The notes under the pieces: generated by a model | Seen by the model: the letters and a program-made list of their open reading frames with translations, nothing else | Told to the model about the DNA's origin: nothing | Databases searched by the model: none | Program-made: the position numbers and the translations under genes | Shown here: piece after piece, positions 1 through 64,000 of the stretch | How the letters are laid out: every line of letters begins with the position of its first letter | Position numbering within the stretch: position 1 is the stretch's first letter | NCBI RefSeq assembly: GCF_964188315.1 | Contig: NC_135661.1 | Coordinates: 52,576,001-52,640,000 of the forward strand | Length of the DNA: 64,000 bases | Source of the DNA: Podarcis muralis | Taxonomy: Eukaryota | Direction of reading: 5' to 3'

Positions 1-231
1 AAAACCCCTGGATAAGCCTATTCAGTGAGGTGTGGGTTAAAAGTGCTCACAAACAAATAAAATAGCAAAACCTTCGCTTAATCACAAAAGAAGTTCAGAA
101 ATGGAAAAAAGCTGAAGTCGGTTTAAGTTATCTTGGCTGTGCCAATGCATTTTTGGATCAATATATATTTCATTAGATAACAAAAAAAAAAAAGGTTTAC
201 TTTGAGTTATTAAACCATGCATACAGTCTTA

Positions 232-10422
<10,191 letters not shown>

Positions 10423-10795
10423 GGTCATAAAAGAATATGGTTTCATCCCCAAAATTCCATGCATCAAGTTACATGTTGTTTTTCCATGAATCAGTTCCCT
10501 CTTTTCTTTTTGGTTTCAGAAAACGGTGCCTTTTTAAGTGCTTTTTAAGTGGATAGTCTTAAGGTTTTGTCTAAGAGAAGTAGAAGTCTTGCCTTCATGG
10601 TCTTTACCAGTGAAGCCTAGTAAACAGGCTCATTTCTTTCTGCGTTTTTTCTCCATCTTTGATTAAAGGATCCTGTCACTCAGGATTCAACAGCTGAGTC
10701 CTGTACTCCATTTCGGATAGGTGATGTAAGGCCAAAGCAGAATTGCCAAGATCTGTTTCGTTGCTGGGTTGGTGTGGTGTTTTTAACAATACACC
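10423..10795 (-). other. MBTPS1: MBTPS1 5'UTR portion of exon 2 with multiple uORFs
   Basis: Acceptor TGTTTATTTTTGCAG| at 10796; ten AUGs between it and the main start. Confidence 0.65.
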
Positions 10796-12111
10796 CTGCA
10801 AAAATAAACATCCAATTACATAAATGAAATATTTTCTAATTTAATATTTTGACAAATCACAAGGTGGTAATAATATAGGCTGCAATTTCACACTAAAGTG
10901 AAAAACATATGCCTGGATTTTACATCAGGTGGCAGCTAACTTTATGTTCCTTTACACAAAAAATAAAATAAAAATCCAACATAGAAAAATAAGTATCAGA
11001 GGAAAGGATCCTAGCCTAACCTTCAATTTATTGTAGCAGCTATTTAAAATGCACACCAAAATTTTCCAATATATGAACAGTAAGTAATACAATATATAAA
11101 TTTTTTGAGACAACAGAATAAAACCTCATTTAAACTAAAACTGAACTGAGCACACTTTTAAACCTCTCAGAACCTACACTGGTTCTTTCTGTTTGGAGTT
11201 CTCTTGCAGCCAAAACATACAGAACTGTTCTATATATAGACTACATATGGGTAAACATCTTCTAGGAGAAAACAGATAATCTCTTGATCAGAGTAGGTTG
11301 TTAAACCAGACAAAATATTTCTCAGGTAGGGGCTCACATGACAAAATGGTTCTCCTTGCACACAAATTACATGCAGGCAATGTGTTTGTGCAGAGAACCA
11401 TTTTGTCAGGTGAGCTTCCAACTGCAATCTGAAATGGTTTACAACTTTAGTGAGAGCAAGACCACAGGGAGAGCAGGGAGATCTTGCAATTAAGAAGCTG
11501 AAGGTGGGGGGCGGGGAGAGATATATTGTGTGTTTTCCTTTCATTTCCTTGTCTCGTCTCCTCTTAAGGGCTGCTAAATGCATTGTTTTTGAGTATATCC
11601 GCAAGTTATCCTAAGACCCCAGCATGTTTTCCAACCACACTGAATTTCTGCTTCCCTTCTTTCTCACTCGTACACTGTCATAGTCACAATCACACACACA
11701 AAAGCACCATGCCTGCATGATGTTTATCTCTGAGGAGGAACATCCACTGCTTTCTACCTCATGCCCTTCAAGAAGGCTGCATAGGTGTGCTTAGCTGCTT
11801 ACCAGCATAGGACATTTACACGGGTTATTTTTTGGAGGGGGGTGATTTAGCATTTTAGAACATAACCTTAGCCCTCATACATCCCACAAAAGGGAAATTT
11901 GATCAAAGAAAACAAGTAAATGCTGATTGATAGAATTCCACTTCTCGCTGCTGTGGTAAACCTGTGCTGGACTGCACTACTTCAGAAATGCGAGTGGGAG
12001 GATACCTAGTATCATAGAACCCTCTGCTATGCCAAAAAAAAAAAAAAAATCTACACACTGAAAATTAGGTCAGAGTGAAGACCCCACTAAGAACACAATT
12101 TATTACATTTA

Positions 12112-12320
12112 TATGCCGTATTTCCTGAAAAGGAAGTGGAACAAACACATGGCTCCTCACCACCACCATTTTATCCTCATAATACCCGTGCAGCAGACAT
12201 CAGGGATAAGAGATGGCAACGGGCTCAACACTACCAAGTGAGTTTCGTGGCTAAGTGAGGGACTGAACCCAGGTCTCTCCATTCCTGGTCTCACACTTCA
12301 ACCACTAAACCACACTAGCT
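12112..12320 (-). mobile_element. tRNA-derived CORE/MIR-like SINE (old)
   Basis: TGAACCCAGGTCTCTCC...AACCACTAAACCACACTAGC, the reverse complement of a tRNA-like head. Confidence 0.55.
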
Positions 12321-13299
12321 GACAAGCTAGTTTTCTGTGTTGTCAGGTTTATTTATTGAATATGTTTTCATATTCCCCATCTACCAAAAGCTACCAGGTC
12401 AGGGGAGACACTGCCTTAAGGTACTTTTCCTTGATATGCTAGCTTTCTCTGTGTGGGGGAGAGGGAGAGAAGAGAAACAGGGCTCTTCCATGATCTCTGC
12501 TGAGAGGCTAATTGCCTTCCAAACTGTCACTTTGCAGCAGCCATTCCACTAGAGTAGATTATATAAACTATTTTCATTCTAGCTCACAGTTACAAGAACT
12601 ATAATAAAATATATTAATGTCTGATCATGCTTATTTCTTTCTTCCTCCCCATCCCTTTTCACTTGCGCACTGTGTCCCTTTTAAATTGCATGCCTGGGGG
12701 CAGAAACTATCTTAATATCTATTTCTGTATGCTGCTTTGGAAGCCTTTACTGACAAGAGTGGGCTACAAAAAAAGCTTTAAAACATGTAAGCTATAAATA
12801 GGGTAAAGTGTTCCACCTGGTTACACCCCCCCCCCTTGTGCAGTACAGCCCAGAGCAGACATTAGTGTTATTATTTACTTAAAGCATTTATACCCCAGCC
12901 TTCGGCCAAAAAGGCTCTTAGAAGTAGCTTACACAAATCAGTGCTAAAACAGACCCTGCGCTCAGGCTCATAATCTCAAAAAGGCATGACACACAAGGAA
13001 AAAGGAACAGGAGGGAGGAAGTGAAAGCAAACTGTAAGCTCTTAACATTTAGAGTTCTGATTAGAGTTCTATAGCTCTGTGCATGCAGATTCTGGCTGTC
13101 TAGGTGAGAAGCAACTCCCCACCATCCATCTTGCCCTTGATAAAGCGCTTATCTTTCTTTCCCCAGATGCACAGGATCTCCCACCACCATTACAGATCCA
13201 GGAGCAGAGGCGGTGACAATGTCCAGGCTGAGGAGGCAGGGCAACTGACTCACCCACGCCTCTGCAGTTATCACTGGGCAGAGGAAAGGGAAAGGACAG

Positions 13300-14560
13300 C
13301 AACAGCCTCCACCTGCCTTGGACTCTGGCTTTGGGCCCTTGTGCTGATTGCGCCAAGCGAATGCGCAGCGAGGACAGGTCCCCACCGGGTCACCTCGGCC
13401 CACTCACTCACTTTCTCTCAGCCTCACCTACCTCACAAGGTGGCTGTGAGGGTGAAGCGGGGGAGAACCATGTACGCCCCCTTGGAGGAAAGGTGGGATG
13501 TGAATATACGCAATCCTCTCCTGTCTGCTCTGTCTGCTCTCTGTGGGCTCAGACACCCCTCGAGACGTCGTCGCCAAACCCCACACGAGAGCCCCCGAGG
13601 TGGGCGCCTCTCTCGATGTCGGGGTGCCCCAGACCTTTGCGAATCAAGTCGTCGGACCGAAACGTGCCTTCACCCGATTTTGGGTGTGACAGGTCCGAAC
13701 GCTCTTTTTAAAAATAACAACAGCAGCAGCAGCAACACAATAATAATACTTTTCGGCTTCTGCGAATTCCCAGGCCGCTCAGCGCTAGGAAGTCAATGAG
13801 GACCAGGGAGCGGGATCCGCTAAGGAACTGCGCCCGGTGCTGCGCCCCAAAATCCACCCCGCCCCCCCCCCCTGAAACCAGCGGCAGTCCGGGCTCCGGC
13901 TGCTTCCTTCCCCCTGCTCCGTGAGAGGGAGGCCCGGGACGCGACCACAGAACGGCTGCTCCCCCTTCCTCCCCGTCCCTGCGGGCCCGAAGCCCCCCTC
14001 CAGCAGCTCCCTCGCCCGCTTCGACCCACCGGCCACCGAAGCTTCCGCAGGGCGCCCCCGGGCCGTAGCGGCCTCCCCTGGCAGCCGGGTCCGGAGCTCC
14101 GGGTGAGGCGAGCGCGGCTCCCGTCCCGCAGCCCCCCGCTAACCCCACACCAAGCAGCTGGCCTGGGCTGCGGAGGAGAAGCCGCCTTCCATGAACGCGA
14201 GCCTGGCGCACGCTGGGACTTGTAGTCTCCGCTGGCCCTCGCTTCGGAGGGCGGGCGGGCGGGATGGACTACATTTCCCAGGAGCCTCTGAGGCTCTAGC
14301 GAGCTCGTTTGCGGGTCCAACGGACGGAGGCCTCGTTGGTCCCGTCAAAGAAATCGAAACTGCCCTCTCGGAAGACGTAAACAGAAGTCCTTTGCTCTGA
14401 CGGCGCCACAAGAAATCTGCGCCTTAAGTGCATGGTGCGATAGGGAGCCTTGCAGGGAGACTCACGGAGCCCCTGCACTTTTAAATGCGCAAATGGCTAG
14501 GCATTATTTGGAAGTTCCGCAAAGCTAAGGGCACGTGCGATGTAATCCTGTGCCCACGTA
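13300..14560. promoter_or_regulatory. CpG island / MBTPS1 promoter and non-coding exon 1
   Basis: Very GC- and CpG-rich tract upstream of MBTPS1 exon 2; GGGCGG boxes at about 14248-14263; exact exon 1 limits not resolved. Confidence 0.85.
14212..14286. promoter_or_regulatory. Divergent pair of ZNF143(Staf)/THAP11-type ACTACAnnTCCCAG motifs flanking GC boxes
   Basis: Minus strand GACTACAAGTCCCAGC at 14212-14227; plus strand GACTACATTTCCCAGGAGCC at 14267-14286. Confidence 0.7.
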
Positions 14561-14576
14561 GTCGGGGAGCTGAAGA

Positions 14577-14754
14577 CATAGGAACTGCACTGAATCAGAT
14601 CATTGGTCCACCTAGCTCAGAATTGTGACATTGACAAACAGCCTCTCTCCAGGATTTCAGGCACGGTTCTCTTCCACCCTGCCTGGAAGTGACAGGGATC
14701 GATACTCAGACCTTCTGCATGAAAAGCCGTTGTTCTACCACTAAGCTATGGCCC
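14577..14754 (-). mobile_element. tRNA-derived SINE with CR1-like tail (Squam3-like)
   Basis: Reverse complement starts GGGCCATAGCTTAGTGGTAGAAC (A-box) and ends GGACCAATGATCTGATTCAG...TTCCTATG. Confidence 0.7.
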
Positions 14755-15487
14755 TCATCAATTAAAGTTTTGCTTAAATAACTCAGCACTTGCTTCTTCA
14801 TCCTAGAATCCTATGTAAGCCAGTATCTGCAGAACTTGGGAAGGGTCTATTCAACCAGCAATCTCCATCTTAGAATTTACTGGTAGTCTATATAACCTGA
14901 TCTCATGGCTACAGCATCAGTTTAACTGTCCAATTCCTTGTTTTCCCTCTGCTGCCCAAGCTGCTTCATGTAACATCTTGCCTGATGAGGAGAACCTGAA
15001 AAGCTTCTCATGTTTTTCTGACATGTTGTTTGTTCTGAATATAGGTTTTACCTATCTATCTATCCATCCATCTTTTAAATGTCACAAACACATTTTCCCA
15101 CACACTGAATGAAGAGAGGCACCTAAATATATTTGCGGAATTCAATATGATTGAAACATAGTATAATTCAATATTTGAGTTTATAGAGCATCATTTCAGG
15201 GACAAACAATATACTGTACTATTATTTCTAGCTGGGGAGACCAGTCTTCTCTGGATACAAAAAAGCAGATGTCTTCATCAGTGCTCACAGCTCCAAACTC
15301 AGAGCACTACAAAGCACACTGGCAGGAGACCACACAGATAGAAGCAAGTCACTAAAAATCACAGTATCTAGAAAGTAGCATTTGTTTCCAACTCAGAAAA
15401 TTGCTTCAGGTGTTCCCAACAAAGCTTCCAGGGAAGAAGTGTAGAATACTCCACTTGAAGAGCAGTACCCAGTTTTGGTATAGAAAA

Positions 15488-15595
15488 AGCCTTTGTCTGC
15501 CTGGTGCCCTCCAGATGCTTTGGACTACAGCTCCCATCAGTCCTAGTCAGCACAGCTGTTGCAGTCCAAACCACTTGGGAGGGCACCAAGCTATG
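15488..15595. mobile_element. Palindromic hAT-like MITE (degenerate)
   Basis: TGGTGCCCTCCAGATGCTTTGGACTACAGCTCCCATCA / GGAGGGCACCA. Confidence 0.6.
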
Positions 15596-16009
15596 GACCA
15601 CGTGACCTCTTTCTGCTGCCAGTTCTTAATGGGGGTTCAGTCCCCAAGCATCCTATTCAACTTCTTTAGCATTCAGGGGACCCCAGCATTGCCCACTCAT
15701 GTCCAAATCAGAAAAAATCACTCAGTACTATGTAAAAATCAGGACCCCACAGACATCATACAAAAGAATATCAGCTTCCTAACAACAGGGTTCTTTTTTG
15801 CTGCCTGCGTAACATTCTTGATGGGCCCTGCAATGAGATAGAAGCAAGATGAAGTCTCTTTTAAAAGGTACATATCATCATCATCATCATTATCATTGAA
15901 GAAAATCCATCCAGTGAGAGTGGGGTTTTGTGGTAACTGGCTGCTAGATGTTATCTGTTCTCCAGCTGATATTTTTAATGCAGTTTTTTCCTCCCAAAAT
16001 GGCATTTTT

Positions 16010-16078
16010 TCAAAATGAGCCCAATCTGCTCATTCCCCTAACCCAGAGCCATTCTGGAATGATCTGTGCAAAAAAACC
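16010..16078 (-). CDS. HSDL1: HSDL1 last coding exon
   Basis: Acceptor TCTTCCAG|; [22 protein letters not shown]. Confidence 0.88.
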   Translation of the reverse strand, partial: GFFAQIIPEWLWVRGMSRLGSF

Positions 16079-19000
16079 CTGGAAGACAAGAGAGGAAACA
16101 CAGGTTAGAATTAGCACATAAACGTAAAGATTAGCACATAAAGATTAAAATATCAGCATGAAATAAAACCCAAGAAGATCTAACATGAAGAGTCTCCTTC
16201 AGACAGTGAATCATCCACATCTCCCATTCCTTCCTTTCAGTTCATAATATAGGAAGCTGCCTTCTATAGAGCCAGACCATTGGTCCATCTAGCTTAATAC
16301 TGTCAACACTGGCTGGCAGTGACTCTCTAGGATCTCTAGCAAGGGTCATTCCCAGCCTTGCCTGGAGACTGAACCTGGGACCTTCTTTGTGGAAATCACA
16401 TGCTCTGCCACTGAGCTATGACTCTTGCCCCCTCCAACTATTAATTCTCTTAAAAAAAAAATTTAAGGGATGGAAGTGCAGCAGAAGACACAAACATGCT
16501 GGTTTTATACGTTCTTTAAAAAGAACTTTGGGGAAGTTTACTGCCTGAGCACTTCATCTATAAAAAATGTTAAAACTTAATAAAGATAACAACATTTTGC
16601 ATGGGTTATTGCAGCTAACCTGGCATCCTTGTCTATCCCACCTCCTGTAGGCTACCATATGTATCGGGTGGTGCACAGACCCCTGGTCAAGCACCTGGCA
16701 TTACAATGATGACAGGTGACCCTTTTTGCCTGCACCAACAATCTGGTGATTAACACCACATAAGCCCCTTTCTACTTACCCTGTACCTGATGTTATATAG
16801 GACATCAAATGTGGGCCCAATGGGACCTGGGTGACCTAAGTAAGCCTGTGAGCCAGAGGTTCCTCACCTCTCCTATAAAGCTTTGGACTCTGAAGCACTG
16901 TCACATGTTCTGTGAATCTCCCCATCCTGTTGCACCATCCTTGCATTTGCCAGTACCTTCTGTGGCAAGATTGGTGGCCAAGCATGAGAGGGTCTTCTAT
17001 ATGTGGTGGCACCCCATAGGTGGAACTCATTGCCCTAAGATGTTCAGCTATCTTCCTCTTCGTTTGCATTGCAAACTGAAAACTTCCAAGCACCCATTGC
17101 TGGTTAACATATTGAGTACTGCCCTTTGTGTTTTTCTTCATTTGCTGCTCCTAGCTTGATGATTTGTGTTTTAATGGTGGGGCATGTGTTGTTTGTATGC
17201 TTGCTTTTAGATTTGCAAACTCTTTTGAACAACTTCCTTTAAGGAGGCGGGAAAATAGGGTGTAAATGCTTCTGAAGAAATAGAAATGTATGCAGTGCAG
17301 AACTAAGAGCAGTAATTGATGCACTAAGGCAGGTGTAGGGAACCTTTTGCCCTCCAGGTGTTTCTGAACTACGGTTCTCAACATTCCACACCATTGGCCA
17401 TGTTTGCTGGGGATGATGGGAGTTGCAGTTCAGCAATATCAGGAAGGTCAAAGGTTCTCCACCCCTGCACTAAGGGAAGAGATGCATTTTCCCACCCACA
17501 AGATACTACACAAAGTACCACAGTCTCTAGGTTCAGATAGCTTCATGCAAGAAAAATATGTTGGCCTGCAACACAGAGAATCATACACAGGTTGCAATGT
17601 AAGAACAGCACTTTGCTTTCTGTGCTTCTTTTATTTCTTTTGTTAAGAAAATGAGAATTAAACAAATAAAACTCTATAATAAAATAAACAAAACAGAACA
17701 CAGCAATAAAATTAAGCAATTAGGTTTTCGAGAGCATTAGCTGACAGTCAACACACACAGGAAGCTGCCTTATACTGAATCTAGCTCAGTATTGTCTGCA
17801 CTGACTGGAAGTTTCAGAGGCAGTCAGTCTCTCCCAGCTTTATGTGGAGAGGCTGGGATTAAATTTAGGGACCTTGTGAAGGCAAGGCAGATGTTCTACC
17901 ACTGAGCTACATCCCTTCCTCAAGATCACATTCCCCAAGATCATGTGTGAACATTTGCTTCGAAAGGCTCATTAAAACCAATCCAGGCTGCATGGTTCAG
18001 CCGCCAAGTTAAGAAAAGTTAAGAGAAAATGTAACACAGAAGCAGCTGAATTAATGATATTACCTGGATTGAATGGAGGGAGTATCCTGGAGTCCTTCTG
18101 GATAGTCCAAGGGTGGCAATAGCCTGGTGCGCGTATTCATCTGCAGAAGGCACAAGCAAGCTCTTTTTGGATAACGTGGGGCTGTATTTTGACATGTTGG
18201 TGCAGACGAAAGCTGGACATAAGCACTGAACAAAAATGCCTTGGGGAGCATACTCATAATAAAGCGATTGACTGAAATGGTCCAGGTAAGCCTGTCAAGG
18301 TTAAGAGCAGACAATTAAGATTCTCTGGATTTAACATGGGGAAAAACCGAACACATTCTCTTGACTTGCCCTTCTTATGCAGAGCTTAGACAAAATTTTA
18401 TAGACCCACTCCTATGTCAATTTAGCTTCCTATCCGGAGAAAACCAGGTTTTACACTTGCTGAATAATGTCACTAGAGCTATACCTTCTTTGGTGGCCAA
18501 ATTTCTTTTTTTAGCTTTTAAGCGTCACAAGACTATAATAGACTGTATTGATATGGGGCTATCTGTTTAGCCCATTTAGTGTTGGCTGAGTTCTAAAATT
18601 TTCCTGGATGTTTTAACTGTGTATTGACAAATGTACTTTTTTCTGACTGACGGTCGAATAAAAAGTTGTTGATGATGATGATAACATGGGGAAAAGGTGT
18701 GGAGAACAGACATTGGCAGCTTAGACAAGGCGCAACACAGATGGCTATGGAACAAAGCTTTACCAAATCAGCACCTATCCCCAACTCTGTATGTCTTGCT
18801 GACTGGCCAATTGCAACTTAATAATAACTGCTTTGGCACAGCTTTGCACAACCAAGTACCTTCCAGATGATTTGGACTTCAATTCCCATCAGCCCCAACA
18901 GAAACTCTGAAAGACACCAGGTTGGGGAACACTGCTATCGCACTTTAGGCTACAGTTATCTTGGGAGTCAGTCCCATTGAACTCAAGCAGGGCTTACCAT

Positions 19001-21188
19001 TAAGTAGACATGGACAGAATTGCTCTGTTGGTTCCTTTACAAAACGCACACCAGCCCTTTACCATTCACCTAACAGAGCAATCTTGTACATAGTTACTCT
19101 TTAATAAATTCCCTTAAATTCCCATGTAAGTGTGTATAGGGTTGCAGCCTCAATTTATAACGCTGCCTTCACTGGAGCAAAGTAGAACGCTTAAGCCAAT
19201 ACATTCCTGAAGCAGAAAAGCCACCATGGCTGTTCCTGAACCCTTTAAATTTTATCCTGCCTTCCATTCCTGTACATCTCTGAGCCGGAGTGGTAGGCAT
19301 CTAATTCAACCCTGCCAGAGCCTTTGCAGCAAGAATGAGGAATCCTTTCCAGGCCAAGGATAGTATATCCTCCATCCAGGCAAGCAAGAGGCATTATCAG
19401 ACTTCAAGGACATGTTCCAGCTGTTTTAAAACACTTGAAGGGGGTGCAAAGCAGGGCTACTGCGCGATGGTCTGAGAAGAGGCCTGAGGGCCAGAGAGAG
19501 AGGGGCCTAGAGAGATGCATACTTATCCTGGGACCTGAGGTTTCCCACTCCACCTTCAAAAACTTCCAGTTCTCAAAATCCTTATCCACAGAAACAGAAA
19601 AAACCATTTCCATGGAGAAAGGATGTGTAACTATCTCTTAGAAATAATGATTCTGATAAGACAGGGGGTAAGAAGCCTTTCTAGACTGGCAAGCCAGATT
19701 GTTATCTCCCTCACCCTTCGCAGGCCATGTTTGACAGGTGGGCAGATGCCACAGCAGCCTATTGCCTGCATGGGTCTTCAAGTGCCCTGCACTTTGAACA
19801 TGCAGTGATCAGCCAATTGCTGGATCTTCAGAAGCCCCGTTCACTGCACAGGGCAAAACAGAGCTTTGAAAGGGACTTTGCAGGCACCATGGTGAAGGGC
19901 GGGTGGCTATGGCTTGGCTGAAACGGCCTCATAGGCCAAACAAGGAGACCTTGTGGGCCTGATCAGGGCTGCAGGGCTGGAGGTTCCCCACCCATCATAA
20001 GAGAACACATATATGTTTATATTTTGAAACTCACCTTGGAGGCTGAATATGCCGTCATTCGTGGGGAGGGGTGGTAAGAGGACATAGAAGAAACGTTCAC
20101 GATAGCTCCTTTCTTTCTCTGAACCATTCCTGGCAACACCATGTGCACCATCATATTAGCTGCTCCAATATTGACGTTGATGAGATCCCAAATTTTATCC
20201 TCTGTCAAACTGGCAAAATAATCCGGGTGATCATAGAACACGCCAACGTTATTCACCAAAATGCCAGTCTCTTTGCCTAGCAGGGCCTTCTTGATGGCAG
20301 GGTACACCTGGCGGCCCCTGCTGAAATCTGCTACAACAACTTCCGTTTCGACCTTGTAGGAATCCTCAATATCTTTGGCAAGAGCTTCCAACATCTCCTT
20401 GTTCCGGCTAATTAAGACAACATTCACCCCGTGGCATGCCAACTCTTTAGCATAGGACTTCCCGATGCCTGAGGTACAACCTGGAGCAGATCGAGAGAGC
20501 AACGAAGATCATTTTTAGACTCTGAGACTAAATGCATTCACTTAGTCAACCGATAGTTGTAGAGCGTTTACAAAGGGCTTATGCATTTTTATGTCAGTAC
20601 AGTGGTGCCCCGCAAGACGAATGCCTCGCAAGACGAAAAACTCTCTAGACGAAAGGGTTTTTCCATTTTTTGAGTCGTTCCGCAAGACGAATTTCCCTAT
20701 GGGCTTGCTTCGCAAGACGAAACGTCTTGCGAGTTCTTGCAAGTTTGTTTCCTCTTTCTTAAAGCCGCTAAGCCGCTAATAGCCGTGCTTTGCAAGACGA
20801 AAAAACCGCAAGACGAAGAGACTCGCGGAACGGATTAATTTCGTCTTGCGAGGCACCACTGTATGGGGTCTTCCTAAAAAAAATCTCAACAACTTTGCAG
20901 GTGTCAGGAATTTTAATTTTTGAAATAAGGCAACCCCAGAGAATCTGTGTGCTCCAACTGTCTCTTACCTGTTACAGCAGCCCACCTTCCATACAGTTTG
21001 ACGAAATCAGGCCTGCTGACCAGCCGAGGAATGAAATACAACCTGATCAGGCTGTATGTGTTGCTTGCAACAGTGAGGGATGTCTTCATTATGTAGAAGG
21101 CTCCAATGAAAGCCAATGTCTCTATGACACAACTGCAGGCCTGCCCAATCTCTCTGAGCAAGAAGGAAAAGCTGTCCACAGCAGCCAT
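16010..21188 (-). CDS. HSDL1: Hydroxysteroid dehydrogenase-like protein 1 (SDR family), 320 aa; join(21188-20969,20480-20035,18291-18064,16078-16010)
   Basis: MAAVDSF...[19 protein letters not shown]...ISRN...NNVG...[26 protein letters not shown]...PEWLWVRG; exon sizes 220/446/228/69; GT-AG introns; lies between MBTPS1 and DNAAF1 as in mammals. Confidence 0.95.
16248..16424 (-). mobile_element. Squam3-like SINE
   Basis: ATAGGAAGCTGCCTT...CAGACCATTGGTCCATCTAGC...CCACTGAGCTAT. Confidence 0.75.
17759..17915 (-). mobile_element. Squam3-like SINE (internally deleted)
   Basis: AGGAAGCTGCCTTATACTGA...TCTACCACTGAGCTAC. Confidence 0.7.
18064..18291 (-). CDS. HSDL1: HSDL1 coding exon
   Basis: [26 protein letters not shown]...[17 protein letters not shown]. 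Confidence 0.95.
20035..20480 (-). CDS. HSDL1: HSDL1 coding exon (Rossmann fold and active site)
   Basis: [15 protein letters not shown]...TAYSASK. Confidence 0.96.
20600..20861. mobile_element. pogo/Tigger-like MITE with internal CGCAAGACGA repeats
   Basis: TIR CAGTGGTGCCCCGCAAGACGAA / TTCGTCTTGCGAGGCACCACTG, TA TSD; sister copy at 58016. Confidence 0.88.
20969..21188 (-). CDS. HSDL1: HSDL1 first coding exon
   Basis: [20 protein letters not shown]...YGRWAAVT; acceptor TTCTCTTCTAG| at 21203, donor G|GTAAG. Confidence 0.95.
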
Positions 21189-22062
21189 GGTAAAACAGAT
21201 GTCTAGAAGAGAAGAAGCAAAAGATGTTTGTAAGGAAGGAAGTATGTATTTTTTTCCATTGCTTCATTTAGCCAAATCATTGACTTCATATTCCAATAGG
21301 TCATAAGATGCTAAAAATAAAAATGACCATTTCATTTTGTTTCAGGAAAACCCAAGAGCATCTGCCACATATATCTATTATTCTTTGATTAACATAACAT
21401 ATCCCAATAGAACTCAAAGTGGTTGATAACATTCAAAGCACAATGAAACAATAATAAACAACAACAATAATGATAAACATATCAAAAAACAACAGCATGG
21501 TAAATAATTAAAACAACCAAGTCAAAATGCAATGCAAATATAAATCTAAAGTTTAAAGGAGGATGAGTATTGGAGGGAAGTCTCATGGGTGTATTACTAC
21601 TATTCTTATTTTTTGCTTCTCTTTCTTTTCTTTTTTTGTACTGTTTTTATTTTTTGGGATATTATATGTATTTTTTGTCAGTGTGAATAAATACTGTTTG
21701 TTTGTCTGAAAAACAACAACAACAACCAAGTCAGCTTAAAATACCAGGGAAACCCCACCAAACTCACACAGTCAACCATCCTGAACAAAACTGCCTTCAT
21801 CTGTCTTGCAGCACTGCAGAATGGGATGGCTTTACAAAGCTTTGCTTTCAGAAAATGCCGTTCCAAAATCAAGTATGGAGACTCTGGCTCATGTGTTGCT
21901 ATTTTACTCTTTTCAATGAGACTTCCACAAAGAGCTTATTACTCCATTGCCATTATCATCTCACTGATTTTTATTAGGCCAAATTTTATGCAGCCTTCCT
22001 CCTTACAGTCTCAGACAATCTGGCAACAGCAAATTCGGCAAACACAGCCAATACTAATAGTG

Positions 22063-22140
22063 ATGCTGCCAGTCAGGGTAGACAATAATGAGCTAGATGG
22101 ACCAACGGTCTGACTCAGTGTAAGGCAGTTTCCTATGTTT
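22063..22140 (+). mobile_element. Squam3-like SINE or CR1 3' fragment
   Basis: GAGCTAGATGGACCAACGGTCTGACTCAGTGTAAGGCAGTTTCCTATG. Confidence 0.6.
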
Positions 22141-22368
22141 CCTTGTAACCCCTGCAGGCCATTTTAAAAGGTGAATGGGGCCCCACCTGCCAATCACCTG
22201 ACAACATGCAAAATAATAAAGTCAAGAACCAATGAATAACAAGAATAATGAATTAGTAAGGTTGGATATTGTCACGGCTAAAAATTGGCTGCTGTTTCTT
22301 TAATGCTAAAATAACTAAGTCAGCATTAGTCAGCGGCCTACAATGCAATCTTTCACCAAATTGTACTT

Positions 22369-22713
22369 GTGGCACTGTGGGTTAAACCACAGAGCCTAGG
22401 ACTTGCCGATCAGAAGGTCTGAGGTTCGAATCCCAAGTGACAGGGTGAGCTCCCGTTGCTCGGTCCCTGCTCCTGCCAACCTAGCAGTTTGAAAGTACGT
22501 CAAAGTGCAAGTAGATAAATAGGTATCGCTCCAGCGGGAAGGTAAACGGCATTTCCGTGCGCTGCTCTGATTTGCCAGAAGCGGCTTAGTCATGCTGGCC
22601 ACATGACCCGGAAGCTGTATGCCAGCTCCCTAGGGCAATAAAGCGAGATGAGCGCCACAACCCCAGAGTCGGCCATGACTGGACCTAATGGTCAGGGGTC
22701 CCTTTTCCTTTTT
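22369..22713 (+). mobile_element. Sauria SINE, subfamily A
   Basis: Same body and tail; a MITE is inserted directly at its tail. Confidence 0.9.
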
Positions 22714-22714
22714 A

Positions 22715-22947
22715 CAGTCATACCTCATGTTACATTTGCTTCAGGTTAAGCATTTTCAGGTTGCGTCCCAGGGCGACCCGGAAGTACCGGAAAGGGTTAC
22801 TTCTGAGTTTCACCGCATGCGCAGACGCACAAAATGACGTCACGCGCATGCGCAGAAGCGGCGAATCACGACCCGCGCACGTGCATTCTGCTCATGTTGT
22901 GAACGGGCCTCCGGAACAGATCCCATTCGCAACCAGAGGTACCACTG
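22715..22947. mobile_element. pogo/Tigger-like MITE
   Basis: TA-CAGTCATACCTC ... GAGGTACCACTG-TA. Confidence 0.8.
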
Positions 22948-23222
22948 TATACAGAGTGGTCAATGTTAGTGTCGGATGTGGGTTGGTTGGATGGTAGAAA
23001 GATGGTTGCATTTGGTGTGTGTAAAAAGCTGTCGGTCTTGGTTGGAGAAGAAGACTTTTTAAGAATATAAGCAGCAATACTCTACAAGAATACTCTTTCT
23101 CAAAGACTCTTGTGCCAACTAAGGTCTGAGGACTAGGCAAAGGAGTAAAAAGGAGGTCAGAACCTTTGTTTTTTACAAACACCGACAGATATTATCATTA
23201 TTATTAACACCAACAACAACAA

Positions 23223-23318
23223 TCTGGTGCCCCCTCCCCAGATGTTTTGGACTACCACATCAGCCCCAGCCAGTATGAAGGGAGTTGTAGTTCAAAGCAT
23301 CTGGAGGGTACCAGGTTA
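23223..23318. mobile_element. Palindromic hAT-like MITE (degenerate)
   Basis: CTGGTGCCC...CCAGATGTTTTGGACTAC / GGGAGTTGTAGTTCAAAGCATCTGGAGGGTACCAGG. Confidence 0.6.
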
Positions 23319-24949
23319 ACAAATGTTGTAAAGCCATTTCAGTCTATCCTCTGTGCACTTGTCCCTGACCCTTCTGCACCCTTCTTCCATTTTTCTGCAG
23401 CCGAAATCATAACCTAACTTACTTAGGAGTAACCACCACTGACTTCACTTTTACTTAATTCTGAGCAGACAGAATTAAGCAGATTAAGCCTAAACTTAAC
23501 CCATTTTTCATAGAACTTGAAATGCCAGACAATTTTCGTGTATGTGGACTTGCATCATGATCGGATGCATATTTACTCAGAAGTAAGCCTCACTAATGGA
23601 GTTTTGCTTCCATGTAACTGAGGGTACAATTTGCACCCTTGAATGAAACAATAAGAAATGTAAAGAGAGAGGTCTCTACTGTTCCAGAAATGATCTGTCA
23701 ACTTTAAATTCCTATTAATCCAAATATCAGTTCTGCTCTTTAGAGCAGAGAACAAAATAACATTATTAAAGTATGATATTGTTGATTCCCAACCCTCCAA
23801 CCCCTTCTGACCTTTGAGCTTTTGCTTCTGAGTAATACTATAAATGTTTTACAAAAAAACCCCAACCATTGTCTTTAAAAAGCAAGTAAATCAAATCAAT
23901 GGCGCCAAACCCGTTTTGCCATATTTCATTTACCTGTTCTTTTATGCAACCTGCGATGTTTCTGCGCTGCTGCCTTACTTAATGACCTGACTTTAGTTCA
24001 GTTGGAAGGAAACCTTCCCGTTCTCAGTTCCACCCGACCCTGCGGCTATGAGGAAAATCTGGGGAGCGGATTTTCAAAATCGCTTGGCAAGTAGGCTGTT
24101 CACAGACCTGTCAAGTCGTGATCCGGTTTCCACGTTTTTGTATTGCCAGCTTTGGAAGATCAAAAGCCCTTCGTCCGCCCGCACAAGGGAAGGGTCCTGA
24201 ACGCGCTGTAAAAACGAGCAGCGCAGAAAATGCTGTGTTACTTCTGTTCCTTGCATGGATACCTCGCTTGTACATAAACTTGGTAAAAGCCATTATCTGT
24301 CCTAAAGTAAATTTTGTCCAGGTGAATCTAAGTTTATTATATTAATGTCAACATAAATCCCCTTAAAGGACTCAGAGGCATCACGAAAAGACCACAGAAA
24401 GTTAAAGTTTAGCATCATAACTACACTTCTGGGTTCCAGGCGAATGGCTGAGCGGCTTCCATTTGCGTGACAATATGATTCCTCCAGGAGCTAAAACTGC
24501 AAACAAAGCCAGTCGAAATGCTACAAAGAGGGGGCTGTGTTCTTCCGGGCGCCCCTCACAGCACACGCACAAGTTCAATCTCCCTTTTAAAGTTGTAAGC
24601 GACGGGCTACATTCAAATTAATTTGTATAGTATTAAAACCTCAGCCTAAAAGCGTCAGAGGTTGGATTCGATGGCCTCTGTGGCCCCCTCCAACTTTTAT
24701 GATTCCTTCTAGAGTAGCCTTATTGGAGCTACACTACATTCCTTCACTAGCAGTGACTTTGGGTTTGGGGGTCTAGAAGCTTGTGGTCTCTGATAAAAAT
24801 AATCATTAATAATCATTAAAATAATCAGAGGTCATTCGATCTAACTCCTTGCCTATATTAATGTCTGCTTCTTCTTTCGTGACTATAGGACCCGGGTCTT
24901 TTCCCGTGAACTGAAATCGGAAAGCTTCACTATAGAGACAACGGGATGC

Positions 24950-25340
24950 TGCTCCAAGAGGACCATTCGGTGGGAGGAGGGGGCGGGGCTGGAAGTGAGG
25001 GCCAAGTGCGTCACCCAGCTCTTCTCCCGCGCGTGCGCAGAGCCGTGCCTTGGGCGGCCCGTCGCCATGGCAACGGGGGGAAGCCGTTGGAAAGGAGCCG
25101 TTGAAGAGAGAAGCCGGCGTGGTTGGGTGAAGAAGGGGCTCGGGCGGCCAGGCTTCCCCCGGTAGCATCTCCTTAGTGAGAGGAAGGATGGCGAAGGCAC
25201 CCTGAGTGGGCAGCGAAGAAGAGAAAGAGAGGAGGGTATTAAATGGGGACAGCAAGCTGGGGGGCGGGGGGGGGCGTGTGTTTTAAACAAAGAGGTGCTG
25301 GGGCTAAGCAGACCTGTCTGGGAGCCCCTGCTCAGTTACG
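24950..25340. promoter_or_regulatory. CpG island; bidirectional HSDL1/DNAAF1 promoter
   Basis: GC/CpG-rich tract between the head-to-head genes; GC boxes; NRF1-like GCGCGTGCGCA at about 25029-25039. Confidence 0.85.
25061..25074. promoter_or_regulatory. RFX X-box
   Basis: GTCGCCATGGCAAC, one mismatch from the palindrome GTTGCCATGGCAAC, in the promoter of a motile-cilia gene. Confidence 0.8.
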
Positions 25341-25447
25341 AGACGTCCGGCTGCAGCTATTGCTCCCGAGCAGGGATTGTGCTCTGCTTATGCCCAGAGA
25401 AGTATTCTGTGTTACTTTAAGTGGGCTGCTGCATAGCGCAAATCACG

Positions 25448-25585
25448 CAGTGGTTCTCAACCTGTGGGTCCCCAGATGTTGTTGGACTACAACTCCCATC
25501 ATCCCTGAGCTCTGGCCTTGCTAGCTAGGGGTGATGGGAGTTGTAGTTCAACAACATCTGGGGACCCACAGGTTGAGAAAAGCTG
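25448..25585. mobile_element. Palindromic hAT-like MITE
   Basis: CAGTGGTTCTCAACCTGTGGGTCCCCAGATGTTGTTGGACTACAACTCCCATCA ... TGATGGGAGTTGTAGTTCAACAACATCTGGGGACCCACAGGTTGAGAA; near-perfect hairpin. Confidence 0.8.
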
Positions 25586-25829
25586 CTGGGGGTGAAATTT
25601 AATTTTTGCAAATTTATTCAATGAGTGGTTTTGGGTGCAAGGAATTCAATTCTGCTATTGTTTTTGTTACTGGACAACATTTAGCTTGGTAAGTTCATGT
25701 TTGATGAGGAAGCATGTAAACTGCTTCCGGAAAACCAAATAATTTTAATTATGCCTTCTGAAAGTATCGGCTAATACTTAAATTAATAACAACCAATAAT
25801 ATAGCTGCAAATTCTTAGCAATCATTTTT

Positions 25830-26166
25830 AGGTGACGCTGTGGTCTAAACCACAGAGCCTAGTGCTTGCCGATCCCCACGACAGGGTGAGCTCCCATTGC
25901 TACCGGTCCCAGTTCCTGCCAACCTAGCAGTTTGAAAGCACGTCAAAGTGCAAGTAAGTAAATAGGTACTGCTGCGGTGGGAAGGTAGACGGCGTTTCTG
26001 TGCACTGCTCTGGTTTGCCAGAAGCGACTTAGTCATGCTGGCCACATGACCCGGAAAGCTGTTTGCGGACAAACGCTGGCTCCCTCGGCCAGTAAAGCAA
26101 GATGAGCGCCGCAACCCCAGAGTCATCCGCATCTGGACTTAGTTGTCAGGGGTCCCTTTACCTTTA
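25830..26166 (+). mobile_element. Sauria SINE, subfamily A
   Basis: Same body; GGGGTCCCTTTACCTTTA tail. Confidence 0.88.
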
Positions 26167-27175
26167 TGCAATTTTACTTTTTTACTTACCCCAACAAAAC
26201 TAAATTATATTAATTATATTCATTTAACCAAAATATCTTTTAAATTCCCAAGTCATGTTACACCTTTTTAGCACCCCTCATTTTGGGAATTTGAAAGGTG
26301 AAAAATTCAACATATGTTGTAGGGGAGTGAGCAGATATACCACAGTGTTGTAAGCACCTTGAAAAGCAACAAACAACACTACAACTCAGAAGTCAGGCAT
26401 ATAAGTGAGTGTGGGACTGCGGCATAAGGGGCAGACACATACCTAGGAGTAAGCCACATTGAATGTGATGCCATCTGCCATATGATGCTGCACTGTAATG
26501 TATTTCTACAGTAGGCTACAAGAGAGGGGAGAGATGGGACCACAGCTCTGCTGGAAGACCAGCAACATTTGGCTCCTCATTCCAGCTGGCCACTACAAGA
26601 ATTATGTAACTGAGAAATGGGGCTTAGGTTTTACCTGTATTTATTTCTACATCCTCCTAGTCCTTTTCCCATTTTTGTCACCTGTTAAATTATGAGCCCA
26701 AGTACTTACCATCAATATTTGTAGACTGTCCTGGGAGCTGCTCTTTGGCAGAAGAGCTGGATAAAAGTGCTGTAAATAATAAAATAGTGGACTGTAATTT
26801 CTCATTAAAACAATGTACTATTAGTGGGGCAGAAGAGTTCATGGACCAGCATCTTGCCACCTGTCTATTTCAGGTATGAAGGGCTTCTGGCCCGTGGGTC
26901 TATTATACCCAGGTGGGGTTCTAATTTGGTCTGCTGTGCTATTTTTCCTTTGCCAAATGCAGGCACATCTATTCATTTACAAGATTTGTATATGGCTTTT
27001 CTCACACAATGGTTCTCAAAGGGGTTCATGGTCATCATACAAAATAATAAAACATTTAATTTAAAACTATGATTTGCACATACAGTTATGCTTGAATGAT
27101 CTGAATAAATACAAGGTAGAGAGTTGTGGGGCATGCTGTAACTTTCCTGTTGTCTCTCAGTAGGAACACTTCAAA

Positions 27176-27302
27176 ATGCATCCACTCAATGAAGAACCTG
27201 GGTCAGGAGAGGCTGTTGCAGGGGAAGAGAATGGTCAAGGGATGAAAGACTGCAGGCAGGTGGACACCTGTTCCAACAATGAGGACAACTTAACAAAATC
27301 AG
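27176..27302 (+). CDS. DNAAF1: DNAAF1 first coding exon
   Basis: Acceptor TGTCTCTCAG| at 27160; AAAATG start; [11 protein letters not shown]...LTKS; donor CAG|GTAGTT. Confidence 0.8.
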
Positions 27303-30300
27303 GTAGTTCTTGCTATCGAAGCCTGTGTGTGTGTAAATTTTGAACATGAAGTAATTTTGACAACACCTTGGGCTAAAATGAATGACAAGGCACAACTTTC
27401 TGCCATTTTATTAATATATTTTTAAATTTGGCAAGATTTATATAACGCTTTAAAAAAATTGAAGTGGTTTGCATACAATATTAAATACCAATGTTAAGGT
27501 TTAAATTAATCTATTATTTATTATTTTTAATTAAGACTAGTAAGGGGGACTGAGTACTTCCATGCTTTAGTACACAAGCATAGGAGTATTTGTATAGAAC
27601 TGAACAAAATGCGGCCAACACTATAAAAATGTTACACATTCCTTGTTCACCATTCTTATCGCAATGATGTCCTGTCATTTTCCTGACCTTTTCTTTTCTT
27701 GCACTTGTAAAAGCTCCAGCAAGAGAGAGAGAGCCACATATAAAACTAAATTAATGCAGACATACACTGCAGTGCAAATACAGTCCCTACAGATACAGAT
27801 TCCTCTGTTGTGAACAGAGAGTGTGTGTGTGTATTCTGGGATATTACATGCATGCAACAAAATGAAATGAGAGGCCTCCCTCTGGAGTGCCCATCTCTTT
27901 GTTTGAGTTAGTAGATTTAAACATCCACTGAGCCTGTTTCCATCTGTCTGAATTTTAGAACTACAGCCTCAACTCCCAGGAGAACAAGGAACAGAAAAAG
28001 ATCCTGCCAATGGGCAACTGAAGTCGGAAATTATTAGGAATGACTGTGGTAATGGAGAACCAGGTAAATTACATGAAAAATATTAGTACTATAAGTTACA
28101 GACCTATGAAAGATATTGCCACATTAAATTTCCCGTCAGGATCACATACTCCCCCTGGGTGTTACTATGGGGGATTTTTCTGATCCTTAGTCAGCAGGAA
28201 AACACTGGGCGCATTGCTTGCCCTCATGCTCGAAAGCTAGATTAAGTGGTTGGTATATGGTGTGATGGACTGGGTGAATGATGGGACCATGTAACTTTTG
28301 TTCTCAAGTATTTTCTAGCTGGGTTCTTCTACTCCACAGTTGCATACTGCAGCCACCCTTTGCGGTGGGAGCCAGGGCGGGGCGGGGGGAGAGACTTACT
28401 CCTGTGTCTTTACCAACTGTCTTGGTGCTTTTAAGAGCACAAGAACTGCTTTGCTGGGTCAGACCAAAAAGTCTGTGATCATGGGAGGCTTCAGTTTTCT
28501 TGGAATTTAATTCTTTTTTATGTTCAATTTCAGGCAAAGGAGTAAGGCCAGTCAGACCATTCATTTCACATAGCAAAGGTGGGAGGAGGCCAGAGAGAGC
28601 CCGCAGCAATGTATCTTGTTTATTTCTTGATTACATTTTTATCTCCCTTTTCTTCCAAAGAGCTCAGTATGGCATATTGGTTATACTGCAGCTATCAGTA
28701 GGTATTACTGTATGTAACAATTAGCTCATTGAAGAAACTTTAGTTTCTGCCTTTAAGGTGAATTTCTTGGATCTATACATTTAAAATACATTCTGCAATA
28801 TACTGTATTTTCACATATAATCTCCAAGCACCACAGAAGAGAGACAGCTCTGTGACCAACATACATCAACAGAATGAGGAAAATAGAAATGGTGACCAAA
28901 AGCCGGTGGTTGGCTCATCCTGTGAACAATCAAACAAACAAGGTGGTTTGAGGTAATTTGGTTTTTATTGGTGGTCTTACTTTAACAAATCAGGGAATTT
29001 TTTTTATAGTGCTGCCAGTCTCTTAACCATGTCAAGGTATTATGAATAGGCTCACAGGTTACCCTCCCCGACATGAATTCCCCAGTCACTTCCCTTAACA
29101 TTAGTTTCATGCTATGTCTACAGTGGTGCTATGGTTAACCAAAGTTAGCTTTTAATTAAAGTTTGAATACTAGGGTTTTTAAGTTGGATCAGTGTCAGTA
29201 ATGAACTCAATAACATAATTATAAAATCCAGACTACTTGTTGGGTTTGCACCGAGCCTTTGTGTGAAAATTCTCTCAAGAGAGCGTGCATTTTATGCAGC
29301 CAGCATAAAATATCACAGATTTCAGATATGCAACAGCTGACCAAAAATAATACCCTCTTTATTGCTAAATCTTACCCCTCGGCAAACTTAAAAACAATGA
29401 AATTTAAACAACATTCTTTAGCTATTATTCTGGCTGGATTCAGTGTTTTGTATGCAGCGCCTCTGCTTCCCCTCTGAAAGTGTAATTCTGAACCTTGGGG
29501 ATTGGGGAGGAAGTTAGTGAAAATATCAATATTAAGCAGCAAATCTACCTTCTAAATAAGCAGCTGGAGCTTCTAGAGTATGTACTCTACTCACACTACT
29601 TCTTAATGTTTTAGAATGACCAAAAAGATACTGAGGGACCTCTGCAAACAGCATAAATTGTATGTGACCCCATCCTTGAACGACACCCTCTATCTCCATT
29701 ACAAAGGTAAGGGCCAATCTGCTAGCTATATTGTAGCAAAAGAACTGAACATGAACACCTGAGAACATAGAAATATAATTTGTTGAAATATTGTAGAATC
29801 TAAATCTAGGTGAATGTATACAAATATTTTATTAAATGTTTCAGAAGTGCACGTTTCAACTCCCATCTGTTCTGGCATTCTTTGTTCAACAATAGCCAGC
29901 AGATGCCTCTGGAAGCAAACCAGTAGAACATGATGGGGATAGTCTTCTCCTGTCTCCAGCATATACCAGTATCTGGTACTGATGTCCACAGTCTTAACAG
30001 GGAGGATACTTCTGTGATTTTTGTGGTAATTCTGTAAGTGAAGATCAAGAGTCAAGCTAAAATTAGTAAGCCCAGGTCCTATGCATCTTTATGGAGCAAA
30101 TCTCACTGAACCGAGGGGCTTATTTCTTTCTTTATATGGGCCCCTCTCAGTTCAATAAGATTTAGTTCATCATAAGTAAGGATTTATAGCATCTGTAAAT
30201 GGATCTTTGACAATATATTTAATTTTTAAAATCAGCTGTGAGAGGCTCAGATTTTGATAGGAGCAGTGGCAGTGGAGAAAGGGGTGTTTAACTCATGGTT

Positions 30301-33300
30301 TTCCCAATCTGAATTGCTCCTCCCCTCCCACAGCTGTTAACCCTGCAGGGGCAGGGTGTGAGGGGATACTGGTTCAGTGTTGCTTTCAATGTAACTAACT
30401 TTCAGTGGAGTATATTAGCTCGATTGGGCCCTGGATCTCCTTACCTGCAGCAAAAATGAAAACAGGCTCTGCTTCTTTTTTAAGGTCTTCTTCAAATAAC
30501 AGTTGGCTAGTTGGTTAAGCCAGTATTTGTGTACCTATGTTTAAGTAATTTTATGTGTGCAATGCAGATATCACCCGATAGATGGACTTATTTGTTCATG
30601 CATATTCCAGTTTGTTGGTATCATTATTACATTGTGGTGCCCAGAACTTGACAATACTCAAGCCCTGAAGAAAGCCAAGAGAAACATGAATGGAGATAGA
30701 GGTTGTGGAGGGCAGGCAAAGGAAAGCATTCTACAGTATTTTCTTGTCCATGGGTCCCCACTTTAAAACCATATCCCCACTCCTTTTATTATAACAACTT
30801 CATTCTGAAATATGGTCCATGTTGCCATTGTGTTTACTGCATTTTTCTTCCTGCAGGATTTGATCGTCTGGAGAACCTGGAAGAATATACAGGATTGAAG
30901 TGCTTATGGCTGGAATGCAATGGCTTGACTAAGATCGAGAACCTGGATGCACAGACAGATTTGCGTTGCCTTTATCTGCAGCTGAATTTAATAAATAAAA
31001 TTGAGAATCTTGAACCCTTGGAAAAGCTGGACTCTCTCAACCTCAGCAACAATTATGTCAAGACAATTGAAAACCTCTGTAAGAATTCTAACTTCACTGA
31101 AATAAGATCCATAACCTGAACACAGTGTTATTTAGTGGTGTTACTGTCATACATGTAGGGGCACCAATGTGTTAAAACACAGTGCAAAGCATTTCCGCAG
31201 CAATTTCTGGTGGCTTCTGTGGAGGCAAATTTTGTTGTTGGCATCTGTCTGTCTTGAGAGACAATGGTGTCCGCCAATGGGGGTGAAGTCAAATCACTGT
31301 GTTAGCAGCACTGAAGTGACCTCCCTAGGATGTAAGCCTGGATGGTGTCTATGGAGGTCCAGGGCTGCCCAGACAACAAGACTCTTCCCCCCCCCCATCA
31401 GCCTCACTGATGTGCTTCAAAGGAAAGAAGCAATATGCACAGAGTCAAAAGGAGCAAGGAGGAACATTTTCAGCACTGAAAGTCTTCAGTGCAAACTTTT
31501 TCTTTAGATTCCTAACAGTGGAGCGAGCCAGATTGGGAACCAGTTGGGGGTGGGGCGTGATGGTGAGTGTTGAGGCATTTTAACCCTTAGCTCCACACAG
31601 GGTCCTAATCTCAAACGAGCCCCTGTGCCTGTAATTTGTGAAGGGAATGACACAAGGATGGTAGCACAAGGACACAAAATAAAACTTGCACATACTGCGG
31701 GCCTGAAAATGAACTAATGTCTATAGTCATATGCCCAAGAGAAGCAATGCTGCAGCCTCTTCATGAAGTGTGTTTTATTGATCAACTGCAGAGTAAGATT
31801 ACTTCCCCCTACATTTAATCTAAATTCCCCTTCTTGAAATAGACCCCTTGCCCCTTAAACTGTTGTCATCAGATGTACCTCTATACTTACATTTAACTAA
31901 CAAGCATTCCTAATTACAATTCTGTGGCCAGTTAACCTGGACCCCTATACTCTGGGACTTAACTGGGCTTTGAGGTTCTAGTTTGGTATGACTGAGGACT
32001 TTCCAATGTTTCAGAGGACAATATGTGGGTGTGTGCATTTTAATCTTGTACAGTATATCCACAAGCAGAACTTGCTGAGAATCTTGCCCCTAAAATGGCA
32101 ACCTTGGTTGGGCTGTAATTGGTCTTGGTAGCATAATCTTGTTGCCTTTGTTACGATTCCTTAATTTATTTAGCAGTCCCATTCATTTTACTTACTCTAA
32201 CGGTATCCTTACTTTTCAACAGCTTGTTTGAAAGTTCTGCACACTCTACAGATTGCTCACAATCAGCTGCAAACAGTTGAAGACATACAGCACTTACAGC
32301 AATGCCCAAGTATCAGTGTCCTTGACCTCTCTCACAATAAGCTAGATGATCCAAACATTTTAGATGTCCTGGAGACCATGCCTGATTTGGTAAGCAAAGA
32401 ATAACTCCAAGATTGCTTTATCTGATCCACCATTTCTCAGGCACAGAATGATTCTGTTCCACTGATCTTACTGTGCTGTGGAAGGATATATGCTGTATCC
32501 AGTGCTTCAGGGACATTAACATGCCTTAATAAAATTTAGAGTCAGGTGGTAGGAGAGAAGTTACTGTAATAAATTTGCATAATCAGGAAACAAAATCCTT
32601 GATGGGTTATGTCAATATGAGTATGCTTGATTCAGACCTCCCTTATGCAAGAAAAACAGGGGCCACAAGGAACAGGTAGCAGGTTTAGCTCCTACCCCAG
32701 TAATGTCTCTGAGTGCACCCTTTTCCTTTCTTCTGCAGGAGTGAATGACAAGAAGGTGCAGTTATGCTTGCAGTGTAGCTATGGGGGTTAAGTGAACAAA
32801 AGTTTACTCAAAGCTGATCCTATGAAAATGATTTAAATAGATATATATTCAACTATTTTTAGTTCCAGGATGGCTTCACATATTGTACAAAAACAATTTC
32901 TACTGTTGTATTTTAATTCTGCTTTTTTTTTCTTCTTGCAGCGTGTATTGAACTTAATGGGAAATGAGGTGATAAAGAAAATTCCTTATTACAGGAGGAC
33001 ACTTACCATCCGATTGAAACATCTGACGTATTTGGATGACAGGCCAGTGTTTCCAAAGGACAGGTAAAACAGGAAAGGAGTGAAGAGATGACCAGTCTAA
33101 AATATTATTAGTAGCCTAATCAATTCTGACTATGTTGTCTGAAAAATGGATATATTAACAACTAACTTCATGGGGCTGTTCTAATACACACACACCAGAA
33201 TGGCCTGTAAGATTCTGATCCTGATCCTAAACAAATTGCTTCAGCTCACAAATGTGACAACCCCCAAAGCAATCACTTCAGGAGAGCAAGCTTGTGACTG

Positions 33301-36300
33301 GGGCAACAGAGGTAGCATAATTTAAAGACAGTCTCATTCATTCATTCACTTTGTTTGTATGCCACTTTTTCACACAAGAGTCATGCTCAAAGTGGCTTAC
33401 AACAAAGAAACGGATGCATTTTAAACAAACACTACAAAAACAATTTCTTAATAACATAGCATAACATAGCAAAACAGAAATATAAGAACACAGAGAAAAG
33501 CACATTTCAATACACAAATATAGCAAGATTACCTAAACAACATGCAGCATCCAATAGCAAAAACAGCAAGGGAACTTCACAGTTTCATCTTAGTCCTAGA
33601 AACACCCCTCCCTGATGTTACTCCCCAATACTGACCAATCCAAATTGTAAAATGTATGGAGGAGGTCCTGCTGGTGGTACTGCCAATGGGTATGATTCAG
33701 AGTGGTGGTGGCAGTGACCCAGGACCAGGCTTTCTTTGTTGTGACACCATGATTATAGAACACTCTCCCTGTTGAAGAGTGTGTTGTTGTTATTTAGACT
33801 GAAACTGAGGACCATTTTTGGTCACTGTACATGAATGGAAGGTAGGTGTCAGGAGGCAGGTAGTTGCTATGTTTTACATGGTTTGAAATATAATTTTGGT
33901 AATTTTAATTTTGTAATAATTATATTTATGATGTTGTATAACCATCCCAGGCTCCCTCCAGAGGAAGGGTGGAATAGAAATCCAATAAATAATAATAATT
34001 TTACAGTCCCACATAGCAGCACTGTTCACACATTTTTATTACTATTTTAGTTAGCCACCCCACAACCAAAGTTATCTAAAATCCATATAATGGCATCAAG
34101 CATAACAATGCCAATTAATTAAGCACAAACTAGGGAGAGCAAATTGCCCTTTCCTGCAAGTGCAGCTGGATGATAGGCCCAAACAGCAGCACTGCACACT
34201 TTCAGGCTGTGGAAACTGCCAGACATAGGAGTCAGTTCATTATGTAGAAATTAATTAATGCAACATCATTCCATGTGTCTGATGGTAGTCATCTTTATTC
34301 TTTCCAGAGCCTGTGCAGAAGCCTGGGCTAAGGGTGGCCGTGAAGCTGAACAAAGTGAAAGAGAAACATGGGACACAAAAGAAAGGAAGAAGATCCAAGA
34401 CAGTATTGATGCTCTTGCCGCAATCCGGCAAAAAGCTGAAGAGAAGAAAAGGCAGTGGGAAAGAGAAGAAAGAGATAGAACATCACCTGACAGTGAAGAA
34501 GGTTTGTGTTTAAACTTTTGAGCAGAACAGAGCCTGGGACTTGCCGATCAGGTCGGCGGTTCGGATCCCCGCGACGGGGTGAGCTCCTGTTGCTTGGTCC
34601 CTGCTCCTGCCAACCTAGCAGTTCGAAAGCACGTCAAAGTGCAAGTAGATAAATAGGTACCGCTCCAGCGGGAAGGTAAACGGCGTTTCCGTGCACTGCT
34701 CTGGTTCGCCTGAAGCGGCTTAGTCATGCTGGCCACATGACCCGGAAGCTGTATGCCGGCTCCCTCGGCCAATAAAGCGAGATGAGCGCTGCAACCCCAG
34801 AGTGGGTCACGACTGGACCTAATGGTCAGGGGTCCCTTTACCTTTACTGTGCCACCATAGCCCTTTTGAGCATCCAGCTTCACACACTTCCAATTCGGGG
34901 GGGGGGGTAGGGTTAGGGGCAGAAGCACACTTGCTGAACTTGTCCCCTCTTTATGCCCCAGTTACTTACTACCTTCCATGCAGTCAAGGATGAACTTCCC
35001 AGAAGAGGAAAACCTTCATATCCTTTTGGAAGAAAACCAATAAATGGACTAAAGTGACATTGCTCAGCAAAAACCCAAGGATTAGTATGACTTGCATGCA
35101 CGCTTATTCTCTTTTTGTTTTGGGGCTGTTCTAGAGGAAATGCCATCTTCAAGCAGCAGCACTGAGACAGACAGTACAGGAAAGGACTCGTGTACTTTGG
35201 AAGTGTTGGAAACAAAGGAAAAGATTGATAAATTTGTGAAGGACAGCATGGATGCCCACAAGGAGGCTGTGGCTGAAGGAGCAATCTTAGGAGATCAGTC
35301 AGGAAGACCAGAGAGTGGTCATAGAGGTCATCATGAACAAGAAGTACAAGAATCGAGATTTGACATGCATTCAGATTTTACATGCACTGCAGAAGGTATG
35401 TAAGCATCTATTTAGTTGCTAGTGCATCTTTTATCCTGGAAATCAAGGTGGCCTTTATGGGGACTCCCAGACACTCTCCCATCCAGATACTGACCAACCA
35501 CAAACCTACTTAGCTTCAGCAAGGTGGCTGCATCATGTGTCCTCAGACCATGCACTAGCAATACTAGTTGAAACACCATCCATATTTTGGTTGTAGAGTT
35601 GGCTGGGGAAAAGGTTCATCCATTTCATTTCACCAGGGCTCTGAAGGTGGGGTTTGTTTAGTTAGGAAAGCTTATCCACATATATAGGTAACATTCTATA
35701 GGGAGGCTGCAAAAATGCTTGCATATTGCAGCATTCCACAAGAGGGACAATATTTTGTGAGCAACTTTCTACATAGTTTTGTCCAATTGCCTAGCAGATC
35801 TTCACGTCAGTTCTGAAGAGTCCCAGGAATGTGCAGCACTCATGTAGAAACTGCCTCTGCAATTAAGATTTTGTGCAAAGTCAGTCATATAGGTTGCAGT
35901 GGGGCACCAGGGCCCTGCGGCGATGTGACATCTTTCCGCAGGGCCTGCAAGACAGAGCTGTTCCGCCTGGCCTTTGGCTTGGACTCAGTCTGACCCCTTA
36001 TATGGGATTTGGTATATAAATTTTCCCTTGTCTTTTTTGCTGGCCCATGTAGGACCAGCATGGATAGCTGGCTCAGGTGAATATCTGATGTTTCCTCTCT
36101 TTATGGTCTTGATTTATGGGCTACTACTAGAATGAGGCTGCATTTTAACCTGTATTTTAAGCTGTATTTTAATTAACTTTTTTTCTATTACATTTTATTG
36201 TAATTTATATTTGGTGTTAGCTGCCCTGAGCCCAGCCCTGGCCAGGGAGGGCTGGGTATAAATGAAAATTTATTACAGTGGTACCTCGGGTTAAGTACTT

Positions 36301-39300
36301 AATTCGTTCTGGAGGTCCGTTCTTAACCTGAAACTGTTCTTAACCTGAAGCACCACTTTAGCTAATGGGGCCTCCTGCTGCCACCGTGCCGCCGGAGCCC
36401 AATTTCTGTTCTTATCCTGAAGCAAAGTTCTTAACCTGAAGCACTATTTTTGGGTTAGCAGAGTGTGTAACCTGAAGCGTATGTAACCTGAAGCATATGT
36501 AACCCGAGGTACCACTGTATTATTATTATTGTTATTCAGTGACAGAACAATTTTTTGACAGCCTTTTACTAGGGACAGAGCATAATGCAAAAGAGAGCCC
36601 AGTATAACCTTCCCATTTCTATATTTTTATACCTAGATCTGTTAAGCATTTTGTCTCTTCCTTTTTTTTAGAGATGCCAGTAGATAAGATGACTACACCT
36701 GGACCTTTGCTCACTGAACTTGCTGACCCTGCAGAGATAGAACAAATTAAGTTGGATGTACCAGAGAAACTTTTTATTGATGTATGTATTAACTGAGGGA
36801 AGAAAGGGTGGGTTATGGCCAAGATGAAGCATCTCAGAAATGGGCTTTGTATTTCCACAAACTCCTAAATTTTGTATTTTAAAAATTACTTCCTTCAGTA
36901 AACTCCAGGATAACTTTTATTTTTAGGAGCTACCTGATTTGGAAGATGTAGATTTGGAAGTCTCACCAGGAGAGATCTTCACTAGAAAGGTGAGTTATTC
37001 TAATAGTACAGTGCTTTCTTAATCCTGTGTTTTTACAGTTAATTTAGGTATATTCCTAACAGAGCTACAGACTTTTCTGAAGATCAGGAAACTCTAGAGA
37101 TATTTAATATCAGCCAATGTGTCACTCTAAAATTCTTTAGCTGATGCCACAGAGTACCTCAAGCACATATGCACAGGCATGTGTGTTCAGAACAAGTTGA
37201 AGTGTGCAGATAAAATACATGGTTGTACAGTACTACTTCAAAATGTATGTAGGAGGTGTAGCAATGATGATGGATGATGGGAGTTATACTTTAGCATCAT
37301 CTGGAGGGTCAAAGGTTCACCACACTTACACTAGGTGCTCAGTTGCCAGCCCCACTTTCTGCAGAGATGAGCTCCACTCAGGAGCTCCAACCAGGCGCTC
37401 CTGAGTGGAACCAGGTTTATATTTGGTGACCAATGCAAAATGCACTGAATGCAAGCTCCACTGCTGAGGAAGCATCAGCAGCACAGCTTAAGGTTCTCAC
37501 ATGTTGCTTTATAGCCATGACTTTACTGACATCAGATGTGGGAGAGCTAGGCATCAGTGGAAAAACTTCCTCATGGGCCAAATTAGAACCACTGGCAGAC
37601 TAATTTGGCCTGTGAGCCAGAGTTTCCATCCCCATCACCACTGTTGAGGAGTTAAACTTTCAGTGTGCTTTGGAAAGCAACATCCCTTAGAATAGTATGA
37701 GGGTAGAGACTATCAAGACTAGACTGGGGAAAATGTATGGGGTGCCTCAGGGTCAATTTTTTATGGTAGCCCAAATCTCAGTTGTACGGGTGTATGTATA
37801 TATCTCAATTTTAACTCATGAGCTATTGCTGCAATCTGCTCCGATTGTATATTTTATCTTTATGAACGCTGTTTTTATTGTGTTAATGTTACGTGAGCTG
37901 GTATTACTTTGACCGTAATAAATTATCTATAATGTATGCCAATACAGACATTTTCAAGCTAGTTGGGTTTTTTTACCTTTATAGCCAAGTTCTCCAAAGA
38001 TTGAAGTGATTTCTGAAGCAAGTGATGACAGAGACTGCATAGTTGAAAGAAATACAGACACTTCTAGGAATATAGAGACAGAAGAGATCCCAATCTCTAT
38101 CTTTTCAAACACATGTAAGATACCCGAAGTCTGTCCAAAGGAAGCCATAGAACCCATTGTAACAGACCTTCTAACACAACAAGAGGAAGTATTGGAAGCC
38201 AAAGTACAACCAGCAAAACCCTTGATCGAAGAGATTCCAGGACCTTTGAAACCATTAACAGATGATGAAGCAGATGAATTAATCCCAGACATTGTGGAAA
38301 ATGGAGAGAACCACATTGCATCTTCTTGCACAGGTAAATTCACATAGACATGATTTTGGGTCCACCTGCTGGGGTTTTTTTAAGCCACCTGTTCATTTTT
38401 TAATAACAGGACAAAGCACCATCAGTATATGTGCCTTATAGCTACAACAACTAGGCTCTAGTCCAACTATGTGCTATTAAAGAAAACAGTTAATGTTTTC
38501 ATCTCTTTCCAGGTCCACACATAGTTAATGTGGCTGGCTTATAATTACAGAATGCTTACACCTAAAGCCTAACTTTATTTATTTATTTTTAAAGTAACTC
38601 ATTTATTTCAGTGGTGCTATACTTGAAGTGATACTTGGGGTCTAATTTCAATGAGCTTCTATGGGTGTAGAGGTGTGTATCTTTCCCTTAAGAGATGTCC
38701 ATATATAGACATCACATTTACATAGGGGTTGTGCATAGAAGAGCTGAATATGTCTCGATCTGATACACATAAAGCTTCACCACATAATGACTACCACAAT
38801 TATGGATTCTGTAGGCCCTGTGCAAGCATGAACTTTATGAGTGTAGGCTTCACGCAAACATGGATTTTTGTTTGGGTTTGCTTGGTTTCATGATGAATTG
38901 TTATTATTTTCTTTTTGGTATGGTTCATTTTTATGTTCACCACTTAGAAATTCTAATTGTTAAGCAGTGTATAGATGCTTAAGTAAATAAATATTATAGC
39001 CAATTGGTTGCCATTAGCAAATCTGGACAGGGGATGGACATGCGCAGTGGGTAAATGAGGGACATAATTCCACATATAGAAGTTAGTCTAAACTGAACCC
39101 AGAATCTGAGCCTATGGAAGTCTTGATACAGCAAAAATCCTCCTATGACTGGTAGGTATTGCAGAGGTACTTCCTTGAGCATAGAATTCACACACTGGTA
39201 ACTGGTGAGACCCTACCATTGCTGTCCTAGCTGCACTGATCCCATTGGATCATTTGGGCTTGCCTGACACCTGCAAGTCCTGCATCTGGAAGGGTGTTTT

Positions 39301-39878
39301 AAACAGTGTTTTTGCACAAGGTAATTGAGCATTTCCCCTAGTGCTTTAGCTTCTCAAATGTAAACATCCAGAGATTGATTATTATTTTTTGCTGCTTGAG
39401 ATATGAAGTCTTCACTCATTTTTTAAGAAATGAAGTTCACAGACACTAATAATAGTTAAGAGCTTTGAGAAAAGGGGCTGTGGATAAGAAATAGTGATTG
39501 GCTTAAAGCCATCTTGTGGGTCTGTGGTTGAAGAGAGATTTGACCTGGGGCCTTCCTGGCTCATAGCTCACACTTTTAAGCCTTCACTGCCCTGATAATC
39601 CAAATGGTAAAGGGTTTCTTATTGCGCCCAGTGCTTTCTCTGCTGGGGACAACTCGAGGAATGAACTGCAGTGACTACTGAGTGGTCCAGTTTAGACCAA
39701 ATCTCAGCTGCCACTCCTGTCTTTGGAGTAGCTTCTGGCCTAATAACTGGTCCTTCTCTTCAGGAAGGTATTTGGGGGGAGTATAGTTCCTATGTCCAGA
39801 AACTAACTGAAATTTCACCTCTTAACAGGGAATATCTCTGAAGAAGATACAGAGCAGCATACTCCTGAAAATAAATGA
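27176..39878 (+). CDS. DNAAF1: Dynein axonemal assembly factor 1 (LRRC50/ODA7), about 661 aa; join(27176-27302,27959-28063,28829-28952,29615-29706,30857-31078,32223-32389,32942-33063,34308-34501,35135-35395,36672-36781,36927-36989,37985-38333,39829-39878)
   Basis: MHPL...[51 protein letters not shown]...LNLSNNY...[30 protein letters not shown]...ELPDLED...PKIEVIS. LRR core certain; N-terminal exons 2-3 and the last exon are inferred from frame and splice sites; joined length 1986 nt is in frame. Confidence 0.93.
27959..28063 (+). CDS. DNAAF1: DNAAF1 putative extra symmetric (phase 1-1) exon
   Basis: TTTTAG|AA CTA CAG...GAA CCA G|GTAAAT; 105 nt open: [35 protein letters not shown]. Confidence 0.6.
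28829..28952 (+). CDS. DNAAF1: DNAAF1 coding exon
   Basis: [11 protein letters not shown]...QGGLR; phase-2 donor AG|GTAATT matches the next exon; acceptor is weak (CCAAG). Confidence 0.65.
29615..29706 (+). CDS. DNAAF1: DNAAF1 coding exon
   Basis: [31 protein letters not shown]. Confidence 0.96.
30857..31078 (+). CDS. DNAAF1: DNAAF1 coding exon (LRRs)
   Basis: [22 protein letters not shown]...[14 protein letters not shown]. Confidence 0.97.
32223..32389 (+). CDS. DNAAF1: DNAAF1 coding exon (LRRs)
   Basis: [16 protein letters not shown]...[23 protein letters not shown]. Confidence 0.97.
32942..33063 (+). CDS. DNAAF1: DNAAF1 coding exon (LRR cap)
   Basis: [41 protein letters not shown]. Confidence 0.97.
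34308..34501 (+). CDS. DNAAF1: DNAAF1 coding exon (coiled coil)
   Basis: [49 protein letters not shown]... Confidence 0.93.
34529..34847 (+). mobile_element. Sauria SINE, subfamily A, 5'-truncated
   Basis: Starts at AGAGCCTGGGACTTGCCGATC; about 27 nt downstream of a DNAAF1 donor. Confidence 0.88.
35135..35395 (+). CDS. DNAAF1: DNAAF1 coding exon
   Basis: EMPSSSSS...[14 protein letters not shown]...TAE; AG/GT boundaries, phase 1-1. Confidence 0.85.
35938..36262 (+). mobile_element. L2-like LINE 3' end
   Basis: GCAAGACAGAGCTGTTCCGCCTGGCCTTT...TGTTAGCTGCCCTGAGCCC...GGGTATAAAT. Confidence 0.5.
36276..36517. mobile_element. pogo/Tigger-like MITE (TAACCTGAAG-repeat family)
   Basis: TIR CAGTGGTACCTCGGGTTA / TAACCCGAGGTACCACTG, TA TSD; sister copy at 54120. 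Confidence 0.9.
36672..36781 (+). CDS. DNAAF1: DNAAF1 coding exon
   Basis: [36 protein letters not shown]. Confidence 0.88.
36927..36989 (+). CDS. DNAAF1: DNAAF1 coding exon
   Basis: [21 protein letters not shown]; TTTTAG| and |GTGAGT. Confidence 0.9.
37985..38333 (+). CDS. DNAAF1: DNAAF1 coding exon
   Basis: [15 protein letters not shown]...KPLIEEIPG...SSCT. Confidence 0.9.
39829..39878 (+). CDS. DNAAF1: DNAAF1 putative last coding exon
   Basis: CACCTCTTAACAG|GG AAT ATC...AAA TGA ([16 protein letters not shown]); AATAAA at 39870-39875; no recognisable homology. Confidence 0.55.
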
Positions 39879-42597
39879 AGACGTGTTGTATGAATTTATA
39901 AAATAGAAGCCAAGATATTTCCCATTGTTCATTAGCATTACTGCATCACAGCGAGTGCTGTAACCCTAACATTAGTCACAAATGTTTTCTGTGACACTAC
40001 TTGCAGGCAAGCAATCCTGGCAAGCAAAAGTCCAGTCTCTCTTCCATAGTTGTGCCTTACTTTTACCACACTGCTGTGATCAATGGCAGAGCAGGCAGTG
40101 CCATGGTGCAAAAGGGGGTCTTATGCATTGGTCTTTCCAGGTGCTAAGCAACACGAGCTCACCCACGGTATGCATCTGTGAAAGTTCAATGCCACCAAGT
40201 TGGGTAACCAACATTTAAAGTATGAATTCAGTTTTCGGTCTATTTTCTTTCATCTGTTGAGAAAAGGTTGTTTAATCAGTAGCATCCAGCAAAAATGAAG
40301 ATCATTTAAGTCTCATTTATTTTGGTGAGAGTTGAGCGCATGCTTAACTTTCTCCCCCTGAAATCACACATGCTTCACTTTTGTTGGATTCCGCTCTGAG
40401 TTTGTAGAAAGTCTTTGCCATTGTTTTGCTTATTTTGCTTACACGTTTACTTTTATTTGTAATTCAGTCTGAGTAAATGATTTTGTTCTCAGCTTCTTGC
40501 ATCGTTTGTTATCCGACTTGTGGTGGGGCATATTGAACACCCATGACATCAGCATAGACAGAGAAACCCAACAAGCTAGCCTTCACAGAAAGGCACCAGA
40601 GGTTTTCACTCAACCCTCTTCAAAGCATCCACTCTCAATCTCCAGAACTTTTGGCTAGAGTCCACCTTCCTACAAAAGCTTCCACATTTAGTGCCCTAGT
40701 CCCATCCCCACAAAGCATCACAGCTTCTTTTGTTCATTAGGAGAGTGACGTTTGCTCCTGGCCAGGTCACCATCTTAATTTGGGGGCTCATGATCCTGAT
40801 ACGGCTACAAATATTATTTGTGGTATACAAGGCGGCCATTCCCAAAGTGCGATCACTTTGCAGACAGGTAGTGTTGCAAGGTCTTTATAGGCCCTATGGC
40901 TGCTGTGGTCACAGGCTGAAGGACTATCTGGTTGAACATTGCTTGTAAATTATAATTTGGCAGATGCTTAATGAATGGAATACTTTACAATTGTTTCTGC
41001 TTATATGCATCTTTGCAAATCAAAACAAATGCTAGTAGCATGTGTAAAAGTATAAGTATCACCACCCTGATCTCCTATGTATATATAATTATAAAAGCAC
41101 ACAGAGTTATGACTGGATGGTTGATGGCTTCTAACAGAATGCAAGTGAGACATGCAATCCCTCCCCCTATAATACAAATGCATTAACTGCTATAAAGATT
41201 TTTAAAGTTTAACCCATGGTGACAATGTTAAGGTGAAGCAACACAAAAACAACCCACCGCCCCCAACACTGAGTGGGCCTAAACTACCTCACAGGGGTAA
41301 ATAAAACAGAGTAATCCCATAGATACCTCCAAGTTCCCTGGAGGAAAGGCAAGATTACAGTATGGGAAAATAGGGAGGCAAGTCTGTTTATCTAATATAG
41401 GGTGCTATTGATATTAATACACAGAGAAATGAATCCAAGGAAAATAAAAAGGCTATGAAAGCAGAACTTTATGAGGACAGAAGAAAACCTCTTTAATTAG
41501 CATACCTTGTAAAACTTTACAAATGTACAGCATAGTGCAAAATTGCAGGTTCAGCACATCAACTTCAAGTATAAAATAAAATAAGCATAAAATAAAATAA
41601 GCATAAAATAGCCAAGAAAACCAATCACACACACCACCTTTCAAGAAAAATTCCTTGAAGTAGAGATAATTCTATTCCCCTTGATTTTCACTTTCTGAAG
41701 AAAACTAGATAAGAGGGGTATGCACTCTAGTGAATCACTTTATAATCAGAAAAGGGTTGGGATGGGAGCTAATTTGTTTCTCAGTCAATATCATTTTTTA
41801 AAATGCTGCACCTGTATCATTGCAAGTGGTGTCTTAAGAGAGCAACAAAAATGTATAAAACACTAGATTCTATAAAAATTACAGATTGCTACTAAACAGA
41901 TTGTGATAAAGCTGCAAAGGGAAGAAAATCATCTTGTCTACTCTTCAGAAATAATAAATTAGCACAGTCCTTTTGTGTGAACGAGTAAGACATGCAGCTG
42001 GCTCCAAGCTAGATTTGGCATTTGTCAAGCTGGTCCTGATGATGTCAAGGTTTGGCACAACAGTCAATATAGCACTATATGCTGATGTAACCAGAATGGG
42101 GAATTAGGCACAAATTAGAGATGACCTTTCAGGCTCCAATAATAAAACAGGAGAGATGAGACAATGACGAGGACGGTCCCTGTGAGATCATGGGACACAG
42201 ACTGAACATGGGAAGATACGTACCTTTTTATTGAGGTCTAAGATTTCTCATGAGAAAAAACTGGACACAGAGCATTGGACAGGACCAAAGCGGTGTGTAG
42301 GGATCACCTCCTCACTGATTGTCAGTAGCAGTTCAGAAATAAAAGCTTCATTTGTAGCATGATGGGAGTTTCAAAAACAGACAGATAATCCCTTTGACAG
42401 CTAACTGTCACTCACAACCTTTGACAGAGAAACAAAAATGACTGCATCACATTTGTGTATCTGTTATGAGTGACTGACTTCCACTTCTTTACGTTCAGGC
42501 TGCTAGATGTCCCCCCCCCCCCCCGGGGGGGGGAGGAGGGAAAACATAAATAGTTTAAGCTAAGCAAAAGAAAACTCATCATTCTCATTCCGGGAGA

Positions 42598-42761
42598 TCA
42601 GGTTCGATGGGATGTAACTGAGATGGGGATTTTAAAGTCCACAGCAGGAAAGAAGGAAGGTGCTGTTCTAGACCCAGTATGAAAAGATGAACTGTTTGGT
42701 ACATTCATAGTGTTGCTCTTCCAAAAGTGCAGACAGATGCTTTCCAGAATGACGTCTCTCC
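42598..42761 (-). CDS. HSF4: HSF4 putative last coding exon
   Basis: Strong acceptor CTATTTGTGTTCTTAG|; GRDVILES...GSRTAPSF...SHRT*. Confidence 0.6.
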
Positions 42762-45700
42762 CTAAGAACACAAATAGAAAATAGAGAATATTTCTACCAG
42801 TGTATTAGTTAACATGAATTGGCAGAGATCTAAACAAAATGTGACATAACATCTACTCTCTCAGAGGAGAGGATGAACAATGAATAAGACAGTGGTCCAT
42901 GTGATAGGTGTCTGATACCAAGCAACCTAGCCAATGTTTTTATTTAGGTTATTGGATTGCTAAATCTTCAAATTTTAGAAGCCAGGTTAGACTGTAACAA
43001 CATACCGCAACTCACTCTAATGCAGTGTTTTTCAACCCTGTTTCTGTGGAACCTCGGGGTTTCACAGTCCTCTAGAAGCTCTGCAAAATTTTACAATGTC
43101 CTACCTCAGGCACTATATGTTCCCCTCTTGTGCCAGTCACACACACACACACACACACACCGCCCATGACCATGAATCACGGAAAGTCACCTAACTCACC
43201 AAGTCTCATATGGAAAGGTCAATTCTGATTTTTTTTTAATTAACAATATACATTTATGAATATTCTTGATTTCTTAACTCCCCAGTGACATTGAATACTT
43301 GTTTGCAACTGACTAAAATTTATAACAACATCTTTGCTTCCCATACGACATCAAGCCAAGATTAGTGGAAATTAAGGGCTGGTTTCACATTCCCAGGGAC
43401 ATGGGTGGCGCTGTGGGTAAAACCTCAGCGCCTAGGACTTGCCGATCGTATGGTCGGCGGTTCGAATCCCCGCGGCGGGGTGAGCTCCCGTCGTTCAGTC
43501 CCAGCTCCTGCCCACCTAGCAGTTCGAAAGCACTCTTAAGTGCAAGTAGATAAATAGGTACCGCTTTATAGCAGGAAGGTAAACGGCGTTTCCGTGTGCT
43601 GCACTGGTGCAGGCTCGCCAGAGCAGCTTCGTCACACTGGCCACGTGACCCGGAAGTGTCTCCGGACAGCGCTGGCCCCCGGCCTCTTAAGCAAGATGGG
43701 CGCGCAACCCCAGAGTCGGTCACGACTGGCCCGTACGGGCAGGGGTACCTTTACCTTTACCTTTACCTTTACTTCACATTCCCAGTTACCATGCATTCAC
43801 AGCATTCACAGTGCTGAGCTTTTAATCCATGTTCACAAAACATTATCCAAAATGCACATTTATCCTGTAAGGTAAAGGTAAAGGTACCCCTGCCCGTACG
43901 GGCCAGTCTTGACAGACTCTAGGGTTGTGCGCTCATCTCACTCTAGAGGCCGGGAGCCAGCGCTGTCCGCAGACACTTCCGGGTCACGTGGCCAGCGTGA
44001 CGAAGCTACTCTGGCAAGCCAGAGCCGCACACGGAAACGGCGTTTACCTTCCCGCTGGTAAGCGGTCCCTATTTATCTACTTGCACCCGGGGGTGCTTTT
44101 GAACTGCTAGGTTGGCAGGCGCTGGGACCGAGCAACGGGAGCGCACCCCGCCGTGGGGATTCGAACCGCCGACCATACGTTCGGCAAGTCCTAGGCGCTG
44201 AGGTTTTACCCACAGCGCCACCCGCGTCCCTTTATCCTGTACTTTGTTATAAAAGACTACTGCTGGATGTATTGTTCCACAAACCATTTCTAATGCAACT
44301 CCAGTCAAGGGGTGAACACTTTTGCAGGGGTGAAGACATCCCTGACCTGGCAAGGGTCCAAGGTGCGCACACAAGCAGAAACGAATCTGACACTAAGGCA
44401 GGTTGATGTGAACTGCTGTGGCAAAATGCTGTGAAATGCACCAATAAAACAACACTGAGCTATGTGAACACACCCTAAGATTAAATGCTTCTGGAGTCCT
44501 GGCTATGCAAGTGTTATGTGCAAACACAGTCAGTTATGGAGATGGTACTTGCATTGCTGAAAATTGCACAGGAGGTAGAAGGTAGCACAGGAGGCCAAAT
44601 GAAAAAGCCAAAAGTTCATTCTCTCTGAAATGTCACAACTTGCTGAATTGCTTGCAAAGAGCTCTTAATTAGGGATGCTTCTGCCAGCAAAATCAGCCTC
44701 TGTATGGTAGACTGTCACTTCTCTGTGTGGAAGGTTAGCTATGAGCAGTACCTGAGCAAGAGGCATTAATTTGGGGATTTAACACTCGGGAGGACCTCTT
44801 ATTTGCATTCTTCTCCAGATCCACCATTGGCATCTGTGTCCTGATGCAAAAACACAAACTACAACAATGCACAATTATACAAAGGCAGGAAGAGAGGGGT
44901 GCTGTAACAGAGAAACCAATCAAGCAGTAACATTGCATCTGCTGTCCTGGAAATAGCTGTGCTAGGTAGGCAACTATCATCACTAAATGCAGAGAGAGGC
45001 TGTCTAAGGCCCAAAGCAGCTGTGTCTGGGCACGTGGCTACTATGTTCATGCTATTTTCACTAATATCTTTTGTACATATTACTTGGCTGGTGAACAGCA
45101 TTGCAAAATTCAGAGGAGTGCATTTATGGAAGGATGACTGGGGTTTGGGTTGCAAATTGTTCAATCTTGTGCAAGTTTGGTGGATTCACCTTTAAATGCA
45201 AACTAAATCAAATTTCTCCATCATCCTTAGGCAAATTTTGGGCTCCTAGGCAAAAGCCAACCCAGCCTTCTAGTAAACATATCCCACACCCAAAAGTACT
45301 TAGAGATTCACACTACTCACCTTAGAACATGGACATAGCCAGGATTTATATTGGGGGGCAGGCTTTATGTTAGGGGGGGGAAGAACCTCAGCTAGGTATT
45401 TTGTATTGATTAACTTGATGGGGGGGGTGACTGCCCTTCCCCACACACTCCCTTGGCTATGCCCAGGCCCTAGAAATTTTCCCCTCCCCACTTTTCATGG
45501 GAATGAAGGCCAGGCGAACATCTGTGTGTTTCTGTTTGTATTGTGTGGAAGGACTTTGTCCGGCCCTATCTCAGAGTCTCCTGCAAGTTCCTCCCAGTTC
45601 AATGCCACAGGTGTTTGGTGGTGTTCAGATGCCACCCCCACCCGTCTCCCATCCTGCACATGCATGTCTTACCGAGGACAAATTGGCCTCCACATCATTC

Positions 45701-46797
45701 AAATTCCATTCACTTGCAGATATAGTGGGGTTGAAAACCTAAAAGAAACAAGGTGTAAGATAAACCACAGCTAAAAAACATCAGGAGGATATAAGGTTAT
45801 TGCTTCATTTGATTCCTGCTCTGCCCACATTGGGGTGGGGGGTATGTCAAGACCCTTATTACCCCTAGATCCAGCAAGTGTTAAAATGTAAATACCTGGT
45901 GAGGTGATAGCCTAGGTAATGGGCCATTAAGGGGAACAAAGGAAGTGGATCTGTGCCAGAAACAAAATGGGTGTGCCTCCCTTCCTCAACTGGCTAGTAG
46001 TTAGAAAAACAAAGGCCAGAGTGGAGAGTGCAGTGATTTAAGCTAAGAGCTGGAAGCCGGAAAAGCAGCAGGCTTGGAAGTCACAGGGAGAGAGAACCAT
46101 GTTTGATTTCTGTTCAAATCCAAGGCTGTGGCTATGGGGGAAGCAAGGCACTATTGGGGTGTTAATGCTGTGAGCATTGTAGGCTCCAGTGGTATATATG
46201 TATAAAAGGTAAAGGTACCCCTGCCCGTACGGGCCAGTCTTGACAGACTCTAGGGTTGTGCGCTCATCTCACTCTATAGGCCGGGAGCCAGCGCTGTCCG
46301 CAGACACTTCCGGGTCATGTGGCCAGCGTGACGAAGCCGCTTCTGGTGAGCCAAAGCAGCACACGGAAACGCCGTTTACCTTCCCGCTAGTAAGCAGTCC
46401 CTATTTATCTACTTGCACCCAGGGGTGCTTTCGAACTGCTAGGTTGGCAGACGCTGGGACCGAGCAATGGGAGCGCACCCCGCCGCAGGGATTCGAACCG
46501 CCGACCATGCGATCGGCAAGTCCTAGGTGCTGAGGTTTTACCCACAGCGCCACCCGCGTCCCTGTATATATGTATAAATAAACCATATATCCTACATACA
46601 TCACAGTCTCCACTGTGCCTCATTCCCAAGGAACTATGAACCCTGGGTAAGCACCTGGACCCCCTGGAATCTCACTCAGATATCAGGATGGCGTCAAACT
46701 GTATAATTAATTCTACAGGTAGGATCTCAGTCATGGTGATTTCTGTTATTCAGATTGTAGGAAACAGTTTTTGCTAATTCTTTGAAAAATCTCTAGT

Positions 46798-46828
<31 letters not shown>

Positions 46829-49139
46829 AAGAAGAAGAAGAAGAAGAAGAAGAAGAAGAAGAAGAAGAAAGCTATAAAATAAAGTAGATGTAGATATTCT
46901 GCAGCCCCTGGAGGCCTTCAGAGCAGCCTGTGTGGGTGACTGAGCAACCAAATTCCACCAGTGGCTGAATTTTGTTGACTCACCCAAACTCTGTGCACCG
47001 GAGGGGGGCAGGCTAGGAAGAGTGTGATTGTGATGGGAACATCTTGTGGCAGGGAGTTCCATGAGTTAATAATCATGTATTGTGTACATTTCTTTCTTTT
47101 TTCCTGAAATTTTCTAAAAGGAAAGGAAATGCCCAAATTTTGCTTACTCAGATTTCATTAGCCAAATTTCTAGGTTAAAAATAATAAGATGCTGTTGCTG
47201 GTGGGTATACTTTTGCATTCATTTTAATTCCACAAATCTCTGCCAGCTAGTGAGTTTAACTGAGTCAGCCAAGTCTCAACATTTTCCAGCAAAACCCGAT
47301 AATCTCAAAGTGTATCTTTTACCATTTACCATTCAGAAACCAGTTAGTTCAATGTGTGTGAGGGGTTTATGGATTTGAAGAATTGTATCTGCTCTAAGGG
47401 TGGCTTCTACAACTTTGAAAAACAAAAATGATGAAACTATAAAACTCTTATCATGATTAGACAAAAACTTACATCCAAAGGACTGGCAGCTTCGAGATTA
47501 TACTGCTGGTTTCTCAGTAGGATCTGAAGGCCTTCCAGATTCAAATCAGCACCATCTAAAGGATCAGAGATTTCTGCTCTGTGAAAACACAAGAGGAAGA
47601 GTTGCCCACTGGGATTCAGGTTAAGGATTTGTGTAACAGGCGGATCAACACTCTTTCCCCCCATCTGTTGTCCAAGGAACAAAAAGCAAGGGCATGGTGT
47701 TTTGTCTTCCCCCATTTTATCTTCATAACAAGTTTCTGAAGAAAGTTATAGGGTTCTCCTATGAGTCTCATGCCGGGATCCACTTCGTAGCTTAACCTGG
47801 AATTAGGTTAAGCTATAAACCAAGAATGGGGAGCCTGTGGCCCTCCAGATGTTGTTGGACTCAAGCTCCCATCAGCCCCAGCTGGAATAGCCAATGCTCA
47901 AGGATGATGGGAATTGTGGTCCAGATCATACAGAGGGACACACACTCCCCATCTCTGCCACAGTTCTTTTTGCTGTGATGAGCGCCTAAAGAATCAGTGT
48001 TTTGCTAGTTGTATCCTCAGGATCCCCTAAAGCACAAGCAAATATCTGCATAGCTGCAACTACTAAAGCCTTCATGCAATACTCTCCATCCACAAGCAAT
48101 GAAACAGTGTGGTGCTAGAGCACATGGTGGCGCTCCTCCCCTCACCTGTCTAGAGGTGCCCTTCTGCCTCTTCTGTCAAGTGTCTGCAAACTTGCTGGCT
48201 GTGGCACATCGCAGCTCCCTCTGCCGTCTAACACAGACTGAACCATGGCAACAGGCAACACAGGAGGGTCTGAGCAGACATTACAGCCAATCAAGGGGAC
48301 AGCAGGATCTGTGGATGCAGCTTTCTGCTCAGGGCTAATGGGTTCTTCCTTGACCAGCAGGAGGCAGGTTTCCCTGAACCAAAGACAAGTTTCAGCGCCA
48401 CCCTGATGCTTTTTTTCCTTTCAGCTCACTCCAGGGCCAAACTAGGCAACACAGCAGAAACCAACGTGCATGAAAGTCAGTTCCTTTCCCCCATATCAAG
48501 GGGAGGGTGCAAAATGGAGAGGAGAAGCAGTGGGCATGAATACAGTGTGGTATGGTGGTTAGAGTGTTGGACTAAGCCTGTGAGGCCAGGGTTCAAATTT
48601 CCAAGCAGCCAGGAAACTCACTGGGTGACCAATAACTGTTTCTCAACTAGCCTACCTCACAGGGCTGTTGTAAGGATAACATGGGGAAGACGAGAACCAT
48701 GTACACTGCCCTGAGGTTGTTGGAAGAAAGGTGGGATATAAATGCAATAAAATAAATAAATATTGGAAATGCTAATTGAGAGAATGGGGGACAGGGGAAT
48801 GAAAGGGAGAAGTGGCAGGGGGAACCTTTCTCGATATTCTCACTATAGGAAGAGTCCATCCTGCAAAAGCAGCATTATAAGCAGACGACTGAGCATAAAT
48901 CCACCACTAATGCATTATTATTGTACCAGTGACGCAGAATTATAGAATCATTGAATTGCAGAGTTGGAAGGGATCCCGAGGGTCATCTAGTCCAACCCCC
49001 TGCTATGCAGCAATCTCAACTAAAGTATCATGTTGCAGAACACACACGGGAGTGGGGGGGGGGGAGAGACAAAAACCACCCGTCTGGAGGAGCCCCTAAT
49101 GGCAAAGCTGGCCCTGGCCTATTCAGTCTCCTGTGGCAT

Positions 49140-49178
<39 letters not shown>

Positions 49179-52100
49179 TTTCTGTCTGTTTGTTTGTTTG
49201 TCTGTCTGTCTGTCTGTCTCCTACATCCATCCCTGTTGCTCACCAAAACACTTGATTTTTCTTACCTCTCCCTGTTGGAAGTAGGCTGCATGACCACAGC
49301 ATTAGATGGTGACACTTCAGTAACATCTGATATTATTGGCCCTCCGGGGACAGCAGGGCTGTTTAAGCACGAAGCAGGTTCTGCAGATGGCTGCAGGCAA
49401 GGATGGGGGGGGGAGACATATTTTTTAACAATGCAACAGTAAAGTGTCCCTGTAATGGTCAGCAGTGCAGCTAGGTAATGTTAGACTATAGACTTAAGTC
49501 ATGTGTGGGGAGCTGCTCTATATAGTACCTGCACCAATTGGAGGCTGGACTATATTAAATTTGAGACCACTTCAAGTCATAGAATCACAGAACTGTAAAG
49601 TTGGAAGGGAAGCCAAGGGTCACCTAGCCTTGCAATGCAGAAATTAAAGCTAAATAATCCCTGAGAGATGGTCAACCAACCTCTGTTTAAATATCTCCAA
49701 TGGAGGAGAGTCCACTCACTACCTTACAAGGTACTGAACAGCTCTTACCATCAGAAAGTTCTCTCTAATGTTGAGTCAGAATCTCCTTTCTTGTAATTTG
49801 AATCCTTTGGTTTGGGTCCTACCCTCTGGAGCAGCAGAAAACAAACTTGCTCTATCCACCACTAGGCAGTCCTTTAGAATAACTAAAGATGGCGATCATA
49901 TCACCTCTCCGTCTACATTTCTCCATGTTAAACATAGCTAACTCCTGTTCCTCATAAGGCTTGGTCCAGACCCTTTATCACCTGGGTCTCACGCCTCTGC
50001 ACATGTTCAAGCTTGTCAATATCCTTCTTAAACTGTGGTGAATACCCCTCAATTCCTGTAATCAATAAAGTTGTGGCCTAATTTGACCCATTAACCTTAA
50101 ACTCTTGTGTCTTGATTTCCGGGGGGGGGGGGGGGGACTCACCACGCAAGTTTATTTTGTTAACTTTATTGCTCACTTTTTTAAACAAAGTAACTCCAAG
50201 TGACTTACAATACAAAAGAACCAAACAGATAGATACATTGAAACTGGGATAATAGAAAACAAAGAAAAATCTAAAAGGCAATTCTATTTTTTAGAAACTG
50301 GATTAAAACACGCCCCCTCTGAGGCCACAGATGATTAAAAGCCAAAGGACCTGGTGAAACAGAAATGTGCTGCCTACAAGTTGCTTTTGCAAAACATGGA
50401 GGCATTCTTGAGTGGAACAATCTGATTTTAATGAATTAGAATTTAAATTTAACTGAATAATTGATTAAATTTGCATAGATGCGAACATGAATAAAGCAAC
50501 TACTGTATCTTGAAGGGGGTGGAGCATGACTCCTTTGCTTTCAGATGAAGCACACAGGCCCTTGTTTCAGCAGGGACCATTTAAAAAGAGGAAATGTTTC
50601 CTGTATGTGAAAGAATGTCTGCTTCTTCATAGATGGCACCTTCTGTCACTCACAGTGTTTGCAAGTATCTGTACTGAAAGGGTAACCTAGTGTGACAAAG
50701 CATTGGTTTGGGGGGAGTAAGTCCAAGGTTCAGTCCCTGGCATCTCTAGTAAGGGCTGGAGAAGTCTACCATCTGAAATCCCAGAGAGCTGCCGCCACTC
50801 AGTGCTGTACACAACAAATACTGAGCAAGATATATCAGCGATCTGACTCAGGGAAAAGACAGCTTCAGATGTATGTTTAAAAATAATTAAAACTTAAAAA
50901 AAATGTTTGATTAATTGCTAGCACCTTGCAAATAAATAAGAGCAGGCAAGAAGACTAAATTAGATGGACGTCATCCCAAACTCACCGACTGGATGAAATA
51001 GGAGTCATGAATGGGATCCAAAGACAAATGCTTCCTGAACTTTGTCATTTGTGGAGCAGAGTTGCCATCATCCAGCATAAGAGGTCTGTTGAGAGAAGGA
51101 AGCCCAAATCCTTCATCTCAGTCACTCAGCTGTGTGACTTGTAAGAACACTATCACAAGCTCACTGGTTCTGGGGGTGAGTATTGAATCTTTCTGGGGGC
51201 AGCTAGAGGAAAGAACAGCTGGCACTTCTTGGGCCTTTAGGGGGCTTCTCAGCTGATCAGGTGGCACTTGGAAACACAAACACACAGAAACTGCTCCATG
51301 AAGTCTAGGCTCCCCACTCATTCAAAGCAATTTCCACAACACCAGCCTTCTTCAACCTGGTGCCCTCCAGATGTTTTGGACTACAACTCCCATCAGCCCC
51401 TGCCAACACTAGTCACACCACCCCTTGCTCACAAATACAGCAGCTTGTCCTCTGAGCCCAGAGCTGTGGGGTTGCTACTCCTGTAACTAGAGTCCTAAAT
51501 GAGACCTCCCCTTGGTCTACTCCAGCAAGGCAGCTCTAATGTTCCTAGGCTGTCCATATGGCAAACCATCACAGGCCTTCCCTAGACTTTCCATCTATTT
51601 ACAGCCACCTAATAAGCTCACCTAATAGGCTTGGCAGTCCCATAGGTGCACCTCCCCCCCACCCGCCCCCTGTAATGATATTACTGGAAAACCTCTCTGT
51701 GGTTTCCACAGGGGACCTTGCCTCCACTCCCCTTTCTCTTCAAATTTTCTTCTTTCAATCCCCTGTATACCACTAAAACAAAGGTCACAGCAAGCTGACA
51801 GGGTGGTTCTCCAAGGGCACTGAATGAGACCTGTCAGCAGCTCTGACTCATCAGTTCTCAGCCCCATTCATTTTTCTGTCACCATGGTGCCCAGGTCTGG
51901 TGACCTACCACGCCACTTGGAGCTGAGCTGGGGGGGGGGTTAAAATGAAGGGTGAGCCCCCAACTAGTTTCTTGCCCGTGCATGTCCATGCAGTCACATG
52001 AGGGTACTTACAGCTTTCTCTTTATTCCAGCATTGCTGGGGCTGGATTGGAGCTGGCCGAAGAGAAACTGAATCAGCTGTCAGGGGAAATCAAGGTCAGG

Positions 52101-52727
52101 TGTTTGTCAGTCAGCACAGTGATTCAGCACTCCACCGTCCACCTCTCTGCTCACACAAGGAGGAGCTCCCTTCCAGGGGAAGGAGGGCTGCAAGCATCTG
52201 CTTTGCATGGAGAAAATCCATGCTTTGCATGGAGATCTAGGTTGAATCCCCAATGTCTGTAGGTAGTGCTTTCAGAAGCTCCCTAAACTGCAGTCCTGGA
52301 GAGTCACATCCAGTCTGTGTAGACAACACAGAGCTAGATGGAGCAATGATCTGACTTGATGTAAGGCAACTTCTTATATAAGGCAACTTTCAAGTTTCCA
52401 AAAATGAAGGACAGGGGCAGGCAAGATGAGACAGACATGGCCATCTTCCTCGACATGAATGTAAGCATACATCAAAAGTGTGCACTCTTATATGAATGCA
52501 GTGAACATGCAACACTTGGAATAGGAAGGGACATTTGGGGAGGGTGGTCATATTGATAGATGCTACCCTATCCAGGGGCAACAGAAGGCACTCCAACTTT
52601 GTGCCACATTGGATCAGAAACCTGGGTGATTCCTGAGATGAAATGTAGCTACCCTGGTCCTGAAGTATCTGCACAAATTTGGAAAGCTTGTCTTCTTCAG
52701 GCTGTGAGGGCAAGGACAGATGGAAAT

Positions 52728-52766
<39 letters not shown>

Positions 52767-54583
52767 CATGAGGCTTTTGCATGGCTGGAATGTAGCCTAT
52801 TGTACAGAGGCAAGAGTCCATTCTATTGCTCCACCCACTTTTGCCTCTAGCCCTGCCCAGCATTGGCATGTGGCACCTAAGAGGTTGCCCATGTGGGAAT
52901 GCCGCTCATGAGGAAATATGCCCTTTGGGTTGAAAAAGTTTCCCACTCCTGTATCAGATGAGCCCATCTGCTGCACAGAAACACATTCCCCGGAGTTCTT
53001 TGAGAAAGCCATGACTATTGACTGTGTGCCAATTTCAGTGGACCCAACCATCCCCCAATATGCAAGTAGCAAATACCCCACCCACCACACCACATTATTG
53101 GCATCAACAGAAACATTACCTTGTTGATCACTTTCTCATGCTGTGAATGATTCTGCCTGAGACACACAACTTCCCTCCACAAAACTTCATTCTGCCTGAA
53201 AGGAATAGAGAACCACGGGCTGAGGGCACAGTCTCTCAATGAATCACAGGAAACAGTGAATGTGCACTTGTAGGCCTTCATGATTCTGGCAGCAATCTTA
53301 AACACACCTGCGACAGAATAAGCACCACTGACCTCAGTGGGACTTATTTCTAAGATAACATTTATAGGATTGCACTACAATCTGGAAATCACAAGGGCCA
53401 GTAACTTTTGTTTCCCCTACTAAAGGGAGAGGAAGGTTGCCTTTAGAGTTTTATATATAGAAATCTAACTATGAGGCTGCATCAATTTTTGTTGTCTTCC
53501 TTCTATGGGTCCATTCGGACCCACTGCCACAACTCCTGCCGAGATCGGACACAGGCCTTGGGCTTTTGCACTCACCCAAACTGGAGAGAGTCTACAGTTA
53601 TTTGAACGTCAGGCCTCCCTTAACCTTTGACATAGAAATCGTAGGTTTGACATCTGGAGTAAAGATGGGACCATATTCAGGTAACTGCAGTATCTTTACC
53701 TTCTGTGGAGGCAAGTCTCATCAAAAGAAGCCAAAAGTAACACTCCAGCTGAATGTACACAGAATTCTCCCAGTAGTCAGACTTGGTACAGGTAATATGC
53801 CACAGAATCATAGCACTGTGGAGCTGGAAGGGACCCCCGAGGGTCATCTAGTCCTACCCCCTGCAATGCCAGGATGCTTCTGGTAGCATTCACTTACTGC
53901 TTCATGTCCTGCACCTGACACTCCATTGTCTCTTGCTGACCCCGGAGGATCTGGATCTCGTACAGTAATCTGCTAAGGTCTTCTTGGCGCATCTTGGTTT
54001 CTTCACTCTTAACAATGGATACCTGAAGAAACAACCAAAGAAAGAAGCAGAAATAGAAGGATAAATTGTGCAAATGTGTGAGGTAGGAAACGCAATCCAG
54101 GGAACGCTAAATGCAACTACAGTGGTACCTCGGGTTAAGTACTTAATTCGTTCCAGAGGTCCATACTTACCCTGAAACTGTTCTTAACCTGAAGCACCAC
54201 TTTAGCTAATGGGGCCTCCTGCTGCTGCCACGCCGCCAGAGCACAATTTATGTTCTCATCCTGAAGCAAAGTTCTTAACCTGAAGCACTATTTCTGGGTT
54301 AGCGGAGTCTGTAACCTGAAGCGTATGTAACCTGAGGTACCACTGTAAGGCTCTCTTCACCCAGTGCATTCCTGAGCTTTTGCAAGCGTACTCCTAAAAA
54401 TGCAATGGGTGAATGTCAGGGAAACATAAGTACATTTGCTGGCAAGTGTTATTTTTATCTGGTGAGGACACCTTCCCTTGTCCGGAGCCTGGGCTGTGGC
54501 AGGGGCGATCCCTGATGTCACACGATCTCTCCCAGGTTTAGATAATCCTATAGAGCTCAAGCTGGGAAAGAGGGTGGAAAATA

Positions 54584-54615
<32 letters not shown>

Positions 54616-57600
54616 TGATTGCTGTTTTAATGGGTTTGTTCATTGAATATTTCAATTGTGGATGTTCATTTTAATGCTTTCATGCAATTATTTATTGCAT
54701 ATTTTAATGATGTATGACTATATTTTGGTAATTGGTTTTATACTTGTAAATCGCTTAGAAGCCGTTTTGGCAAGTAACTGGTTTCTAAATTAAATATAAT
54801 AATGATAATATTGTGTAGTGTATGCAGCTGCCCTAAGTCCCATTGGACTCAATGCCTCTTTCACTAGGACTTGATAGGGATGTTTTCTTTTTTTGTATTG
54901 GGCTACTCTTATGTTATGAATATACCACCTGCCTGGTGAAAGGTAATTTCTATCCTCTCCCAAGCAGGCCGTACATAGCACATGATCACATCAGCCTAAT
55001 AGTTACTTGCATTTCCTACCTTCCTCTTGATGTGCTCAAGGAGGTGTTCATGGCCTTGTAGGAAATAAAGGTGCTGGAACTCAGTGTCATCGCGTTCAGG
55101 CTTGACAAGGCCGCCTTGCTCAATGTTCACCACTTTCCTAAAGCCATCTAAATGGACAAACAGAAGCCTGGTGAGAAGCAGAAGGACGGGTGGGGTGGGG
55201 TGCTGATTTACACATTAGGTATACATCTATGACTGCACAAAAGTGTGAATGTGGCAAACACGTGCTTGCGAACCAATGTGCCAGTTCTAGAGGACAGAGA
55301 GACAAAGCATCTGTCAAAATCCCAGATCAGCAATAAGTCTACATCTTCAATATTTCCACTATTCCCACTTTGTGTGGAGCCCCCAAGAAGGTGGGAGGCA
55401 GTGGAGAATTCTCAGTGTGCCTACCCTTGCTAGCTGCTGATATATAACTTTTTATTTATGTCACTATTGTTTTTATCTCAATTCTTCAAAGAGAAGTGAG
55501 ATTTAAAAACTAGTATCCCGTTTATTTCACCTTTAAACAGTGCCTCTTTGTGATGCTGCTCACCAGTACAGAGTACCTGGGCACCTTTTTTCTTCTTCTT
55601 TTGCTGCTCTTGGCAGCCATTGTATGTGAATATATCATAAACTTAAATGCCTCTAACAAACATTAACTTACTAGGTTGCCAAATACTTAAGTTGGCTCTA
55701 GTGCTTCTGCTTTTTTGGTTTAGCAGCGTACTAAAACCACATTTTAAAAGTACAAAATTCATTTTAATCATAACCTTTCCTCCATCATACAAGCAAGACT
55801 GTACTTTCTAAATCTTAGGAATGTTACTTACACATGTTCAGTTGTCGCACAAAGCTGGCCATATTGTTGTGTTTGAAATACTTAGGCAGCACCTCCTTGG
55901 CAAACCGACTCTGATCAAAAACATGGAAGCTGGAACCATTCTTTAAAGGGAAAAAAAGAGTTAAACAATGTTAGCTACCTGCTCATTACTATAAAGCTCT
56001 AATGCTAAACTGAGATTCTACAAATATGTGAAACTGGATTAATAACAAACCAGCATTTTCAAACAAAGGACGGGCTGAAATTTGCATCCTGGCTGTCATT
56101 TCTGAGGTGTGTTTGTTGGCGCTTTACTTCACATTTAGATACTTGAAAATCTAAGAGTGAGGCTTGTGGCGGCTTAGAGACTTAACACTATTTTATCATG
56201 ACATTTCAGAGAGGCAAGCTCACTTTGTCAGATGCATTAAGCAATAGCTTAGTGGGCAAGTACAGAATAGAATAGACGCGAATAGACGCGGGTGGCGCTG
56301 TGGGTTAAAGCCTCAGCACCTAGGACTTGCCGATTGAAAGGTCGGCGGTTCGAATCCCCGTGGCGGGGTGCGCTCCCGTCGCTCGGTCCCAGCGCCTGCC
56401 AACCTAGCAGTTCGAAAGCACCCCCGGGTGCAAGTAGATAAATAGGGACCGCTTACTAGCGGGAAGGTAAACGGCATTCCGTGTGCTGCGCTGGCTCGCC
56501 AGAGCAGCAATGTCACGCTGGCCACGTGACCTGGAAGTGTCTGCAGACAGCGCCAGCCCCCGGCCTCTTAAGTGAGATGGGCGCACAACCCTAGAGTCTG
56601 TCAAGACTGGCCCGTACGGGCAGGGGTACCTTTACCTTTACCTTTACAGAATAGAAAGGAGAAAACTGTATGTTGAATGACAATGCAATGCAAAAATCGC
56701 AGTCACTAACAAATAATGCCTCTTGGCAGAGAACCACAGGTGTCAAGTGTGTGGGGCTGTGGGTGCTTCAGCCCCCACAACTTTCCCCATGAAGGGGCAG
56801 GGCACCCACAAATTTTTGTGCAGGACCATGCATGTCCCGGGTGCAGGTGTGGGTTCACCTGATGTCAGCATGCCCAGCACACACACACACACACCAGGAA
56901 ACCTGCTGCACCCAGCCCAGCCAGGCACACTGAACGAACCCTCTTGTAAGCCAGGTTTTATTTTCTCAGGTGTGTAATTTGGTACCTCAGTACCAGACAG
57001 GCACTTAAGTCTGCTGTCTTCATCGTGAAACACCAACCCATAAGCAGACCTCGTTGTTGCAACATCCAACCTGATTTTTCTACCAAAATAATAATAATAA
57101 AATCCCCATCCAACCCCCCTCCTTCCCACTTTGTGTAACATTTTGCCTGATGGAAGTTTTGAAGAACTGGAAAGGTCGCCACATTTTTGTGACTTCTTAG
57201 TTTGTCCTAACAAAATTACAGTATCCCTTATCTTTGGAACTTTTTTCTTATGGACCACAAGGCTTCCCTTGGTTTTTTTTTTATTATGATCTGCCAACAA
57301 TACAAACACTGTAGTGTGTAATTAACTGTGGTTCAGTGTCGGCGGTTTGAATCCCCGTGACGGGGTGAGCTCCCGTTGCTCGGTCCCTGCTCCTGTCAAC
57401 CTAGCAGTTTGAAAGCACGTCAAAGTGCAAGTAGATAACTAGGTACCGCTCTGGCAGGAAGGTAAATGGTGTTTCCGTGCGCTGCTCTGGTTCGCCAGAA
57501 GAGGCTTAGTCATGCTGGCCACATGCCCCGGAAGCTGTACACTGGCTCCCTCGGCCAGTAAAGCGAGATGAGCGCTGCAACCCCAGAGTTGGCCACAACT

Positions 57601-60600
57601 GGACCTAATGGTCAGGGGTCCCTTTATCTTTATGTCTGTTTCTTAGTGAAGTGTGTTAATTATTTAAAATCCCAAAATGTGTACACACAGATACTCTGCA
57701 TATATGTATGTAAATATAACACATACTCTTAACTGTGGGCTCGTTCACACTTTGCTCATCCTGCACCTAGAAAGCATGAGTCCAAGAGGTTTTCCACTTG
57801 TGTTGTGCTTCCCAAGCACAGATCTGAGTGGTTTTTTGTTTGCCTCACAGGTTTCCTTGGGAAAACACGCTATTTACTGCTAAATCAGAACAAACAGCAA
57901 TCCGCAAAAACCTGATTGCCATTTGGGCCAACTCGGCACTAAACCGTGGGTTTTCTCTGGGGAATGTGCCTGAGCAAATGGAAGCATGAACAGGCCCTGT
58001 GTGTGGATATCAATACAGTGGTACCTCGCAAGACGAATGCCTCGCAAGACAAAAAACTCGCTAGACGAAAGGTTTTTCCGTTTTCGAGTTGCCTCGCAAG
58101 ACGAATTTCCCTATGGGCTTGCTTCGCAAGACGAAAACGTCTCGAGACTTTGTTTCCTTTGTCTAAATAATAATTCGCAAGACGAAAAATTCGCTAGACG
58201 GCAAAACTTGCGGAACGAATTAATTTCGTCTTGCGGGGCACCACTGTATAGCTCCTCTTCCCAATTATAGATCTCGGCACATTACACACTACTAGTTTCC
58301 AATTCTAAATAGGGATCAAGCTTCCTTGCTAGAAGGTGGTGACAGAGAAAGCCCCCCCCCCCAATACCCATTCAGCAGTAATTGTGTCCACCACAATCTG
58401 AGGGAGTCCGCTCCACTGTTGAGCAGCTCTTACCATCAAAAAGCTCTTCCTTTACTGATGGCTGCAAGAGTTGTTATAGTTAGGAAGTGGAAGTAGCAAA
58501 GTGAATATAAAATGGAAGAATGGTATAAAGAGGTGTGGGATATAGCTATTAATGATAAATTAACATATGCTATTAAGGTAAAACAGGAAATATGCAGGAG
58601 AAATTATTCTGAGGAGATATGGAAGGTATTTGTAGAATTTGTACAGTTAAAATGAAAATGGGTCAAACCACCGCAAGAGGTGTTGAATTTTTGGGAGGGT
58701 AGATATTTAACAATGGAATGGTCTTGGGGGTGAGGTGCACATTTTTATTTTATTTTTACTTACTATTATTACTTTGTTAAATAAAGGTCTTCCTAATGTT
58801 CCTGACCTCCTTAGCAGTGGAAGTTAGCAGTCCTCCAGTGAACTGCTGCTGTTCAGACCCCAGTAACCCCAGTACTGACAAAATAACACAGTTCTTTTTT
58901 TCCTTAAAAATGTTTATGGGTACTCTCATTTTCCTACTCATATTGAAACACTGCCCCCTCAATGAGACCAAACTTAGATTCACAAAATGTTTAGGGGTTT
59001 GTGTACCCCTGTGTACCCCCAGAAAAAAAGAACTGGTTTTACTGGCTGCCGCAGTCAAGTGTAATTCTATAGTGCTAAAGGAAAGCAAGTAGCCCACAAG
59101 CTTCTGTGAAATATGCACCTCCACTATTTTATCAAATGGTCCATTAAACAAACTTTAATAAAATGAGGTCTACCGTATTTTAGTGGACGGCAAGAGACTG
59201 AACTGACCCCAGAGGGACTCATCAGGTAAGGGTGGAACTGGGCAATTCCATGAAAAAGTCGACTTACAGAGCCATTTTACATTTCCATATATAGTTATGG
59301 TGTGCTGTATCACTGTAAAAATAATTTCCCAGTGTCATTATCTGAAAACAGTTTTTCCAAGTAGCATCCAGCTGCATGGGACACAAGGTGACCCAGAATG
59401 TCTCTATTTCTCCATCTAATCTTCAGTTAAAGACCTCTCCAAGTAAATAGACAATAGGTTCACAATCCTTTATTGTACTGATAGTTTTGCTTTCCCATTT
59501 GGTAAACTGAGAAGAAAATTTGTATTAGGAACACAATCAGATGAGTTTAGGACAATAAAGCCTAGTTGGTTGAGTGGCTTATGTTGGTCACAAAAACACA
59601 TGCTCTCTCTCCCCCCCCCACCCCCCACCCACCAAATGAAAATAAAAATGTTCTGGTTTAACTTTATTCTCTTCTTTGATTTCATTAGCATCAAGATGTG
59701 ATGCTCCCTGAAACGTGTTTTACATGCAAAGTTCTTGTGATCAACATTACTCCATAATGTGCAACTTACATAGCATATGTGGTTATTTGTGTGATTTAAC
59801 TCCCAATGCATACCTGTCTAACATCTCGTGTTATGTGAGAGAAAAGATGTGTGTGGCGGGGGCCAGGTGGCATAGCTTCTCCAAAATTAAGAAGTTTAAG
59901 GTGAAGGCTGTAAAGGGTCTTCTAGGCACAGAAATAGTTTTTAAACTCTCTGCCTTGAAGCGGGGTGGAGCCCTCTCAACACCATCTCCAAAAGCCCCAG
60001 GATGCTTGTAGACTCAAGGGTATTTTGTGTTTTAGTTCCACAACCCCTGATTTTTACAAAACATATACTTACACACTTCTTATGGATAATCACCTGAAAA
60101 TATTACTTACTGAAACTGTCAACCTTGATTAATATTACATTGGCATTTGTCAATTACCACCAGTAATTTTTTATCATAAGAACAGTAAAAATTTAGACGT
60201 TTGCAGTGGAAACTTTCCACCCCATGTCTCTGTCCTAGAATAACATGCTTCCCTGCTCTTCCTCCTCAAGCAGGTAGAGAACTTGGGAAACTTTCAACCA
60301 TGGCTTGCCATGCTGTACGGATTCAAAACTGGGACTACCAAGCAAGTTTCAAAGGTGGCTTGTTTGAAGTTAGGACTACTTAATGTTAACCACAGTTTAT
60401 TGGTTCAGACAAAACACACTGCAGTTGGCAAGAAGCAAATGCTTCCAAGTCCTCCTGCGATCAGGGAAGAGGCTGGAGAGGATGATAGGTTCATTTACAT
60501 CTTACCAATCCATAGTTTAGTGAGGCAGTGGGAAACCTCCAGCATGTTGGGCCTAATTAGACCCACATCATCATGGTGCACTGGGCAAATCCCACCCAAC

Positions 60601-63387
60601 TTTTCCAGGCCTATCATCATGTATGACATCAAGTATGGAAAAGTTCAAGCCATGGCCAAAAAGAAGAACTGGGAATGAACATCACTCCTAATTCTTTCCT
60701 TTAAAGTCAAGTCACCTAGTGTTTTGGTGACATCAGGTTACTGGTGAGTGCAAGAGCAGAACATCCAGTCTGCTGGCCGGATCCTCTTAAACACCCACAG
60801 TTTACTGTGATGTCCAAGTGCAGTATGAGGGAGATCAACTCAGTCCCAAGTAGGATTAAACATCTGTCAACTCATATTTGTGTGCTTGTGCACATATATG
60901 TATCTAGAGCAAAACAGTGCATTTTAAACTTTTTTTAAAAAGTACAGTTTTGCAAAAGGACAGCATTCGATGTTAGTCATGGAGCAGACCGACATAAATC
61001 ATTGGGTTTACATAAGTAAAGTCCATTGGTTTCAATGGCTCTAAGTATTACTTAGCTGAGCACCACCCAATGTTTCAGAATTTAAATTTAATGTATTTTT
61101 TTTACTTTTATGGAATACAGTTATCCATATTGAGAATGATAAAACCAAACCACGAACCAGTTCTCATTTAAAATTTGCTCAAGATGCAGGCAGGATTTTT
61201 TCTCTTTTAAATTCACAAACAAGAGTGGTCTGAAAGGAGGGAAGAGAATGAACCAAGGAAAGTACCCCGGCTCACTTTCTTTCCATCATTACTTCCAACA
61301 GAGATAAAACATTCACACTGAAAATATGATTTAAAAATTCTCACCAACAAATTTAACTACTGATTCTAAAGTCTGGTTTGAGACATTTAGAGGGTAATTT
61401 TATAGAAAAGTCCTGCAGATTTGAGCACCACCACACTTAGAGGCATTCGAGACATATATCCCATGTTCAGAGGTCAGGTGGAACTAGTTGAATCCTACTA
61501 ATTTCTACTTCCAGCAAAAACAAAAACAAACAAACAACCCCCCCCCCAGCAAACATTATATTTTCTCCATATCAGCCAATGACCATTGACACACTTCATT
61601 ACCTGTAATCAGAATAAACTAGCAGTGCTTTTAGGTTATAAGCAGCCAGTAATGTGCAAAAACTAATTTTTAGAGCCATCAAGAAACGCTTCACAAGCTA
61701 CTAAAATGTAGCAACTGAAAGGGAATTAAAATCACCATAGAAAAATAACCTTTGTGCATACCCTCCAACATTTCTCCAATGAAAATAGGGACATCCTAAG
61801 GAAAAGTGGGACATTCCAGGATCAAATCAGAAACCAGGGCAGCTTCTCGAAATCTGGGACGTCCCTGGAAACTAGGGACACTTGGGGGGGGGGGTCTGTC
61901 TGTGCGCTGCACTGATTCTCACAGCTTCCCCTTTCCCAACATGGTGTCCTCCTGATATTGCTGCACCCCAGCTTCCAGTGAGCCAGGATGGTTTAGTGGT
62001 TAAGTTAAAGTCTCAGACTAGGACCTGGGAGACCAAGGTTTAAATCTCCCACAAAGCTCACTGGGTGACTTTGGGCCAGTCACTGCCACTCAGTCTAGCC
62101 TAGCTCACACAGTTGTTGTGGGGTTAAATGAGGAGGCAGAGAACAGTGTATGTCACACTGAACTCCTTGGCAGTATGACCAATGGTCACAGATTATCAGG
62201 CAGCTATAGAAGGTATCTGGAAGGCACCAGGCTGAGAAAGGTGGGAAGGCCCATTGCCTTCCCATGCAAGATGACAGCTATGGACAGACAGTTGTGAAAT
62301 AAACAAACAGGTGATCAAAACAGCTCCAGGAACAACTCTATAGGGGAAGGCAGCTACAATTTCATGGGCAAATCTGACAAATTTTAATTTCTCATTTAGT
62401 TTTTCACATCAGTTTGCAATTCATTGGCATTTCAGTGCAAGTTTCTCCCAGTATGCACATTTTTGCAAAACAATGTTCCTTAATATTTGTATATTAATTA
62501 TTATTTGTGTAATTATTTTAACTAATAATATACATTCCTATGTGCACTTTACCCATTTTTTGCAAACATTGCTTGGCTGGAGAATTTCATTGCAAAATTT
62601 GGAGAATTATGAATTTGAAGGATGGCCATGTCTTGGTTCACATATTGTTTAGGAAAGTGTGAATGAGTTTAAGCTCACCTTTAAATGTGAACCAAATTGA
62701 ATTTCTCCCCCCTCACCAGTAGGGAACCAACTGATGCAGCATCATGCAGAATGAAGTGCTGGGGTTCTGGCCCACAGATTGTAGGTGGGGAGTTGCATTT
62801 CCAAGTGCTCCCCAGTGGGGAAAGCTCTTCACAGACAACAAACAAGCACATCAAGCTTAGCACACAGCCTTCTCCCTCAGAGGCAGAGTTTTCTCCACAA
62901 TATACTAAGCTTATTACATTCAGGAAACTTATGCTGGGAACATAGAACCAACCAGCTTGACACTCTGGCCCACCTACAGTCTGAAGCACTGTAGCCCAGA
63001 ATTCCATCATCTCAAGTCTGTCTGATGCACAAACTAGACCTTACATTTGAGTAACCCCCACTGAACTCAACACGGCATAAAAATAAACATGTATAAGACT
63101 GGTTAGGTTAGGTACCTGAAAAATACCAGTTGTACACATCACTCTCAGAGACCACTGTGTGGTTTCTGGCCAACAAAGCCCCTGTAAGTTGCGCATGACA
63201 CACAGTGCCCTACAAGGGCTTGTCAAACACCAAACTAGCAGCTCCCGACGTTAGTTGTACTCACAATACTCCAACAGATGAGATGGTTGGTCTCAGGATC
63301 TTCTACCAATGTCCACAGCTTGGTGAGGAACGCTGGTACGTTGCTGGGGTAGCCATCCATAGCCAAGGAAGTGGATGAGTCCTGCAT
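42598..63387 (-). CDS. HSF4: Heat shock factor 4 (HSF4b-like), about 498 aa; join(63387-63265,55940-55832,55147-55020,54022-53898,53195-53120,52076-52012,51085-50986,49390-49266,48373-48146,47578-47473,45738-45673,44833-44752,42761-42598)
   Basis: HSF DNA-binding domain [10 protein letters not shown]...[22 protein letters not shown]; [37 protein letters not shown]; HSF4-type [20 protein letters not shown] and PVAMVQ. Exon sizes 123/109/128/125/76/65/100/125/228/106/66/82/164 match the HSF4 architecture as I recall it. Confidence 0.95.
43138..43160. repeat. (AC)n microsatellite
   Basis: Read directly from the sequence. Confidence 0.9.
43397..43772 (+). mobile_element. Sauria SINE, subfamily B
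   Basis: 3' end GGCCCGTACGGGCAGGGGTACC(TTTACC)n; TSD TTCACATTCCCAG at 43384-43396 and 43773-43785. Confidence 0.92.
43870..44230 (-). mobile_element. Sauria SINE, subfamily B
   Basis: TSD TTTATCCTGTA at 43859-43869 and 44231-44241; inverted relative to the 43397 copy. Confidence 0.92.
44752..44833 (-). CDS. HSF4: HSF4 penultimate coding exon
   Basis: [27 protein letters not shown]; requires the distal AG of a tandem acceptor. Confidence 0.65.
45673..45738 (-). CDS. HSF4: HSF4 coding exon
   Basis: [22 protein letters not shown]; 66 nt with strong AG/GT sites. Confidence 0.88.
46205..46562 (-). mobile_element. Sauria SINE, subfamily B
   Basis: TSD GTATATATGTATAAA on both flanks. Confidence 0.92.
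46799..46869. repeat. (AAG)~24 microsatellite
   Basis: Uninterrupted GAA tract in an HSF4 intron. Confidence 0.98.
47473..47578 (-). CDS. HSF4: HSF4 coding exon
   Basis: [35 protein letters not shown]. Confidence 0.88.
47826..47953. mobile_element. Palindromic hAT-like MITE (same family)
   Basis: CCCTCCAGATGTTGTTGGACT...TCCCATCA / TGATGGGAATTGTGGTCC...GAGGG. Confidence 0.65.
48146..48373 (-). CDS. HSF4: HSF4 coding exon with phosphorylation-dependent SUMO motif
   Basis: [16 protein letters not shown]...[17 protein letters not shown]...PLDR; VKEEPISP fits psi-KxExxSP. Confidence 0.93.
48544..48770 (+). mobile_element. tRNA-derived CORE/MIR-like SINE
   Basis: GTGGTTAGAGTGTTGGACT...GGGTTCAAAT...CACTGGGTGACC...CCTACCTCACAGGGCTGTTGT...ATAAATGCAATAAAATAAATAAA tail. 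Confidence 0.7.
48942..49015 (-). mobile_element. CR1 LINE 3' end
   Basis: ATAGAATCATTGAATTGCAGAGTTGGAAGGGATCCCGAGGGTCATCTAGTCCAACCCC. Confidence 0.7.
49138..49218. repeat. Compound (ATTT)n(TGTT)n(TGTC)n microsatellite
   Basis: Read directly from the sequence. Confidence 0.95.
49266..49390 (-). CDS. HSF4: HSF4 coding exon
   Basis: [42 protein letters not shown]. Confidence 0.92.
49579..50040 (-). mobile_element. CR1 LINE 3' fragment
   Basis: CATAGAATCACAGAACTGTAAAGTTGGAAGGG is the typical CR1 3' end, followed by RT-end sequence (CTTACCATCAGAAAGTT...CTGCACATGTTCAAGCTTGTC). Confidence 0.75.
50681..50872 (+). mobile_element. Squam3-like SINE (old)
   Basis: GGTTCAGTCCCTGGCATCTCTAGTAAGGGCTGG...TCTGACTCAG...CAGCTTC. 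Confidence 0.6.
50986..51085 (-). CDS. HSF4: HSF4 coding exon
   Basis: [33 protein letters not shown]. Confidence 0.94.
52012..52076 (-). CDS. HSF4: HSF4 coding exon
   Basis: [22 protein letters not shown]. Confidence 0.96.
52183..52378 (+). mobile_element. Squam3-like SINE (old)
   Basis: AGCATCTGCTTTGCATG...GAGCTAGATGGA...TCTGACT...GTAAGGCAACTTC. Confidence 0.6.
52736..52763. repeat. (TG)n microsatellite
   Basis: Read directly from the sequence. Confidence 0.95.
53120..53195 (-). CDS. HSF4: HSF4 coding exon (HR-A/B)
   Basis: [25 protein letters not shown]. Confidence 0.96.
53806..53885 (-). mobile_element. CR1 LINE 3' end
   Basis: AGAATCATAGCACTGTGGAGCTGGAAGGGACCCCGAGGGTCATCTAGTCC. Confidence 0.65.
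53898..54022 (-). CDS. HSF4: HSF4 coding exon (HR-A)
   Basis: [42 protein letters not shown]. Confidence 0.95.
54120..54345. mobile_element. pogo/Tigger-like MITE (TAACCTGAAG-repeat family)
   Basis: TIRs and TA TSD; near-identical to 36276-36517. Confidence 0.9.
54585..54614. repeat. (AAC)~10 microsatellite
   Basis: Read directly from the sequence. Confidence 0.95.
55020..55147 (-). CDS. HSF4: HSF4 coding exon (DNA-binding domain)
   Basis: [43 protein letters not shown]. Confidence 0.97.
55832..55940 (-). CDS. HSF4: HSF4 coding exon (DNA-binding domain)
   Basis: [36 protein letters not shown]. Confidence 0.97.
56285..56646 (+). mobile_element. Sauria SINE, subfamily B
   Basis: TSD TACAGAATAGAA at 56261-56272 and 56645-56656. 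Confidence 0.92.
57338..57632 (+). mobile_element. Sauria SINE, subfamily A, 5'-truncated
   Basis: Starts at GTCGGCGGTTTGAATCCCC; subfamily A tail. Confidence 0.88.
58016..58246. mobile_element. pogo/Tigger-like MITE with internal CGCAAGACGA repeats
   Basis: TIRs and TA TSD; homologous to 20600-20861. Confidence 0.88.
58500..58785 (+). mobile_element. L1-like LINE 3' fragment (end of ORF2 and 3'UTR)
   Basis: Translates [22 protein letters not shown]...[11 protein letters not shown], followed by a T-rich UTR and AATAAA. Confidence 0.5.
61986..62170 (+). mobile_element. tRNA-derived CORE/MIR-like SINE
   Basis: TAGTGGTTAAG...AGACTAGGACCTGGGAGACC...CACTGGGTGACTTTGGGCCAGTCAC. Confidence 0.65.
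63265..63387 (-). CDS. HSF4: HSF4 first coding exon
   Basis: [41 protein letters not shown]. Confidence 0.95.
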
Positions 63388-64000
63388 AGTTTTTTTTGTG
63401 GTGCTCTGACTACACTAGTGCCATGATCTCTTGCCCCACAGCAAAGCTCCCTTTCCTTTCTGTGCGTGTGTCAGAGGGAGAAACAAAACCATTTAGCGAT
63501 CCAGGCAGAGCCGAGAAAACATCCTCCTCCCACAAAAATCACATCAGCAATGCTGCTGGCTCTCTCCCAAGCCCAGCACAATGGGCAGGCATGGCCAACC
63601 CTCGGGTTGAACAATGCACAGAATGAAAACGCACCGCTATTTGCATTGCACAATGCCGTGAATAAAGATGCAGCATCATGGAAAGAGAATACACTTGCTT
63701 GCACAAACACAGTAGGCCAGGAGGTCAGCAAAAGCCCTGGAAAGGGCCAAGGGCGGCTCTTTTGCCTTCCCCATGGCACAACTTGGAGGAAGCGATAGTG
63801 GAAGCAGACCTACCTGAAGGCCACCTTAAGTTTTATTTCATTTGTTCTTTCAGCTTCTAGGCTGCTTTTCTCATAGTTTCCAAGAGGACAAACACAGCAA
63901 GGAGAATTCCAACAGTAAGGAAAATGTGTCAAAGTATTTATTACAATAGAGACAATTCACAGTAGCAGAATTGAAGGTGTGCCACCTGGAGACTAGTGTC

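Follow-up and report, generated by a model that had tools for sequence, protein, structure and literature searches.

Tyr218 of HSDL1 in the lizard Podarcis muralis is an ordinary ancestral residue

HSDL1 and its described relatives

Hydroxysteroid dehydrogenase-like protein 1 (HSDL1) belongs to the same SDR subfamily as the SDR12C paralogs HSD17B12, the very-long-chain 3-oxoacyl-CoA reductase, and HSD17B3, both of which are ER enzymes with known substrates. We know of no substrate for HSDL1 itself, and the human and zebrafish proteins reportedly showed no activity on the substrates tried by Meier et al. in 2009. Among classical SDRs, the NADP(H)-preferring members are marked by a basic residue, and the absence of an acidic one, after the second β-strand.

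The HSDL1 gene studied here lies in a 64,000-nucleotide stretch of the P. muralis genome (the window). The encoded protein shares with HSD17B12 and HSD17B3 the S-x12-Y-x3-K motif, a P-x-P loop, the basic residue after β-strand 2 (the two paralogs being NADPH users) and an N-terminal membrane anchor. However, these paralogs form a separate clade, occupy different loci and are 41–51% identical to exon 2 of the lizard gene. Residues 70–254 likewise align with solved classical SDRs such as 4bmv, 6zdz and the FabG family (E = 4e-26, ~35% identical), and N177, S205, Y218 and K222 are all present and in register with the corresponding Asn, Ser, Tyr and Lys, although these bacterial proteins are soluble and lack both the N-terminal anchor and the C-terminal extension. 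No HSDL1, HSD17B12 or HSD17B3 entry appeared among the best 60 matches in the sequence search of solved structures.

Placental HSDL1 falls in one clade with the lizard protein, also adjoins MBTPS1, and agrees with it in length, glycine motif, NNVG, Asn177, Ser205 and Lys222, at an overall identity of ~61–62%. It differs in having Phe218 (78 sequences) together with Thr202, where the lizard has Tyr218 and Asn202, and in counting 330 residues against 320 in the lizard, whose C-terminal tail is shorter and divergent. The wider placental signature (Thr202, Gly206, Lys210 and Gln214-Leu215-Ala216) is absent from the lizard protein, as seen from its Asn202. Conversely, chicken HSDL1 (NP_001005837.2) and other sauropsids, at ~60% identity, resemble the lizard in Tyr218, Asn202, the full tetrad and the cofactor motifs; birds read CCQPTPMLTIY-GASK in the stretch where the lacertid sequence differs by its loop SSYHPSPR. 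The curated chicken record carries the name 'hydroxysteroid dehydrogenase-like protein 1', without 'inactive'.

The HSDL1 locus and codon 218

The gene is the ordinary HSDL1 (SDR12C3) of P. muralis, encoded on the minus strand between MBTPS1 and a leucine-rich-repeat (LRR) gene (Table 1). Its four exon translations show 0 differences from RefSeq XP_028595378.2, named 'inactive HSDL1 isoform X1 [Podarcis muralis]', and 0 differences from the database protein P0174, which was used as a stand-in for full-length comparisons. Exons 1 and 2 together comprise 666 nt, or 222 codons, so that the tyrosine is residue 218 and Lys222 is the final codon of exon 2. Each of the three introns is backed by RNA reads, the 20480|20969 joint by 47 reads in run X23 as well as by a contig of run X19, and the gene is transcribed and spliced as modelled. 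The exon boundaries, at residues 74, 222/223 and 298/299, are the same in the Lacerta, Zootoca, Rhineura and Hemicordylus loci. A hydrophobic N-terminal segment (about residues 14–38, the hydropathy maximum of the protein) is encoded in exon 1, the Rossmann core, together with every cofactor and catalytic motif, in exon 2 (Pfam adh_short, 7e-27), and the substrate-binding/C-terminal part of the SDR fold in exon 3. The interspersed repeat in intron 1, for which Rfam and tRNA scans gave no match, has a second copy at 58007–58249 (78% identical) and is no part of HSDL1 function.

Table 1. Features of the HSDL1 region, in window coordinates
Feature	Position	Strand	Description
HSDL1 coding exon 1	21188-20969	-	220 nt; ATG at 21188; donor gt 20968-20967; M1-T73 and first base of Gly74
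High-copy interspersed repeat	20590-20965	.	within HSDL1 intron 1; word depth 4-6 x 10^5 in DNA contig runs
HSDL1 coding exon 2	20480-20035	-	446 nt; Gly74 (bases 2-3) to Lys222; acceptor ag 20482-20481, donor gt 20034-20033
G74-C-T-S-G-I-G80	20461-20480	-	part of the TGxxxGxG dinucleotide-binding motif; T73 encoded in the preceding exon
Arg99 (ISRN)	20404-20406	-	basic residue after β-strand 2; Arg in 88% of non-eutherian HSDL1
Asn177 (INVN)	20170-20172	-	fourth residue of the N-S-Y-K tetrad; invariant in 161 + 51 sequences
S205-x12-Y218-x3-K222	20035-20088	-	active-site stretch; includes lacertid-specific loop SSYHPSPR; consensus elsewhere SCC[QK]PTP
HSDL1 codon 218	20049-20047	-	TAT = Tyr; catalytic position of the SDR Y-x3-K motif
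HSDL1 coding exon 3	18291-18064	-	228 nt; A223-Q298; RNA joints 18291|20035 (83 reads) and 16078|18064 (41 reads)
HSDL1 last coding exon	16078-16010	-	G299-F320 and stop codon 16012-16010; tblastn with P0092 100% over 23 residues; RNA joint
MBTPS1 (site-1 protease) 5' coding exons	8107-10467	-	ORFs; Pfam MBTP1_N 7.9e-37 at 9571-9840
Leucine-rich-repeat gene exons (DNAAF1-like)	30850-34521	+	ORFs; Pfam LRR_4 8.9e-8; upstream of HSDL1, opposite strand

The first-pass annotation had taken the gene for the HSDL1 ortholog rather than an HSD17B3/HSD17B12 paralog, and both phylogeny and neighbourhood agree. In a 64-row maximum-likelihood (ML) tree, 58 vertebrate HSDL1 sequences form one clade (SH-aLRT 99) apart from the HSD17B12-type rows, and P0174, standing in for the window protein to which it is identical, falls within Lacertidae (100) and Squamata (100). 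MBTPS1, identified by its MBTP1_N domain, adjoins HSDL1 downstream on the same strand, with the LRR exons upstream on the opposite one. We take this to be the human arrangement as well, DNAAF1 there occupying the place of the LRR gene, and the name DNAAF1 for the lizard LRR gene presumes this synteny. The 5' region of MBTPS1 is GC-rich at ~13000–14400 (GC 0.50 at 12001–14000).

On the minus strand, positions 20052–20035 read gca TAT tca gcc tcc aag, followed by the splice donor gtgagt, which corresponds to A217-Y218-S-A-S-K222 and confirms the TAT codon first noticed at this site. The codon was unchanged in two DNA and two RNA runs from different studies: at 20047–20049 the contigs of DNA runs X2 and X12 and of RNA run X19 showed no difference, and neither did the raw RNA-seq reads of run X23 (~109 reads). 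Moreover, Tyr218 is found in five other lacertid records from independent assemblies, and Lacerta, Zootoca, Rhineura and Hemicordylus share the TAT codon. The lizard protein consequently does not have the Phe in place of the catalytic Tyr that characterizes a Phe218-type pseudoenzyme. The sole change seen in reads near the codon, 20050 T>C, is silent and leaves Ala217 as it is.

The other motifs listed in the first pass are equally present and intact alongside S-x12-Y-x3-K: TGCTSGIG at residues 73–80, ISRN at 97–100, NNVG at 150–153 and INVN at 174–177. Arg99 within ISRN is the basic residue after β-strand 2 and predicts a preference for NADP(H). In addition, 69 of the 71 most conserved alignment columns are kept in P. 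muralis HSDL1.

Residue 218 across vertebrates

The distribution of residue 218 was assessed in 319 HSDL1 sequences; the word searches behind this sample listed no HSDL1 from teleosts, zebrafish included. The combination N202/Y218 was present in 212 of these, that is in all sampled non-placentals except Amia and Lissotriton, while T202/F218 was present in 78, every one placental. Tyr218 with N202 thus occurs in all sampled squamates, tuatara, turtles, crocodilians, birds, frogs, caecilians, lungfish and coelacanth, and likewise in the sampled sturgeons, bichir, sharks, monotremes and marsupials (ten marsupial genera). Within this teleost-free sample Phe218 was limited to placentals, where it accompanies N202T, plus one newt, Lissotriton; the other states observed were Ile in Peromyscus and Ser in Amia. 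Tyr218 is present again in some placentals, namely lagomorphs, shrews, phyllostomid bats, canids, pinnipeds and mustelids. Dog, otter and rabbit, for instance, have Tyr, and panda, meerkat and human Phe. Among aligned sequences, Asn202 was found in all 161 non-eutherians and Thr202 in all 51 eutherians, and conservation across the 161 non-eutherian, non-lacertid HSDL1 reached 100% for S205 and 99% each for Y218 and K222. HSD17B12-type paralogs also have Tyr at the catalytic position.

Tyr218 is almost certainly the ancestral state of jawed vertebrates, one that purifying selection has maintained in nearly all lineages outside placentals, with Phe218 and N202T having arisen on the placental stem. 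The earlier proposal of a retained ancestral residue is borne out by the presence of Tyr in nearly every non-placental lineage sampled, from sharks to marsupials. The suggestion that chicken HSDL1 may also carry Tyr was correct, as it is for every sauropsid sampled, but the suggestion of a sauropsid-wide state proved too narrow, given that Tyr is gnathostome-wide outside placentals. The premise of a Phe shared by many vertebrates is at odds with the sampled sequences, in which it was confined to placentals and the one newt, teleosts such as zebrafish lying outside the sample. Full-text searches of the literature, whose scope did not extend to Meier et al. 2009, returned no statement on which species have Phe or Tyr at HSDL1 218.

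Catalysis, lacertid divergence and the 'inactive' label

The complete classical-SDR apparatus of the lizard protein (TGxxxGxG, Arg99, NNVG and Asn177-Ser205-Tyr218-Lys222) makes it, therefore, most likely an NADP(H)-dependent oxidoreductase. In the proposed mechanism Tyr218 would act as proton donor/acceptor, Lys222 would lower the pKa of Tyr218 and bind the nicotinamide ribose, Ser205 would hold the carbonyl or hydroxyl of the substrate, and Asn177 would support the proton relay. Human HSDL1 has been mapped to the mitochondrial outer membrane (preprint 10.64898/2026.04.03.716438), and by analogy the N-terminal hydrophobic segment may anchor the lizard protein there. Taken as a whole, this main reading, an ordinary ortholog with an ancestral Tyr218 that is most likely an NADP(H)-dependent oxidoreductase, is in our view highly probable. 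As to whether the protein is truly catalytically active, its motifs incline us slightly towards predicting that it is.

Several observations speak against catalysis. The Tyr at residue 218 has been replaced several times without gene loss, by Phe in placentals and Lissotriton, Ile in Peromyscus and Ser in Amia. Conservation is very strong among placental HSDL1 proteins with Phe, those of primates, bats, carnivores, xenarthrans and pangolin sharing one cluster at 90% identity. HSDL1 therefore clearly has a function without need of Tyr, and this Tyr-independent function could be its main one everywhere. In the lacertid substrate loop, Ser-Tyr takes the place of the otherwise conserved Cys208-Cys209, and R230 is Gln. 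The null activity that Meier et al. are said to have obtained with human and zebrafish HSDL1 also weighs against a catalytic reading, the zebrafish residue 218 being outside our sample. The lizard protein might, then, keep its Tyr and be no catalyst. Its Tyr-independent job could be, for instance, that of a scaffold or sensor that binds nucleotide at the mitochondrial outer membrane, with Tyr, Ser, Lys and Asn retained for the shape they give to the NADP(H) pocket and not for substrate turnover. The retention of S205, K222, N177 and the glycine motif by placentals despite Phe is in line with such a role. However, Tyr218 is conserved in the 161 non-eutherian sequences, which range from sharks to birds, as tightly as Ser205, Lys222 and Asn177. 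Furthermore, where placentals have departed from Phe, the change was to Tyr in four clades or more and hardly ever to another residue, a pattern difficult to reconcile with an irrelevant hydroxyl. On balance we find a non-catalytic lizard protein rather unlikely.

Returning to the catalytic reading, the sequence comparisons tentatively suggest that HSDL1 may work as an NADP(H) oxidoreductase in most vertebrates, the lizard included. Tyr would have been lost once on the placental stem, together with N202T, and regained in four or more clades of placentals (lagomorphs, shrews, phyllostomid bats and caniform carnivores), catalysis being a switchable accessory atop a Tyr-independent core function. 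We put this forward as possible rather than probable.

A different question is raised by the divergence of the lacertid protein. The 228-nt exon (18291–18064), noted in the first pass as ~60% identical to human, measured 59% against placental HSDL1, and the divergence proposed around the substrate-binding region was also recovered. With Hemicordylus as the outgroup locus, and rates taken without a control gene, exon 3 had a dN of 0.150 on the lacertid branch versus 0.011 in Rhineura and was the fastest-evolving part in lacertids. Exon 3 and both termini evolve faster than the catalytic exon 2, which keeps a normal rate, with the same dN on the lacertid branch as on that of Rhineura. The lacertid stem is long in the ML tree (0.24 versus 0.086 for Rhineura), a Tajima relative-rate test gave 50 versus 21 unique changes (p = 6e-4), and lacertids carry C208S, C209Y, R230Q and S245C at otherwise conserved sites. 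These features would suit a lacertid-specific change of function, in which positive selection after the amphisbaenian split remodelled exon 3 and the 206–216 loop towards a different substrate. However, dS is also 1.7x higher on the lacertid branch. The dN/dS of that branch, a rough estimate from small counts (NG86, three-taxon distances), is ~0.4 overall and ~0.45 in exon 3, and by the same rough method omega exceeds 1 solely in the short, unconstrained C-terminal tail. Relaxed constraint fits the rates equally well, and we regard a new lacertid substrate as improbable. Lacertid HSDL1 is under purifying selection, with a dN/dS of 0.20–0.35 among lacertids and versus Rhineura.

The proposal of a natural F218Y revertant, in which the lizard lineage went through Phe and then back to Tyr, had as its sole support the premise of Phe as widespread in vertebrates; since all outgroup lineages in the sample, sharks through marsupials, have Tyr, as do the HSD17B12-type paralogs, the lizard never passed through Phe, and the distribution of residue 218 refutes the reversion, to which we give practically no credence. 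An assembly error at codon 218 or an HSD17B3/HSD17B12-like paralog, just as implausible, is refuted by the reads, the tree and the MBTPS1 synteny.

Lizard Tyr218 is hence a known, ordinary ancestral residue in an already annotated ortholog and no lizard novelty. The HSDL1 'pseudoenzyme' is peculiar to placentals rather than general among vertebrates, yet through automatic naming the birds, reptiles, amphibians, fishes, monotremes and marsupials with the full catalytic tetrad have come to be labelled 'inactive' as well. If catalysis is indeed switchable, the 'inactive' label on hundreds of Tyr-bearing orthologs would be an annotation artefact. The hunt for a substrate is better begun with an HSDL1 that bears Tyr by nature, such as that of chicken, lizard, opossum, dog or rabbit, than with engineered human F218Y, and placental clades differing solely at residue 218 offer ready-made natural controls.

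Codon 218 and the identity of the locus

On the minus strand, 20052-20035 reads gca TAT tca gcc tcc aag (Ala-Tyr-Ser-Ala-Ser-Lys), and the splice donor gtgagt follows directly. Since the first two coding exons of HSDL1 together supply 666 nt (220 + 446), i.e. 222 codons, the tyrosine is residue 218, and the catalytic Tyr218 proposed for the wall lizard in the first-pass annotation is confirmed by the codon, the exon arithmetic and sequencing reads. Exon 2 matched adh_short in Pfam at 7e-27.

Coding exons, RNA intron joints and motifs of P. muralis HSDL1
Feature	Position	Strand	Details
Coding exon 1	21188-20969	minus	220 nt; ATG at 21188; ends in phase 1
Coding exon 2	20480-20035	minus	446 nt; acceptor ag at 20482-20481; last codon Lys222
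Coding exon 3	18291-18064	minus	228 nt
Last coding exon	16078-16013	minus	stop codon 16012-16010
RNA intron joints	16078/18064, 18291/20035, 20480/20969	minus	each CT..AC, i.e. GT..AG on the minus strand
TGCTSGIG	residues 73-80		dinucleotide-binding motif
ISRN	residues 97-100		
NNVG	residues 150-153		
INVN	residues 174-177		
Active-site motif	S205-x12-Y218-x3-K222		

The stretch 15900-21300 was compared with four public P. muralis runs from four studies, at depths of about 10 for the two DNA contig sets, 18 for the RNA contig set and about 109 reads for the raw RNA-seq. No difference from TAT at 20047-20049 was found in any of the four (two DNA, two RNA), which speaks against an assembly error concealing Phe; the sole change adjoining the codon, carried by the individual of the RNA-seq run, was 20050 T>C, synonymous in the third base of Ala217. 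The three introns were bridged exactly at the predicted borders by RNA reads and one RNA contig. The window carries three nonsynonymous minority alleles, Phe62 (21003), Ser164 (20210) and Val176 (20175); Leu, Asn and Ile occupy these residues in three or four of the runs and in other lacertids, and at 21003 the majority allele was seen in all four, for the RNA contig run X19 in part of its depth.

A polypyrimidine tract with ag (about 21204-21203; window 21189-21204) lies immediately 5′ of the ATG, and one RNA contig runs 74 nt past 21204, unmatched to the stretch compared. In combination, these observations suggest that a non-coding exon lies further upstream, perhaps close to the GC-rich region at about 24000-25500. 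Intron 1 holds a very high-copy interspersed repeat (20590-20965; word depth 4-6 x 10^5 in the DNA contig runs), abundant on both strands in the RNA runs and with a second copy, 78% identical, at 58007-58249; searches of the intron 1 copy gave no tRNA match and no Rfam match.

The gene is HSDL1, ordinary and already annotated. Its RefSeq protein, XP_028595378.2, showed 0 differences from the four exon translations when compared exon by exon, and this identical database protein, not a joined gene model, was used for full-length comparisons. The 5′ exons of MBTPS1 lie downstream on the same strand (Pfam MBTP1_N, 7.9e-37) and an LRR gene, DNAAF1-like in appearance, lies upstream on the opposite strand; human HSDL1 is likewise flanked by MBTPS1 and DNAAF1. 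A GC-rich stretch (GC 0.50) at 12000-14500 separates the 3′ end of HSDL1 from the first coding exons of MBTPS1 and probably represents the promoter and 5′ exon of the latter gene. A maximum-likelihood tree built from 64 proteins united the 58 HSDL1 sequences of vertebrates in a single clade (SH-aLRT 99), separate from reductases of the HSD17B12 type, with the window's protein nested in Lacertidae (100) and Squamata (100). This placement, with MBTPS1 adjoining, argues against an HSD17B3/HSD17B12-like paralog. Rooting within the HSDL1 clade was distorted (birds at the base), and ancestral states were taken on the accepted species tree instead.

Residue 218 across vertebrates

Three word searches and three cluster look-ups yielded 319 HSDL1 sequences with a readable site, no teleosts among them. 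Tyr218 was combined with Asn202 in 212 of these: in fishes (five sharks, bichir, sturgeons, paddlefish, coelacanth, lungfish), amphibians (two caecilians, frogs, Pleurodeles), non-squamate sauropsids (tuatara, turtles, gharial, crocodile and more than 100 birds including chicken), squamates (geckos, Rhineura, five lacertids, Hemicordylus, Elgaria, Varanus, Pogona) and mammals (both monotremes, ten marsupial genera). Phe218 with Thr202 was found in 78 of the 319, every one placental. Outside the placentals, Tyr218 was replaced by Ser in both Amia species (database proteins P0240, P0325) and by Phe in the newt Lissotriton helveticus (P0258), while Pleurodeles keeps Tyr.

On the accepted tree, over the groups sampled, the gnathostome, tetrapod, amniote, sauropsid and squamate ancestors reconstruct unambiguously as Tyr218. 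The lizard protein had been read either as a natural F218Y revertant or as retaining the ancestral state; as Tyr stands at all of these ancestors, reversion is ruled out, and the residue was never lost on the way to the lizard. The suspected Tyr of chicken was read in the sampled sequences. A sauropsid-wide distribution held among the sampled sauropsids but failed as a limit, as the pattern reaches sharks, amphibians, monotremes and marsupials.

Constraint, lacertid rate and predicted chemistry

Among 161 non-eutherian, non-lacertid HSDL1 sequences, 71 of 320 columns were at least 97% conserved, those of Tyr218, Ser205, Lys222 and Asn177 included, and P. muralis retains 69 of the 71 (exceptions R230Q and S245C). 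In the lacertid substrate loop (window 20062-20073, residues 208-211), Cys208-Cys209, 91-92% conserved elsewhere, has become Ser-Tyr; salamander HSDL1 likewise has Tyr at 209.

Exon-by-exon Nei-Gojobori estimates from the HSDL1 loci of Lacerta, Zootoca, Rhineura and Hemicordylus, rough values from small counts with no control gene, gave dN/dS of 0.20-0.34 among lacertids and 0.31-0.35 between lacertids and Rhineura. Lacertid HSDL1 was faster than its sister lineage (50 vs 21 unique changes, Tajima's test, p = 6e-4), with three-taxon estimates of dS 0.24, dN 0.098 and omega 0.40 for the lacertid branch and dS 0.146, dN 0.038 and omega 0.26 for Rhineura. The catalytic exon 2 was without lacertid excess (dN 0.049 vs 0.045 in Rhineura); the excess lay in exon 3 (0.150 vs 0.011) and at the two ends of the protein, in the N-terminal exon and a short tail at the C-terminus. 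Exon 3 is the exon for which the first-pass annotation had described a diverged substrate-binding part, and that divergence is borne out. The change of substrate proposed to explain it fares no better than relaxed constraint and a generally faster lineage, which explain the divergence equally well: omega does not reach 1 in any part with meaningful counts, and the lacertid branch has a raised dS as well.

In alignments, the Asn, Ser, Tyr and Lys of the lizard protein are in register with solved SDRs, and with the full classical NADP(H)-dependent equipment in its sequence, ordinary SDR chemistry is the most likely mechanism. Hydride would pass between NADP(H) and a substrate carbonyl or hydroxyl, with Tyr218 as acid/base, its pKa lowered by Lys222 and the nicotinamide ribose, Ser205 holding the substrate oxygen in place and Asn177 backing the proton relay. 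A hydrophobic segment at residues 14-38 would anchor the protein in a membrane; human HSDL1 has been localised to the mitochondrial outer membrane in a 2026 preprint (10.64898/2026.04.03.716438). We lean slightly towards real catalysis by lizard HSDL1. To our knowledge HSDL1 has no known substrate, and the zebrafish assay published by Meier et al. in 2009 was reportedly negative. The repeated, tolerated loss of Tyr and the very tight conservation of Phe-bearing placental HSDL1 show that the protein has some function independent of Tyr.

Placental Phe218 and the inactive label

Natural F218Y revertants, if any exist, would belong to the placentals. Thr202 was present in 51 of 51 aligned eutherian sequences, and Asn202 in 161 of 161 non-eutherians and in lacertids (GAIVN-x-SS). 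The placental stem also altered positions 206, 210 and 214-216, making Y218F one of several changes that arose in a burst within the active-site loop. Phe218 occurs in afrotherians, one xenarthran, primates, rodents, cetartiodactyls, one pangolin, most bats, Ailuropoda (panda) and the feliform Suricata (meerkat); two Peromyscus species have Ile218 (P0291, P0295, P0223). Tyr218 on a Thr202 background was found in lagomorphs (Lepus, Oryctolagus, Ochotona), shrews (Suncus, two Sorex), phyllostomid bats (Phyllostomus, Sturnira), canids (Canis, Vulpes), pinnipeds (Phoca/Halichoerus, Zalophus) and mustelids (Lontra, Neovison, Mustela, Enhydra), in database proteins P0218, P0222, P0209, P0224, P0229, P0252, P0298, P0307, P0308, P0313, P0316, P0317 and P0319. 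Because Phe is widespread in placental orders, a Phe root with several Tyr returns needs fewer changes (about 6 vs at least 8 for the reverse, by hand count on the accepted tree), and these clades probably represent natural Phe-to-Tyr reversals.

Automatic RefSeq names carry "inactive" on HSDL1 proteins with Tyr from birds, reptiles, amphibians, fishes, monotremes and marsupials; for chicken, the curated record NP_001005837.2 is named without it. The label seems to have spread from the name of the human gene. As reconstructed, the Tyr218 of the lizard is ancestral, not reverted, in a pattern far wider than the sauropsids. The side result, a Phe near-exclusively placental, coupled to N202T and followed by clade-level returns to Tyr, with "inactive" mis-propagated to Tyr-bearing orthologs, may merit a separate study.
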